From: Macrostomum lignano
Lineage: Eukaryota
Length of the DNA: 64,000 bases
NCBI GenBank assembly: GCA_002269645.1
Contig: NIVC01000800.1
Coordinates: forward strand, 62,001-126,000
Reading direction: 5' to 3'
Part shown: positions 1 through 64,000 of the stretch, one piece after another
How positions within the stretch are numbered: the stretch's first letter is position 1
How the letters are laid out: the number at the start of each line of letters is the position of its first letter
The notes under the pieces: generated by a model
The model's input: only the letters and a program-made list of their open reading frames with translations
The model's database searches: none
What the model was told of the DNA's origin: nothing
Made by a program: the position numbers and the translations under genes

Positions 1-308
1 GACACTTCACAGACTGGACACTTCACAGACTGGACACTTCACAGACTGGACACTTCACATACTGGATACTTCACATACTGGACACTTCACAGACTGGACA
101 CTTCACAGACTGGACACTTCACATACTGGATACTTCATATACTGGACACTTCACAGACTGGACACTTCACAGACTGGACACTTCACAGACTGGACACTTC
201 ACAGACTGGACACTTCACAGACTGGACACTTCACAGACTGGACACTTCACATACTGGATACTTCACAGACTGGACACTTCACATACTGGATACTTCATAT
301 ACTGAACA
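1..308. repeat. 16-bp minisatellite (GACACTTCACAGACTG)n, cut by the window start
   Basis: About 19 tandem copies visible, with cagac/catac variants. Confidence 0.95.
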
Positions 309-816
309 CTTTAACTCGCAGAAATTCTCAGCTGACTTCGTTTTCGAAAGATTTAAAACAAACCTTTTGAGTTCATAAAATTTCTAGGAGAATGGATGAA
401 GCGAGCCCATCCGCTACTAATAGTAGTAGTCGCGTGTGTAATCTGCACTGAATGGCCTTGCAAGCGCAGTTTCAATGCTATAAAACAAGCGGCCTGTCCT
501 TTGCTTCACTGAATAATGTACGCTCCTCTATTCTTCATGCAATGGGCCGGGATAGGCTGAGAAGCAGGGGCAGACGGGCTTGAATTTGAGTCTTCTCACA
601 TTGGGTGCGCCAGTGCGAAATCTGCGCTTCTACAGTGGGTGGGCGGGCAGCTGTTGCTGTTGCAGAGACACTTTTGTAAGGCGCATTGTGGCGCACCCTA
701 TTTAAATTATCTTGGGTGGGTCTCTCTGGGCTTATTGTGAATTTCTCTGCGGCTTCCATCGTTTTCTCACGCGCTGAAGAAGATCAAACTAAAAGAAACC
801 TAAGCGACCAAGGAGA

Positions 817-3800
817 ATGAAGCCGCTGATTTCTGTTGCGTTGCTTCTAGTAGCAGCAGCAGGAATTCCTTCTTGCCTCGGACAGCTGGTCTGGGTAAAC
901 GACTGCAGCGCCACTTTCAAGCTAGGCTTGCAGGAAAATGTCCCAGTGGGAACTCGGCTCTGCACCCTGGCCGCTACCTACAATAACAATAGTGCTCGGG
1001 TGACTTACGAAGCGGTTAGCGATAATTTCAATGTGAACACCACGACTGGAGTGCTGAGCATGGCCAGGATCATCGACAGAGAGGTGCGTTACCTGCCCTC
1101 GTTAGCAGGGCCTTTGCGGGGCTAAATGCAATCCTGACACCCTGATAGCGTCCTGACACCCTGCTGACGTCCTGACACCCTGCTGACGTCCTGACACCCT
1201 GCTAGCGTCCTGACACCCCTGCTAGCATCCTGACACCCTTGCTGATGTCCTGACACCCTGCAAGCATCTTGACACACTTGCTGATGTTCTGACACCCAGC
1301 TAGCGTCCTGACACCCTTGCTGATGTCCTGACACCCTGCTAGCATCCTGACACACTTGCTGATGTCCTGATACCCTGCTAGCATCCTGACACCCTTGCTG
1401 ATTTCCTGACACCTGCTAGCGACCTTCACCCTTGCTGATGTCCTGACACCCTGCTAGCGACCTGGTACCCTGCTAGCATCCAGGCATCCTGATGACGTCC
1501 TGACACCACCACCACCACCATGACACCCTCAGGCTTTCTCTGCCTGATACTTATGCACCCAAAGACGGTGCATAGTGGCTGTGAGAACAAAAGTCAGCGC
1601 ATTTCATTCACACCCACAGACCATAGACCCGGCCAGCAGAGACACGGTGCTGCTGACAGTGCGGGCCAGATACAACCCAGCCTCTCTATCCATCGAAGCC
1701 GCCATCACCATCACCATCTTGGACGTCAACGACAATCAGCCGCAGTTTGAAGGCCAACCGTATTCCGCCAGCGTGTCGGAAGCGGCTCCAAACGGCACCG
1801 TGTTCTACTCAGGCATCGTGGCCACCGACTCAGACGCCGGAACCAACGCCGAGCTGACGCTCAGCTGCATCAACTGCGCCAAGTTCCACCTCTTCCAGAC
1901 CCGACTGGCCGCCAACCGGTACCAGGGCTCGCTGATGCTGGTCGAGCCCGTGGACTACGAGCAGGACACTTACTACATCGTCACCGTCTTGGCCAAGGAC
2001 AGTAGCGCCACCAACCCGCTCAACCGCACCGTCAACGTCATCGTCACCATCGGCGACGCCCAGGACACGCCGCCGGTGTTCCGCGACCGCTACATCAGCT
2101 TCACCATCACCGAGAACAACACCGTCGTGTCCGCGCTCGGCTACGTTGAGGCCCGCGACGGCGACGGTGGCGACAACCTCGGCCGGCCAGTGGTGCTTGA
2201 CATTGTCAACGACCCGATCGGGGCCTTCCTTTTCAGGGCAACGCTGGACCCGCTGCTCAGCTCGGTGTACTACCGGGGCGAGCTGGTGCTGAAGCCGGGC
2301 GCGGTGCTGGATCGCGAGGCCTGGTACGGCAACTTCTACAGCTTCAACATCAGCGCCACGGAGATTTACTCGAAGTCGAACACCACAAAAACTGACGCGG
2401 TAAGGCAGAACGCAGTCGAGATAATCGTCATCGACATCAACGACAACATTCCGGCATTCGTCGACGGGCCAATCTTCAACGTGACCACGCCGGAGAACCT
2501 CGCCAATTTGTCCGTCATCGGCGGCCTGGACATTCTGGTGCGAGACGCGGACGGCACGTCCAGGTACAACACGATGAACGTGTCCGTGCAGTCGTCCACG
2601 TACGCCAACGTGTTCGCTATCACGCCAAGCACAGTGGTTGGCCAGGGCACCTGCAACCTGCTGGTCATGGACTCTACCAAGCTAGACTACGAGGTGCCTG
2701 CCTACCGAGAGCATGAGGTGGTGCTGCTGCTCCAGGAGGCCGGCACAACCGAGAAGTTCTCTTCCTCGGCGACTATCTATATTCGGCTGACTGACATCAA
2801 CGATAATGCCCCCACCTTTGGGGGCAATTCCTCGTTTTTTCAGTGAGTAGTTCGCTTCCAGCATTGGGCAACGTTTATACGAGCTAGTAGACAAACAGCC
2901 TGGGAAGTGTCGTTCGATGTGATTCTGCACTGGGAAGTGGCTCTCGAGGGGCAAACAGAAAAAGATCAGATGTGTCCATAATGGGTCCGGTTTTACTATA
3001 TATTTTTGGGCTCCTGGCCCCACCTTTGCCAGGCATGCTGTGGCACTAAAGATACGTACATATGATGCATGCATACGTACGCGTCCGAGTGTTCAGAGGA
3101 TCCACAGCCTAGGCCATCACAGATGTCACAGACGGCGTTGCGCCACGGTGCCTATCGCCCATCTGTGTGTACTTTTCATGGTTTTCTAGGAAAGTGTAAA
3201 AGGTCCCCTGGGATTGAGGTCCTTTTACACTTACGAAAGCAAGCCAACTGCATGCACGCACATACCGCCCACAGGTTCAGCGTGCTGGAGATTCGCCCGG
3301 TCGGCTGGCTGGTCGGCCACGTCCGCGCCACCGACCGCGACTCCGGCCTGCTCGGCGAGGTGACCCACTCGCTCAGCGGGTCGAACGCCGACAAACTGTC
3401 AATCAACGCCACGACTGGCCAGCTGAATCTGGCCAAGCCGCTCAACTACGACATCGAGAAGGAGTTCAGCGTCACGGTGGTCGCGACCGACGGCGGCGGA
3501 CTGTCATCTGCCGCTGTGGTCTATATCAACGTTCAGGACTATAATGACAAGGCGCCATACTTCAGCCAGGACCGCTACACCGCCACCATCAATGAGCAGT
3601 CGACCATTCTCATCCCGCCGCTGGTGCTCAAGACAAACGACACGGACACGACGGTGCCGATCAAATTCAGCATCATCAGCGGCAACACGCCGGACAATGG
3701 GTTCCGCATCGTCAACCAGAACTCCAGCCTGCTCAACGGCGAGCTTATCATCACCCGGTCTGGCGGCTTCAACTTCACGGACACTCCGTCCGGCACCTTC

Positions 3801-6800
3801 GGACGCTTCATTTTGCACGTGCTGGCCCAGGACGAAGGTGACCGCCGCTGAACGCCACCACCATTGTTGAGATCAGCCTCCGCGACATCAACAACAACCC
3901 GCCCATCTTCAATCCGAAGAACTACTCGGCGGTGATCAAGGAGACCACGGCGGAGGGCACCATCATCGCCACTCTGACGGCCACGGATGCTGACATTGAC
4001 GCGGAGACCAACAAGAGGATCACCTACCAGCTGCAGTCGGGCAGCGTCGAGAAGTTCACCATCAACAGCCTCACCGGGGAGCTCAGCGTGGCCAGGACCA
4101 ACAATTTCGACATCAACCGGGAGGGCAGCCTCTTCTATGTGCAGGTGGTGGCCAGAGACAACGGCGCGCCCACCCAGTCCGACGTGGCCTCCGTCTACGT
4201 CACCGTGCTGGACGCGAACAACAAGAATCCGTTCTTCTTCCAGCCGCTGTACATCTTCCAGATTGTCGAGGACACCCCCATCGGCAGCCTGGTGGGCTTC
4301 GTGAACGCCAGCGATCAGGACAGCAACGCTCGCCTGGAGTTCACCGTGAATCCCACCTCCATCACCGCCATGAATCCATTCAGCATCCCGGTGACGTCCC
4401 GGGCTCCGTTCGACTATCTGGCCGCCTTCCAGATGAACAGCAGCGGCTTCATCACCACCCAGTTGGTGATGAACCGCGACGCCGTCGCCCAGGTCCAGAT
4501 GGTTGCGGTGGTCCGCGACCTCAACGCCGAGCTGCCGCCGATCCAGACCGCCACCAGCACGGTGGTGATCCAAATCACCCAGCGGAGCTCCCGCTCGCCG
4601 GTGTTCAGCGCGCCCTTGGTCCGTGTCCAGCCCGCAGATCCTGGTGCCGATGCCGGAGGGCCTCCCAGTCGGCACCACCATCATCACCCTGGTGGCCAGC
4701 GACCCGTCCACCAACGAGAAGGTGACCAACTTCCGCGTCATCCCCGGATCGGACAGCGAGAGCGCCTTCACGCTGGACTCGCGCACCGGCACCCTGACGC
4801 TGAACAAAGTGCTGGACTACGAGAACCGGATCAACAAGCGGCTGTCGGTGATTGTGGAGGCCCGCACCAGCGCCAACACCACGGCGCTCTGCACTGTCTA
4901 CGTCATCATCGAGGACATCAACGATAATCCGCCCGTGTGAGTGGCTGAGCCGCGTTTTGGGGAAGTGGGGGAGGAGTATGGCGAGTGCGATGGAGAGTAG
5001 GAGAGGGTGGGAGAGAGTGAGAGAGAGTGGGAGAGAGTGAGAGAGAGTGAGAGAGAGTGAGAGAGAGTGAGAGAGAGTGGGAGAGAGTGAGAGAGAGTGG
5101 GAGAGAGTGAGAGAGAGTGAGAGAGAGAGTGAGAGAGAGTGAGAGAGAGTGGGAGAGAGTGAGAGAGAGTGGGAGAGAGTGAGAGAGAGTGGGAGAGAGA
5201 GGGAGAGAGTGAGAGAGAGTGGGAGAGAGTGGGAGAGAGTGAGAGAGAGTGGGAGAGAGTGAGAGAGAGTGAGAGAGAGTGAGAGAGAGTGAGAGAGAGA
5301 GTGGGAGAGAGTGAGAGAGAGTGGGAGAGAGTGAGAGAGAGTGAGAGAGAGAGTGAGAGAGAGTGAGAGAGAGTGGGAGAGAGTGAGAGAGAGTGGGAGA
5401 GAGTGAGAGAGAGTGGGAGAGAGAGGGAGAGAGTGAGAGAGAGTGGGAGAGAGTGGGAGAGAGTGAGAGAGAGTGGGAGAGAGTGAGAGAGAGTGAGAGA
5501 GAGTGAGAGAGAGTGGGAGAGAGTGAGAGAGAGTGGGAGAGAGAGGGAGAGAGTGAGAGAGAGTGGGAGAGAGTGAGAGAGAGTGAGAGAGAGTGAGAGA
5601 GAGTGGGAGAGAGTGAGAGAGAGTGAGAGAGAGTGAGAGAGAGTGGGAGAGAGTGAGAGAGAGTGAGAGAGAGTGAGAGAGAGTGGGAGAGAGTGAGAGA
5701 GAGTGGAGAGAGTGAGAGAGAGTGGGAGAGAGTGAGAGAGAGTGGGAGAGAGTGAGAGAGAGTGAGAGAGAGTGAGAGAGAGTGGGAGAGAGTGAGAGAG
5801 AGTGGGAGAGAGTGAGAGAGGGTGAGAGAGAGTGGAGAGAGTGAGAGAGAGTGGGAGAGAGTGAGAGAGAGTGGGAGAGAGTGAGAGAGAGTGGGAGAGA
5901 GTGAGAGCGCCTGAGAGATCAATTACTTTCAGACTTCCCAAACCTCTTAAACAGCAGTGAAATCCCACTCAAACCAACTCGCAGATTCCTATCTTCATCT
6001 TACGCCTTCCTGGTCTCAGAGGACACCCTATCCGCAGGAGTTCGGCCTGGTGGTTGCCACAGACGCAGACAGCGGCGACTATGGCACGCTGAGGTACTCG
6101 CTGCGGGGCACCGGGTCTGAGCTGTTCTTCCTCGACCCGGTGTTCGGCACCATCCGCCAGCGCCGGGGGTCACGCTGGACCGCGAGGCCAAGTCGCAGTT
6201 TGACTTTCTGGTACGTTCGAAGATTGCTGTTTTTGTTGTGGGTGAAACAAATGTTCCCCATAGATATTTATTTCCGTGACTGCGCTAATGTTAATATGAA
6301 GAGATCGAACGGACCAAACTAGAAAGGAACAAAAACAAAATTAATTAAGAGCTAAGCTCAGCGTCAATGACCCATGCATACATTGAAGTCTTAAAGCCAA
6401 AGTACAACAGTTTTAGCATCAGTTAAACTCCGAGCTCTTGCAACCATGCCTAATTCAAATTCGGGCCAAAAAGGAAGTAGTTAAACAAATGGTTAGAAAA
6501 CCAAAGACAGTTCTAAATTGTAAAAAAGTTTTACACTTTTTAAATTTAATCAACCACTTTGGTGTCTTATACCTGAGAAGTACTTACGTTTTCTAAAGCA
6601 CTGCATTTGTTTTTCACCGTTTGTTTAAGTATACTCATTTTGGCGCTAATTTGAATTGGATTATGTTGAACGAATGAATTTACAAATGACTTATGCAACA
6701 ATGAAATTGCATTTTAAATCGCCTTTGTACCAATCTTTTTCCTGACTGCTAGCAGCTGCCAATGATGATGGAGAACGCCGGGGTTCGATTCCCTAATTCC

Positions 6801-9800
6801 CCAATGAGGGCCAAAGTTAACTGTGTACCACAGATTATCAAATTTTAGAATTTCAACTCAGTCATTCGAATAAAAATTGGAGAGAAATTTGCTTCTCATA
6901 TTCCGTAATAATTGCGTTTGTATTATTATCAACAATTCTTTTAGAACATTTAGAATAGTTTCAAACGCAAACTGTTAACATTGCACCACTTGTGGCACCG
7001 AAATGTATTCAGTTCCAAATATTTATCTGCTAACCTCACCGACTTTTGCACACGCACTTCAGTTGCACCAAGTTTTTGCACATCCGCGACTTGATCAAAT
7101 TTCCAATATGACAAACTGGACACTTTGAATTTTATCCTGAATTAGGAAGAACCCCAGGAATGCCAAATTACCTACAGCTGGCAGTGCTGGGGTGCGTTGC
7201 AGTTATCCCAGTGTAATTTACTAAGATACGAGTAAGTGACGATTCTCAGTGTAGGTTAGTGACGATTCTCAGGGTAAATTATTGACGATTCTCAGGGTAG
7301 ATTATTGACGATTCTCAGGGTAGATTAGTGATGTTTTTCCAAGTAGATTAGTGACGATTATCAGGGTAGATTAGTGACGATTCTTAGGGTAGATTAGTTT
7401 ATATTCTCGAAGTAAATTAGCGACGATTTTCATGCTAGATTAGTAAAGATTCTCATGGTAAATTAGCGATGATTCTCGGGGTAGAATAGTGACGATTATC
7501 AGGGTAGATAAGTGACGATTCTTGGGGCTTACCTGGCTGTTGTCCTGGTTACTCCTGGTCCTAATACATGCAAGGGCTCCACAACAGCCCCCAGCACTGT
7601 CAGTCGCTCAGTTCCGGCAGTGCAGCCACACAGAATTCAAGCAATCCGAAACCGGTTCCCGCCTTCCAGGCAAAGATAGCCAACTGCCAGCCGTGTTTAT
7701 TTCAGGTACGTGCCACCGACAACCCCACAGCCAGCACCGCTGCCACGCAGCGCTACACCGACGTGCCACTGACTGTAACACTCACCGACGTTAACGACAA
7801 TGCACCGACCTTTACTAATCCCACGTTTGAGGTGAGCATATTCGAGAACATTCCAGCTGGCAGCGTGATCATCACACTCACCGCGTCCGATCCGGACTCC
7901 GGAGTCAACGGAATTGTCGGGTTCGCGATTCGCAGCGGAAACGAGCTCGGCTACTTCGGCTTGAACCCCACCACTGGAGCCCTGCGCGTCTCCACCAGTC
8001 TGCTGGGCAAGCCGTCGAGGTCCTACGTGCTCAGCGTCACGGCCACGGACGGTGGTACGCCTCCGCAAAGCACCGAGCACCGGCTGACGGTTACCGTTCG
8101 CTCGGTGTCGGAGACTCGAGGCAACCCGGTGGTCACCTACCCGATCGAGGGACGGAGCTACGCCACGGTGGAGGAGGCGCCCATTGGGACTCCAATACTG
8201 CAGGTGCGTGGGAGTTCGTTCAGCCGATGTAGGGCACCCGATGAAAACGGTACCTAAGTCAAGAAGCGTCCCAGAGTCACTTGCGTCACCCCAGAGTCGT
8301 TGCAGATGACATGGTAAAATTGAAAAGAAGTGAGTCTAGAGGACTCTAAAACGACGAGAAGTCAAGGTACAAGCGCCAAAAAGTCGTTAAAGAGTCGCTC
8401 AAGAATCGCTTTGAAGCGTTTCTCTGGGGTGACGCAAGTGACTCTGGGGCCGTAAAGTCGTATTTGAGGCGTGCTGGAGTCGCTCTCGAGGCACTGAGTT
8501 GCAAGCGTATATTCGAAGCGCTTGATGAATTAGAGTCACATCTCTAGTAAAAGTTAAGCGCCAACACAACGATTCTTTGACGACTCTTTCGCGACTCTTA
8601 CGATTATACAACTCACGTGACGCGTTTGAGACGCAAAAGTCGCCTCTCCGTCGCATTAGACGCGTTTGAGTCGTTATAAGTCTTAAGAGTTGTTCCAGAG
8701 TCGCTAGAGTCACTAGAGAGTTGTTTGCAATGACTCGTGGTTCTTGTCACGATATCATTTTCAACAGGGCAATGGGTTAGTTTGCCATGCCAATGCAGGA
8801 TTTAGTTCATCAATTAGTTTACCAGTTAGTTTTGTTGAATTCGGCTCATCGATAAAATAAAAAAACAAACTTTGAATAATTCTATTCATTTCCGGCAGGT
8901 GACCGCCCGCGACCCGGACTCGAGCGGGAGAACATGACTTTTCTGCTCGGCGGCACGGACGCCTCCAAGTTCGCCATCAACGCCAGCACCGGCTGGATCA
9001 GCAGCCGAGTCCGGCTGGATCGCGAAGCTCAGGCCACCTACCAGCTGGTGGCGTTTGTCCGCGACGGCTCCGGCCTGGAGACCCTCGCCCCGGTGCTGTT
9101 CGCCATCTCGCTGACCGACATCAACGACAATCCGCCAGTGTTTGCCGGCTGCAATCTGCAGGTAGGGCTGCTGCTTGGATCCAGCTTACCGTGGCACTGC
9201 TGAAGGTAGCTTTGGTCTCCAGATTCCTGTCAGTGACATTCGGCACTTTAACCGACGTCCCCATAACCCATCGGGCACATGCATGCACATACCATCGTTG
9301 TGCATTGTGCAGTTTGAAATTTTTCAATTTTCAGTACAACACTCAGCCAGTCCCGGTGGTGGTGCCCGAGAATGTGTACAATCGCGAGATCAACACCTTC
9401 ACCGCCTGCGACCCGGACATCAGCCCCAACAACGGCCTGACCTATCGGATCACCTGCGGCAACGAGGCTGGCTACTTCGCGGTGGGCCGCGACACCGGAG
9501 TGCTCAGCGTTGTGAAGCCCATAGACCGGGAGGCCCGTAGCCAGTACCTGCTGTGCCTGATGGCCAATTCAACCCTGCCCGTGGTGCCGCCAGGCAGCGC
9601 CTCGCCTGCCAACCAGTCCCAGCTGATGGTGCTGGTCAATGTCCAGGACGAGGACGACAATGGCCCTACTGCCGAGTCGGCTGTGCAGATCGCCTATCTG
9701 GCCTCCGATGTCATCTACAATACTCAGGTGGGTTGCATGATTATGGAACTGCAGCTGTAGAAACCTATCATTGATTGGTACTGTATAGAAATAAGTAAAC

Positions 9801-12625
9801 AACTATTTATATTAAAGTTGAAAACAAAAAATACAGCCTTTAGTCTATTTAGACTGTCATTTAATTTCATTTAATTGGTCAGGCCATTTATTTTCAAGTG
9901 ATACAGACGTGAGAGAACCTGATTGGCTGCAAGGAGAGAGGACACAATGTACAGTGGCTGAGAGTACAAATCAAGCGGAACCATGTCTAAACTGTAGATA
10001 ATAGTTTAATATAGCTTAAAACTATAGATTAATAGTCTAAATAATATTATAACACCCCTAAAAAAACTCGGCCAGAGATACGAGCCCTCAGCTGACTGCT
10101 GCGCGTTCGTAGCAACGTTTTTGAGGGGTGTTATCTTATACTTAAGGCACTGAAATGGGGGGGGTTAAGTATAGATAAGACAAAGAAGGGGTGGAGTGCG
10201 CGATGAAAGAAAGAGGCGACATCGAAGAGCCAATCAGAGGGCAGCAGGGGAGAGAGAGAAAATAATAAGACTGAAACTAGACGGAGAGAAAAAAGAGTAA
10301 ACAGAGACAAGTCAAGGTGAACTAAGGTGCTTTACAGTCCATGTGGCATTTATTTTGTACTTTTCAATTCGTGTGATTGTGTCTTCAAATCCAATTTCAT
10401 CTGTACTCAAGAGTCTACGTAAAATTTCATCTCACTGTGGTTCAAATGTACTTTAAAAACGCTAAAAAGGTGTTTAATTTTTTGCTGACTCATTCGCGCG
10501 CAGGTGACCACACTGGCCGTGACGGATCCCGATCTGCCGTCCAACTGGAACCACGTCTACTCTGTGCAGCGAAGCGTGTTCACCTCGGCCGACAGGTCAA
10601 AGGTCAACTCGCCAGCCGACGGCGCATTCCGCGTCGATTCAAGCGCCGGCGTCCTGCGCAGCGGCTTCCTAAACTACGCTTCATACATCGGCGGCACCTT
10701 CGACGTGGACGTGCTGGTCTCCGACAGCCGGTCGCGCACTGCCAGGGTCAACGTCCGGGTCAACATTCTGGGCGAGGAGAATCGACTTCGCTACGTGGTG
10801 TCCATGACCCCGGTGCAGGCCCTGGGCGTGGCTCAGCAGCTCATTGACAATGTCACCGCTATGGTGAGACGCACTTTAGTTTTGAAGATGCTTTAAATTG
10901 AGCTCCTTTATCTGACCATAAGAGTGTTTGACATTCTGGTAAAAGTTGACCTTGTTGAGATACTATTTGACAAATCGGTGAAACACTTCTCAGACGCATT
11001 TGCTGGTTTGGCTTGGCTGGTCAAAAGTGGGCGAATGACGCGAATAGTGATTCTCAAGTTCTGGTAGAATGGGACTTTGCTGTTGCGAGTACTGTGTGGG
11101 AATATAGTTATAGTAGAGCAGTGTTTCACACAGAATATACTCAGCAACATCGAAGTCACCATAACAGAAGATTCCGTCTGTGGACGCCGAGTTGCCGAGT
11201 ATACCGGTATATTCTGTGGTGTTTCAGAAGAATTTCACCGACAATTGGGCGGCATGCGACCAGTACTTCGACTTGGCATTTGACATTGTTTAGCAATTTG
11301 ACGATCATTATTCACATTTTTAATGCAGAACAATCCTTTACTACAAAAAATGCATTGTCTGTAAGATAGTCAAACAGAAAAACAATGCAAAGAATATCGA
11401 CGGCGCCCTCTGATTTTCCCATTAACGCCCTTAAAGCATGGGTATTACTAATTATTGTGCCATAGACATTTGTGTCCTTGACAAAGTGGGACAGAATAAT
11501 CGGGCGTTAAATGTCATTAACTGCCCGTTAGGGGTTAGGTCTCGCTGTCAGTTGATTCTTCTCGTCTGCTGGTTGAGTCGTCTTGTTCAGGGTCTCTACC
11601 TTGCAGACTTTTCAGGCGCGCTAACAGAGTTCTCTTGTTACCATTAGTTGGCTGGCCAGCCGCGGAGAGTTGGGCTTTCAATTCTCGGGCTGTAAGTTTA
11701 GCAAGGCTAGCCATCGCGCAAAAAAAATTGAGCAGGTGTGCGACACCGCGAGCAGAGCACAAGCTGGGGGTTAAAAGCTAGCCGCCCCGCGACAACCCCC
11801 CCCCCCCCCCCCAACGCAGACGCCACCCCGCCACCCCTAACACACTTTGTACGCGGCCTACGGCCGCCCACAAAGCACACCTAATTTCGATATTTCTTTC
11901 CTGCAAGCGGGCTGAAATGTAGTCTATGGCATTAAAAGGCAAGAATAAGTGCCCAGCGGGCACAAAGGTCATGGTAAAATCGCACTGGGACCGCTGATTA
12001 TTTATCCATTGTGGCTCAAAGGCTGCGATTGCTGGTCGAATCTTATGAATATTTAAGTTATAAGCTTTTTTAAGAAAGCTGAAAGGACTAAAAGGACGTC
12101 TCAAGCCCGGGGATTGAGTACGATTTTGCTGAGATCTACTGCGTGTAACCGAATGTACTTTGCTCTTAGCGGGTCTGTACAACTCCGGTGTGCAAGGCGC
12201 AATCATCTCCTCCATCTCCCGCCCTCCCAAAGGTTCGCTCCAGCGGCCTCACCCTGACATTCCAACGGGTATCTCTGCACGCCACCACAGCCTCGGGCGC
12301 CGAGCAGAACACAGCGGACGTGTGCTTCGCCGTGGCCGGCTCCGAGTCCCAGATCCTCACTCTGCGCCAGGCTAAGGCCACCCTTGATAAGGGCGTGAGT
12401 TCGAGTCTGGACTCGCTTTACTCTGAGTTCAAAGTGCAGAGCATCGGGTACTGCAACTCGTACAGCTTGTTCAAGACTTACAACTACCTGGGCATCGAAG
12501 GCTACTGGTGGCTGTTCACGGCGATGTCGGCCATCATCATCCCGTTCGCGTTAGGCCTTGTTGGCTTCATGATGGTCCTGTACAACAAGTATGAGACCAT
12601 GTGCACCGCTCTGCAGTATCAGTGA
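817..12625 (+). CDS. Multi-exon non-classical cadherin with ~14 EC repeats, membrane-adjacent domain and one TM helix; Cad87A/CDH23-like
   Basis: Signal peptide MKPLISVALLLVAAAG. GT-AG exons inferred at 817-1083, 1620-2842, 3275-4936, 5985-6210, 7706-8203, 8899-9161, 9335-9727, 10504-10863 and ~12170-12625. Repeated DxNDNxPxF, LDRE/LDYE and AxDxD motifs; the DAQDTPPVF linker is typical of the CDH23/Cad87A group. TM segment YWWLFTAMSAIIIPFALGLVGFMMVLY. Five 1-nt frameshifts (~3845, ~4612, ~6030, ~6165, ~8925) must be assumed. Confidence 0.88.
1130..1505. repeat. 19-bp minisatellite (CCTGACACCCTGCTAGCGT-like) in cadherin intron 1
   Basis: Tandem copies visible; these account for the repetitive ORFs 1122-1412 and 1202-1429. 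Confidence 0.9.
4990..5905. repeat. GA-rich 10-bp satellite (GAGAGAGTGG/GAGAGAGTGA)n in a cadherin intron
   Basis: Pure tandem array that produces the spurious LSHSL ORFs. Confidence 0.95.
7230..7520. repeat. 23-bp degenerate minisatellite (GTAGATTAGTGACGATTCTCAGG)n
   Basis: About 12 diverged tandem copies. Confidence 0.85.
11535..11880 (-). mobile_element. SAP-domain ORF fragment, probably the 5' end of a retroelement or other TE, in a cadherin intron
   Basis: MASLAKLTARELKAQLSAAGQPTNGNKRTLLARL fits the SAP helix-extended-helix consensus. It is antisense and intronic, truncated after ~60 aa, with a GC-rich leader. Confidence 0.5.
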
Positions 12626-12879
12626 TGCACCATAAACGCTATTATTAAACACGATGAGCAGACAAAAACTGGGTTGATGCTTGCCTGGAAATAATGCGCA
12701 TATGCTCCTATATTTTTCACTTGCTAATTTTGACTAGGTAAATTGTACTTTTGAATAATCAAATCAGAAAAGAATTTTCCAGTTTGCATGAGAACCAATT
12801 GCAGCCAAAAACTGATAGGAATCTTCTTGATATATCTTTTTTATTTCGAAAGATTATGTTAATATTAAGGGTACACTGA

Positions 12880-13330
12880 CCCTCGTTCGATTTTTAGGGA
12901 TGTACATTGAGGGTAGAGTAATCGATATTTAAGGATGTAAATTGAGGGTAAGAGTAATCGATATTTGAGGATACAGTTGATCGATATTTGACGATGTACA
13001 TTGAGGGTGGAGTTGATCGATATTTAAAGATGTAGATTGAGGTTACAATGATCGATATTGAGGATGTACATTGAGGGTAGAGTTGATCGGTATTTAAGGA
13101 TGTGCATTGAAGTTAGAGTGATCGATGTTGAGTACATGCATGTGCATAAGGGTAGAGTAATCGATATTTGAGGATACAGTTGATCGATATTTAAGGATGT
13201 ACATTGAGGTTACAATGATCGATATTGAGGATGTACATTGAGGATAGATTTAATCGATATTTGAATGTACGAGTACATTAAAGGTAGGATTGACCGATAT
13301 TTGAGGATGTACATTGAGGGTCATCGAGAC
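12880..13330. repeat. ~36-bp degenerate minisatellite (GATCGATATTTAAGGATGTACATTGAGGGTAGAGTT-like)
   Basis: Repeated GATCGATATT...GATGTACATTGAGG units. Confidence 0.85.
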
Positions 13331-13428
13331 TAGACTAGGAGTAGATTGAGGTTCATAGAAGATCATAGAAGCCGATTCATGACATCGGTTCAGTTCTTTT
13401 GTTTTTTCTCATAATCCAGCTGCATAAC

Positions 13429-14290
13429 TCACAGCTTCATCCAGACCCAACCAGCCTTGTCGGCAACTACAGAAGGCACGGCCGTGAACTTCACCTGGTG
13501 GCAAAGCTGGTTGGAAAGTGCGAAGGCGCATGCCAGACAGTTGGGGCTGTCGTGGCAGGCGGCAACGCACTCGATGATGCTGTCCACCGCCCAGCTGCTG
13601 TGAGTGATGGAGTTTTCGGAAACTGAGATATTCGGCACCGAAGTGCTTGGTAGCTTCGTCATGGTCGGTCCGACTGCGACGGGTTAAACTGTTTGAAATA
13701 TATTTTTCTTAACTCAACGGTCAACTTGATAGAGCTATGTCAATCATGCCATCTCAACCATGTTGTTCGAACTTCGATGTTTTGTCAACCCGGTTCCAGA
13801 CATCTAGACAGTCATGTCAGGCATGATCTAGAAAATCATGTCAGGCATGATCTAAAGAATCATGTCAGTCGTAATCTAAACAATCCAGTCAGTCATAATC
13901 TAAACATTCCAGTCATGCATGATCTCTCACAGATACAAAATACAGCTTCCCTCACTGTATCCTCAGGTTCGCTCACTCGGTGCGTAGAAGATTTCGTAGA
14001 TGTAGTTTTTGGAATGGCCGCCGCAGACCTGCGAGGAGTTGCCGGTGCACTTGTGCGAGCATCAGCGTCATTTTGGTAGCGCTGTAAACAAACAGAGGCG
14101 CGACGCAGTACCTGGCGAAACGACCGATAGTGCGAATGCCTTGAAGTCCTCGTAAGTCTCGATTGCTGTTGTCGCCGTACTTGTAGCAGCCGATGTAGCG
14201 AAATTCATGCATCAGAGTTGGCAACGACAGCGCTGTCCAGCCTCCTAGCAACAGAAATTCTATGGCGAGGAGAGCTTCCATAGATGACAA
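13429..14290 (-). pseudogene. Secreted WSC-domain + PAN/apple-domain protein, 2 exons, with a frameshifting internal deletion in the WSC domain
   Basis: Exon 1 (14290-13977): hydrophobic leader and YIGCY...RDL..., then MTL joins out of frame to CSHKCTGNSSQVCGG. Exon 2 (13673-13429, phase-1 junction): ECVAACHDSPNCLACAFALSNQLCHQ, a PAN-type Cys pattern. Confidence 0.65.
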
Positions 14291-16919
14291 TCACTTTTTT
14301 CCCGACAGCTTCTGAGCTACGTCGATGCTTTGGGGGCAAGAGAAGTCTTTAGTCTGCAAGCAAGGCAATGTGTCATTGTCTTGTTTACGATTTGCATAAA
14401 TTTACAATTCAATAAATGCAACACCGTGCATCTTTTGTGCGGGAAAATCGGACATCCGTTCCTTACCGGGCGCCAGCTCATTTATAAGAAAAACGGGTGC
14501 AGCGTCCTTCGATATCAGTTTTCTACGAAAGATTAAACGCTTCCTATATGCATAAATATCTTAAATAAAATAGCAGCAATTGGCCCCTGGAAATAAAGTA
14601 CCATTAAAATGATTAAAATGATATATTTTTAAATAAACTCATGTCTGGTCTTGGAAGTTCACGGATTTTCGAGTAGCTTTGGCAACCTGCAGCAGACAGC
14701 TCAAGCGGTGTGCTTGACGAGATTTACGAGTTAAATATCTGTCCCAGAGAATTCCTGAAATTTCTAATTTAGCTTGTCAATAGTGTCGGAAAATGCGTTT
14801 CTATCTGCTTTATGCGACTATTTTGGTTGAACAAAGTCTCTGAAGGTTATCTAATATCCGTCTGAAATAACTTTTAAGGCTGACAAGGTCGATGGTCAGT
14901 AATTTATGGCTACTGGTTGAATAACCATGCATTGTAGGGTTTTCCCGCCAAGCAGGCTATCTTCTGCTGTCGCCAAGCGCACTCGTGCTTTAGAGCCTCA
15001 TTGTCTAGCAATTTGACGATACCGGCGCTCGCCAGACAATCGTTGTCACGCACTGGGACCGCTGATTATTTATCCATTAAAAGCAGCAGCCTATTTGCCG
15101 AATTGGTGCCAGCTTTTAATTAGGCTGCGGCAGTTGCATCCTGATTGGAAATTTGGCAGCTCATTGAAGCTTCATAACGGCTTGCAATACCAGAAGTCAG
15201 AATTTTTACAGCTCAATAGTATTGAGAACTGTGGGCGTCTCACTTATGTAACGAGCCACTGCTTGGTTGAACATTTTTATGTATTTATGGCTATTTTTTT
15301 AAACATTTCATGGACCCTACTTGGAGTAGTCAGGCGCTGAACTGCAGCAGTTGAATGACAATCCGTTATGCCAGCAGAATGGGCGGTTGTCTCCCGCTGC
15401 ATGCGCACTCCTCAAGGTTCGCCTCTTGACAAAGTGGTTTGGCCAAGAACATGGATCCACTGAGTTTGGTTCATCCGGTTTTTATCTGGCCAGAGTGTAA
15501 ATAATGGAGAGACTTTGCTGGATTTTACTTTGCACAACCCAGAATTTAATAAAAAATAAATGGGCAATCGTGTACTGTTACTGACAATCAGTAGTCACGT
15601 GTGTGTTATTACATGACAGAGATTCATTATAATGGCAATAAAATTTTCGCAAACTCATTCGAGAAAGTGTAAATCTAGCACACTTTTGGCACCGCGTTTG
15701 TGCACAATTTGTTTAAATCACGCAGCTTGTCAGAGCAGCAAGACTAACACATCACGCGAAAATATCACCGCGCATACTGAACAAGGCCAATGTGGGTTAC
15801 TAAAATTGAATAAAGTACTCGTATCTCTGCACATGCACAGGAAGTCAGCAATGCTGATACGATACGGTTTTAGTTTAATAATAGCAGATTTAAAACAAAA
15901 TATTGAATACTGAGGTTACTGAAGACTGTTGGCGTCAGATTCGCCATGGAACTGTGGGGTTTAAATACGCACGGACTTTGTCAAGCCCCCAGCCATCTCA
16001 GAAACGGCACTTGCATGTGGCGAATATGATCTGCTAAACAGGGACAATAAGATGAAAATATATATTAGTACATCTGAACTGCAGCTCAGGTTTTTACTGA
16101 GAAAAACGATCTGGCATGTGGAGAAAATGCCGCTTATATAAATATGAAGCTAATGTGCGCCCCATTTCTTTGGGCGCACAGACTTGCCGCAACAGCTAGT
16201 TATGGCCATCTGTGGACAAGAATCGAATGCAAGCTGCAGAATTTCTGTTACCCTCCGTGCAAGGAGAGATAGAATCAAGTTCAACTGCTGCCAGTGCAAA
16301 ACCAGCAAGTCAGTTTGGTGGATTGCAATGCATCATGTGGCGATGTTTCTGTGAAAAAAGAAAGCATTTTGCAATGCATTGGGGTGTCGTAAACGATGAC
16401 TGTGCGTGGGTAAGCAGATGCAATACAACTGTAGTTGTGATGTGTGACGGTTTTATATTGAAAAGACAAGCTATAGAGCATTAAAAAACCTTTAGAAGGG
16501 AGTTCTATCGTAAAAAACAAAGGCCTCAGGGATTTAAAACTAAATACTCATTTCGTGGCATGAGAGTGTAGAAGGAAGCAATTACGCATCAATTCAAACC
16601 AGTTTACTCAGAATATGAATTTACTGCGCTCTTCATCAAAACTATGTTAACTGCAAGCTCATACCGGACGATCCGCACTTTCTTTTGTTAAACTGCAATA
16701 AATTTAAATTTTCTTCAAAGTGGGACAAAAAACTACTTTTAAAATGTAACTAAATTTATATACAAGGAAGCGAGACTGTTCAAAGTTTGTCTAACAATGC
16801 ACCCTGCGGCGCGAATTTGAAATCGATTCAACCAACCGATAGTTGCAGGATTGCAACAGATGAATGGCTTTGTTCAGCAGAAATTCTAGGAATAACGACG
16901 GTCACCCAAGCGGTTGAGT

Positions 16920-19900
16920 TTAGTTCGGCGCCAGGTAGGAATCCATGCCAAGTTTAGACATCGTCGTGTTCGAGGACCTCGGCGGCGGCTGCGGCGGAGG
17001 CCCGGCCTGCTGCGAGCCAGCCGAGCTGTTTTTCCTAGAAAAGCTTCGCGAAATAGGCATCAGTTGCGTTTGCTCGGCCTGAGCTCGCCCGTAGGCTGAG
17101 TTGGCAAAGTTGCCGGTGGTTTGCTGGCTGACATCTAAGTTTGGTTCGTCTTCCACCTCCTCGTAGTAGGTGCTCTCAACTGGCTCGGTGCTGGGCTGCA
17201 TTAATTCCACGGGCTGCGGGCTGGCAAGCAAGTCGAATTGTTTCAGAGGAGAATAGTGCAACTGCAGCACCGCAAGCTGCCATTCCAATTATTATTTTAG
17301 GAGGCTTATGGGCACCCTGGCGCAAGAGCGTTGAGACACCTCTGCCCATTCCGTTGACTCCTGAGCACACACCAGCGCATGGACACTGTACGCAGTCACT
17401 CAATCACATACACGCTCACACAGCGTGTGCAGTGGTCTTGAATTTCTCATTGTCAGGGACAACACACTCTCTGTGCCTTGGGGGTTGGCCCTCGTGGATG
17501 TGAATCGAAACTTTAGGGTCGAGGTTATAGGCTTCATTTATAAAAGAATCGTCATGTCAACCATAAAATATTTATGGGGGATTGCTAAGATGTCAAGGTT
17601 CATGGGGGAGAATTGCTAAGATGTCAAGGCTCATGGTGGAATCGCTAAGATTTCAAAGCTCGTTGGGGGAATGGCTAAAGATGTCAAGGCTCATGGCGGT
17701 CAATCACTGAAACGCTTTGGCTCAAAGCATCTGTTGCTCAGATGCTTTAAGCCAAAGCTCATGGGGGATCTGATATCTTAGGCTATGATATGATAGGTGG
17801 CTTTCATGGCGGATGCTTTTTTGCTTCAAACATAATTTTTCTTAGGATATTAACAATAGCGACTTTTGAGTACAAGGTCGAAACGTACGAGTAATTTATT
17901 CAATAGCTTCTTTTTCTTTATTGTCTCCCAACGGGGGGGGGGCGCAGATGGCTAGTCCAATATACTAAACTCACGAGCTGGGCTGGTAGGCCACCCTGTT
18001 GACGCGCAGCTCCACTCTTGAAGAATGCTTCCGATGATAGACCATGATGCCAGCGACTATGGCGGTCAGGGAGCAGACAACGATCAACAGCACCGCCAGC
18101 AGCAGGATTGGCATCACGAGCTGTTAGTGAAAATCGGATAATTAAGTAGAAAAATTTGAGCGACGAATGAACGACAGACTGTCTGAACGACAGACTGTCT
18201 GAACGACAGACTGTCTGAACGACAGACAGTCTCGCTCTTCTTATGACATTATATAAAATACTTTATCCTCTACGATGTGCTTTTTCAAACTCTAAACTTA
18301 ATTCATTTGAGATTTAATGTTCAAATTTATCGCGGGAGGACTATAAAAGTTTCAACTTCAACAGGAAGTGAACTTCACTTTCTACCCCCACATGGCACTT
18401 TGGGCAGGTTCTGTTCTTGAAAGGGATCTTTTGATCTCGCAGTCCTCATTGTTTCGCAGGCTTCAGTTTATGGTTTGCTAATCAGTTCACAAAAACACCA
18501 AAATTTCACAAACCCGAAATTTAACAAAGTCGAAATATACTCTTAAATTTCAATGCTGTGAAATCTCGGGGTTGTGAAATTTCGGTATTATGCAATAGGT
18601 CGCGTGGATTTTTGAAAATATGAAATTTCAGGTTTGTAAAATTTTGGTGTTGTAAACTTCGGGTTTCTGAAAGCGCCCCGCAAATACATACAGACTTTCT
18701 TGGTTCAAGATACCACGCTAGACCTAAGGGCAGCAAGAACTTACTGTTTCATTCAATGGCTGCGGAGCGTCATGGCTTGCCGTGGTCAGCGCTCGAATTG
18801 CTGTTGGTGCCGGCGGCTGAAACTGGCACACAGCTCCTGAGAAGCCGCTCCTGCAGTCGCATCTGAAGCTGCCCACGGTGTTCACGCAGTCGCCATAGGA
18901 GCCGCAGAGACCTGCCACCAGGCGGCACTCGTCAACATCCTGGTCGCAGTGGTAGCCAGTGAATCCTTTGTCGCAGACGCACACCGATGAGCCGTTGCTG
19001 TTGAAAGTCTGGCAGCTGCCGTTGCGGCACCACGTGGCGTTGCGATGGCACGGGTGAGTCTCCAGCTGACAGTGAGGTCCGGTGAAGTTCATCGGGCACT
19101 GGCAAACCGGCCGTCCTTGCAGGTCCTCCGAGCAGCTGCCTCCGTTCTGGCAGAAGGCCTGTCCCTGCCGCAGACACTTGTGTGACGGAGCGCAGCTGCC
19201 GTTGAGAGCCGTGTAGCCGGTAGGGCAGATCGCAGAGCCGTTGGGGCTGCAGCCGAACCTGGACGGATCGCAGTGCACCGAACAGGCAGCTTGGTAGAAG
19301 TTCGGCCTGCACCCGATCCAGACAGCCAGTTTCAGGATGTGACCATTGCTAGAGATCTCCGTAAGGTGCGATGACCAGCGGCTGTTTGCTGAGTTGTTAG
19401 CAAAAAATGGGAGCTCTGCGGCGTTGTAGGAGCGGTGCAAGCTGCACATGAGCTCATGCTCTCCAGGGTCTTTGTCCTTGACAGTGACCGACACTTGGAC
19501 ATTGTCAGTGGGCTTCAGATCCGATCCGGTGAAGTGAAACTCCAGAGGGTTGATTAGCTGGCCGATGAAATCTCCGAAGTGAATCACTGTCGGGGCATTG
19601 TCGTAGTCAGACGAAACGAAGGTTGCCAGAATTTTCCTTGGCGTCGACACGGAGATGAGAAAGTACGGGTCGCAGTGGTCACTTCCAAAGAAGCTCCGGT
19701 CGCAGCTGCCTCGGTCTCTCTGTCGATACGAGTCGAATTTCACGTATACTGCTCCACTGATCGCTGAGGAATAACTCCTGACTACTCCTTGCAACTAAAA
19801 TAATTTTAATAAGGAAAATTATAGATGACATTTTTACAGTTTGCTGTTTTTGCTGCAATTTTTACAATTATTGCTCCTAAATTTATGCAAATTGAGCTAA

Positions 19901-19983
19901 CAAAACTATTAATATGAGTTAATTTAGTTGTTTCTTACCAGCATGCCGAATATAAGAAGCAGAAATACTTTTATTTCTTTCAT
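16920..19983 (-). CDS. Delta/Serrate-like single-pass membrane protein: signal peptide, N-terminal C2/MNNL-like domain, shortened DSL, 3 EGF repeats, TM, cytoplasmic tail
   Basis: Four GT-AG exons in consistent phase: 19983-19939 (MKEIKVFLLLIFGML), 19794-18745, 18120-17975 (TM LVMPILLLAVLLIVVCSLTAIVAGIMVY) and 17220-16920. CDPYF motif in the N-terminal domain, CRPNFYQAACSVHC DSL start, and a calcium-binding EGF (DVDEC...CVNTVGSFRCDC). Confidence 0.85.
17585..17700. repeat. ~30-bp short tandem repeat (GCTAAGATGTCAAGGCTCATGG...) in an intron
   Basis: Four diverged copies. Confidence 0.7.
18170..18230. repeat. 16-bp tandem repeat (GAACGACAGACTGTCT)n
   Basis: About 4 copies. Confidence 0.8.
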
Positions 19984-20791
19984 ATTATGTAATATTTATA
20001 TTAAATAATTGTTAAATATGCAATCTTTTCAAAAAACCTTGAACTCTTGTCGAAAAGCTGCCGCACTGGCCCCATGCGCAATATTTGATTTCAACTGCGT
20101 ACTTTCAGATTTCGGTGTAGTTAAAACAAAATAAATTGGATGAAGTAGCTATTATTTTATTTTTATTAGATATTCGGCAGTGGGTGAAATATGTTGTAGG
20201 ATTTTCGAGCATTTTAAGCCTAAAATTTCGAGTGTATTTTATAAAATTTTATTGAAAAATTATAATTGAAAGTATGTATAGTCAATTTATATAAATTAGC
20301 GTATGTATAATATGACTGTGTAAAATATAAAATAAATTCTATTTTTATAGTATGGCCCTAAGAGACATTTGTTTTTTAAATAACGGTTTGTTAAAAATTC
20401 CGAACTGACACCAGGAAGTATTCATTTTGTAAAAATACTAAATACTAAATACTAAAAAATAATTTTCGGCAGTCTTCGTAGATTTTTACATTAGCTATAT
20501 CGAAAATGATAGAATGATAGAAAATGAAAATGACAATTTTTCTTAACTATTCATCATTTATTTATTCTTTATTTCTAATTTCACTCCGATTTTACTTCTA
20601 CTGGATCAGAAACTTATACAGCGGAAATTTTTTTTTGTAAAGTCAGCGTCCTGGTGAAGCGCCAGCACTACATGAAGCTTTAGCTAAGTAGTTTTTTATC
20701 ATATGCAATAAAAAACAATCAGCCTGTCAACTATATGCATGCATTTGGGAAGGCCGCCTGCAGCAGTACTATCACATGCAGGTTCATGCAG

Positions 20792-22004
<1,213 letters not shown>

Positions 22005-22304
22005 TAATGAAAACATAAGCACCGAAAGTTTGCGGTCTCAAAGCTGTGTTTGAAATTCTGTGTCCAAAAATTCGAGTAATTGAGTGTCGAGTGCTTTGTT
22101 AAAATAAAAAAATGCACTAAAACAGAAATCGCTAGAAAATCCCTGCCCAAAAACAACACAGATGAAACTAATAAGCGAAGTACATTTAGCTGTTTCCGTA
22201 AGTGCAGTGTACGTGCCTAAATAAATTACACGTATATTAATGTGGGTTTGCAGACGAGCACGGATCCTGGCTGCATATCACGGCTTTACTCCGAAGTCCC
22301 GAGC

Positions 22305-25418
<3,114 letters not shown>

Positions 25419-25686
25419 GTTCCTTCTTTCAGTATAATAATTGTTCAAGTTCAACCATTTTCTATTTTGTTAAACACTCCGAATCCACGACTTGTGCCAA
25501 AGGATTTGGCCTTCAGTGTGAAATTTTTATAGTCTATGTTTATAAGGTCACCGATTTGAATTGGACATCTTGTTTTTCGTTTGAGTTATTGCTACTTCCG
25601 AATCAATCTGGCTATTGATCCATGCCGTTTCCTGTAAATCTATGCCGTCCCCTGTAAATCCATGCCGTTCCCTGCCATTCTATGCC

Positions 25687-26177
<491 letters not shown>

Positions 26178-26178
<1 letters not shown>

Positions 26179-28420
26179 GATGTAACCACGCTCTGGTCGC
26201 GGGATAGGGCATGGGAACTTTTTCGAAAGTGCCTCCTATCCCGTGCACCCTCTGCACAGAGCTGTCGAGACTCGGCCAGGTCTCCGACCGGGCCTGGAGA
26301 CTCCCGCTCTGCTGCACCCCTCCTGCTGCCTTGGTCCCGTCTCTCCTGCCGCCACACCTGCCTTTCCGGAGCCCCCTACCCCTTTCTGTACCTCCCCCTC
26401 TACCCTACCTCTTCTGTTTTCCGCCCTATTCTTCCTATACTTTCCCTATCTCCCCTCTTTTTGTCTCCCTCTGCACTCTTTTCCTGCGCTGCCCCCCCTT
26501 TCCCTGTGTCTACTTACAGTATGTTGTGTGCTCACCGTCTCCCCATCCCCTCCCAAACTCCCAAACGGTGACGCAAGCCGTGTGACCCCCCTCCCCCTCG
26601 GTGACTCATCGATGACTCATCCCCCTCTCTTGCGCAACCTTTTCTCACGCCATTGTTCTCCTCCCCAAATTTCTCATGCGACACCCACCCCACCTCCGCT
26701 TCTATTGTTCTCGTTTTTGATTCTTTTGTTCTCTCGACCCCCACCAATTATCACATTTTCTCCGATTTTCTCTTTCTTTTGTTCTCGTTTTCGCACCTAA
26801 TTATCACCTTTTCTCCAATGTTTACTTTTCCATTGTTCTCAGTTTTCCCCAATTATCCCCGATTTCCAATTCCTTTGTTCTCGACCCCAGCCCTATTGTT
26901 CTCAATGTTTGCTTGCGCAACACTTTCGCGACCTCCCGCTGCGCCAATTATCCCCCCACCCCACCTTCGGATTGCGCAATTCTCCCATTTCTCATGTTGC
27001 TATGCCGTTCTCATGCTTCTCATCATGACTCATTCTGACGTCATTCTGCCGGCAGCCAATCAGAGAGAGGGAGCCATGGTAACGACCTCGAGGAGGCGGC
27101 TGTGAGGTCTATAAAAGGAAGCGATTTCGGCATGGGAATCGTCGTTCATCGCATTCTACGCTTCAACTTCTGCCCACCTTCGGGCTCCTAGTCTTTCTTT
27201 AGACTTGCCGTCAGACTGAGTTCTGACCCATTCGTCTATTAGACGAATCCCTGCCGGTCCGCGGTCTGTTACCGTCAAGTTATCCTTAGCTCCCCAAGTG
27301 AGCTCGCCTATCGGCCAGCGGTCTGATACCGCCCAGCATCATCAGCATCGCCTGATCTACATCAGCGTCTCGTCGCTCCAGCGCATCGCCGCTTCACCGT
27401 CTGCCTGACTGCAGCCTACAGCCACCCTCGGTCACTCCGCCTCTCTCTCTCTCTCTCTCTGTGCAGCTGCCGGTAAGTTCCTGTTACTAATTTGTGCTCT
27501 AATTGCCTTTGCTTATCCGGGGTTTGACTATTTTCCATTGTCTGATTAGAGAGCTGAGCCAATTGTGATACCGTATCTTTTGCTGTATTTTACTCAATAG
27601 TCAAGCCGCCTAATTGCCTGATTATTCGCCTAAGGGCCTAATTATTAACTATTAACTAACTTCATCATTATTCAATCTTTCACCATCATTTAACTCATGG
27701 CTTGCTAAGCCTTTCTCCCGGGGTGGCAAAGCATAAGGAAGTTTGGGTAAGCTAATGGCCTCTCCCCGTGCAAAGCCCGCCTGTGAGTGCGTGCTGCGGG
27801 GCCGCGTGTGCGTGCAGTAGAGGGATTAGCGAGTCTTGGCACAGAATGGCAGTAGGAAGGTTGCAACCCCATGCTGACGCGTCCCTTCGCCCTGAGCAAT
27901 CTAAACTGTAGACAGTACATGTTCGCCTCATACTACTCTTAGTAATCAAAGTCGCAAGTCAGCCTCGCTCACAGCCACAAAGGATCCCCTGCTGAGAAAT
28001 CCTCCAGGATTGAGCCCAGAGTTCCCGATCATGCCCCAAGCAGAGTCCCTGTACTCGGCTGCATGCGTCTCCCCTGTTAGCCTAAATCCCCGGGTAACCA
28101 ATCCAGGCGGGGCTCTAGCCTCGAGAGGTCTGGTAGAAAGATCCAGGTGCGCCAGGTCACATAGAGTGGTGGCAGCCACTCGGTCATACCATAACCGAGT
28201 GACCAACTATTGCACCTTGGCTACAGGTGGGGTCCATGTGGGTCCTTGGCCCTCTGGTCACGAAGCGCTACCAAAAGCTACTAATCATGTGGGCGGGACA
28301 GTCTGGTGCTGGAGGTCCGTCAGGTCGTTGCCCGGTCATGGGCAGCCTACGGTCATTGCCCCCTCTAGTCATGCGTTCGTCTCTCTACGGAGCGGACAGG
28401 CGACAAGGGCGGTTACATCA
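26178..28420 (+). mobile_element. 2243-bp insertion in (TATC)n, probably a solo LTR (Ty3/Gypsy-like)
   Basis: Ends TGATGTAACC...GGTTACATCA (10-bp perfect inverted repeat, TG...CA), with TATC on both flanks. No long ORF. Internal promoter set: TGACTCA 27026, TGACGTCA 27036, CCAAT 27056, TATAAAA 27110. Confidence 0.62.
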
Positions 28421-28460
28421 TATCTATCTATGTATCTATCTATGTATCTATCTATCTATA

Positions 28461-28546
<86 letters not shown>
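28421..28546. repeat. (TATC)n microsatellite, right part
   Basis: Direct observation. Confidence 0.98.
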
Positions 28547-28999
28547 ACTAGTTGATCAAGAACACTCCTTTGCTAGAATGCAGCGGCCAGCGCCCTCCCA
28601 GTGTTGGAGGTGGCAACCAGTGGACTGAGCTAGCAGTTAAAACAAAACAGCTTTACTCGCTAGAGATCAATGCTTTTATTTGCTGAGTTGGCAAGCTCGG
28701 CTGAGGGGGTGTGAGTCGTCGAAGAGCGTTTCGGGACGGTACGCACATTGAGCACAGGGACAATGGCTTCACTTCAGAATTTGAATCGATGCCTTAAGGC
28801 GGAGGTTCCGACCTGGACGGAGCAGGAGGTGGCGCCACCACTTGCTGCTCACAGCCCGGTTTACGAGCCTCAGTGCTACGCTGGGAAACACCTGCTCCAA
28901 CTCTGCTAGCCACCAGGCCATTGCCCACGAAGTCACCCCAGCGAACTCTCTCCACCCCCCGCATGCGTTCGCGAGTCGCCATTGGAAGCGGAAGACGCT

Positions 29000-29012
29000 A
29001 TACTGCTATAAC
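29000..29012 (+). promoter_or_regulatory. Candidate TATA box of repeat-exon gene copy 1
   Basis: TATACTGCTATAA lies ~150 bp upstream of the ATG. Homology with copy 2 starts here. Confidence 0.45.
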
Positions 29013-29161
29013 TATGCTGCCGCCCCAGTCCGCGAGCTTCTCCAACTTTCCAACACACGCCCAGTTCGGAAACAGCTATAGAAAATATTGTAGCAGTTCG
29101 AGTTTTGTTGTTAAACAATCAACAACTGCAGGCTACTGTTTTGATTTGCTCAAGCAAGAGT

Positions 29162-32100
29162 ATGCTGCTGAAGGGCAGAGCTACTGCGGTGAGCATCTTT
29201 TTGCTGCTCGTTTTGCTTCTGGTTGGAACTCGCTGCCAAGCCAGACCAGTGCGAGGACCAGGTGAGTAGCACCTGATGTAGCAAACAGAGTAACAAATAT
29301 TGTGCAAAACATCATAGCAACTACTTGATTGCTTTGCACTTGAAGGACTTCCTTTGAAACCCGCAACTTTACAGAGTCTGAAGAGCACGAGGAATTTTAT
29401 CCAGAAGAGGAAGAAGAGGAGTTTTTTCCCGGTAAAAAAGGAGGAAGTGTCGTTTCAGAAGAATGTGAGTGGTTTTTCGACAGTCCAATAAAAATGAAAA
29501 CGCGTTTAATAACTGCATTCACAACTGCGTAATGCTTGAATCGCTTCAGTGCTGAAAAAGCTCCTGGCCGGCCGAGATGAAGTGTCGCGGTCGTCAAAGG
29601 ACATCCAGAAAGGTAAATCTGTAAAAGAGATTTAGCACATTAAACTATTCAATTATTCTACAAGCTTGGAGCACCATTTTCGATCTGCAGGAAGGCGCAA
29701 ATCCGATGGCAAAAACCCGAAGGTTGTGCCGCCCGCGAGGAAAAAGCGTAAGCCACAAATTCTGCATTTTCACTGTGAAATTCTTAGTAAAATTTGCTTT
29801 GTCTTTCAGTAGAGCGCAAAGTTCACAGCCTACCAAGAATTCACCCAAGCCGGAAAGTGGGCGGAAGCAGGAAGTCTGCGCCACCGGTGAGGAAAGGTAG
29901 GTCAGGAACTTTACCTGCATAATTTGGTTTTGCTCTTCTTGCCGTAAGACACGTTGGCGGAAAGAGTTCCCTACCAAAGAGTGAGTTTCAGATAACATCA
30001 GATAGCAAGCAAACATCAATCCAAATTGGCGGTTTCAGAGAAGAACCAAAAGAATCGTAGAATCGTTTTGGGAGGCTCCGAGAGCTCCCTGCCGCCTCAG
30101 TTTAGAAGTGAGTATCAGCGCCATGACTCACAATGGCGACATTTCTGACACACTAGCATGCAATTCATCAAGAAGTTTGACTGTTTCAGAGAAGAACAAG
30201 AAGAGGATGATTGTAGGCGGCTCCGAGAGCTCCCTGCCGCCTCAGTTTAGAAGTGAGTATCAGCGCCATGACTCACAATGGCGACATTTCTGACACACTA
30301 GCATGCAATTCATCAAGAAGTTTGACTGTTTCAGAGAAGAACAAGAAGAGGATGATTGTAGGCGGCTCCGAGAGCTCCCTGCCGCCTCAGTTTAGAAGTG
30401 AGTATCAGCGCCATGACTCACAATGGCGACATTTCTGACACACTTTAGCATGAAATTGATCAAGAAGTTTGACTGTTTCAGAGAAGAACAAGAAGAGGAT
30501 GATTGTAGGCGGCTCCGAGAGCTCCCTGCCGCCTCAGTTTAGAAGTGAGTATCAGCGCCATGACTCACAATGGCGACATTTCTGACACACTAGCATGCAA
30601 TTCATCAAGAAGTTTGACTGTTTCAGAGAAGAACAAGAAGAGGATGATTGTAGGCGGCTCCGAGAGCTCCCTGCCGCCTCAGTTTAGAAGTGAGTATCAG
30701 CGCCATGACTCACAATGGCGACATTTCTGACACACTAGCATGCAATTCATCAAGAAGTTTGACTGTTTCAGAGAAGAACAAGAAGAGGATGATTGTAGGC
30801 GGCTCCGAGAGCTCCCTGCCGCCTCAGTTTAGAAGTGAGTATCAGCGCCATGACTCACAATGGCGACATTTCTGACACACTAGCATGCAATTCATCAAGA
30901 AGTTTGACTGTTTCAGAGAAGAACAAGAAGAGGATGATTGTAGGCGGCTCCGAGAGCTCCCTGCCGCCTCAGTTTAGAAGTGAGTATCAGCGCCATGACT
31001 CACAATGGCGACATTTCTGACACACTAGCATGCAATTCATCAAGAAGTTTGACTGTTTCAGAGAAGAACAAGAAGAGGATGATTGTAGGCGGCTCCGAGA
31101 GCTCCCTACCGCCTCAGTTCAGAAGTGAGTATCAGCGCCATGACTCACAATGGCGACATTTCTGACACACTAGCATGCAATTCATCAAGAAGTTTGACTG
31201 TTTCAGAGAAGAACAAGAAGAGGATGATTGTAGGCGGCTCCGAGAGCTCCCTGCCGCCTCAGTTTAGAAGTGAGTATCAGCGCCATGACTCACAATGGCG
31301 ACATTTCTGACACACTAGCATGAAATTGATCAAGAAGTTTGACTGTTTCAGAGAAGAACAAGAAGAGGATGATTGTAGGCGGCTCCGAGAGCTCCCTGCC
31401 GCCTCAATTCAGAAGTGAGTATCAGCGCCATGACTAACAATGGCGACATTTCTGACACACTTTAGCATGAAATTGATCAAGAAGTTTGACTGTTTCAGAG
31501 AAGAACAAGAAGAGGATGATTGTAGGCGGCTCTGAGAGCTCCCTGCCGCCTCAATTCAGAAGTGAGTATCAGCGCCATGACTCACAATGGCGACATTTCT
31601 GACACACTAGCATGCAATTCATCAAGAAGTTTGACTGTTTCAGAGAAGAACAAGAAGAGGATGATTGTAGGCGGCTCCGAGAGCTCCCTACCGCCTCAGT
31701 TCAGAAGTGAGTATCAGCGCCATGACTCACAATGGCGACATTTCTGACACACTTTAGCATGAAATTGATCAAGAAGTTTGACTGTTTCAGAGAAGAACAA
31801 GAAGAGGATGATTGTAGGCGGCTCCGAGAGCTTTCTACCGCCTCAGTTTAGAAGTGAGTATCAGCGCCATGACTCACAATGGCGACATTTCTGACACACT
31901 TTAGCATGCAATTGTTCAAGAAGTTTGACTGTTTCAGAGAAGAACAAGAAGAGGATGATTGTAGGCGGCTCCGAGAGCTCCCTGCCGCCTCAGTTCAGAA
32001 GTGAGTATCAGCGCCATGACTCACAATGGCGACATTTCTGACACACTTTAGCATGCAATTCATCAAGAAGTTTGACTGTTTCAGAGAAGAACAAGAAGAG

Positions 32101-35100
32101 GATGATTGTAGGCGGCTCCGAGAGCTCCCTGCCGCCTCAGTTTAGAAGTGAGTATCAGCGCCATGACTTCTAAGCGTTTAAGAGTTACGCACGTTTTTAG
32201 CACACTGGACAGGGATTAAGGTAGTAGGCAGTAGCCAGGTGAGTGCGAAAAAAACTGGGAATCGACAAAAAGGACGCCGTAATCCCAGATGATGTCGAAG
32301 AAAAAAGGCAATATAATTCGTGAAACAAAATATGAAGCAAGGAGCGCTGATAGAGATTCAGTCGTCGAAGCTTGAGGCAGAAGTTTTGCCTTGACCTTAC
32401 ATCTCGAGACTCTGTTGTGCTCCAAAAAGTTTTCTTTGGTTTCTTGAACGGTGCATGAAGCGATTGACTGGGTGAATTGCCATTTTCTGCAATTCATGCA
32501 GCAGTAAACCCTTAAGAGCGTTGAGGACATTTTTATTGATGATGGATCCGTGGTACGTGCGTTTATCTGCTTGAAAACTGGAAAAAGTGATGTATTTTAG
32601 CATCAGTCTCACTTTAAGCAGTCCAAAACAGTAGCCTAAGTTAGTGACTCAAGAAAGGACTCAAGATGGAACTCAGGACTCAAGGAAGGCAAGGCAAGAC
32701 TCTCTAAGACAATGTCGAGAACCCCTGGGAGTGGTGTTGTTCCACAAATTCAACCTGGATGAGATGTCTGGGGGCTTCTTGTCCACTCGTCCGATCAGTG
32801 ATTGATTGGCCTTCGGTCTGGTCCGGAGCTTCACTTCGGGCTCCTTTATGTCGATGAAGTTGACATCCTTTATGATACCATAGCTCGAGAGTCATTATGA
32901 ATCGATCAGCTGATCAATACTGCAGGTTCTGTGTCAGAAGAGGAGCGATCCAGCAAACGCTTCCCTTTGTCCGGATACGCAAAGGCCTCCAAGACTCCCG
33001 GGTCCAGAGGTGACAAGGACAAAGAGTTTAAAAGTGCGTCATAATTTGTCATACCCTGATAATTATTGTAGGACAGAATTTTCGTAGTTGAAAAAACTCT
33101 GAAGAAAAATTCGAAAAAATCGATAAGCGATTTGGAATCAAAGTGACGGGCACCGGGAGCTCCCGACCGCCCCAGAATGGAAGTGAGTTGCGGTGGTCAA
33201 TCTGTCAATCAAAGAAGACATTTCCAGTATCCTTAGGTCTTCAACTGCTCTGCCTCGTACTCCAGTTGATTTAAGATTCGAGTCGAACATTCGGCAGTTT
33301 AACCATTGTTAACTTTCCAAAACCATTGGAAAAGTCTGGCTTGGACGTTAGGAAACAGAAAGTTTTACTGTTTCTTTTAGCGACCCTCGAAAGGAAGGCA
33401 AGAATTTATACCGTGGACGACATAAATACCTGCATAAACGTGGGCCACAAACACCCAGGGTGCGCAGATGTCCTCAGACAGCGAAAAATGTGGTGGCCGC
33501 TTGCACAATCGAATTCAGGGTCCTTAGTCCAAGTCTCAGGTGCTTCGTCTCTTCTAAAACAACCCAAAAAATTAAAATGCATTCAACTTTTCCAAGTGCA
33601 CCCAGCTGACACTGAAACAAATGCAACTAAAACACTGCTACGCTTTAGAGAAGAACAAGAAGATCTCCAAGGCTCCTCAGGTGATCGTGGGCGGCTCTGA
33701 GAGCTCCCTGCCGCCTCAGTTTAGAAGTGAGATCCCTTTAATACTGCATCAGTTGTTATGATTTCAAAGCCAATCAAGAGCATCTGTGAACAAATATGAG
33801 TCCGTTCATTCACTGCAGAGAAGCACCGCAAAGCCAAGAAGTCAGTTCCGAAGCCAGGCTCCTCGAAGGCCTCACTACCTCCCAAGAAACCCAAGAAGAT
33901 TAAGAGTGAGTCTGTTTCTCCATTTTGCCGATTTTAAACCCTTGAATCAAGCAGTGTCTCCTGCGGTTGCAGAAATCGTCAGGCACCTTGGAATCAAAGC
34001 TGCTGAGCGCAAAAGTGAGTCTAAATTCTTCTAATTTTCTTTCGTTTTCCGAAATGATCTCATGTTAGCATGCACAGGCGACGCCCCTTGCGCGTATGCG
34101 CTTGCAGAGCAGTCGAGAGGGGCAGGCAGCAGCAGCCTGAGGGGTCAGCGCAAGCGCTTGCAAGTCAGCGACGAGGCAATCAGTCAGAGTGACCAAGCGG
34201 GTCTGGCCGCTCCACAGTCGCTCGGTCGGCTGGTGCAGCAGGGCCAGGGCCAGAAGGACGGCCTCACCGCGGCCAAGGGCCCGTAGGCAGTCGCCCAGCA
34301 GCATTTGACGATGCCGGCGCAGGGTAGCGCTCACCAGCGCGGGCCATCAGAGCGTTGGTCGACATGCGCTCCAGATAGTGCACTCCAAGCGCGTAACGCA
34401 GCAGCGATCGGTAGAGCGCGTCCAGGGCTCGCGCTCGCATCTGCGTCAGCGGCACAGCCTCCATGCCGTACAGAAGGATCGGCTCTACGACCGCGTGGAA
34501 CAGGCACACCTTCAGGTCGTCTCTGGCAGCTGAAGTGAAGACGTTCATGAAGAAGGGAGCGCGCGTCGCGCCAGGCCTGGTTCCTCCTGTCGGAGACAAT
34601 GGCACCGGGTTTATCACCAGGGTGTCGAGGTACCGGAAGTCCTCGCACGTCGCGGTGCCGTCTCCTTTGGACAGCGTGAGATTTGGGGCGGTATTTGGGC
34701 CCTCGTGCAGCGCCTCCGTCTTGCGAGAATTCACCAGCAGCCCAAGACGGGCGCCCTCGTCGCCGAGTCTTGTGATAGTGCGCTGGGCAGCGGCTGGGTC
34801 GCGACAGAGCAGCGCGATTTCGTCAGCATATGCGAGAGCGGGAAGCAAAAGGAATCGAAGCAAAACGAGAGGGCGTCTGGACCTTCGGTGTAGAATCAGT
34901 AGCTGTCATCCTCGTGGAAGGACTGATGCAGCGCATAAGTCCAAAACTACGAGGAAGCGCAGCAGAACCAGCATGTCGCCCTGAAGGACGCCTGGGCTGA
35001 TGCCGAACTCTTCTTCTGGACCGCCGCCGCTTGACATGACAAAGGCACTGGAGTCAGGATAGAGATCTATCACTGCGTACGCGTAGCAGGTACGCCATAA

Positions 35101-38100
35101 TGAGATAGGAGCCACGCGATAGCTCTGTGGTGGATCCGCCCGGGCAGAAGCCACTTTGGAGGCTCAGCAGCAGTGGGTCGAGGCCGGGTTGGATGCCGTT
35201 GCGCAGAATTGCGTTCAGCAGCTATCTCGGCTGGTGGAGGCGCCTTTCTTTGAGATGGAGACAATATTGGAGGTCCGACATTGCTGAGGAGCTAAGGCGG
35301 CCTCGTTGCCTCCAAGGCTGCAGTGCTTGTTCAGCAGGCTGGTGATGATCGGGGTGAGCTCAGGCAGCTTCAGGACCCTGGGAGGGATGGCGTCCACCCC
35401 AGCGGCGGCATCAGCTCGCATGGTCATCAGTGCTCGGCCAACCTCGCCTGCAGTGGTGGGGCCGGTGTCGAAGGCGCCTGATTGGACTGAAGCGAAGTCT
35501 GGGATCGGCAGGAGAGGCACAGTTGAAGCGGGCGCGTTGAGCACCTCGCGGTAGTGGGTGGCCAGCCGGGCCTTCCGGTGCTCGGTGGAATCAGCACCGA
35601 CGATGGTGTCGGGCTTCGGCTTCCTGCCGGTCAGCTGGTTGATGGCCCTTCTGGAAGCGCTATGGCGGCCGTTGTCAGTGGCGAGTTGGGTTTTGCTCAC
35701 TGCCACTTCGATGAAGACTTCAGTCCGCTGGGCATAGATGCGCTGCAGCTCGTCCGTGGCAGCACTGGCCTGGGCGCTGTCATGGCCGTGGAGGGCAGCA
35801 GTGCTCTCCTTCCCTTGGAGACGATGAGACTGCGGTCCCACAGAGCCTTTGGATGGTTTTCCTGTCTCCGTGGGAGAAGCGCTGCAGCATCCTCGACGGC
35901 GTGATGGAAAGACTCGAAAGACTCGTTCAAAGAAATTTGGAAGCTTTCTGAGGCGCTTTCGCATGGTGCCATTGACAGCCATCAGATCTCTGGCCTAGAA
36001 AAAACTAGATAGGAAAGGTGAGTTGGCATTGGGGATGCCACAGCTGTTCTTCACCAGGCGGCCGTCGGCTGGAAATTGCGAGTTGAAATCCCCTGCACCA
36101 AACTGTCGCCGATGTTCTTGAACTGCCAGGATGGAGACGTTGAGGTCAGCGGCCAGCCTTGTCAGCTCCTGCAGTCTCCATGTCTGACTGAGAGCGCGGG
36201 CATTGAAGGTGGCGACCCGAAGCTGGTCTTGAAGATGCGGCCGACTTGTGCCCTTGTTGGCTCTGCTTGTCACTGATCTCAGCAATGTACAGTGTTGCAT
36301 TTGACTGAAAACACCAATAATTGTACTCCTTGAGGATAACAAGAAGATCTCCAAGGCTCCTCAGGTGGGCGGCTCCGTGAGCTCCCTGGCGCCTCAGTTT
36401 AGAAGTATAAGATCTGTTTAATACTGCATCAGTTGTTGTGATTTCCAAGCCAATCAAGAGCATCTGTAAACAAATATGAGTCCGGTCATTCACTGCAGAG
36501 AAGAAGCGCAAAGTCAAGAAGGCAGTTCCGAAGCCAGACTCCTCGAAGGCCTCACTACCTCCCAAGAAACCCAAGAAGATTAAGAGTGAGTCTGTTTCTC
36601 CATTTTGCCGATTTTAAACCCTTGAATCAAGCAGTGTCTCCTGTGGTTGCAGAAGTCGTCAGGCACCTTGGAATCAAAGCTGCTGGGCAAAGTGAGTTTA
36701 GAGTATTCTAACTACATGTACCTTCGCTGTCACCTTCGATCTCGTAGTAATATTTCTACTTTGTAACAGAGAAGGAATATTGATTAAGGTGTTTGACTGT
36801 TTCAGAGAATAACAAGAAGATCGCCAAGGCTCCTCAGGTGATCGTGGGCGGCTCCGAGAGCTCCCTGGCGCCTCAGTTCAGAAGTGAGATCCCTTTATAA
36901 TATTATATCAATTTTTTATTTCAAAGCCAATCAAGAGCATCTGGGAACAAATACGAGTATGAGTCCGGTCATTCACTGCAGAGAAGAACCGCAAAGCCAA
37001 GAAGTCAGTTCCGAAGCCAGGCTCCTCGAATGCCTCACTACCTCCCAGGAAACCCAAGAAGAATAAAAGTGAGTCTGTTTTCTGTTTTCGTTGGTGTCGA
37101 CGAGAAGCGACGAGACACCCTATGCAGGTCCTTTCCAGGGTCCTTCCCTATGCAGGGCGCCCGACATGAGCCTCGAGTGAAGAGGGGGCCTTCTTATAAT
37201 AAAGTGGCGCCCCTGATGAAAGATTCTGGCTGTGCGCCTTGGCACAAGTCTGACTGCTTCATCATGTTTATTGCCCCTCGATGCATTTTGACCCAAAGGA
37301 GATGTAGCTAGATACTTGAAGTATTAAGAAAAGTTCCAGTGCTGTGTTGATACAAAAGGGAATAATAGTAAATACTTGAGCTAGCTCAATGTAATTTGGC
37401 TATAACTTCTTCATGAAATTACAGAGCAACAAATACTGCTTTCATTTTTGCTGCCTCAACGAACACGGTGCTTTAAGTTGACAAAAACTCTCTCTTTTAT
37501 ACCCACAATCCTCTGGGATTCCAAGGGAGTGACCTTGGATGGGATTCTCTATGTTTGCATCGGTGTCACGTTAAAAGTTCAGAGAACCGCGCCGACTAAG
37601 CTCGGGAGTCGGCCGTCCAAGTGACTTTCGGCCTTCTTAATCCCACTAGTGAAAATCGTCACTTTTATCGGTTTTTTTATTTTTCAGAAAAGCAAAAGAA
37701 GAGGAAAATTTTATTCAGACACGTTCGCACCGGTGGCGATGAAAGCTTGACTTCAACTGGCTCTGGAAGTGAGTGCATGCCATCTATGCTCGTATCCTCC
37801 CACATGCGATCACTCTTTTTCGAAAATTTTATTTTTACGAATCGTTCGGTTTTTTAGCACCTCAAAAAGTAAATATTGGGAAGAAGAAAAGAATTCAAAA
37901 ACGCAAGGCCGGCGGAAGTGGCGTCAAAAAGACCGGCGGAAGTGGCGTCAAAAAGACCGGCGGAAGTGGTGTAAAAAAGGCCGGCGGAAGTGGCGTCAAG
38001 AAGGCCGGCGGAAGTGGCGTCAAGAAGGCCGGCGGAAGTGGCGTCAAAAAGGCCGGCGGAAGTGGCGTCAAAAAGACCGGCGGAAGTGGCGTCAAAAAGA

Positions 38101-38624
38101 CCGACGGAAGTGGCGTCAAGAAGGCCGGCGGAAGTGGCGTCAAAAAGGTTGGTGGAAGTGGCGTCAAAAAGGCCGGCGGAAGTGGCGTCAAAAAGGCCGG
38201 CGGAAGTGGCGTCAAAAAGACCGGCGGAAGTGGCGTCAAAACAGTTGGCGGAAGTGGCGTCAAAAAGGCCGGCGGAAGTGGCGTCAAAACAGTTGGCGGA
38301 AGTGGCGTCAAAAAGGCCGGCGGAAGTGGCGTCAAAACAGTTGGCGGAAGTGGCGTCAAAAAGGCCGGCGGAAGTGGCGTCAAAAAGGCCGGCGGAAGTG
38401 GCGTCAAAAAGGCCGGCGGAAGTGGCGTCAAAAAGGCCGGTGGAAGTGGCGTCAAAAAGGCCGGCGGAAGTGCCGTCAAAAAGGCCGGCGGAAGTGCCGT
38501 AAAAAATTCCAGTGGAAGTGGCGTCAAAAAGGCCGGCGGAAGTGGCGTCAAAAAGGCCGCCGGAAGTGGCGTTAAAACGGCCCCTCTGAAGGGACCCAGC
38601 AAGGGAAAGGCAAACCAGCCTTAA
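29162..38624 (+). CDS. Secreted multi-exon Lys-rich repeat precursor, copy 1: signal peptide, acidic pro-region, xGGS peptide modules, (KKAGGSGV)n tail
   Basis: Exons: 29162-29261 (MLLKGRATAVSIFLLLVLLLVGTRCQARPVRGP), 29375-29464 (acidic), 29550-29612, 29691-29747, 29810-29896, ~29949-29980, 30039-30107, 14 x 63 nt (30190...32147), ~33088-33182, 33649-33726, 33819-33905, 33955-34014, 36499-36585, 36635-36691, 36806-36883, 36982-37068, 37688-37768 and 37858-38624. All internal exons are phase 1/1 with GT-AG; two need a 1-nt correction. Confidence 0.78.
30108..32165 (+). repeat. 145/147-bp tandem intron-exon array (14 exons of 63 nt) within gene copy 1
   Basis: Unit: TTTGACTGTTTCAG | AGAAGAAC...TTTAGAA | GTGAGT. 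The exon reads (K)KNKKRMIVGGSESSLPPQFR. Confidence 0.93.
32170..33045 (-). mobile_element. Possible decayed DNA-transposon-derived insertion in an intron
   Basis: Unique sequence interrupts the exon series. Weak inverted ends (TTACGCACGTTTT / AAAAGTGCGTCA) and broken minus-strand ORF fragments; no family assigned. Confidence 0.25.
34050..36290 (-). mobile_element. Decayed APE-RT non-LTR retrotransposon (RTE-like) with internal deletions, in an intron
   Basis: APE start LRVATFNARAL...ILAVQEHR and AGDFNS. RT motifs GVLQGD, YADEIALL, LVNSRKTE, FRYL and ILLYGME are spread over several frames. Confidence 0.8.
37905..38575 (+). repeat. 24-bp coding repeat (AAAAAGGCCGGCGGAAGTGGCGTC)n encoding (KKAGGSGV)n in the last coding exon of copy 1
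   Basis: About 28 copies. The frame is fixed by the acceptor at 37857 and by the C-terminus LKGPSKGK..QP*, which is shared with copy 2. Confidence 0.88.
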
Positions 38625-38625
38625 G

Positions 38626-38718
38626 GTAGGTAGGCCGAAGGCATTACTTCCAAGGGTGTTGAACGCATTGTAAGCTGAGCAATGGCAAGCTGATCCAATT
38701 CCTAATCTTCTCTTTCAG
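38626..38718 (+). other. 3'-UTR intron starting 1 nt after the stop codon (copy 1)
   Basis: CCTTAAG|GTAGGT...CTAATCTTCTCTTTCAG|GTGCCGAC; the same arrangement occurs in copy 2 (59578-59760). Confidence 0.65.
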
Positions 38719-39043
38719 GTGCCGACTGTCGAAGTCAGAATTGCATTCTGCGAGGCTGATGATCCGAAACATGACCAGACAAAATATATTATTTTTTCTC
38801 GGTCCGGTCAAAGTGAACAAACATTTCCTTTCTCCCCGACAATTCACATCTAGTCGCTTCTATTTTGAAAGTGCTGTCATCCTAACTACCATAACGATGT
38901 TGAGCTGAAGAAAATAAAAGCCAGGATTTAATAATGAATTGTTTTGATTCCTAAACAGGCTGTGGTTATTCAAGCAAGTTTCAAAGAACCTAAATGAATT
39001 ATTTGCGTTATTTCAACTCTGGAAAATAACTCTGAACGATGAA

Positions 39044-39237
39044 GGGCCGTATGCAGAAAGCTTAGTCCAGACTAGCTAGTCCGGACTTGGGTAGTTCAGT
39101 CTATAGTCTATGGTCCAGCTACCCTAGTTCTGTCTATAGTAGACCGGTCTAACTTTGTGTTTCTGCATACCAAATCCAAGTCTAGACTAGCTTTTCAAGA
39201 CCGGACTACCCTAGACAGAGCTTTCTGCATACGGCCC
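39044..39237. mobile_element. 194-bp MITE, PIF/Harbinger-like
   Basis: 19-bp TIR GGGCCGTATGCAGAAAGCT / AGCTTTCTGCATACGGCCC with a 3-bp GAA duplication on both flanks. Confidence 0.75.
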
Positions 39238-40454
39238 GAAATTTCATAAATGGCAAATATTTGGAGAATCAATACTATGACCGCCAGTCAGTCAACAGTG
39301 GTTCGTATTATTCTAACAAAGCAGCTCCCCTCAGGCGCGTTCTCATTAGTCCCGAAGAAGTACACAAAGAACTTTAATGCAGAGTATTTCAGAGCACAAA
39401 AACGCTCGAAAACAAACAAATTTAATTATTCTAATAAAATCTAAATTATCATTTGTTCAGAAAGAATTAGTTTTTTGTTATTAATAACAAAGCGTTAAAT
39501 TAAAAAATTAAATTTATTAAATAATAAACTAGATTAACATATTTCTATATTGAATACAATCCTCGATTACTTCGGAAAGACAGCCTCTGGTTGTGAGTTC
39601 GTATAGTTCCTTCAAAGTTTAAATTAACAAAGTTGTGTAAATACTGCTAGAAATTGTGTAATTTGTGCTTCTTAACGTTAAAAATATGATAAACATTTCA
39701 CCAGAAGGAAAATTAATATTTCTCTACATGCGCTTTATGACTCCCCAGATTTCACTTTAGCCGTGTGGAACCCGCCTGAGATGCTGTCTTTGCCTCATCA
39801 TCACTCGCTTGACTGGCTGGCAAAGTATGACTTCAGTGTTGTCGTTAGAAGGTTCTGACATTTTTAAACTCAGAACAAAAACTGAAGCAGCTAGTAGCAA
39901 CTTTGGCGTCATTGTGACAGCAGAAGTGACAACGTATATAAAAAGCGATGGTTTATCCTTTGTCTTAACATTCGTGTAAGCATTGTGTAAATTGCATCAA
40001 AATATCCCAGTGCGTGACAACGATTGACTGTCACGCAATCGTTGTCACGTGCTGCGACCGCTGATTCTTTGCATTGTTATGCTGCTTGACGATTGTATTG
40101 TCCTGCATAAAAATGTGAATAATGATCGTCAAATTGCTAGACAATGGAAAACGCGCACATTAAGCGCAAAAACAACGCAGTAGTCAGAGACTGTTCATCA
40201 GAAGTAGTTGACATTAAAAACTGAAACGTGCAATCCTTGAAGTGACAGTTCTCGAATAAGCGAACTGCGCGTTCCGAATGCATCCGACCTGCAGATTAAT
40301 GGACATTGTAAAAATTCACAGTCTCTATATAGCCATTAGTATAGCCACTAATTTACTTACAATGTTGACATATTATACTTACCATGCTTCACCCGCATCT
40401 CCTGTGTCACCTCCACTGAAGCATACATGTAGGTCGCACGGGTCGGTCAGTCGT

Positions 40455-40690
40455 CGACACTAGTTGTTTGACAAGACAAATACAAATGTAGCTTTTACTC
40501 GCACTACCCGCTTTTCTGATTCTGTGCAAGACGCAAACGAAATCAGCACTCATCACAGTGTTGTCTATGGTCAAACTAAGACACATCTCACTCGTCTATG
40601 GGTAAAATAACTCTCAAAACAGCGAATTGAAGCGTGATAAAAAAGTGTGGAATAATGACCGCTTCCAGCACGCTGAAATAATGGCCGCCA
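40455..40690 (+). repeat. Copy of a dispersed repeat family, inverted relative to 50230-50465
   Basis: AGCTTTT..CTCGCACTAC..GCTTTTCTGATT...GTCTATGGTCAAACT...GTCTATGGGTAAAATAACTCT...GTGTGGAATAATGAC aligns with the reverse complement of 50270-50450. Confidence 0.8.
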
Positions 40691-41432
40691 GACTACGCTA
40701 TGCTGAAATAATGGCCTCTATGTGTCTTATAGACAATGGCGTTGCGTCTTATATGACAATCTACCATTGCTAAACACTTTTATATATTAGCAGTGTGACA
40801 CCCATGAATTTGATGTTTAGCTGGCCACAGACATTAAAGTGTTCAGACCAATTGTATCAGATTCGCCATAGACATTAATTTGTTCAGATCAATTATCAGA
40901 TTCACTCTCCCTCGTAGATTCCTACATCCATGCTCTAGCTGTTGTTATTTGTAGCTGGTACTTTATACTTCATCATCCGATAAACGTTAGATAACAAAAA
41001 ACATGGCCCCAATTTTACCTGTTATAAATTGGAAACGTCTGCCAGTGGACGCACTTGATAGAGTCAGGACTGACGAGCATCATGTGCATTACTGACCAAA
41101 AGACCAAACGGACTGTTCGACGGTACCTCTTAAGAAAAAGATATCCTGCTGTTTGTCAAGCATCGACTGCTATAAGCGCTGCCTTAGAGCGACCAATCGG
41201 GGAAGAAGGTCTGTAAAAACTGTAGCCTTGAACAGCAGAGCAGTAGAAAAGAAAACAAGTGAGCAGACTCGGTGAAGTGACTCCGAGTCAAGACGTGCAT
41301 CTTTCAGCAGTTAGGATAAACTGCAATCTTATTATTTTTAGGATGTACCTCCAGTGTTTTTCTCATAACTTTTGGATTTCTCAGCTATATCAGATAAATG
41401 GTATATATTTCCCATGTATTTTGTTGTGTAGC

Positions 41433-41512
41433 GGGCAATGGCTCGAGGTGTCTCGTTTATTGACCGAGGCGAAGCCGAGGTCAATGATTGAGACACCGAG
41501 TGCCTTTGACCC
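41433..41512. other. ~80-nt imperfect DNA hairpin with a GCGAAGC (GAA triloop) apex
   Basis: GGTGTCTC..ATTGACC..GGC GAA GCC..GGTCAAT..GAGACACC. Confidence 0.8.
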
Positions 41513-42748
41513 TAGACAACACAATAAATCGGAAATATGGTATGTATCTCCCACTATATGGCTAAAGAACGTAAAACTACAATTAAAAAAGTTCTTCAGT
41601 ATTTTTAAACTTAAATCAAGTCAAAGCTGTAGTCTATGGCTAAGCATTTAAACAAGGTACAGGCTGAAACCACATAATGACTAAGAAAATAAAATAAGTA
41701 AGAGCAAGCGAAGAAGCGAATAATTATAAATATATAGATTTTCACGACATGACTAGCGAACGGTTTGAAAGTCTGACGGACGTTGAAGTAGACGCCTTGA
41801 TTCAAAGTACTCTTCCGCCAAACACAATAAGAAAGTGTGAGTGGATGATCGCTACATTTCGTGAATGGCATCAGTTCAAGAAGAACCAGTGGGCTACATC
41901 AGGCGGACCATCTTTAGTGGTATTAAAGGAGATCGAGGAATTCACTAAGAACGATTTTAACTACTTGTTGAAGATGTTTATTCTAGAGGTGAGAACGAAA
42001 TGGAATGAAAGATATTAGGCCGGCACATTAACCGGCAGAAGACGGATGGCACGATTTCGTGCCATAAAGTAATCATAGTTATTGACGGAACCGAATCTTA
42101 GTGTCTAGGGCAATCGTAGATTGCAGAATTTAATACCCCCGTTGCCGACTGACATGGCTAAAAAACGTGCCACGTCCGTTTTAGTTGGAAAGCTGCTTAT
42201 TTTCCTATAGGTTAGGTGGCACTGTCTATGGCAATCATCACAGATCAAGAATAGGACCAGGACCAAATGCACACCTGCGTATATTAAAAACGAATATTAG
42301 TATTTGAAGTAGTTAGTACATTTGTATCTTATGCGTAGTATAGTATAACACGAACGTAGATCATGCTTTCTGTATTGATAACACAAACTAACGCAAAAAG
42401 CATTAGTTTTTATGAAGTCTTTAGGAAGGCTCCACGTCGCCTAGCATCACCGGTATCCTCAACCAATATTTTAATAGCCTGTCTCAAGAACTGCAGAAAA
42501 GTCTTGCTGCCACCTGCCTGTTGGTAGACAATCAAAGCGTTGCGAACGAGCAGCAGGATCAGGTGAAACCCGAGTTTGTGGAACCACCGGATGCTTTTTC
42601 GATTGGCCAAGTACGGGTGTAGAGCGGAATCCATGTGGTCGACGCCACCCATGCTGTTACTTACTTACTTACTACTGACGGGGGGCGCAGGCGCCGCGAA
42701 TAGGCCGCGAGGCCCCTATCGCAACCCCAAGGTAAAAGAGCACAAGGA

Positions 42749-47613
<4,865 letters not shown>

Positions 47614-49016
47614 TTACCGTCTTATCCCAGGATTGCTCCCAGGCGAGGCTCCGGCAGGCCCCCGGTCCACACTCTGCAAGATCAGGGGGCGGGAGGCCGG
47701 CTGTGGGCTTGGGACACAGGCGCCAGGTCGAGTTGACAGCCGACGCCCGAGCTCTCCCCCACAAGAGCGGCCCTCGAGAACCCGTGTGGTACCAGTTGCA
47801 ACTAAGGGCTGTCGATGGGTAGTTGGCGCTTAGCCAGCAGCCAACTACTTAGCAGCCACCTGCCCCGCAAAAAAGCAGCAGGGGGGATCCGTCCCCCACC
47901 AGCAGACCAAGACGAGGAAGCTAGCCGCTTCCACGCCAGGCCAGAACGAAAAGGAGGGGGAAGAGCCTCCTCGAAAAACGAAAAGCTGGCGGATGTCACA
48001 GAGTCCCTCGGTTTAAGTTGCCGTTTGCCCCCCACCCATGCTGTTAGAGTACGCTAGTCGGTTTGGTGACGATCTGAACGCCGCCGCCACGACGAGTGCG
48101 CTGAACTTGCCTACATTCGGCCGATCCAGCGGTGTCCAATACGAAAACAGTCTTGACGCCACTCTGTTTCCTGTCAACAAACTTGCAGGCAAGCACATTT
48201 CCAGAGCGTGCAATGGCAGAAGAAGTTGGCTGCAGATTTACAGCCTGCAGCAGGTTTGGGATGCCGCGGTTTTTGCGCACTGTGCCAGTGAGAAGAACAT
48301 TCCGTTGCAGCAGCCACGTAGCAAGTCTGTGCGAAGTGAACCAACTGTCTGTGAAAATATGGTAGCCTAGGTAAAGCAAATTGCGGCACAACTCAGCCAC
48401 AACTCTCTCACTCATGGACAAATTTTGACAGCCCAGTCCATCACCGAACAATTGGTTGGCTTCAGTTGATGTATGGATTTCAAAATTCCACAGGTAGGTC
48501 ATGTCGGACTCACAAAGGCAGTACATCTTGATTCCGTACTTACTGCTCTTCGTTGGGATGTACTGCTTGAACAACAGTCTTCCCTTGTACAGCACGAGAC
48601 TTTCGTCAATCGAGAGCCGCTGACGAGGCATAGTTGTTGCTGCACAGCTGCTTAGCCTGTTGCAGAAAAGGCTGCGTCTTAGCCAAGGGACCCCCGTGCA
48701 GAGCCTCAGTGCAATCGTAAAAGCGAAAACAGGACAAGATCTGCTTGAACCTGTCTCTAGGAAGAGAACAAGGCTCAGCAAGAAATGCACAGTGATAAGC
48801 CGGATCTTGCGACCAATAGCTCGATATTTCAGGCTTCTTGTCCAGTCCCATCAGCAAAACAATTCCGATCAATTTTCTTACTTCATTAACCGTGCAGTCC
48901 TTCCAGTTCAGCACAAAATTTGGGACTGCTCCACCGTCAAAGTTATCCTCATAGGTCTTCCAAACCTTTGCGTTTGTCCAGTTCTTGATGTTCTCCATCA
49001 ACCCGTCCGTCAAATA

Positions 49017-49118
49017 CGAGGGCTGAGCAATAAGTTTCCGGATGTGCATAGTTGAGAGGCGGCTGACAAAATCTGACAAAATCAGATTCTGAAATCTGAA
49101 ACTATTGCTCAGCCCTCG
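49017..49118. mobile_element. 102-bp Tc1/mariner-type MITE inserted in the piggyBac transposase gene
   Basis: TA on both flanks; TIR CGAGGGCTGAGCAATA(A)GTTTC. Removing it restores FIKLYLTDGLMENI. Confidence 0.88.
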
Positions 49119-50180
49119 TACAGCTTGATAAAATCACTCTCGTTTCCGTCGGCGATCTCAGGAAGCTGCAAATCGGGCCTGACTCCTGGTACTCCGAGGA
49201 ACTCAGGCAGAGGTGCTGGCCTGGCATCAGCGCCATCTTCAACAAGATGCCATGTTCTCCTACAAGTGACTCATCCTGCCCTTCTTCTTGGTCACTATGG
49301 GGATTTTCAACTTTGGATCCGTCAATTGACTCATCATCAGCAGTGAACCAGCTCACTCCGAGTCTCCGTCAAAGTCTAACGCCATGTAATGATTCTCAGG
49401 AGCGAAATGCTTGGTGCTTTGGGTAGACAGAGGATCCAATTTTATAATAAGACTGTTTCTGTATTTCTGAAGCAGGTCCTTGGCAGAACTATTATGAGCA
49501 CGACAGTGATTTCAATAAAAATCTATGGCCGAAAATAGTGCCCTTTCCATATTTCCCTGTAAGGTTTTCTCATGAATGAAAGACATGCAGCCATAGCATT
49601 TGGTCCCCAGCCATAGACAAATTATCTTTTGGTTAAGCGGCTTTGTTACATACGGGTATACTTGTGGAGCTAGCTGCCGTCTAGAACGGGGGTAGAAATT
49701 CTGACACTCATGCACTTGGCACGAAATCGTGCCAGCCAGCCGTCGGCAAAGGGTGTGACGCATTTTTTGGTTCGTCGCGTAGAGGTTAAAGGACTTTTTT
49801 TCAATGCTCCAATATCACATGCGAAACGTTGTCGGCAACAATGGTGCTTATGGACTGATGTCGAGTTCACCGAAAGCAGAAAGGCTTTAGACTCAGCAAT
49901 GAAATTCGCAGAAGGTTACGACGGAGTCAGTGGCTGAAACTAGGGTGCAGCGAGATGCGGATATTCCTACTAGAAAGAAGATGCGGATTAATGTCAACGG
50001 TGAGACCAACAGTGTAGTTATTAGTTTCGAGTAATTATCCTATAATAACATTTAATATCATTCTTCAAATCAATAGTAACTTAACATTAACTTATTTGTT
50101 TTGTAACTTTTTTGTAAGTAGACACATTCGGGACATGCCCCCAAATTTTTGGCGCGCGCTAAAATAAAAAGAAGTAACCC

Positions 50181-50465
50181 GGCGCTCGCCAGACAATCGT
50201 TGTCACGCACTGGGACCGCTGATTATTTATCCATTATTCCACGCTTTTGCGGCCATTATTACACGCTTTTGTCACTGTCATTATTCCACACTTTTTATCA
50301 TGCTTCAATTGACTGTTTCAAGAGTTATTTTACCCATAGACCACTGAGTTGTGTGTCTCAGTTTGACCATAGACACACTGTGATGAGTGCTGATTTCGCT
50401 TGCGTCTTGCAAGAAATCAGAAAAGCGAGTAGTGCGAGAAAAAGCTTTTTGACTTGTCAAACAAC
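50181..50465 (-). repeat. Copy of the dispersed repeat family (inverted partner of 40455-40690), with terminal motif CGCTCGCCAGACAATCGTTGTCACGCACTGGGACCGCTGATTATTTATCCATT
   Basis: The terminal motif also occurs at ~15028-15078, ~11983-12010 (partial) and ~40005-40070 (head-to-head). Confidence 0.78.
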
Positions 50466-51189
50466 TATGGCTGGTGCATCTCGTCAAACAGCCGCGCTTA
50501 TTAATCGGAAACATCTTCCTGTCGACGACTGATTGAACCGTGCGGCGCTACCTAGGAAGAAAACGCGACCATGCAAGTCTTCAACGCCTCGACGGCTATA
50601 AACGATGCCTCAAAGCGGCCAATCGATTTAGTCGAGCAGCCGACAGTCCTAAAGAATCCCAGCTTGGATACTGCGGTACCAAAGGAGCTCATCAGAAGAA
50701 CTGTCACTGCAAGCCAAGACGTTTATCTTTCAAATGGTAAGTTTTTGCAACTATACTTGAGCACCTGTATTTCTCTTTTTTAGAAAACATTCAAAATAGA
50801 CCAACTACTTTTGGAGTGCAAAATCATCAGGCTAAAGTGTCGAGCATCTTTGGGAACTGCGGCTTTGAGAACTGCATGTTTCACTTTGGGTGATAAATTG
50901 ATTTTCAAATGTTCAAATTTCGACTACAAACTGATAAACTGCACTAGGTGTGGCATTAATAATGAACTCTTTTCGTGTAGCTGGTACTTTAGTTTTAATG
51001 ATTTTTTTTCCTTTTTGTTCATTTACTCCTTGCTGTTCTGTATTATTTATTCACAAAAATACTGTGCGATGGATTTTTTCAATCCAAATGTCTATGGTAC
51101 ACATCAAAACTGTGGAATAATGGCCAAATATTTTGTAATTATTGCGTCTGGGTAAAGGTATAATTACAATGTAACGATATATACTGATT

Positions 51190-51266
51190 TTTTCGCCAGC
51201 AATTGCGTAAGCTGAAGCCGCGTAGCGTAGCGGCTGAAGCTTAGGAAAGCAATTGCTGCCGTGAAA
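51190..51266. other. ~75-nt imperfect DNA hairpin with a tandem GCGTAGC (GTA triloop) apex
   Basis: CAGCAATTGC..TAAGCT..AGCCGC GTAGCGTA GCGGCT..AGCTTA..GCAATTGCTG. Confidence 0.75.
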
Positions 51267-51788
51267 TAATCTGTCTATGTCGTTATTGTATCATTTTGGA
51301 GGGGTTTTTTGGGGTCTACCTACTAAGCCCGATAGTTGCACGCTTCGATTGTCTATGGTGTAACTTCGGTCAAAACGTTATATTTCGTAATTTCACAGAG
51401 CGTGAATACCAGGTTGATTACACCTTTACTCGTTCAAGACGATATTCTATTTAGACACTATGGTTTGAAGCACAGTTCCAATTGCATTCAAATTAGACCA
51501 GCTTAAGTTCTTTTTAGCCAGTGATATTCAGTTTAGACACAAACTTAAATTTTGGTTTCGTCTATGGTTATAAGTTACTGCTTGCAAACAAACTTCATTC
51601 AATTTAGACAAGCAACATTCTATTTCGTCACAAGGAAAGGGCCGGACTGGCTAAAAATGTGTACGAGCCTAAAACTCTGTCGCTTCTTTCAAACCACCAT
51701 TTGAGTCGTCTTTTACTGTTTTTTATTTAAAACCATTGAAAGACAGAGAGAGAGAGAGAGAAAGACAGATGCAGAACAAGAGAGAATA

Positions 51789-51830
<42 letters not shown>

Positions 51831-52169
51831 GTGGGCATCCAGAAAGTCGTGCTTGATCCTCGTTGGATATTCTCCTATGAAGGGCCCTCGTCGGTCTTGT
51901 TCTTCTTCAACCCCTTCTTCTTCTTCTTCAATCGTTTTTTCGCCTTGCGGCGTAGGTAACCTCTTCTTCTACATCACCGAGCTCTTCTTCGTCTTCTTCT
52001 CCAATCTCTTCGATAATCTCCTCTTCATCTTCTACATGTACCAAAGCGGCCATCTTTTTCTTATAAAATGTGCGAAGTATATTTTTAAGTGTGCACTTTT
52101 AAAGTTACCTTTGGAAAAGTTAGGAGAGGGAGAGTGAGCCTGTGCTTGGTGTCTAAAGTGAATGTTGGC

Positions 52170-52860
52170 TTTTTAAATTGAATGTGCCAGCACCCCCATA
52201 GCACCCCCGTGCAGACGTTTTATTCCCCCCACAAATAGGGACATCAACTCGCCCCACTCGTATGGCTCTTCAGCTGAGGAAATAAGAAAGAAATCGGCTG
52301 GCTCGAGATCTCTCGAGTGCGGATCGTGAATTGACTCAAAGCGATATGGTTTAAAAACCATGTAAAAGGATTGCTCGACACTAACCTGATAGGCAAGTTC
52401 GCGTCCATCGCATTCAATAAAGGCGCAAAATACGTTGCAGAAATCAATTAACGCATCCATTGGAAATGACGCAGGGCGCATCGTAGTTGAAATTTGGTTT
52501 TTTTAGAGTTTGGAGTTGACGTGGCAATTCTCTCCTCCCATATTACTCCTCTCTCCAAGCCTTCCCGACATTGTTGCTTTACGAGCGTATAGCAAGGGTT
52601 GGCGTTCAATTGCCCAGACAGCAGACTATGCAAAACAATGAAACCTTCGAGGTCATTCTGTCTGGACAGCCAGCTACGAGCCATTTGCCAAGCGACTCAA
52701 GATTATTGTCGATAAATTTATACCATGCGACGACATACTAAAGTTAGAAAATTTTAAAATTTAACGTTTCAGCGTCTACTTAAGGAGTCTAGAAGGGTAA
52801 ATAATAAATAATAGTGTCTGCCCTCTGTCCGCCAGTCTGTTTGTGCTTCGCATTGGCAAA
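52170..52860 (-). mobile_element. Mariner-like transposase remnant, copy A
   Basis: HDPHSRDLEPADFF(L)FPQLK corresponds to the mariner HPPYSPDLAPSDFFLFPKLK motif. Broken frames; homologous to 61370-62230. Confidence 0.7.
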
Positions 52861-52939
52861 AATTACTGGAGAACATTCAGCAGTCTGCAACGCCCCCACA
52901 TATCTCGACTGCTTCTTCCGATGTGATGTAATCTGATGT

Positions 52940-55082
52940 GACTGGCTTTGAATCTAATGAGACTGACTATCAATCTAATGAGACTGGCTATCAATCTAAT
53001 GAGACTGGCTATCAATCTAATGAGACTGGCTATCAATCTAATGAGACTGAGACTGGCTATCAATCTAATGAGACTGGCTATCAATCTAATGAGACTGAGA
53101 CTGGCTATCAATCTAATGAGACTGGCTATCAATCTAATGAGACTGGCTATCAATCTAATGAGACTGGCTATCAATCTAATGAGACTGGCTATCAATCTAA
53201 TGAGACTGGCTATCAATCTAATGAGACTGGCTATCAATCTAATGAGACTGGCTATCAATCTAATGAGACTGGCTATCAATCTAATGAGACTGGCTACCAA
53301 TCTAATGAGACTGGCTATCAATCTAATGAGACTGGCTATCAATCTAATGAGACTGGCTATCAATCTAATGAGACTGGCTATCAATCTAATGAGACTGGCT
53401 ATCAATCTAATGAGACTGGCTATCAATCTAATGAGACTGGCTATCAATCTAATGAGACTGGCTATCAATCTAATGAGACTGGCTATCAATCTAATGAGAC
53501 TGGCTATCAATCTAATGAGACTGGCTATCAATCTAATGAGACTGGCTATCAATCTAATGAGACTGGCTATCAATCTAATGAGACTGGCTATCAATCTAAT
53601 GAGACTGGCTATCAATCTAATGAGACTGGCTATCAATCTAATGAGACTGGCTATCAAACTAATGTAATGAGACTGGCTATCAATCTTATCTAATGAAACT
53701 GGCTATCAAACTAATGTAATGAGACTGGCTATCAATCTTATCTCATGAGACTGGCTATCAATCTAATGAGACTGGCTATCAATCTAATGAGACTGGCTAT
53801 CAATCTAATGAGACTGGCTATCAATCTAATGAGACTGGCTATCAATCTAATGAGACTGGCTATCAATCTAATGAGACTGGCTATCAATCTAATGAGACTG
53901 GCTATCAATCTAATGAGACTGGCTATCAATCTAATGAGACTGGCTATCAATCTAATGAGACTGGCTATCAAACTAATGTAATGAGACTGGCTATCAATCT
54001 TATCTAATGAAACTGGCTATCAAACTAATGTAATGAGACTGGCTATCAATCTTATCTAATGAAACTGGCTATCAAACTAATGTAATGAGACTGGCTATCA
54101 ATCTTATCTCATGAGACTGGCTATCAATCTAATGAGACTGGCTATCAATCTAATGAGACTGGCTATCAATCTAATGAGACTGGCTATCAATCTAATGAGA
54201 CTGGCTATCAATCTAATGAGACTGGCTATGAATCTAATGAGACTGGCTATCAATCTAATGAGACTGGCTATCAATCTAATGAGACTGGCTATCAATCTAA
54301 TGAGACTGACTATCAATCTAATGAGACTGGCTATCAATCTAATGAGACTGGCTATCAATCTAATGAGACTGACTATCAATCTAATGAGACTGGCTATCAA
54401 TCTAATGAGACTGGCTATCAATCTAATGAGACTAGCTATCAATCCTATCTAATGAGACTGGCTATCAATCTTATCTAATGAGACTGGCTATCAATCTTAT
54501 CTAATAAGACTGGCTATCAATCTTATCTAATGAGACTGGCTATCAATCTAATGAGACTGGCTATCAATCTAATGAGACTGGCTATCAATCTTATCTAATG
54601 AGACTGGCTATCAATCTTATCTAATAAGACTGGCTATCAATCTTATCTAATGAGACTGGCTATCAATCTAATGAGACTGGCTATCAATCTAATGAGACTG
54701 GCTATCAATCTTATCTAATGAGACTGGCTATCAATCTTATCTAATGAGACTGGCTATCAATCTTATGTAATGAGACTGGCTATCAATCTAATGAGACTGG
54801 CTATCAATCTAATGAGACTGGCTATCAATCTAATGAGACTGAGACTGGCTATCAATCTAATGAGACTGGCTATCAATCTAATGAGACTGGCTATCAATCT
54901 AATGAGACTGGCTATCAATCTAATGAGACTGGCTATCAATCTAATGAGACTGGCTATCAATCTAATGAGACTGGCTATCAATCTAATGAGACTGGCTATC
55001 AATCTAATGAGACTGGCTATCAATCTAATGAGACTGGCTATCAATCTAATGAGACTGGCTATCAATCTAATGAGACTGGCTA
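52940..55082. repeat. 21-bp minisatellite (GAGACTGGCTATCAATCTAAT)n
   Basis: About 100 copies, with occasional 26/27-bp variants; source of the SNETGYQ/LIASLIR ORFs. Confidence 0.97.
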
Positions 55083-55189
55083 TTCGAATAATTATCGAGC
55101 GCAACTCGTCTGGCCCTGCCAGTTGGTGGGCACGCATGTCGTAGTGCACAGTGGGCAGCACAGGGATTGGCTCCAGGGTCAGGTCCACT

Positions 55190-55203
55190 ATACTGCTATA
55201 AAT
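55190..55203 (+). promoter_or_regulatory. Candidate TATA box of repeat-exon gene copy 2
   Basis: TATACTGCTATAAAT; TATAAA at 55197, ~150 bp upstream of the ATG; conserved with copy 1. Confidence 0.5.
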
Positions 55204-55348
55204 ATACTGCCGCCCCAGTCCGCGAGCTTCTCCGATTTCCAGACACACGCTTGTCAAGCTTGCTGTGGAGAATATTGTGCAAGTTCGCACTTTGTCGCTG
55301 AACAATCAACAACCGCAGGCTATTCTTTTTATTTGGTCAAGCAAGAGA

Positions 55349-58300
55349 ATGCCGCTGAAGGGCAGAGCAGCTGCAGTGAGCAGCTTGTTGCTGCTCGTTT
55401 TGCTTCTGGTTGGCACTCGCTGCCAAGCCAGACCAGTTCCAGGATCAGGTGAGTATAAGCAGGCTTGGCTTGACTGACTACTCTATGTAGCAAACAGAGT
55501 AACTAATATTGTGCTTGCATAGCAACACTTGATTACCGTACACTCGAAGGACCTCCTTTGAAACCCGCAACATTACAGAGTCTGATGATGACCACGAGGA
55601 ACTTTTTCCAGAAGAGGAAGAAGAGGAAGAAGAAGAAGAGCCTTCTACAGGTGAAGAAGGTGACGAGAGGCATGGAGGAGGAAGTGTCGTTACAGCAAGA
55701 AGTGAGTAACGGGTTTTCCACTGCTTAGCTCGTACTATTAAAGATGAAACTGGGTACTCTGTCCTAATAACAGCGGAATAATTGAAACGCTTCAGTTCTG
55801 CAACAGCTCAAAACCAGCCGAGATGAAACCTCAAAAGACTTCCTAAAAGGTAAATGCAACAAATATGTCACAAAAAACAACCATTCAACACGCTCGAAGC
55901 GCCATTTATAGGCTGAAAGAAAAGCGCAAAACTACATTCAAAACGCAAAGGTTATGTAAGGCCACTAATCTAATGGGACATGGCGACATTTCTGACACAC
56001 TTTAGCATGAAATTGATCAAGAAGTTTGACTGTTTCAGAGAAGAACAAGAAGAGGATGATTGTAGGCGGCTCCGAGAGCTCCCTGCCGCCTCAGTTTAGA
56101 AGTGAGTATCAGCGCCATGACTCACAATGGCGACATTTCTGACACACTTTAGCATGAAATTGATCAAGAAGTTTGACTGTTTCAGAGAAGAACAAGAAGA
56201 GGATGATTGTAGGCGGCTCCGAGAGCTCCCTGCCGCCTCAGTTCAGAAGTGAGTATCAGCGCCATGACTCACAATGGCGACATTTCTGACACACTTTAGC
56301 ATGAAATTGATCAAGAAGTTTGACTGTTTCAGAGAAGAACAAGAAGAGGATGATTGTAGGCGGCTCCGAGAGCTCCCTGCCGCCTCAGTTTAGAAGTGAG
56401 TATCAGCGCCACGACTCACAATGGCGACATTTCTGACACACTTTAGCATGCAATTGTTCAAGAAGTTTGACTGTTTCAGAGAAGAACAAGAAGAGGATGA
56501 TTGTAGGCGGCTCCGAGAGCTCCCTGCCGCCTCAGTTCAGAAGTGAGTATCAGCGCCATGACTCACAATGGCGACATTTCTGACACACTTTAGCATGAAA
56601 TTGATCAAGAAGTTTGACTGTTTCAGAGAAGAACAAGAAGAGGATGATTGTAGGCGGCTCCGAGAGCTCCCTGCCGCCTCAGTTCAGAAGTGAGTATCAG
56701 CGCCACGACTCACAATGGCGACATTTCTGACACACTTTAGCATGAAATTGATCAAGAAGTTTGACTGTTTCAGAGAAGAACAAGAAGAGGATGATTGTAG
56801 GCGGCTCCGAGAGCTCCCTACCGCCTCAGTTTAGAAGTGAGTATCAGCGCCATGACTCACAATGGCGACATTTCTGACACACTTTAGCATGAAATTGATT
56901 AAGAAGTTTGACTGTTTCAGAGAAGAACAAGAAGAGGATGATTGTAGGCGGCTCCGAGAGCTCCCTGCCGCCTCAGTTTAGAAGTGAGTATCAGCGCCAT
57001 GACTCACAATGGCGACATTTCTGACACACTTTAGCATGAAATTATCAAGAAGTTTGACTGTTTCAGAGAAGAACAAGAAGAGGATGATTGTAGGCGGCTC
57101 CGAGAGCTCCCTGCCGCCTCAGTTCAGAAGTGAGTATCAGCGCCATGACTCACAATGGCGACATTTCTGACACACTTTAGCATGAAATTGATCAAGAAGT
57201 TTGACTGTTTCAGAGAAGAACAAGAGGATGATTGTAGGCGGCTCCGAGAGCTCCCTACCGCCTCAGTTTAGAAGTGAGTATCAGCGCCATGACTCACAAT
57301 GGCGACATTTCTGACACACTTTAGCATGAAATTGATCAACAAGTTTGACTGTTTCAGAGAAGAACAAGAAGAGGATGATTGTAGGCGGCTCCGAGAGCTC
57401 CCTGCCGCCTCAGTTTAGAAGTGAGTATCAGCGCCATGACTCACAATGGCGACATTTCTGACACATAGCATGCAATTCATCAACAAGTTTGACTGTTTCA
57501 GAGAAGAACAAGAAGAGGATGATTGTAGGCGGCTCCGAGAGCTCCCTACCGCCTCAGTTTAGAAGTGAGTATCAGCGCCATGACTCACAATGGCGACATT
57601 TCTGACACACTTTAGCATGCAATTCATCAACAAGTTTGACTGTTTCAGAGAAGAACAAGAAGAGGATGATTGTAGGCGGCTCCGAGAGCTCCCTGCCGCC
57701 TCAGTTTAGAAGTGAGTATCAGCGCCATGACTCACAATGGCGACATTTCTGACACACTAGCATGCAATTCATCAACAAGTTTGACTGTTTCAGAGAAGAA
57801 CAAGAAGAGGATGATTGTAGGCGGCTCCGAGAGCTCCCTGCCACCTCAGTTTAGAAGTGAGTATCAGCGCCATGACTCACAATGGCGACATTTCTGACAC
57901 ACTAGCATGCAATTCATCAACAAGTTTGACTGTTTCAGAGAAGAACAAGAAGAGGATGATTGTAGGCGGCTCCGAGAGCTCCCTACCGCCTCAGTTTAGA
58001 AGTGAGTATCAGCGCCATGACTCACAATGGCGACATTTCTGACACACTAGCATGCAATTCATCAAGAAGTTTGACTGTTTCAGAGAAGAACAAGAAGAGG
58101 ATGATTGTAGGCGGCTCCGAGAGCTCCCTGCCGCCTCAGTTTAGAAGTGAGTATCAGCGCCATGACTCACAATGGCGACATTTCTGACACACTAGCATGC
58201 AATTCATCAACAAGTTTGACTGTTTCAGAGAAGAACAAGAAGAGGATGATTGTAGGCGGCTCCGAGAGCTCCCTGCCGCCTCAGTTTAGAAGTGAGTATC

Positions 58301-59576
58301 AGCGCCATGACTCACAATGGCGACATTTCTGACACACTAGCATGCAATTCATCAACAAGTTTGACTGTTTCAGAGAAGAACAAGAAGAGGATGATTGTAG
58401 GCGGCTCCGAGAGCTCCCTGCCGCCTCAGTTTAGAAGTGAGTATCAGCGCCATGACTCACAATGGCGACATTTCTGACACACTTTAGCATGCAATTCATC
58501 AACAAGTTTGACTGTTTCAGAGAAGAACAAGAAGAGGATGATTGTAGGCGGCTCCGAGAGCTCCCTGCCGCCTCAGTTTAGAAGTGAGTATCAGCGCCAT
58601 GACTCACAATGGCGACATTTCTGACACAATAGCATGCAATTCATCAACAAGTTTGACTGTTTCAGAGAAGAACAAGAAGAGGATGATTGTAGGCGGCTCC
58701 GAGAGCTCCCTGCCGCCTCAGTTTAGAAGTGAGTATCAGCGCCATGACTCACAATGGCGACATTTCTGACACACTAGCATGCAATTCATCAACAAGTTTG
58801 ACTGTTTCAGAGAAGAACAAGAAGAGGATGATTGTAGGCGGCTCCGAGAGCTCCCTGCCGCCTCAGTTTAGAAGTGAGTATCAGCGCCATGACTCACAAT
58901 GGCGACATTTCTGACACACTAGCATGCAATTCATCAACAAGTTTGACTGTTTCAGAGAAGAACAAGAAGAGGATGATTGTAGGCGGCTCCGAGAGCTCCC
59001 TACCGCCTCAGTTTAGAAGTGAGTATCAGCGCCATGACTCACAATGGCGACATTTCTGACACACTTTAGCATGCAATTCATCAACAAGTTTGACTGTTTC
59101 AGAGAAGAACAAGAAGAGGATGATTGTAGGCGGCTCCGAGAGCTCCCTACCGCCTCAGTTTAGAAGTGAGTATCAGCGCCATGACTCACAATGGCGACAT
59201 TTCTGACACACTTTAGCATGCAATTCATCAACAAGTTTGACTGTTTCAGAGAAGAACAAGAAGAGGATGATTGTAGGCGGCTCCGAGAGCTCCCTGCCGC
59301 CTCAGTTTAGAAGTGAGTATCAGCGCCATGACTCACAATGGCGACATTTCTGACACACTAGCATGCAATTCATCAACAAGTTTGACTGTTTCAGAGAAGA
59401 ACAAGAAGAGGATGATTGTAGGCGGCTCCGAGAGAAACGAATCTAATAAGAAGAAAAAAGTTCAAGTACACAAGGCCGGCGGAAATGGCGAGAAAAAGTC
59501 CGGCGGGAGAGCTGCCAAAAAGCAGCATCTGAAGGGACCCAGCAAAGGAAAGCCGCAGGGCAAGCATCAGCCTTAA
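55349..59576 (+). CDS. Secreted multi-exon Lys-rich repeat precursor, copy 2 (paralogue of 29162-38624)
   Basis: Exons: 55349-55448 (MPLKGRAAAVSSLLLLVLLLVGTRCQARPVPGS; 100 nt as in copy 1), 55579-55701 (poly-Glu), 55796-55849, ~55912-55955 (needs +1 nt), 23 repeat exons (56039...59312) and a fused terminal exon 59395-59576 ending LKGPSKGKPQGKHQP*. Confidence 0.8.
55978..59432 (+). repeat. 145/147-bp tandem intron-exon array (23 complete exons plus 1 partial) within gene copy 2
   Basis: Same unit as 30108-32165. Confidence 0.93.
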
Positions 59577-61064
59577 GGTAGGTAGGCCCTATGGAATTAC
59601 ATTTATGGTGAGTGTTGAAAATATTTTGAATCTGATTGCAAAGCGAAACTACTAACTGATGAAGTGCCCGGAGAGACAGGTCATAACAAGTGACTAGTTT
59701 ATTTATTAGCATTTTAGAAATACTTCGTGCATGCTGACCCTTTCTACTCTTTTCTTTCAGGTGCCGACGGTTAAAGTCAGAATTTAATTCTGCGAGGCTG
59801 ATGATACGAAACATGACCAGACAAACTATGACAATTATTTTCCTTGATTCGGTAAAAGTGAACAAACGTTTCTTTTTTCTCCCCGATAATTCGCATCCAG
59901 TCGCTTTTTGGAAGCGCGCAGCCTTCAACGTAACTATTATGCGATGGAGGAAGGAAATAAATTAAGCCAGAACTCAATAACGAACCCTTTCGATTCCTAA
60001 AGTGTGGCAGTGGTTATTCAAGCAAATTTCCAAGAAAATATTAATTGTTTGTGCTATTTTATTTCAGGAAACGAAACTAATCGGATTTCTTAATTTACAA
60101 TTTCCAACTCTTGACAAAGCTTTACGCCAAGAGTACATGTATTTCTGAAGGGCTTTTCATGTATATCAGTACTCTGTGTATGTTCTGTTTCAGATTTAGC
60201 GATTTCTGCATTAATGAGATGAAGGATTTTAATGAATTGTTGTTAGTTTGGCTAGCCTTTAACCTGCCTAGCTGTCTGAGGAACCTGTCACAAGCGTACC
60301 GATCGAGGCTATGCGTGTGCTGTTTGTTGTTGTTAAACGGGGTGCTAGCGGGGATCAGCCCAAGTGACGTTGGCTCCACCGCTTGAACAGACAACCTCAA
60401 GATTGAATCCCTTCAGTGGGGATCGGAGCCGTTGAAAGATTTGGAAACTCCTGCAGGATTTGTTGTCCTCACTGCAAAGGCTCATAATTACGAATATTTT
60501 CACGGCTTGGCTCCGCTAATCCAAGCTCAGTGGACCCGCAATCTCGGCCAGACACAAGTGAAATTTAACTATCCATCAGGCAGGGTCGAACGTGAGCGGA
60601 CGACACAAAGAGCGAGATCAATGGCGCCATCCGCGGGCACTTGGTCCAGCTCCCGCAAACAGGTGCATGAGAGCCTTGCCTACACATGTGCTTTACGGCA
60701 ATATATCACATGTACGAGTATTTACATGCATATTATTACATGCAAGGGCAACTATGAGGATATAGTTAACCCACAGACTGCAGCCTGAATTGCCGCACTC
60801 ATCTCGCAAAAGTACACGGGGTGTCTGGAGTTCTGACACTTAAACCCAGAGATAAAAAGGGAGATTTGGTGTCATTTTGAAGCGGCGCATTCTTTATTAT
60901 TATTAGAGGCAGGGGGGTTGTGTGCACCCTGGCGCACTTTAAGCGACATAGGCACACAACCGGCGAGAGGCATTACTGCCCATTCCGCCGACTCCCCTGA
61001 GCAGGCACACAAGCGCGCGGATACGTACGCAGGCACACACTCACACAGGAGTGTACAGCGGCCC

Positions 61065-61249
61065 TAACTTTATTTTTATCGTTAGGCATGTACACTTCAC
61101 TGCGCCTTGGGGGGCTCTCAAGGCCGTTAATTGCACGAGCAGAGCCAAGCCGAGATTCTAATTCAGACCCAAATTAATGCGACTGCACTTGGAATCGAGC
61201 CTGGGTCGCTGGCACACCAGAGCCTGCGCTACCGCTGGGCTACGGCCCC
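61065..61249 (-). mobile_element. Possible tRNA-derived SINE or tRNA pseudogene
   Basis: The minus strand begins GGGGCCGTAGCCCAGCGGTAGCGC...GGCTCGATTCC (A-box and B-box like). No proper anticodon arm or 3' acceptor strand; the body ends near AAAAATAAAG. Confidence 0.45.
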
Positions 61250-61369
61250 CCGCGGCGCATTCTTCCTAGTATATTAAATCTCGCATATTTTGGTCATTTC
61301 ATTTAAAATTTGCTTTATAAAGCATCGCAATGTCACTGATAGTCTAGCGAAATTGACAACCTACATAGA

Positions 61370-62230
61370 AAGTGATGGTTTGCCCCTCATGGATAAACCT
61401 TCTTAACATAGTCGTCACATGTAGCAACTCGCTTCTTCCACCGCTTGAGCATGGATGGCGTCAGTCGCATCGAAATAGCTTTGGCTTGAAAGACCTTGGG
61501 AAAGAATTCATCGGACCTTGTCTTAAAACGGCTCTTCAGCTGCAGAAAAATAAAGAAATCGGCAGGCTCCAGATCCGTTGAGTGTAGATTTTGAAAATCA
61601 TCTACTAATTTGCTTTTTGGTTTGATAGCGGCCTACGTTGGTTCACAGACAGTTTCGATCTAGTGCAGTAAATCATGCCGTTTACCTGATGGGCAAGTTC
61701 ACGTTCATCTCGTAGTCGTATTACATCAAGGTGCAAAATGCGCTGCACAATGACGCATCCATCGGAAACGACACTAGACACATTGGAAATGAAGTTTGTA
61801 AGTTGTTTTTTTTAAGCAAACCCCTCACCGTTTTTGAGCACAATTCTTCGCAAAGCAACCGTTTAAGCTATTTCCGGCTCAGCTGGACCAAGAGTGGCAA
61901 TTCTATTCTCCCATAACTCCTTTTTTCCCAGCCTTCTCCGACTGTAGCTTAGCCAGGGATAGCATTCAATTGCCAGCCAGCAGACCATGCAAAACAATGA
62001 AACCTTCGAGGTCATTCTGTCTGGCAAGCTGCGAGCTACTCCGAGCGACTCTTCGAGGTCATTCTGTCTGGAAAGTAATAACATGCGAGGACATACTGGA
62101 GTTTGAAAAAATTAATTTCTTAACTTTCAGCGTCTACTAAAGGAGCTTAGAATAAGTAAACAAGAGCGTTTGTCTTCTTTCTGCCCCTGCCTCTCGGTCT
62201 GCCAGTCTGTCTTCTGTATGCTTCGCATTG
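61370..62230 (-). mobile_element. Mariner-like transposase remnant, copy B
   Basis: HSTDLEPADFFIFLQLK...LKRWKKRVATCDDYVKK (mariner C-terminus); DNA homologous to 52200-52860. Confidence 0.72.
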
Positions 62231-62980
62231 GAAGGCTCAAGTCATAAAGTGAGGGAGGTCCAATGTCTTGAAGAATACAAAATCGATGCTTTGAGACAAG
62301 AGACGGTGCGCGCACCAGTGGGCTGCACTGCAAGTCTGCAACAAATTGGCTCCTAGAAGCAACACACTATAGCTACGCCCCCCGCATATTTTTATTGCTT
62401 CTTCCGTTCTTCATTCACTCCTGTGAATTCCGAAACTGCAAAATAAAGAGCTGAAGGCAGTCATTTTTTTAGATCTAAACAAATATACGAGTAACGTAAA
62501 GTCTCGACAACAACAGTGCCGTTCGGTTTTGATGAAGCTAAAACAACAAAGTCTATTTTTTATTTAAATTCGTCAACGTATTTTGTTTTACTAATGTTTC
62601 TATCTGAAAGGAGCATATCGCACACTGTAACACAAAGTTTCATAGAATATTCCAAATTCCAAGGACAAAGTTGCTGACAGTTTAAGTGCTACTTCTAAGC
62701 ATTTAGTGAGTAAAAATGAAAACTGTGTTCAAAACTCACGCTAACTAATAAACTAATAAATAAACGAAGTTTCATTTTCTAAACGAATATTGTCCAGACC
62801 TACATATATATAAGCTATGCTTCACTCTAACAGTAGCAAACTAAACTGAACAGGGGTTAGTAGGAACAACGGGACTCGCACACGCGCACAAATGTGCAAT
62901 GAAAGTGCAACTTACAGTACGCGGCTATCAGTTCGCTAGTGAACTTTATCGAACAATCAGTTAATCAAACTCGATGGGGT

Positions 62981-63902
62981 TCAATAAGCCCGAATCTTCG
63001 GCGGCACTGTCGGGCAGTCCTTCTGGTCGAGGGTCTTGTCAATGACCGGCCGGTACTTGAGCGTCACCTTGCCGGTGGCCTCGTCCATGAAGCACAGCGT
63101 GTGCTTGCGCCAGTGCTGCTCGAACGGCCGCTTGGTCTGGCCATCGGTCGGCTTGGTGTAGTCGAACTCGTCGATTCGATCTTTGAAGTCTTCGCGGGCG
63201 TGGGCGCCGCGCGACTCATTGCGGGCCTCGGCAGCGTACACAGTCTGCGTTGAGATGGCGGGAGCGGCTGGGTTTCACGGTTGAGATTAGATTTAATTGC
63301 GGGGGGGGGGCAGGTAAGATTAGAGATAAAAGGTGCGATGATATTTAGGGGTGACATAAGAGTCGAAAGATGAAACCTGGATGCGAAGTCTGAGAAGAGA
63401 TTCTAAGGGAAGGAGAAGGGCTTACCTGTCCAGCATTGAGCATCAGATTCTGCAGCTCCAGCGTCTCAACCAGATCGGAGTTCCAAATCAGGCTGCGGTC
63501 GGTGACCTTCAGATCGGCCATCCGTTTGTAGATCGCGTCGAACTCCTGGCAGCCGCGCTTCAGGGTGGGGCCGTCGCGGAACACGGCGGCGTTGCTCTGC
63601 ATGGCCTTCTGCAGGTCCAGCCGCAGCTGCGCCGTTGGGGTGTCGCCTTTGGCGTTGCGCAGCCGGTCGATGTTGGCTACGGAGGCCTCACCGGAGTCGG
63701 AGCGGAGGGGCGCCTGCTTCTCCCCAGGCCGGTTCTCCTTGGCGATGGTGTGCGCGCAGGCGCGGCCGAACACGACCAGATCCAGCAGAGAGTTGGCGCC
63801 GAGGCGGTTGGCGCCGTGCACCGACACGCAGGCGGCCTCGCCAGCGGCGTACAGGCCGGGGATCACCACGTCGGAGCCTTTCTGGGCATCGTAGGTGATG
63901 GC
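62981..63902 (-). CDS. SDHA: Succinate dehydrogenase flavoprotein subunit, last two coding exons; upstream exons lie outside the window
   Basis: Exon 63902-63426: [34 protein letters not shown]...[13 protein letters not shown]. Exon 63244-62981: [15 protein letters not shown]...HWRKHTL...PPKIRAY*. Both are phase 0 with GT-AG. Confidence 0.97.
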
Positions 63903-63919
63903 CTGCGGGAGGGGGACAG

Positions 63920-64000
63920 GAGACTGGCTATGAATCTAATGAGACTGGCTATCAATCTAATGAGACTGGCTATCAATCTAATGAGACTGGCTATCAATCT
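63920..64000. repeat. Second locus of the 21-bp minisatellite, in an SDHA intron, cut by the window end
   Basis: Same unit as 52940-55082, including the rare CTATGAATCT variant. Confidence 0.93.

Follow-up and report, generated by a model that had tools for sequence, protein, structure and literature searches.

The two tandem arrays found in the 64,000-nt window of Macrostomum lignano DNA analyzed here form the middle of two paralogous genes that lie in tandem on the plus strand. Very probably, both are runs of tiny protein-coding exons in neighbouring genes for secreted, lysine-rich repeat proteins, the units having been homogenized and the core of the peptide conserved. Gene 1 extends from 29162 to 38624 and gene 2 from 55349 to 59576; their spliced models comprise 897 aa in 29 exons and 634 aa in 27 exons, respectively. 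Both spliced ORFs are complete, running from an ATG and a putative signal peptide (judged as such by inspection of the sequence) through to a TAA, with all internal exons in phase 1-1. The earlier note counted 37 repeat units across both arrays, and this number was confirmed as 14 canonical exons at 30190-32147 and 23 at 56039-59312. Beyond these, there is one diverged 69-nt unit at 30039-30107, and the terminal exon at 59395 opens like a repeat unit.

Each unit of 145-147 bp consists of a 63-nt phase-1 exon and an 82-84-nt GT-AG intron with a polypyrimidine tract. The acceptor (GTTTGACTGTTTCAG) and donor (GTGAGTATCAG) were identical in 37/37 canonical units, and the internal exons are mutually compatible in phase. 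One 21-aa module, KKNKKR-MIVGGSESSLPPQFR, is encoded per exon. Stop codons occur in the coding frame in 0/37 units; the other two plus-strand frames have stops, as had been noted, with TGA closing the second in 37/37 units and TAG closing the third in 29/37. Coding on the antisense strand was rejected, as the sole open minus-strand frame gains a TAG in the nine units carrying CTA. The frame given in the earlier note agrees with the frame set by the upstream exons: exon 1 is 100 nt long and the later exons are multiples of 3, and therefore all are in phase 1, as the repeat exon needs.

Gene 1 begins with exon 1 (29162..29261, 100 nt), which carries the ATG and predicted signal peptide (MLLKGRATAVSIFLLLVLLLVGTRCQA|RP), sets phase 1 and is identical to the UniProt M. 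lignano fragment P0009. Exons 2-5 follow, all in phase 1-1 (29375-29464, which is acidic, 29550-29612, 29691-29747, and 29810-29896); exons 4 and 5 (VVPPARKK; KVGGSRKSAPPVRK) look like decayed modules. A 32-nt stretch at 29949-29980 has a GTGAGT donor but breaks the phase and is absent from P0001 and P0009; it was rejected as an exon and is probably a decayed module. The diverged first module (30039..30107, 69 nt, KNQKNRRIVLGGSESSLPPQFR) is present in P0001/P0009 and skipped in P0008. Array 1 (30190..32147) contains 14 exons of 63 nt (KKNKKRMIVGGSESSLPPQFR) with 82-84-nt GT-AG introns between them, and downstream of it lies a diverged triplet composed of exons A1 (33649-33726; KNKKISKAPQVIVGGSESSLPPQFR), B1 (33819-33905; KHRKAKKSVPKPGSSKASLPPKKPKKIK), and C1 (33973-34014; IVRHLGIKAAERK). 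A retrotransposon fragment with a weak RVT_1 match occupies a gene 1 intron on the minus strand (34100..36300, boundaries approximate). Exon A2 (36335..36404) has lost its acceptor (ttg), shows a GTATAA donor, a 6-nt deletion and a Glu>Val replacement, and is skipped in P0003/P0004; it is a probable dead module. The remainder of the gene, also on the plus strand, comprises exons B2 (36499-36585), C2 (36653-36691), A3 (36806-36883; NNKKIAKAPQVIVGGSESSLAPQFR), and B3 (36982-37068), the penultimate exon (37688..37768; KQKKRKILFRHVRTGGDESLTSTGSG), and the terminal exon (37858..38624), whose stop codon TAA (38622-38624) is directly followed by a 3'-UTR intron. Within the terminal exon, a 24-nt coding minisatellite at 37905-38582 encodes (KAGGSGVK)x28. 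In gene 2, exons 1-3 (55349-55448 with the predicted signal peptide, 55579-55701, which is acidic, and 55796-55849) are 90%, 82%, and 74% identical to gene 1, respectively. They are followed by array 2 (56039..59312), with 22 exons of 63 nt, one of 60 nt (57214-57273) and introns of 81-84 nt, and by the terminal exon (59395..59576), which has a module-like start (KNKKRMIVGGSE...), a basic tail with one KAGGNGEK, and a stop codon TAA; all are on the plus strand.

The UniProt M. lignano fragments P0001, P0008, P0009, and P0010 match the gene model and reproduce its splice pattern, and P0009 agrees at every residue with what the model predicts for exons 1-7 of gene 1 (100% identical). These fragments are gene predictions that end after two modules. 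Since the public protein entries are two-module fragments, the complete 29- and 27-exon models constitute new annotation. Full-text literature searches for the peptide strings, and for calpastatin together with Macrostomum, found no papers, and an alignment-based profile search gave no scoring match.

The claim that exon variants are almost all synonymous in one frame was borne out by the alignment of the 37 canonical units, in which five of six events were synonymous and all five kinds of variant previously listed were recovered. These are C>T at exon position 35 (TCC/TCT, one unit), G>A at position 47 (CTG/CTA, nine units), G>A at position 50 (CCG/CCA, one unit), G>A at position 56 (CAG/CAA, two units), and T>C at position 59 (TTT/TTC, nine units), each of them a third-position transition. 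The single replacement and the single codon deletion that had been reported are likewise present: CC>TT at positions 43-44 changes Ser to Phe in the unit at 31791 alone, and an in-frame 3-nt deletion removes one Lys codon from the unit at 57214. The probability of at least 5/6 events being synonymous was 0.002 at equal rates and 0.018 with transitions only. Nor did the variants fall at random across codon positions, as 6/7 changed bases were at position 3 (p = 0.007 for at least this many). In the introns of the 37 units, there were eight substitution sites (two transitions and six transversions) and three indel sites (a TT indel and two 1-nt deletions). In the proposed count of exon versus intron variants, the 1-2-nt indels were all intronic, as had been stated, and a deficit of exon substitutions was not found, the density in exons (7/63) being no lower than in introns (8/82; Fisher p = 0.79). 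Within the arrays, the signal of selection is modest, given only six events with p = 0.002-0.018. The silent-only exon variation is genuine, but it is what is ordinarily seen where gene conversion and selection hold the copies of a coding exon uniform. Indeed, synonymous-only variation is expected of any functional coding exon.

The units were 97.0% identical between arrays vs. 97.3% and 97.1% within arrays, and the unique parts of genes 1 and 2 were 70-90% identical. Six variant sites are common to both arrays, one unit type is identical in both, and exon positions 47 and 59 show all four haplotypes. Concerted evolution between the two paralogous genes, and not selection, accounts for the near-identity of the units together with their introns. 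Unequal crossing-over or gene conversion, acting within and between arrays, holds exons and introns of the units 97-100% alike, and on this homogenized background the exon changes that persist are synonymous, save for the Ser>Phe replacement and the deleted Lys codon. Spider silk genes (Nephila Flag and Argiope MaSp2) provide a likeness, in that tandem exon-plus-intron units occur inside one gene. According to a passage of PMC3563967 that cites Hayashi & Lewis 2000, silk-gene introns are nearly identical within a gene and are homogenized by concerted evolution; the same passage gives a secreted repetitive protein as the product, as is predicted for M. lignano. In contrast, a silk unit measures kilobases and specifies structural motifs rich in Gly and Pro, whereas the M. 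lignano unit spans 145-147 bp, 63 nt of them exon, and its module is a specific 21-aa basic peptide. Moreover, homogenization in M. lignano spans two paralogous genes 24 kb apart, unlike that of silk.

Purifying selection on the peptide, as suggested in the earlier note, is supported mostly by the diverged modules, whose sequences indicate that the 14-aa core is constrained at the protein level. Among diverged copies of the core (IVGGSESSLPPQFR), dS was ~0.34 and dN 0-0.03. The modules at 30039, 33649, and 36806 retain IVGGSESSL[P/A]PQFR with three synonymous and 0-1 non-synonymous differences, and even the Ile-Val codons vary among them (ATT GTA, ATC GTG, or ATC GTT). Their introns cannot be aligned with the canonical intron except for a shared 3' end (gtttgactgtttcag upstream of 36806). 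Unlike the A-module core, the neighbouring B-type exons showed non-synonymous to synonymous differences of 5:0, 4:1, and 7:1, with dN at least equal to dS.

At the N-terminus of both predicted proteins, an n-region that is basic leads into a hydrophobic core of ~14 residues; C-Q-A precedes the putative site of cleavage, and an acidic region follows. The mature proteins contain no Cys or Trp, have a pI of 11.7 (gene 1) and 11.2 (gene 2) and a net charge of +203 and +113, respectively, and consist of 18-21% Lys while being rich in G/S/P. In canonical, first, and A-type modules, the core is flanked upstream by KR|M, RR|I, or KK|I and downstream by F-R-K. We tentatively prefer to read these features as those of a precursor polyprotein. 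Cuts of the convertase type in its polybasic linkers (KKR|M, F-RKK) would free ~38 copies of MIVGGSESSLPPQF, peptide copy number would serve dosage, and the phase-symmetric exons would permit in-frame exon skipping. Multi-copy peptide precursors, such as those of FMRFamide-type neuropeptides, yeast alpha-factor, Ustilago Rep1, the diatom silaffin Sil1p, and nematode polyprotein allergens, carry a signal peptide and an acidic pro-region followed by many identical peptides between di- or polybasic sites. The M. lignano protein resembles them in its putative signal peptide, acidic region, repeated peptides, and basic linkers, with KR/RR/KK and RK flanking the core in every functional module. However, it lacks the C-terminal Gly that amidation would need, conservation of the N-terminal cleavage site does not extend to the A-type modules (KK-ISKAPQV-IVGG), and the linkers (RKKNKKR), at which processing is predicted, are unusually long and basic. 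Prohormones are also not usually laid out with one peptide per exon, the copies normally residing in one or few exons, and the B exons and the extra low-complexity basic tail, (KAGGSGVK)28, resemble bulk material rather than a prohormone.

An equally plausible alternative is that the protein is secreted uncleaved, as a polycationic and disordered scaffold that shows the motif many times and has a structural or adhesive-type role through bulk charge binding to polyanions, glycocalyx, or substrate, which might be likened to the KR/GRK-rich regions of flatworm adhesion proteins. The high pI, the Lys- and G/S/P-rich, Cys-free composition, and the repetitive tail all suit such a role, as do the B exons, which conserve composition and not sequence. 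In addition, concerted evolution of exon-intron modules is known in structural silk genes (the passage in PMC3563967), and published work describes KR/GRK-rich secreted adhesive proteins from M. lignano, Minona, and Theama (PMC6745481, PMC9229212). Such adhesion proteins of flatworms (Mlig-ap1 flanks, Mile-ap3, and Tmed-ap3) are secreted, lysine-rich, and of low complexity, and short-read assemblies fragment them (PMC6745481, PMC9229212). The likeness to the present lysine-rich low-complexity repeats is by composition only; the adhesion proteins differ in having thousands of residues, GRK units or vWD/EGF cores, and adhesive-gland expression. Against an intact polycation, the A-module core is kept as an exact sequence (dN ~0), and a bulk physico-chemical function needs no such exactness. 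Two further explanations have far less in their favour. It is extremely improbable that the arrays are non-coding, whether as a satellite or as hosts of small RNAs in their introns, and that the splice-like signals and open frame are incidental. The introns are as uniform as the exons and a unit of 145-147 bp is satellite-like in length, but 37/37 units have one frame free of stops, which in both genes joins up with ATG/signal-peptide exons and a stop codon, variants fall preferentially at third codon positions, database proteins match the gene model, and the antisense frame is broken in nine units. A small-RNA host (snoRNA or mirtron) was rejected, as an Rfam search gave no match at the gathering or E <= 1 level and the fold of the repeated intron (MFE -16.1 kcal/mol, z = -0.21) was no better than that of shuffles. 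The repeat is a gene and not a satellite, and its frame and full exon structure are thereby fixed.

It is also very improbable that the module binds a protease in the manner of calpastatin subdomain B (hydrophobic-G-x4-[ST]-[IL]-P-P-x-[YF]-R) and that the protein, as a secreted molecule with many heads, inhibits a calpain-like cysteine protease or acts as its decoy. The 14-aa core would then be a linear motif of that type (V-G, a four-residue loop, and S-L-P-P-x-F-R), borne in ~38 copies on a secreted polycation, which we strongly doubt. Calpastatin and calpains are cytosolic, and calpastatin is not known from flatworms. Matches to Pfam PF00748 (Calpain_inhib), which has a gathering score of 22, reached 27.6 bits (E = 4.5e-6) and 23.2 bits and covered profile positions 73-121 and 97-121 of 130. 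With hhalign, VGGSESSLPPQFRK aligned without gaps over 14 columns to LGIKEGTIPPEYRK (3DF0_C) and LGERDDTIPPEYRH (3BOW_C) at a probability of 84-90%, and the aligned residues take in Leu-Gly and Thr-Ile-Pro, reported as hot spots, and share the four-residue spacer between them (PMC4057710). The 13-14-residue pattern of subdomain B equals the M. lignano core in spacing, but the similarity is roughly at chance level in shuffles. Among 30 shuffled tripled modules, two reached 23.2 bits or more on Pfam families other than PF00748 (31.1 and 25.0) and three passed a family's gathering score (empirical p ~0.07-0.1); PF00748 membership was set aside because tripled 21-aa units can reach such scores by chance in these controls. 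Furthermore, subdomains A and C of calpastatin are unmatched, the period is 21 aa vs. ~140 aa, both M. lignano genes have a predicted signal peptide and calpastatin lacks one, and searches of PDB chains with the repeat sequence and the repeat profile did not return calpastatin. The R|IVGG junction recalls a serine-protease activation site; Pfam scans at E <= 10 gave no Trypsin-family match. A Symbiodinium natans protein (P0005/P0006; phmmer E = 4.4e-6) also has a 21-aa repeat period (MVIGGDESSLPPEYR). Its repeat lies in one contiguous ORF and its core DNA is only 62-67% identical to that of M. lignano, which rules out a recent transfer, and the similarity may be due to chance or convergence, with repeat-on-repeat scoring inflating the E-value. 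If the calpastatin-like reading were true, exon amplification would have given flatworms a many-headed extracellular protein that inhibits cysteine proteases or serves them as a decoy, and the Symbiodinium repeat would be an ancient or convergent motif.

The locus shows, in compact form, the amplification of exon-intron modules to 15 and 23 copies and their homogenization across two paralogues, and it lets the interplay of concerted evolution with purifying selection be studied. How the spliceosome copes with dozens of identical splice sites spaced at 145 bp is a further question that it poses. Should the product be a peptide polyprotein or a polycation secreted by a gland, the two genes would be candidates for RNAi and in situ studies in a flatworm that is tractable in the laboratory.

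The repeat units are coding exon-intron modules, and the two genes that hold them encode secreted-type precursors. Tandem Repeats Finder delimited a 145-bp array of 14.4 copies (30074-32168, in gene 1, 29162-38624, + strand) and a 147-bp array of 23.7 copies (55980-59434, in gene 2, 55349-59576, + strand), from which 37 canonical units (14 + 23) were extracted. Each unit is laid out as tttcag, 63 nt, GTGAGT and then 82-84 nt, and the acceptor context GTTTGACTGTTTCAG and donor GTGAGTATCAG are common to 37/37 units. A diverged first unit of 69 nt occurs at 30039, and the terminal exon at 59395 has a unit-like start. Upstream of each array lies an exon with an ATG and a typical signal peptide (MLLKGRATAVSIFLLLVLLLVGTRCQA/RP in gene 1, MPLKGRAAAVSSLLLLVLLLVGTRCQA/RP in gene 2), followed in both genes by an acidic exon. 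Exon 1 is 100 nt and the lengths of all later exons are divisible by three, so that every junction is in phase 1, the phase needed for the 63-nt exon to read KKNKKRMIVGGSESSLPPQFR; the frame proposed in the earlier note is thus set independently by the upstream ATG exons. The terminal exon is basic and TAA-ended in both genes. In gene 1 it includes a 24-nt minisatellite (37905-38582) that is coding, (KAGGSGVK)x28, with no frameshift, and gene 2 has one KAGGNGEK copy (59472-59495), confining the tail expansion to one gene. In the full spliced models, 29 exons give an 897-aa product in gene 1 and 27 exons a 634-aa product in gene 2; neither contains an internal stop. At 38621-38740 and 59573-59800, both paralogues also have a conserved intron directly after the stop (TAAG/GTAGGTAGG ... 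ttcag/GTGCCGAC), with a 3'-UTR exon beyond it that is likewise conserved; an intron so placed could subject the mRNAs to nonsense-mediated decay rules.

According to the earlier note, variants of the 63-nt exon are nearly all synonymous in one frame, and full alignment of the units bore out all five of its silent pairs: TCC/TCT (position 35, C>T, 1 unit), CTG/CTA (47, G>A, 9 units), CCG/CCA (50, G>A, 1 unit), CAG/CAA (56, G>A, 2 units) and TTT/TTC (59, T>C, 9 units). The alignment also contains its single replacement (CC>TT at positions 43-44, Ser>Phe, unit 31791) and its in-frame 3-nt deletion (unit 57214). The 1-2-nt indels assigned to the intron are a TT indel and two single-base deletions, all intronic, beside eight variable substitution sites. 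The other + frames, described as closed, carry TGA in 37/37 units and a stop in 29/37, respectively, and the coding frame is open (0/37); by the alignment and the stop counts per frame, every statement in the note was correct. The note had asked for a test against a neutral model. When every possible point change in the consensus exon was enumerated in frame, 21% of them, and 33% of transitions, were synonymous. On this basis the probability that at least 5 of 6 events would be synonymous comes to 0.002 if rates are equal and 0.018 if transitions alone occur, and that of at least 6 of 7 changed bases falling at codon position 3 is 0.007. The synonymous excess within the arrays is real, though it is drawn from six events. 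In the suggested comparison of exon with intron, substitution density proved no lower in the exon (7/63 vs. 8/82, p = 0.79); selection is visible in the kind of exon change, not in the number of changes. Exon changes are transitions only, and 6/8 intron sites show transversions (Fisher test by hand, p about 0.006-0.009). No intron variant falls within 16 bases of the donor end or 17 bases of the acceptor end, matching what splice signals would require.

Outside the arrays the two genes resemble each other only moderately, with 90% identity in exon 1, 85% in intron 1, 82% in exon 2, 70% in intron 2 and 74% in exon 3. Complete units with their introns show 97.0% identity between arrays, compared with 97.3% and 97.1% within them; one type of unit occurs unchanged in both arrays, six variant sites are common to both, and all four haplotypes of exon positions 47 and 59, which are 12 nt apart, are present. 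These patterns show that the arrays evolve in concert, through gene conversion or unequal crossing-over, both inside each locus and between the two loci, 24 kb apart. On the same sequence comparisons, the identity of the introns reflects recency, not function. The repeat intron folds no better than its shuffles (z = -0.21), and a search of Rfam returned no match. The nearest described architecture is that of the spider Flag and MaSp2 genes, with iterated exon-intron modules and introns near-identical within one gene (PMC3563967); the M. lignano units are much smaller in scale, encode another module and involve two paralogues.

The 24 kb separating both genes contains, on the - strand, a non-LTR retrotransposon (42749-47589; RVT_1 1e-30, RNase H, gag-like ORF upstream) and a piggyBac-type transposase remnant (48044-49079; DDE_Tnp_1_7, 1.4e-30). 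Elsewhere in the window are a multi-exon cadherin-repeat gene (1575-12625, +; Pfam Cadherin 4.6e-18), between whose exons lies a (GAGAGTGAGA)x92 array (4993-5918), a large exon of a Notch-ligand-like or EGF-repeat protein (18724-19794, -) that encodes EGF and calcium-binding EGF repeats, and a succinate dehydrogenase flavoprotein exon (63345-63869, -; FAD_binding_2 and Succ_DH_flav_C). Micro- and minisatellites are unusually abundant in this region, including the very long simple repeats (GACA)x303 (20792-22004), a 19-mer x75 (23655-25080) and (ATCT)x123 (25687-26178). A 21-nt minisatellite, AATCTAATGAGACTGGCTATC, has 97 copies at 52930-55083, roughly 270 bp ahead of gene 2, and begins anew at the window's end (63920-64000); a third gene copy may lie beyond 64 kb.

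Among some 5.8 billion proteins searched, only Macrostomum lignano UniProt entries matched, and public databases carry the gene as uncharacterised fragments; our literature search found no paper on it. Two entries, P0009 (A0A1I8JLP8), which is identical to gene 1, and P0001, agree with the splice model from exon 1 to exon 5 and on through the 69-nt module and the first of the 63-nt modules. In another, P0008, the 69-nt module is omitted in frame, a difference from P0009 that hints at exon skipping; since all exons are phase-symmetric, any subset could be skipped in frame. Entries P0003 and P0004 pointed to more gene 1 exons at 33.6-37.1 kb, all of phase 1-1: A-type modules (KNKKI[S/A]KAPQVIVGGSESSL[P/A]PQFR), B-type exons (KHRKAKKSVPKPGSSKASLPPKKPKKIK) and C-type exons (IVRHLGIKAAERK). 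The A copy at 36335-36404, which adjoins a retrotransposon fragment, is probably a dead exon: its acceptor is gone, and it has a deletion of 6 nt and Glu>Val. The intron that separates exon 5 from the first repeat exon has what may be a decayed module at 29949-29980 (GGCGGAAAGAGTTCCCTACCAAAGA/GTGAGT). Together, the decayed and dead copies suggest birth-and-death turnover of modules.

The module might be read as a calpastatin-like motif, since it matches Pfam Calpain_inhib at 23.2-27.6 bits and VGGSESSLPPQFRK aligns ungapped to LGIKEGTIPPEYRK and LGERDDTIPPEYRH of solved calpastatin chains, including the Leu-Gly and Thr-Ile-Pro residues known as calpastatin hot spots (PMC4057710). However, among 30 shuffled tripled modules two reached 31.1 and 25.0 bits with families unrelated to calpastatin, and three passed a gathering threshold; calpastatin subdomains A and C are missing, and a signal peptide is present. 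We therefore demote this reading to a low-probability lead. An exhaustive phmmer search gave one non-flatworm match, a protein of Symbiodinium natans whose MVIGGDESSLPPEYR repeats, counted from sequence, also have a 21-aa period; the ORF of this protein is contiguous, and in the core its DNA matches the flatworm exon at only 62-67%. Given repeat-on-repeat scoring, chance or convergence would be enough for this match. The dinoflagellate protein (P0005/P0006; Symbiodinium-type contig L001, 2603-3538) is a membrane protein with three C-terminal 21-aa repeats, M[VS][IV]G[GD]D[ED]SSLPPEYRHG, that share 9/15 core residues with the flatworm module and score 20.1 bits against Calpain_inhib.

Neither mature protein contains Cys or Trp; lysine accounts for 18-21% of residues, pI is 11.7 (gene 1) and 11.2 (gene 2), net charge is +203 and +113, and a Pfam scan found no robust domain in either. 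Tentatively, the product could be a polyprotein cleaved at its polybasic linkers. Cleavage would fall at KKR/M, with Arg at P1, basic P2 and P6 and F-RKK downstream, and the predicted peptide would be MIVGGSESSLPPQF(R/RK...); the acidic pro-region and the exactly conserved peptide would fit such a precursor, in which copy number would set dosage. Against cleavage stand the absent amidation Gly, the variable N-terminal boundary in A-type modules and the long low-complexity tail. By analogy with the KR/GRK-rich adhesion proteins known from flatworms (PMC6745481, PMC9229212), the product might instead act as an intact polycationic scaffold, a possibility to which we give the same guarded weight as to cleavage.

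Purifying selection on the peptide, suggested in the earlier note, holds, and the diverged modules support it more strongly than the arrays do. When the 14-codon core IVGGSESSLPPQFR of the canonical module was compared with modules 30039, 33649 and 36806, every pair differed by 3 synonymous changes and by 0 or 1 non-synonymous change (dS about 0.34, dN 0-0.03), and the Ile-Val of the core is encoded by three different spellings. Apart from the final 15 nt before 36806, no part of the introns that flank these modules can be aligned with the canonical one. In contrast, non-synonymous to synonymous differences among the three B exons are 5:0, 4:1 and 7:1, so the constraint is peculiar to the core of the A module and is exerted on the protein. 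These comparisons show that the core is under purifying selection, and silent-only variation is what would be expected of any functional exon.

Follow-up and report, generated by a model that had tools for sequence, protein, structure and literature searches.

What are the two regular tandem arrays in this 64-kb stretch of Macrostomum lignano DNA (hereafter the window)? Tandem Repeats Finder gives the first, at 30074-32168, a period of 145 bp (14.4 copies, 97% matches) and the second, at 55980-59434, a period of 147 bp (23.7 copies, 98% matches); many further tandem arrays were found in the window by the same program. The apparent satellite is a repeated exon-plus-intron unit of two neighbouring genes, here called A and B, in which each 63-base exon adds one conserved 14-15-residue motif and a lysine-rich linker to a very basic, predicted secreted protein. 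A first-pass annotation had described units of 145 and 147 bp; both periods are real, but the second paralogue (55349-59576) had been left undescribed.

Each unit comprises a phase-1 exon of 63 nt, bounded by the acceptor TTTCAG and the donor GTGAGT, and an intron of 81-84 nt, the two periods differing because of a 2-nt TT indel in the intron. A regular-expression scan of the window recovers 14 array exons in gene A and 23 in gene B, every one directly preceded by ...GTTTGACTGTTTCAG and directly followed by GTGAGTAT. The strong acceptor, 63-nt exon and GTGAGT donor proposed in the first-pass annotation are found throughout: all 37 exons have these splice signals and 36 measure 63 nt, the other (57214-57273, gene B) being 60 nt long through the in-frame deletion of one Lys codon. 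When all six frames of the concatenated array exons are considered, a single sense frame is free of stops; its translation is KNKKRMIVGGSESSLPPQFRK, that is KNKKRMIVGGSESSLPPQFR(K) per exon; one antisense frame is also stop-free, but has neither splice signals nor a start in that orientation. The 21-residue module encoded by a unit consists of a polybasic linker (R-KKNKKR) and a conserved motif, MIVGGSESSLPPQF. In all 14 + 23 array copies KR lies directly N-terminal and R-KK C-terminal of this motif, and two diverged old modules show KK...QV in place of KR (KKISKAPQVIVGG...). Internal exons of both genes are all multiples of three (39-123 nt, mostly 63 nt) and phase 1-1. As all junctions are phase 1, any array copy number stays in frame, and the locus illustrates how such a cassette of exon plus intron allows copy number to change freely.

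With the array junction ...CAGTTTAGAA|AGAAGAACAAG... used for the spliced product, the span 29162-38624 yields an intact ORF of up to 959 aa in about 31 coding exons, whose product starts with a signal peptide and an acidic segment, continues through 17 motif modules and Lys-rich modules, and ends in a (KKAGGSGV)n tail. These limits, already given by the first-pass annotation, coincide to the nucleotide with the ATG and stop codon of gene A, and the phase-matched exons that it had placed upstream (signal peptide, acidic segment) and downstream (Lys-rich modules, stop) of the array are all present in the spliced gene. All features lie on the forward strand unless stated otherwise. An upstream block containing the 5'UTR and a TATA-like TATACTGCTATAAC (28998-29161) is about 80% identical to 55188-55348 and onward in gene B, and UniProt model P0128 opens with 32 residues that are the translation of the 96 nt 5' of the ATG. 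Exon 1 (29162-29261; 90% nucleotide identity to gene B exon 1) carries the start codon and the signal peptide, MLLKGRATAVSIFLLLVLLLVGTRCQA|RPV. Exons 2-5 (29375-29464, acidic, SEEHEEFYPEEEEEEFF; 29550-29612; 29691-29747; 29810-29896) are all phase 1-1 and identical to P0128 residues. A decayed module, HVGGKSSLPK (29949-29980), has to be left out because it has no in-frame acceptor, and it is missing from models P0121, P0127, P0128 and P0129. Exon 6 (30039-30107), left out in model P0127, encodes the first module, a diverged one (KNQKNRRIVLGGSESSLPPQFRK), and is followed by the array of 14 63-nt exons (30190-32147), with 82/84-nt phase-1 introns between them.

Downstream of the array, the spliced model continues with exon SVSEEERSSKRF... 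(32926-33033); a candidate exon at 33105-33182, with weak acceptor(s) only, is of uncertain use. The first module block (33649-33726, KNKKISKAPQVIVGGSESSLPPQFR; 33819-33905, Lys-rich, KHRKAKKSVPKPGSSKASLPPKKPKKIK; 33973-34014) is represented in models P0124, P0125 and P0132. A degenerate retroelement fragment occupies a gene A intron on the reverse strand (34040-36310; GC about 60%; weak RVT_1 match, ORF 34264-34863), and pieces of it look exonised in models P0125 and P0132. The duplicated second block (36335-36691) contains a pseudo-exon with a disrupted frame and GTATAA as donor (36335-36404), together with two exons of uncertain inclusion (36499-36585 and 36653-36691), which are skipped in model P0124. 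The third block (36806-36883, 36982-37068) and an exon at 37688-37768 lead to the last coding exon (37858-38624, stop TAA at 38622-38624), in which a 24-bp repeat (37905-38582) encodes KKAGGSGV about 28 times. A 3'UTR intron (38626-38718) begins 1 nt past the stop codon, and the 3'UTR exon starts at 38719, with AATAAA at 38913-38918; this 3' region is about 77% identical to gene B 59729-60071. Models P0124 and P0132 also use the acceptor at 38719, splicing to it from a donor within the 24-bp repeat (...GGS|ADCRSQNCILRG*).

Gene B (55349-59576) encodes 634 aa and 23 modules in 27 coding exons. Its upstream block starts at 55188 and is followed by exon 1, for the signal peptide (55349-55448), the acidic exon 2 (55579-55701) and exon 3 (55796-55849), and its array of 23 exons, 22 of them of 63 nt, lies at 56039-59312 with phase-1 introns of 81-84 nt. 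The last coding exon (59395-59576) fuses a truncated module in frame to a Lys-rich tail (KNKKRMIVGGSE|RNESNKKKK...KHQP*), which aligns at 81% with gene A 37881-37955. A 3'UTR intron (59578-59760), a 3'UTR exon from 59761 and AATAAA at 59956-59961 complete the gene. Both ORFs (959 and 634 aa) are uninterrupted and end in conserved LKGPSKGK..QP* tails.

If the arrays were non-coding, substitutions and indels should be blind to frame, a pattern not observed in the 37 array exons. Synonymous third positions account for six of the seven variable sites (P about 5e-4, the sites being few and not fully independent given concerted evolution), and the sole exon indel is 3 nt long and in frame, those of the introns being 1-2 nt. 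The motif, as [IV]VGGSESSL[PA]PQFR, is also kept in older, diverged module copies, whereas pN is at least equal to pS in the Lys-rich modules. These patterns indicate purifying selection on the amino-acid sequence of the motif. In addition, the two genes share 97-100% identity across their array units, in introns as well as exons, while their flanks are just 67-80% identical, which indicates concerted evolution; the arrays stay near-identical inside each gene as well as across the pair and are homogenised jointly.

Predicted gene models in UniProt follow the same exon structure. M. lignano model A0A1I8JLP8 (P0128) is identical to the spliced gene A model at 175 of 175 residues across six introns; it omits the pseudo-exon at 29949-29980, which had already been excluded from our spliced model, and includes the gene A 5'UTR of this window in translation. 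The 3' exons are covered by the predicted models P0124 and P0132. The exon-exon junction that the first-pass annotation had named as a test, ...PPQFRK|KNKKRMIVGG, is reproduced exactly in predicted M. lignano models. Its structural reading, an exon array with one module per exon, is supported by the intact spliced ORFs, the mostly synonymous exon variation and the exact junctions in UniProt models, and the two tandem paralogues are almost certainly real spliced genes.

Their products are very probably secreted: the N-terminus shows the canonical parts of a signal peptide, with K and R in the n-region, some 14 residues of hydrophobic core (Kyte-Doolittle mean up to 3.4) and C-Q-A at -3..-1, thus small residues at -3 and -1, and one UniProt fragment bears the name 'Secreted protein'. 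The mature proteins have a pI of 11.2-11.5 and net charges of +113 and +211, with no Cys, no Trp and almost no Tyr, K+R at 27-28% and Gly+Ser+Pro at 32-35% (for gene A, K 21%, G 15%, S 13%, R 7%, pI 11.5). Neither matches a Pfam family at threshold, no similarity to a known neuropeptide or peptide family was found in database and Pfam searches, and sequence database searches return no homologue outside M. lignano, apart from a motif match in Symbiodinium.

The leading reading, to which we give somewhat less than an even chance, is that the products are cleaved as multi-copy peptide polyproteins. Once spliced, the array units continue the frame of the signal peptide and the acidic segment. The protein would enter the secretory pathway, where furin- or prohormone-convertase-type cuts after KR and in the basic run, and then carboxypeptidase trimming, would release the non-amidated, approximately 14-residue MIVGGSESSLPPQF (monoisotopic mass 1447.70 Da), in 17 copies from gene A or 23 from gene B. 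The released peptide might act as a signal inside the worm or outside after release. The genes show a signal peptide, basic-flanked repeats, a single peptide copy in each exon, short phase-1 introns of uniform length and homogenised exons, all of them features of such a precursor. Several features speak against cleavage: about 40% of gene A consists of Lys-rich modules and the (KKAGGSGV)n tail, unlike peptide cargo, the extreme basicity is unlike that of typical prohormones, the motif has no Gly for amidation, and KR is absent ahead of the motif in the two diverged modules. Moreover, KR-rich regions also occur in flatworm adhesive proteins that reportedly work without such cleavage (PMC6410801).

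The peptide polyprotein has an architectural precedent. Hookworm ancylotensin genes encode one peptide per exon, in exons that are near-identical within a species and separated by introns, all phase 1 and of about 57 or 82 bp (Koch et al., bioRxiv 2026, 10.64898/2026.01.24.701534), and synthetic ancylotensins activate NTSR1, the neurotensin receptor of the host (10.64898/2026.01.24.701534). The first-pass annotation had not recognised a described family; this stands insofar as no homologue is found outside M. lignano, but the organisation itself has this counterpart, which makes it a parallel to an architecture encoding peptides that activate a host hormone receptor. Both systems share one module per exon, phase-1 introns of similar length, homogenised exons and R/KR flanks; the hookworm product is a secreted multi-copy precursor, whereas cleavage is a proposal for the flatworm proteins. 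The two belong to different phyla (flatworm and nematode) and show no sequence similarity. Exon numbers also differ (10-16 in ancylotensin genes, 27-31 in genes A and B), as do the long polybasic linkers (RKKNKKR) and, in gene A, the extra Lys-rich modules and (KKAGGSGV)n tail. Finally, M. lignano is free-living, unlike the parasitic hookworms.

Closer in phylogeny, schistosome micro-exon genes (MEGs) have exons of 3-81 bp that differ from one another and long introns of up to 5 kb (PMC4350168, PMC10526429). Like genes A and B, they are flatworm genes for secreted proteins with the bulk of their coding sequence in small symmetrical exons after a signal-peptide exon, in-frame skipping (model P0127 skips one module exon) and lineage-specific tandem duplication. 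Near-identical 63-mer exons with 81-84-bp introns set the Macrostomum genes apart, and no sequence similarity to MEG families was found. Tandem duplication of a short symmetrical exon with its intron also builds repetitive proteins in fibrillar collagens (54-bp exons) and in the PEVK exons of titin. There, the repeats are diverged, the introns heterogeneous and the products structural, unlike the 97-100% identical units shared by our two paralogues.

A second explanation, to which we give a chance only a little lower than that of the first, is that the proteins are secreted intact as disordered polycationic material, such as a cohesive, adhesive or mucus-condensing agent or a constituent of rhabdites or seminal fluid. 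Lys-rich linkers and tails would bind polyanions or surfaces, and the array would merely set length and charge. The residue composition and net charges given above agree with such a role, as do the Lys-rich modules and about 28 KKAGGSGV repeats of gene A, which have no obvious peptide cargo, and a pN at least equal to pS in the Lys-rich modules is what one expects if composition alone is important. In addition, flatworms including M. lignano secrete low-complexity cohesive proteins rich in K, R and G (PMC6410801, PMC9229212). The KR regions of Mlig-ap1 (from the same species), Mile-ap3 and Tmed-ap3 GRK-repeat proteins are likewise secreted, of low complexity, extremely basic and repetitive, and Mlig-ap1/ap3-type sequences and genes A and B are alike hard to assemble from short reads. 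However, these adhesive proteins measure 3,700-5,400 aa and are dominated by G/R/K/H/S or carry vWD, EGF or lectin domains, whereas genes A and B encode 634-959 aa, are R-poor and have a specific, conserved, non-basic motif of 14-15 residues; database searches detect no similarity to Mlig-ap1/ap3-type proteins. The motif is kept residue by residue (six synonymous changes to one non-synonymous, old copies too), and a bulk-material role is less fitting because this conservation exceeds what bulk material needs.

It is improbable, thirdly, that the modules resemble calpastatin subdomain B for functional reasons, the whole protein or its cut peptides serving calpain-type cysteine proteases as decoy substrate or blocking them as a polyvalent inhibitor, and the polybasic linkers perhaps aiding uptake into cells. 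The motif would be convergent, and a free-living flatworm would secrete a polycationic, possibly cell-penetrating inhibitor or decoy with 17-23 heads, as protein or as peptides; the candidate peptide is MIVGGSESSLPPQFR. PF00748 (Calpain_inhib) is the top-scoring Pfam match of both proteins (E 0.012-0.02), and none of 10 shuffled controls matches Pfam, so that the resemblance, a weak lead, depends on residue order. A single module matches PF00748 positions 95-121 with 15.2 bits, close to the human calpastatin B27 peptide, in what we take to be its sequence, at positions 102-117 with 15.6 bits. The spacing hydrophobic-G-x-x-[DE]-x-[ST]-[IL]-P-P-x-[YF]-R is common to calpastatin B and IVGGSESSLPPQFR, and an unrelated Symbiodinium natans protein with a near-identical motif in tandem, M[VS]IGGD[ED]SSLPPEYR, also matches PF00748. 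As in calpastatin, the motif is in tandem and multi-headed. The subdomain B consensus is KLGERDDTIPPEYR, with hot spots at Leu-Gly and Thr-Ile-Pro (PMC4057710); the flatworm motif has S for T, L for I and F for Y, which are conservative changes. However, all PF00748 scores (15.2-16.6 bits) fall below the gathering cut-off of 22 bits (as does the authentic 27-mer alone, at 15.6), one diverged module with the same core has no match, and neither sequence nor profile searches of PDB retrieve calpastatin chains. Subdomains A and C are missing, the module being of 21 residues and the Pfam match limited to positions 83-121. Calpastatin is cytosolic, whereas the flatworm protein has a signal peptide, and to our knowledge calpastatin is known only from vertebrates. 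Trimming would strip the Arg of the YR pair from a released peptide, and the motif is so short that it may have arisen by chance. Were this third reading true, the proteins would form a new class of secreted protease regulator, and the Symbiodinium match would suggest that a short linear motif directed at the calpain protease core recurs across eukaryotes.

That the arrays are non-coding satellites or dead pseudogenes with a fortuitous exon structure is very hard to credit, even in a genome of which about 15% is simple or tandem repeat (PMC5730564) and a window with many other arrays, given flawless splice signals in 37 of 37 units, a single frame that is both open and usable, almost exclusively synonymous variation with a single, in-frame exon indel, two independent full-length ORFs with signal peptides and conserved tails, and UniProt gene models matching the spliced sequence.

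Tandem-repeat masking and short-read transcript assembly here conceal a real gene under selection; in the published GenBank annotation of M. lignano, transcripts overlapping repeat annotations were left out (PMC5730564). As simple and tandem repeats make up so large a share of this genome, further exon arrays may have escaped annotation likewise. Since M. lignano is amenable to RNAi, in situ hybridisation and transgenesis, a peptide-per-exon polyprotein in this worm would be an easy system in which to study array function, be it as a hormone, pheromone, seminal signal, adhesive or inhibitor. The first-pass annotation had expected repeat maskers and ORF finders to hide the gene; the full gene is indeed missing, but truncated fragments of it are present in UniProt under misnomers taken from their composition: 'KI67 protein', 'H15 domain-containing', 'BLVR domain-containing', 'SET binding protein 1', 'Bindin' and 'Secreted protein'.

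The first-pass annotation had proposed that an apparent satellite of 145/147-bp units is in fact an array of exons. This observation is real, as supported by a scan for splice signals and by the presence of a single usable open frame. In the window, whose sequence is repeat-rich and eukaryotic, Tandem Repeats Finder detects two arrays, one of 145-bp units at 30074-32168 (14.4 copies, 97% matches) and the other of 147-bp units at 55980-59434 (23.7 copies, 98% matches). The difference in period is due to a TT indel. Sequence reading and a pattern scan identified in each unit ...GTTTGACTGTTTCAG, a 63-nt segment and GTGAGTAT, which yields 14 exons for the 145-bp array and 23 for the 147-bp array (including a single 60-nt exon at 57214-57273), separated by introns of 81-84 nt. 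Each 63-nt exon encodes a module of 21 residues, comprising a polybasic linker and a conserved motif. In the spliced model, successive exons join as ...CAGTTTAGAA|AGAAGAACAAG..., and one sense frame among the six is open in the concatenated exons, reading KNKKRMIVGGSESSLPPQFRK, with its last codon split 1/2 over the junction. One antisense frame is also stop-free, but it has neither splice signals nor a start in that orientation.

For the gene carrying the first array (gene A), chaining of phase-matched exons on the forward strand gives an uninterrupted ORF of 959 aa in 31 exons (ATG at 29162, TAA at 38622-38624), with all introns in phase 1; the boundaries initially assigned to this gene, 29162 and 38624, are exact. 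The product begins with a signal peptide (MLLKGRATAVSIFLLLVLLLVGTRCQA|RPV), followed by an acidic exon, linker exons resembling decayed modules, one diverged module and the 14 array modules. A mixed region then contains two further motif modules (KKI[SA]KAPQVIVGGSESSL[PA]PQFR) and Lys-rich modules (KHRKAKKSVPKPGSSKASLPPKKPKKIK), and the last exon carries a 24-bp repeat encoding (KKAGGSGV) approximately 28 times. An exon-like pseudo-exon (29949-29980), which lacks an in-frame acceptor, has to be skipped. The acceptors available to the exon that ends at 33182 are all weak, and the exons at 36499-36691, which form part of a duplicated block on either side of a degenerate retroelement fragment, may be unused. 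This fragment (approximately 34040-36310) lies in an intron of gene A and is flanked by the duplicated exon blocks 33649-34014 and 36335-36691.

The M. lignano UniProt model A0A1I8JLP8 (P0128) is identical to the spliced gene A model at 175 of 175 residues, across six introns. The identical stretch includes the skipping of the pseudo-exon and the first ...PPQFRK|KNKKRMIVGG junction, the one that the first-pass annotation had named as a test. Residues 1-32 of this model are translated 5'UTR of the window, and the fact that models begin in translated 5'UTR without an ATG suggests that they were constructed from transcripts. The 3' exons of gene A are covered by two other models, P0124 and P0132, which use a different splice (38469-38719), from a GAA|GTGCCG donor within the (KKAGGSGV) repeat to the acceptor of the 3'UTR intron, giving an alternative C-terminus (...GGSADCRSQNCILRG*). 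The diverged first module is skipped in P0127, exonised retroelement pieces are read as coding in P0125 and P0132, and all N-terminal models end within the array. We regard these models as strong evidence that the gene is transcribed, though not as conclusive. The names they bear (KI67, H15, BLVR, SET binding protein 1, Bindin) stem from composition, not homology.

The second array is part of a paralogous gene (gene B, 55349-59576, forward strand), whose 27 coding exons encode 634 aa. Gene B amounts to a shortened gene A: its signal peptide is almost the same, its acidic exon is longer, and a single linker exon precedes the 23 modules. In its last exon, a truncated module continues in frame into a Lys-rich tail, which is short. 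The gene B array starts within an intron (55980), and its other end (59437) lies within an exon that has fused, in frame, with the terminal exon, boundaries which suggest an in-frame deletion or an array transfer relative to gene A. Both genes have the C-terminus LKGPSKGK..QP* and a 3'UTR intron beginning 1 nt past the stop codon (TAAG|GTAGGT; 38626-38718 in gene A, 59578-59760 in gene B). No further module copies were detected by tblastn in the window beyond these two genes.

Both exon-array genes are real, intact and under selection, and their products are modular with a signal peptide. Seven sites vary across the 36 array exons of full length: six changes are third-position synonymous and the other is a Ser-to-Phe replacement in a single copy (probability of at least six synonymous changes in seven approximately 5e-4, given 21% synonymous sites). 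The sole exon indel is the loss of exactly one codon. Introns are about as variable as exons, but they contain 1-2-nt indels, from which we infer that homogenisation maintains nucleotide identity and selection maintains the peptide. The arrays are homogenised both within and between paralogues: including their introns, the units of genes A and B are 97-100% identical and intron haplotypes are common to both genes, whereas the flanks show only 67-80% identity, a pattern in the sequence that indicates concerted evolution over approximately 26 kb. The arrays probably grow and shrink by unequal exchange, the exchanged cassette being one that keeps phase 1 intact. In addition, old diverged copies keep [IV]VGGSESSL[PA]PQFR, while comparisons of paralogous Lys-rich modules show 0 vs 5, 1 vs 4 and 1 vs 7 synonymous vs non-synonymous changes. 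Retention of the motif alongside replacement-heavy Lys-rich modules argues for a constraint that is motif-specific and goes beyond composition.

The proteins of both genes are predicted to be secreted. Mature gene A protein has 932 aa, a pI of 11.5, a net charge of +211 and 27.9% K+R, with no Cys or Trp and two Tyr; the corresponding values for gene B are 607 aa, 11.2, +113 and 26.9%, with no Cys, Trp or Tyr. A profile of both N-termini (198 aa) retrieved M. lignano UniProt entries only (fragments of 136-305 aa), and a condensed 605-aa gene A query had no protein matches in a search apparently returning proteins up to approximately 1.75x the query length. In an exhaustive phmmer search of 1.84 billion representative proteins, the M. 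lignano model P0121 matched only M. lignano entries (two representatives) and one Symbiodinium natans protein, CAE7229251, which carries tandem repeats M[VS]IGGD[ED]SSLPPEYRHG in its C-terminal 80 residues. These repeats strikingly resemble the flatworm motif MIVGGSESSLPPQFR (48% identity over 37 aa; E = 4e-6, a score inflated for such a short repeated match), and the resemblance is probably convergent or due to chance. CAE7229251 also has a hydrophobic, possibly membrane-spanning segment. No Pfam family was over threshold for either gene, and no family was found in an Rfam search of the window. A candidate intron hairpin (CGCCAT...ATGGCG) was dropped, as it folds no better than shuffled sequences (z = -0.46). 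Save for fragments under misleading names, the family appears to be undescribed. Transcripts overlapping repeat annotations were left out of the published M. lignano annotation (PMC5730564), which fits the earlier remark that repeat masking hides such genes.

Cleavage by convertases would free many copies of MIVGGSESSLPPQF, and it is towards this fate that we lean, slightly and tentatively, because constraint is specific to the motif, all array copies are flanked by KR and R-KK, gene B has a simple layout resembling that of a precursor, and hookworms offer a precedent. Hookworm ancylotensin genes are the closest in architecture: their exons are near-identical in each species, their introns are all in phase 1 and approximately 57 or 82 bp long, and ancylotensin peptides, once synthesised, act as agonists of NTSR1, the neurotensin receptor of the host (10.64898/2026.01.24.701534). 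Schistosome micro-exon genes similarly have a signal-peptide exon followed by small symmetrical exons, but these are mutually dissimilar and separated by long introns (PMC4350168, PMC10526429). The monoisotopic mass of MIVGGSESSLPPQF is 1447.70 Da (1603.80 Da for its +R form), and those of the other predicted peptides IVLGGSESSLPPQF and ISKAPQVIVGGSESSLPPQF are 1429.75 Da and 2040.09 Da, respectively. A literature search on M. lignano neuropeptides yielded nothing about the motif.

Nearly as plausible as cleavage, the proteins may act intact, as a polycationic material or a multivalent protein. Extremely basic, K/R/G-rich secreted proteins do serve as cohesive glue in flatworms (Mlig-ap1 in M. 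lignano and ap3 in others; PMC6410801, PMC9229212), although they are much larger than the products of genes A and B and unrelated to them in sequence. The locus had no sequence, primer or annotation match in expression and adhesion screens (prostate transcripts of Weber 2018, text and supplement; adhesion studies of Wunderer 2019 and Bertemes 2022, text).

That the modules are instead calpastatin-like calpain inhibitors is a long shot. The calpain inhibitor family PF00748 is the top-scoring Pfam match for both genes (E = 0.012-0.02). A single module scores 15.2 bits (profile positions 95-121), compared with 15.6 bits (102-117) for the authentic calpastatin B27 peptide and 17.3 bits (104-117) for CAE7229251, while ten shuffled controls gave no match. 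Motif spacing also agrees with that of the published calpastatin consensus KLGERDDTIPPEYR, including the Leu-Gly and Thr-Ile-Pro hot spots (PMC4057710). However, no score reaches the gathering cut-off, which is 22 bits, a diverged module that shares the core has no match, PDB sequence and profile searches did not retrieve calpastatin, subdomains A and C are absent, and the flatworm protein is predicted to be secreted whereas calpastatin is cytosolic.

Between genes A and B lie a retrotransposon (42700-47600, reverse strand), with an intact 661-aa reverse-transcriptase ORF (RVT_1, E = 1e-30) and further adjoining same-strand ORFs, one with a weak RNase H match, and a frameshifted piggyBac-type transposase (DDE_Tnp_1_7; 48044-49079, reverse strand). 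A 21-bp satellite (AATCTAATGAGACTGGCTATC, approximately 97 copies, 52930-55083) runs up to a point approximately 100 bp upstream of gene B's conserved promoter block and recurs at the window end (63920-64000), adjoining a coding exon of the succinate dehydrogenase flavoprotein subunit (SDHA). The C-terminal part of SDHA occupies 63000-63900 (reverse strand), and its fragment 63345-63869 is 57-70% identical to fragments from many phyla (best 65-70%) among matches apparently limited to approximately 1.75x the query length. The window also contains a large, multi-exon cadherin gene (Pfam Cadherin; 1575-12600, forward strand) and an EGF-repeat protein gene (18724-19794, reverse strand), which we would guess from its sequence to be of the Notch-ligand type. 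Four simple arrays, a 10-mer x92 (4993-5918), (GACA)x303 (20792-22004), a 19-mer x75 (23655-25080) and (ATCT)x123 (25687-26178), show no module match by tblastn. Such long arrays fit the proportion of simple and tandem repeats in the M. lignano genome, approximately 15% (PMC5730564).

Follow-up and report, generated by a model that had tools for sequence, protein, structure and literature searches.

Homogenized exon-plus-intron arrays within two diverged tandem paralogues of the flatworm Macrostomum lignano

Two neighboring genes in a 64,000-nucleotide stretch of DNA (the window), here called gene A and gene B, are old tandem paralogues on the same strand whose unique parts are 10-41% different, whereas the arrays of short exon-plus-intron units inside them are nearly alike. 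Homogenization of the repeats between the two loci is clear; it is not unprecedented, and it belongs to a known kind of process. The explanation that we consider probable is non-reciprocal exchange between the arrays together with unequal exchange within each array, with purifying selection acting on the unit; we infer both the molecular mechanism and the recurrence of exchange (as against a single event) from the patterns described below.

The interval 55349-59576 is the exact ATG-to-TAA span of gene B, and the spliced translation is open from the ATG at 55349 to the TAA at 59574-59576. The gene is laid out as signal peptide, acidic exon, linker exon, 23 array exons and a fused terminal exon:

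55349..59576, + strand: gene B, 27 exons, 634 amino acids, every intron GT..AG, splice sites checked
55349..55448, + strand: gene B exon 1, MPLKGRAAAVSSLLLLVLLLVGTRCQA/RPVPGS, signal-peptide-like, 90% identical to gene A exon 1 (29162-29261)
55579..55701, + strand: gene B exon 2, acidic (ESDDDHEELFPEEEEEEEEEEPSTGEEGDE...), 82% identical to gene A exon 2 across 90 aligned nt, with indels of 33 nt
55796..55849, + strand: gene B exon 3, the linker (ILQQLKTSRDETSKDFLK), sharing 74% identity with its gene A counterpart, one 9-nt indel apart
55980..59434, + strand: homogenized tract of array B, from 58 nt into intron 3 to 40 nt into the 24th exon
59395..59576, + strand: last exon of gene B, a truncated array exon joined in frame at 59434/59435 to a Lys-rich tail

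By inspection, the signal peptide (MPLKGR, then AAAVSSLLLLVLLLVG, then TRCQA/RP) has an n/h/c layout with small residues at -3/-1. All 23 complete array exons (56039-59312; 22 of 63 nt and one of 60 nt, with 82/84-nt introns) encode KKNKKRMIVGGSESSLPPQFR, B09 being without one Lys codon. The last exon reads ...MIVGGSE/RNESNKKKKVQVHKAGGNGEKK...KGKHQP and stop, and its tail is homologous to the terminal exon of gene A (74% by BLAST, 38529-38663 versus 59472-59619). Expression of gene B is predicted from its sequence, and its array exons could stay intact just through conversion from gene A.

Gene A follows the same plan with extra exons, in the order signal exon, acidic exon, three linker exons, 15 array exons, variant exons, an intronic retroelement fragment and a terminal exon:

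29162..38624, + strand: gene A, the paralogue, about 855 amino acids in the model used
29956..29986, + strand: relic array-like unit 5' of array A (GGCGGAAAGAGTTCCCTACCAAAGA/GTGAGT), not used by the UniProt models (P0001 and P0006 splice past it)
30071..32168, + strand: homogenized tract of array A, from 33 nt into the divergent first array exon to 21 nt into the last intron
33144..33726, + strand: diverged array-like exons 3' of array A, at 33144-33182 (...GSSRPPQNG) and 33649-33726 (KNKKISKAPQVIVGGSESSLPPQFR)
37858..38624, + strand: terminal exon of gene A, in which a 24-nt coding repeat (KKAGGSGV) occurs 28 times

After the divergent first array exon (30039-30107, KNQKNRRIVLGGSESSLPPQFR) come 14 further 63-nt exons up to 32147, and additional array-like copies lie at 36332-36404 and 36806-36883. 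The KKAGGSGV-type repeat is present in gene B in only about two degenerate copies.

The two arrays lie 25.9 kb apart on the same strand; TRF finds a 145-nt period in gene A (30074-32168, 14.4 copies, 97% matches) and a 147-nt period in gene B (55980-59434, 23.7 copies, 98% matches). A unit consists of one exon of 63 nt and one intron of 82/84 nt (GTGAGT...TTTCAG), and there are 37 complete units (14 + 23), as many as the initial annotation had counted. The initial annotation had noted both length variants at both loci, and we count eight 145-nt units in A and nine in B, and five 147-nt units in A and 11 in B. Over 36 units (the divergent first unit, A01, was left out), the p-distance is 0.020 within A, 0.019 within B and 0.022 between loci (net 0.002), and diversity is 0.023 in introns and 0.021 in exons. 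The suggestion that arrays 26 kb apart are almost identical, introns included, therefore stands as a statement about averages (2.2% between, 2.0% within) and needs qualifying unit by unit: a single pair is identical across loci (A03 = B01), and an intron variant private to B (ATCAACAAG) occurs in 14 of its 23 units and in none of A. The private expansions in each array, namely five identical units in the 5' half of A and, in the 3' half of B (diversity 0.006), six that match one another and carry a private C variant, reflect independent within-array turnover. Units B07 and B10 carry singleton 1-nt deletions.

Outside the arrays, identity between A and B is 76% upstream, 90% in exon 1, 85% in intron 1, 82% in exon 2, 70% in intron 2, 74% in exon 3, 59% at the start of intron 3 and 73% in the 3' UTR, and two blocks of homology flank the repeats of gene B:

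55188..55627, + strand: 5' homology block, 80% identical to gene A 28998-29420
59472..60071, + strand: 3' homology block, 74-77% identical to gene A 38529-39025, with a conserved intron right after the stop codon

The signal, acidic and linker exons do differ clearly and with indels, as had been claimed, and of the two peptides quoted in support, LKKLLAGRDEVSRSSKDIQK is encoded by exon 3 of gene A and LQQLKTSRDETSKDFLK by exon 3 of gene B. In exons 1-3, dS is 0.23 and dN is 0.25 (dN/dS about 1.1), so the proposed comparison sets a unique-exon dS of 0.23 against a net array divergence of 0.002. Because introns and UTR in the flanks have themselves diverged (JC distance 0.17-0.58), a recent duplication of the whole gene with fast-evolving exons does not account for the contrast.

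Evidence for exchange comes from how variants are distributed among units. At the divergence of the flanks about 35-40 fixed differences per 145 nt would be expected between the arrays, and there are none. Six independent polymorphisms (CTG/CTA, TTT/TTC, a TT indel and three intron substitutions) are common to both arrays, at intermediate frequency in each, and the units are mosaics of them: most pairs of shared polymorphic sites violate the four-gamete condition, some only 8-14 nt apart. A rare haplotype (TTTAGCATGCAATTGTTC) is found once per array (A13 and B03). In the NJ tree of units that had been proposed as a check, the loci interleave, with eight locus changes (minimum 1, random expectation 11.5). 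Locus structure is weak but significant (permutation p = 0.025 for net divergence, p = 0.023 for the tree), which indicates that exchange has been too infrequent to make the arrays panmictic. Transfer of units in blocks was considered and set aside, because multi-unit colinearity between the arrays does not exceed that of permuted unit orders (P = 0.24-0.99). Taken with a between-array distance far below that of the flanks (0.022 versus JC 0.11-0.58 over all flanking parts), the zero fixed differences, shared polymorphisms and interleaved units indicate concerted evolution between loci, and they bear out the proposal that the arrays were exchanged or homogenized far later than the genes were duplicated. 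Our data base is one genome and one assembly of M. lignano; the classical proof of concerted evolution is species-specific homogenization, and in a single genome recurrent gene conversion and a one-off transfer would look alike.

Exchange is accompanied by selection. In the array exons piS is 0.076 and piN 0.0011 (piN/piS 0.015), and translations are identical in 35 of 36. Strong purifying selection thus also keeps the peptide uniform, and the initial view that exchange does so is right about homogenization of the arrays but names only one of the forces.

Under the explanation that we favor, the 145/147-nt cassettes of A and B would evolve in concert as follows. A break in one array would be repaired either by ectopic, non-reciprocal gene conversion, with the other array as template, or by unequal sister-chromatid exchange, with units of the broken array itself that are out of register, and new variants would thereby spread or vanish within and between arrays. 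Exchange would go no further than the arrays, since the flanks, at 59-90% identity and interrupted by indels, are without long identical stretches for recombination; the flanks would diverge on while the arrays hold about 2% diversity. Purifying selection would purge amino-acid variants of the 21-residue unit, so that the surviving exon variation is nearly all synonymous. Genes A and B would then be a compact and fully resolved example of inter-locus non-reciprocal exchange and purifying selection on the unit jointly at work, with the signal, acidic and tail exons that flank the arrays evolving freely.

Several sequence features bear on the edges of array B:

55967..55974, + strand: AATCTAAT copy 1, upstream of array B across a gap of 5 nt, the two starts being 13 nt apart
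59440..59447, + strand: AATCTAAT copy 2, starting 6 nt past the last base of array B
52930..55084, + strand: 21-nt satellite AATCTAATGAGACTGGCTATC, with about 100 copies that stop some 100 nt short of the A/B homology, resuming at 63920

Outside the satellite, AATCTAAT occurs on the + strand only twice in the 64 kb, both times at most 13 nt from the ends of array B. This bracket suits a single insertion-type transfer better than conversion between pre-existing arrays. It is the 8-nt direct repeat that keeps alive, as an unlikely though serious alternative, a one-off transfer in which gene B was array-less (or held another array) and gained units from A or a family member by a single insertion or template switch into the start of its terminal exon, with later local expansion and reshuffling in B and no ongoing exchange. 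The pair resembles a target-site-type duplication; the edges of array B are also without relic or diverged units, which A has on both sides, and the units in the 3' half of B expanded locally and recently. However, the two copies agree over 8 nt only and differ at four of the next five although the arrays are 98% identical, the ends of the supposed insert bear no terminal inverted repeats, and the 5' junction falls inside the intron that supplies the acceptor of the first array exon, as expected of an array in situ. The six shared polymorphisms, moreover, occur in varied combinations with no colinear block, which calls either for transfer of many units followed by much reshuffling or for repeated exchange. 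A transposon-type insertion was rejected for its missing terminal inverted repeats and a direct repeat of only 8 nt.

A bolder version, which we hold to be improbable, is that the cassette array is a transferable module, a block from a family member (an excised circle, or template switching) having been inserted at the start of the gene B terminal exon with AATCTAAT as its 8-nt target-site duplication; if that were true, a short secreted Lys-rich gene would have become a 23-copy repeat gene in one step. Extended, copy 1 agrees with the satellite monomer at 12 of its first 13 nt, and the junction sequence at array B may have seeded the neighboring satellite.

It is very improbable that the likeness of the arrays is an artifact of assembly, with one array filled or polished with reads from the other locus or with A and B being mis-joined haplotypes. 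Near-identical tandem arrays are prone to assembly error, and the singleton deletions in B07 and B10 resemble long-read errors; yet the two arrays span no more than 2.1 and 3.5 kb and are unlike in unit number, variant order and junction positions. The single identical unit pair, the substitution private to B in 14 units and the differing junctions make copy-paste misassembly unlikely, the flanks (59-90% identical, with differing exon content) are too diverged for alleles, and P0001 and P0007, about 95% identical, represent separate A-like alleles or homeologues. That there was no exchange at all, with selection alone preserving the arrays or with a recent whole-gene duplication followed by positive selection on the unique exons, draws on the low piN/piS of the unit and the unique-exon dN/dS of about 1.1 and is scarcely credible, given that array introns are as alike as exons (0.023 versus 0.021) and so cannot be explained by selection alone, that the flanking introns, upstream region and 3' UTR, not exons alone, are 15-41% diverged, and that unique-exon synonymous divergence is 0.23.

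Several known systems share parts of this arrangement. Polyubiquitin genes consist of head-to-tail coding repeats of the same protein, homogenized at synonymous sites within and between loci, and yield a polyprotein; ubiquitin repeats are intronless, universally conserved and cut by known enzymes, whereas the flatworm unit is intron-bearing and apparently lineage-restricted and its processing putative. Multi-copy secretory precursors include FMRFamide-type genes, Xenopus caerulein (one peptide per small exon) and insect apidaecin. Like them, genes A and B combine a signal peptide and an acidic pro-region with numerous identical copies, basic residues (KR) coming after every copy, and like caerulein they place the copies on separate small symmetric exons; they differ in lacking the amidation glycine and in having spacers of basic residues only (RKKNKKR) instead of acidic ones, and the 28 KKAGGSGV repeats and other Lys-rich exons of gene A bring it closer to a structural polycation.

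The mammalian KRTAP1 genes have concerted coding regions and diverging flanks, attributed to short-tract gene conversion plus selection (Zhou et al., 10.1101/282418). Like A and B they are tandem paralogues with an internal concerted segment, normally diverging flanks and an abrupt transition; in KRTAP1, however, the homogenized part is the whole single-exon coding region, whereas in A and B it is an internal exon-plus-intron array that leaves the signal, acidic and tail exons outside. Near-identical iterated introns are described for Nephila Flag and Argiope MaSp2 (Hayashi and Lewis 2000, as cited in PMC3563967). Going by that secondary account, the silk genes share with A and B a repeat unit that contains an intron, introns near-identical within a gene, and a secreted, repetitive, low-complexity product; the modules it describes are much larger and the homogenization lies inside one gene, unlike that across two loci 26 kb apart. 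The flatworm arrays have this Flag-like architecture (one exon and one intron per repeat, with intron diversity of 0.023 versus 0.076 at exon synonymous sites), but their unit is a single 21-residue basic motif with no sequence relationship to silk.

Both products are cysteine-free, very basic (pI about 11), secreted-type repeat proteins, with 14 copies of the 21-residue unit in A and 23 in B. Copies bounded by dibasic sites (KKR/MIVGGSESSLPPQF/RKK) number 23 in B and 14 in A, and a signal peptide is recognizable by inspection; no Gly precedes the basic site, and database and Pfam searches found no homology to described peptide families and no Pfam domain above cut-off. The designation 'peptide precursor' is read from the layout of the protein and is putative. 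We give equal weight, at a little under an even chance each, to a polyprotein from which cleavage at KR sites would release about 23 copies of MIVGGSESSLPPQF and to an unprocessed polycationic gland or secretory product, which would measure roughly 60-90 kDa when intact.

The family is uncharacterized and apparently restricted to Macrostomum. Beyond M. lignano models, a word-indexed search and phmmer with P0001 over 1.8 billion representatives returned one weak match, a Symbiodinium natans repeat protein (MVIGGDESSLPPEYRHG, E = 4e-6 by phmmer), which we judged to be a convergent low-complexity likeness raised by repetition and not a true relative. No B-type protein was found in the databases searched, the motif SLPPQF and six UniProt accessions were found in no paper, and a search for literature on M. 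lignano neuropeptides or Lys-rich secreted repeats gave nothing specific. Within the window we found no third gene copy; nothing but the satellite and an upstream segment of 270 nt recurs near its end. Genes A and B draw attention to a family of secreted polycationic repeat proteins, apparently confined to this flatworm lineage, whose function is directly testable because RNAi, in situ hybridization and transgenesis are routine laboratory methods in M. lignano.

Gene A matches UniProt Macrostomum lignano models exactly, which confirms the source of the DNA. Models P0005 and P0006 are identical to its 5' part, with translated 5' UTR included, and confirm the splicing and frame of its array exons; P0003, P0004 and P0008 match downstream exons (P0003 at 100% over 33821-33904 and 35291-35551). 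Every array exon has phase 1-1, and the difference between P0005 and P0006 suggests that the first array exon can be skipped. For annotation, repeat genes of this type are readily split into fragments, and array copy number and sequence at paralogous loci should not be taken as independent. UniProt covers gene A in partial models with misleading automatic names, among them KI67, H15 and bindin.

The initial annotation had reported that two paralogous genes in the window, an upstream copy (gene A) and the flagged copy (gene B), have diverged in their unique exons, whereas their tandem arrays of 145/147-nt exon-plus-intron units are nearly identical; the analysis confirms this. The window has about 47% G+C, is rich in satellites and contains spliceosomal introns, which marks it as eukaryotic. 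All introns of gene B are GT..AG (25 GTGAGT donors and 24 TTTCAG acceptors), and its array exons each encode KKNKKRMIVGGSESSLPPQFR; because every array intron is in phase 1, the frame is held whatever the number of units. A 24th array exon, truncated after 40 nt, joins in frame to a Lys-rich tail at 59434/59435, giving a predicted product of 634 aa with a mature part of pI 11.2 that is free of Cys, Tyr and Trp. Gene A has 14 standard array exons, the last ending at 32147; when it is spliced with the exons that P0004, a UniProt M. lignano protein model, points to, it gives an uninterrupted frame of 855 aa.

Features of genes A and B
29162-38624, +, gene A: first three exons as in B, then two additional basic linker exons
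30039-30107, +, gene A, divergent first array exon
33144-33182, 33649-33726 and 36806-36883, +, gene A, diverged array-like exons, alongside Lys/Pro-rich exons
33648-34034, 36332-36711 and 36801-37080, gene A, three-fold local duplication of an exon block
34264-35982, -, G+C-rich reverse-transcriptase fragment in a gene A intron (element region 34100-36270)
37905-38582, gene A terminal exon, 24-nt coding repeat (KKAGGSGV, 28 copies)
55349-59576, +, gene B: ATG 55349, TAA 59574-59576, 27 exons
55349-55448, +, gene B exon 1, signal-peptide-like
55579-55701, +, gene B exon 2, strongly acidic
55796-55849, +, gene B exon 3, short linker
56039-59312, +, gene B, 23 array exons of 63 nt (one of 60 nt); introns 82/84 nt

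The reverse-transcriptase fragment sits between copies of the triplicated exon block. In gene B the KKAGGSGV repeat is down to about two degenerate copies, so this second repeat is not common to both paralogues.

Beyond the arrays, homology between the genes is confined to two blocks. Feature by feature, the flanks of A and B share 59-90% identity (JC distance 0.11-0.58), and no part is free of indels.

Homology between genes A and B outside the arrays
28998-29420 (A) and 55188-55627 (B), 5' block, 80% identity
38529-39025 (A) and 59472-60071 (B), 3' block, 74-77%, with a conserved intron directly after the stop codon
Upstream region, 76%
Exon 1, 90%
Intron 1, 85%
Exon 2, 82%
Intron 2, 70%
Exon 3, 74%
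Start of intron 3, 59%
3' UTR, 73%

Exons 1-3 give a dS of 0.23 and a dN of 0.25; the dN/dS of about 1.1 in these unique exons is compatible with pro-regions that evolve fast as well as with relaxed constraint.

Against this dS, and against the 59-85% identity of the flank introns, the mean p-distance between units of the two arrays (A, 30071-32168; B, 55980-59434) is 0.022, compared with 0.020 within A and 0.019 within B (23 units of B and 13 of A, which leaves out A01, its divergent first unit), so that net divergence is 0.002; between arrays, exons differ by 0.021 and introns by 0.023. There are no fixed differences, and the two arrays have six polymorphisms in common (the Leu codons CTG/CTA, the Phe codons TTT/TTC, three intron substitutions and the TT indel that causes the two unit lengths), next to 5 private sites in A and 10 private alignment columns (about 8 events) in B. 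All four combinations occur for most pairs of shared polymorphic sites, so the units are mosaics. This is evidence that the arrays share one variant pool, and it supports the earlier proposal of interlocus conversion or transfer between older paralogues. On a neighbor-joining tree of all 37 units we count 8 locus changes (minimum 1, random expectation 11.5; P = 0.023); A and B units thus interleave with slight locus structure, which is due to local expansions in each array: five identical units in the 5' half of A, a diversity of 0.006 in the 3' half of B (B10-B23), and a private ATCAACAAG variant in B09-B23 except B14. Identity between the loci is limited to a single pair of units, A03 and B01; a search for multi-unit colinearity between the arrays found none.

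We propose that the arrays exchanged sequence well after the two genes had split, alongside unequal exchange inside each array. Homology-dependent repair predicts such a sharp stop at the array edges once the flanks are down to about 60-85% identity and carry indels. The pattern of a concerted segment with diverging flanks has been described before, in KRTAP1 genes, where short-tract gene conversion together with selection was invoked to explain concerted coding regions and radiating flanks (10.1101/282418). The proposed mechanism is of a known kind, in an uncharacterised and apparently Macrostomum-restricted gene family.

The main rival is that gene B acquired the array by insertion in a single event, the 'transfer' alternative of the initial annotation, to which we give a low probability. 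Leaving aside the 21-nt satellite (52930-55084) that lies just 5' of gene B, AATCTAAT has only two + strand sites in the 64-kb window (55967-55974 and 59440-59447); these bracket array B, each within 13 nt of one end, and could be a target-site-type duplication. The pair was found post hoc, however, and could be coincidence. The extended sites agree with the first nucleotides of the satellite monomer, AATCTAATGAGAC, at 12/13 and 11/12 positions (scores reached by 0.2% and 0.6% of null windows), and the downstream copy lies within sequence homologous to the start of the gene A terminal exon. A copy-paste or collapsed assembly is an unlikely source of the likeness, since neither the number of units nor the order of variants is the same in A and B, each array has private variants, and the junctions fall in different register (array A spans exon position 33 to intron position 21, array B intron position 27 to exon position 40). 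Divergence in flank introns and UTRs is as large as in flank exons, which excludes a recent duplication of the whole gene; selection alone is excluded because array introns are as similar as array exons.

Besides exchange between the arrays, selection acts on the unit. Array exons have a piS of 0.076 and a piN of 0.0011 (ratio 0.015), and 35/36 translations are identical, the exceptions being one A unit with Phe in place of Ser and one B unit that lacks a codon; selection is removing amino-acid variants, and the uniform peptide is not merely a by-product of homogenisation. Gene B array exons could stay intact through conversion from A. Across the arrays at 30039-32168 and 55980-59434, synonymous sites vary more than introns (5/13.3 segregating, piS 0.076, versus 8/82, 0.023; Fisher p = 0.015), a comparison of few sites that may reflect constraint on the short introns or chance.

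The earlier label 'precursor' is reasonable on layout: multi-copy secretory peptide precursors likewise have a signal peptide, an acidic region and many identical copies ending in KR. Several features, however, are closer to those of a structural polycation that is secreted as a gland, coat or adhesive-type product. An amidation signal is absent, the spacers between peptide copies contain basic residues only, other Lys-rich exons of gene A repeat the GS..SLPP motif, and 28 KKAGGSGV repeats close gene A. From sequence, we consider a processed polyprotein and an unprocessed polycation about equally likely.

As a protein query, the spliced gene B product retrieves only entries of the free-living flatworm Macrostomum lignano; two database searches found no B-type product among database proteins, and neither these, Pfam nor the literature gave a family assignment. 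Two deposited models in the same 90% clusters, P0005 and P0006, equal gene A exactly, translated 5' UTR included, and a third, P0003, matches 33821-33904 and 35291-35551 at 100%, which identifies the window as M. lignano; the deposited models give independent support for the frame and splicing of the array exons (…VRKEKNQKNRRIVLGGSESSLPPQFRKKNKKRMIVGGSESSLPPQF). P0005 and P0006 differ solely in the divergent first array exon of gene A (30039-30107), which fits exon skipping, permitted by uniform phase 1-1 exons without a frame shift. P0003 takes 35291-35551, part of the intronic retroelement, as coding sequence. A protein of the dinoflagellate Symbiodinium natans (CAE7229251.1; P0009/P0010) has repeats, MVIGGDESSLPPEYRHG, that are similar to MIVGGSESSLPPQFRKK, the unit of the flatworm (phmmer E = 4e-6), probably by convergence, inflated by repetition.

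Other features of the window
1575-2846, 3069-3851 and 7568-8257, +, cadherin domains in long open frames (region 1575-8257)
4993-5918, (GAGAGTGAGA)n array among the cadherin exons
18724-19794, -, EGF and calcium-binding EGF domains in a long open frame
20792-22004, very long simple repeat, (GACA) x303
23655-25080, very long simple repeat, 19-nt unit x75
25687-26178, very long simple repeat, (ATCT) x123
42749-45653, -, retroelement between genes A and B (RVT_1, weak RNase H match)
48044-48790, -, piggyBac-like transposase fragment (DDE_Tnp_1_7) between genes A and B

The open frames with cadherin and EGF domains represent exons of adhesion-type genes nearby. Just past the window end there may be a third gene copy. 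The 21-nt satellite resumes at that end (63920-64000), and in both places a 270-nt segment comes before it (52521-52794 and 61894-62152, 76% similar).
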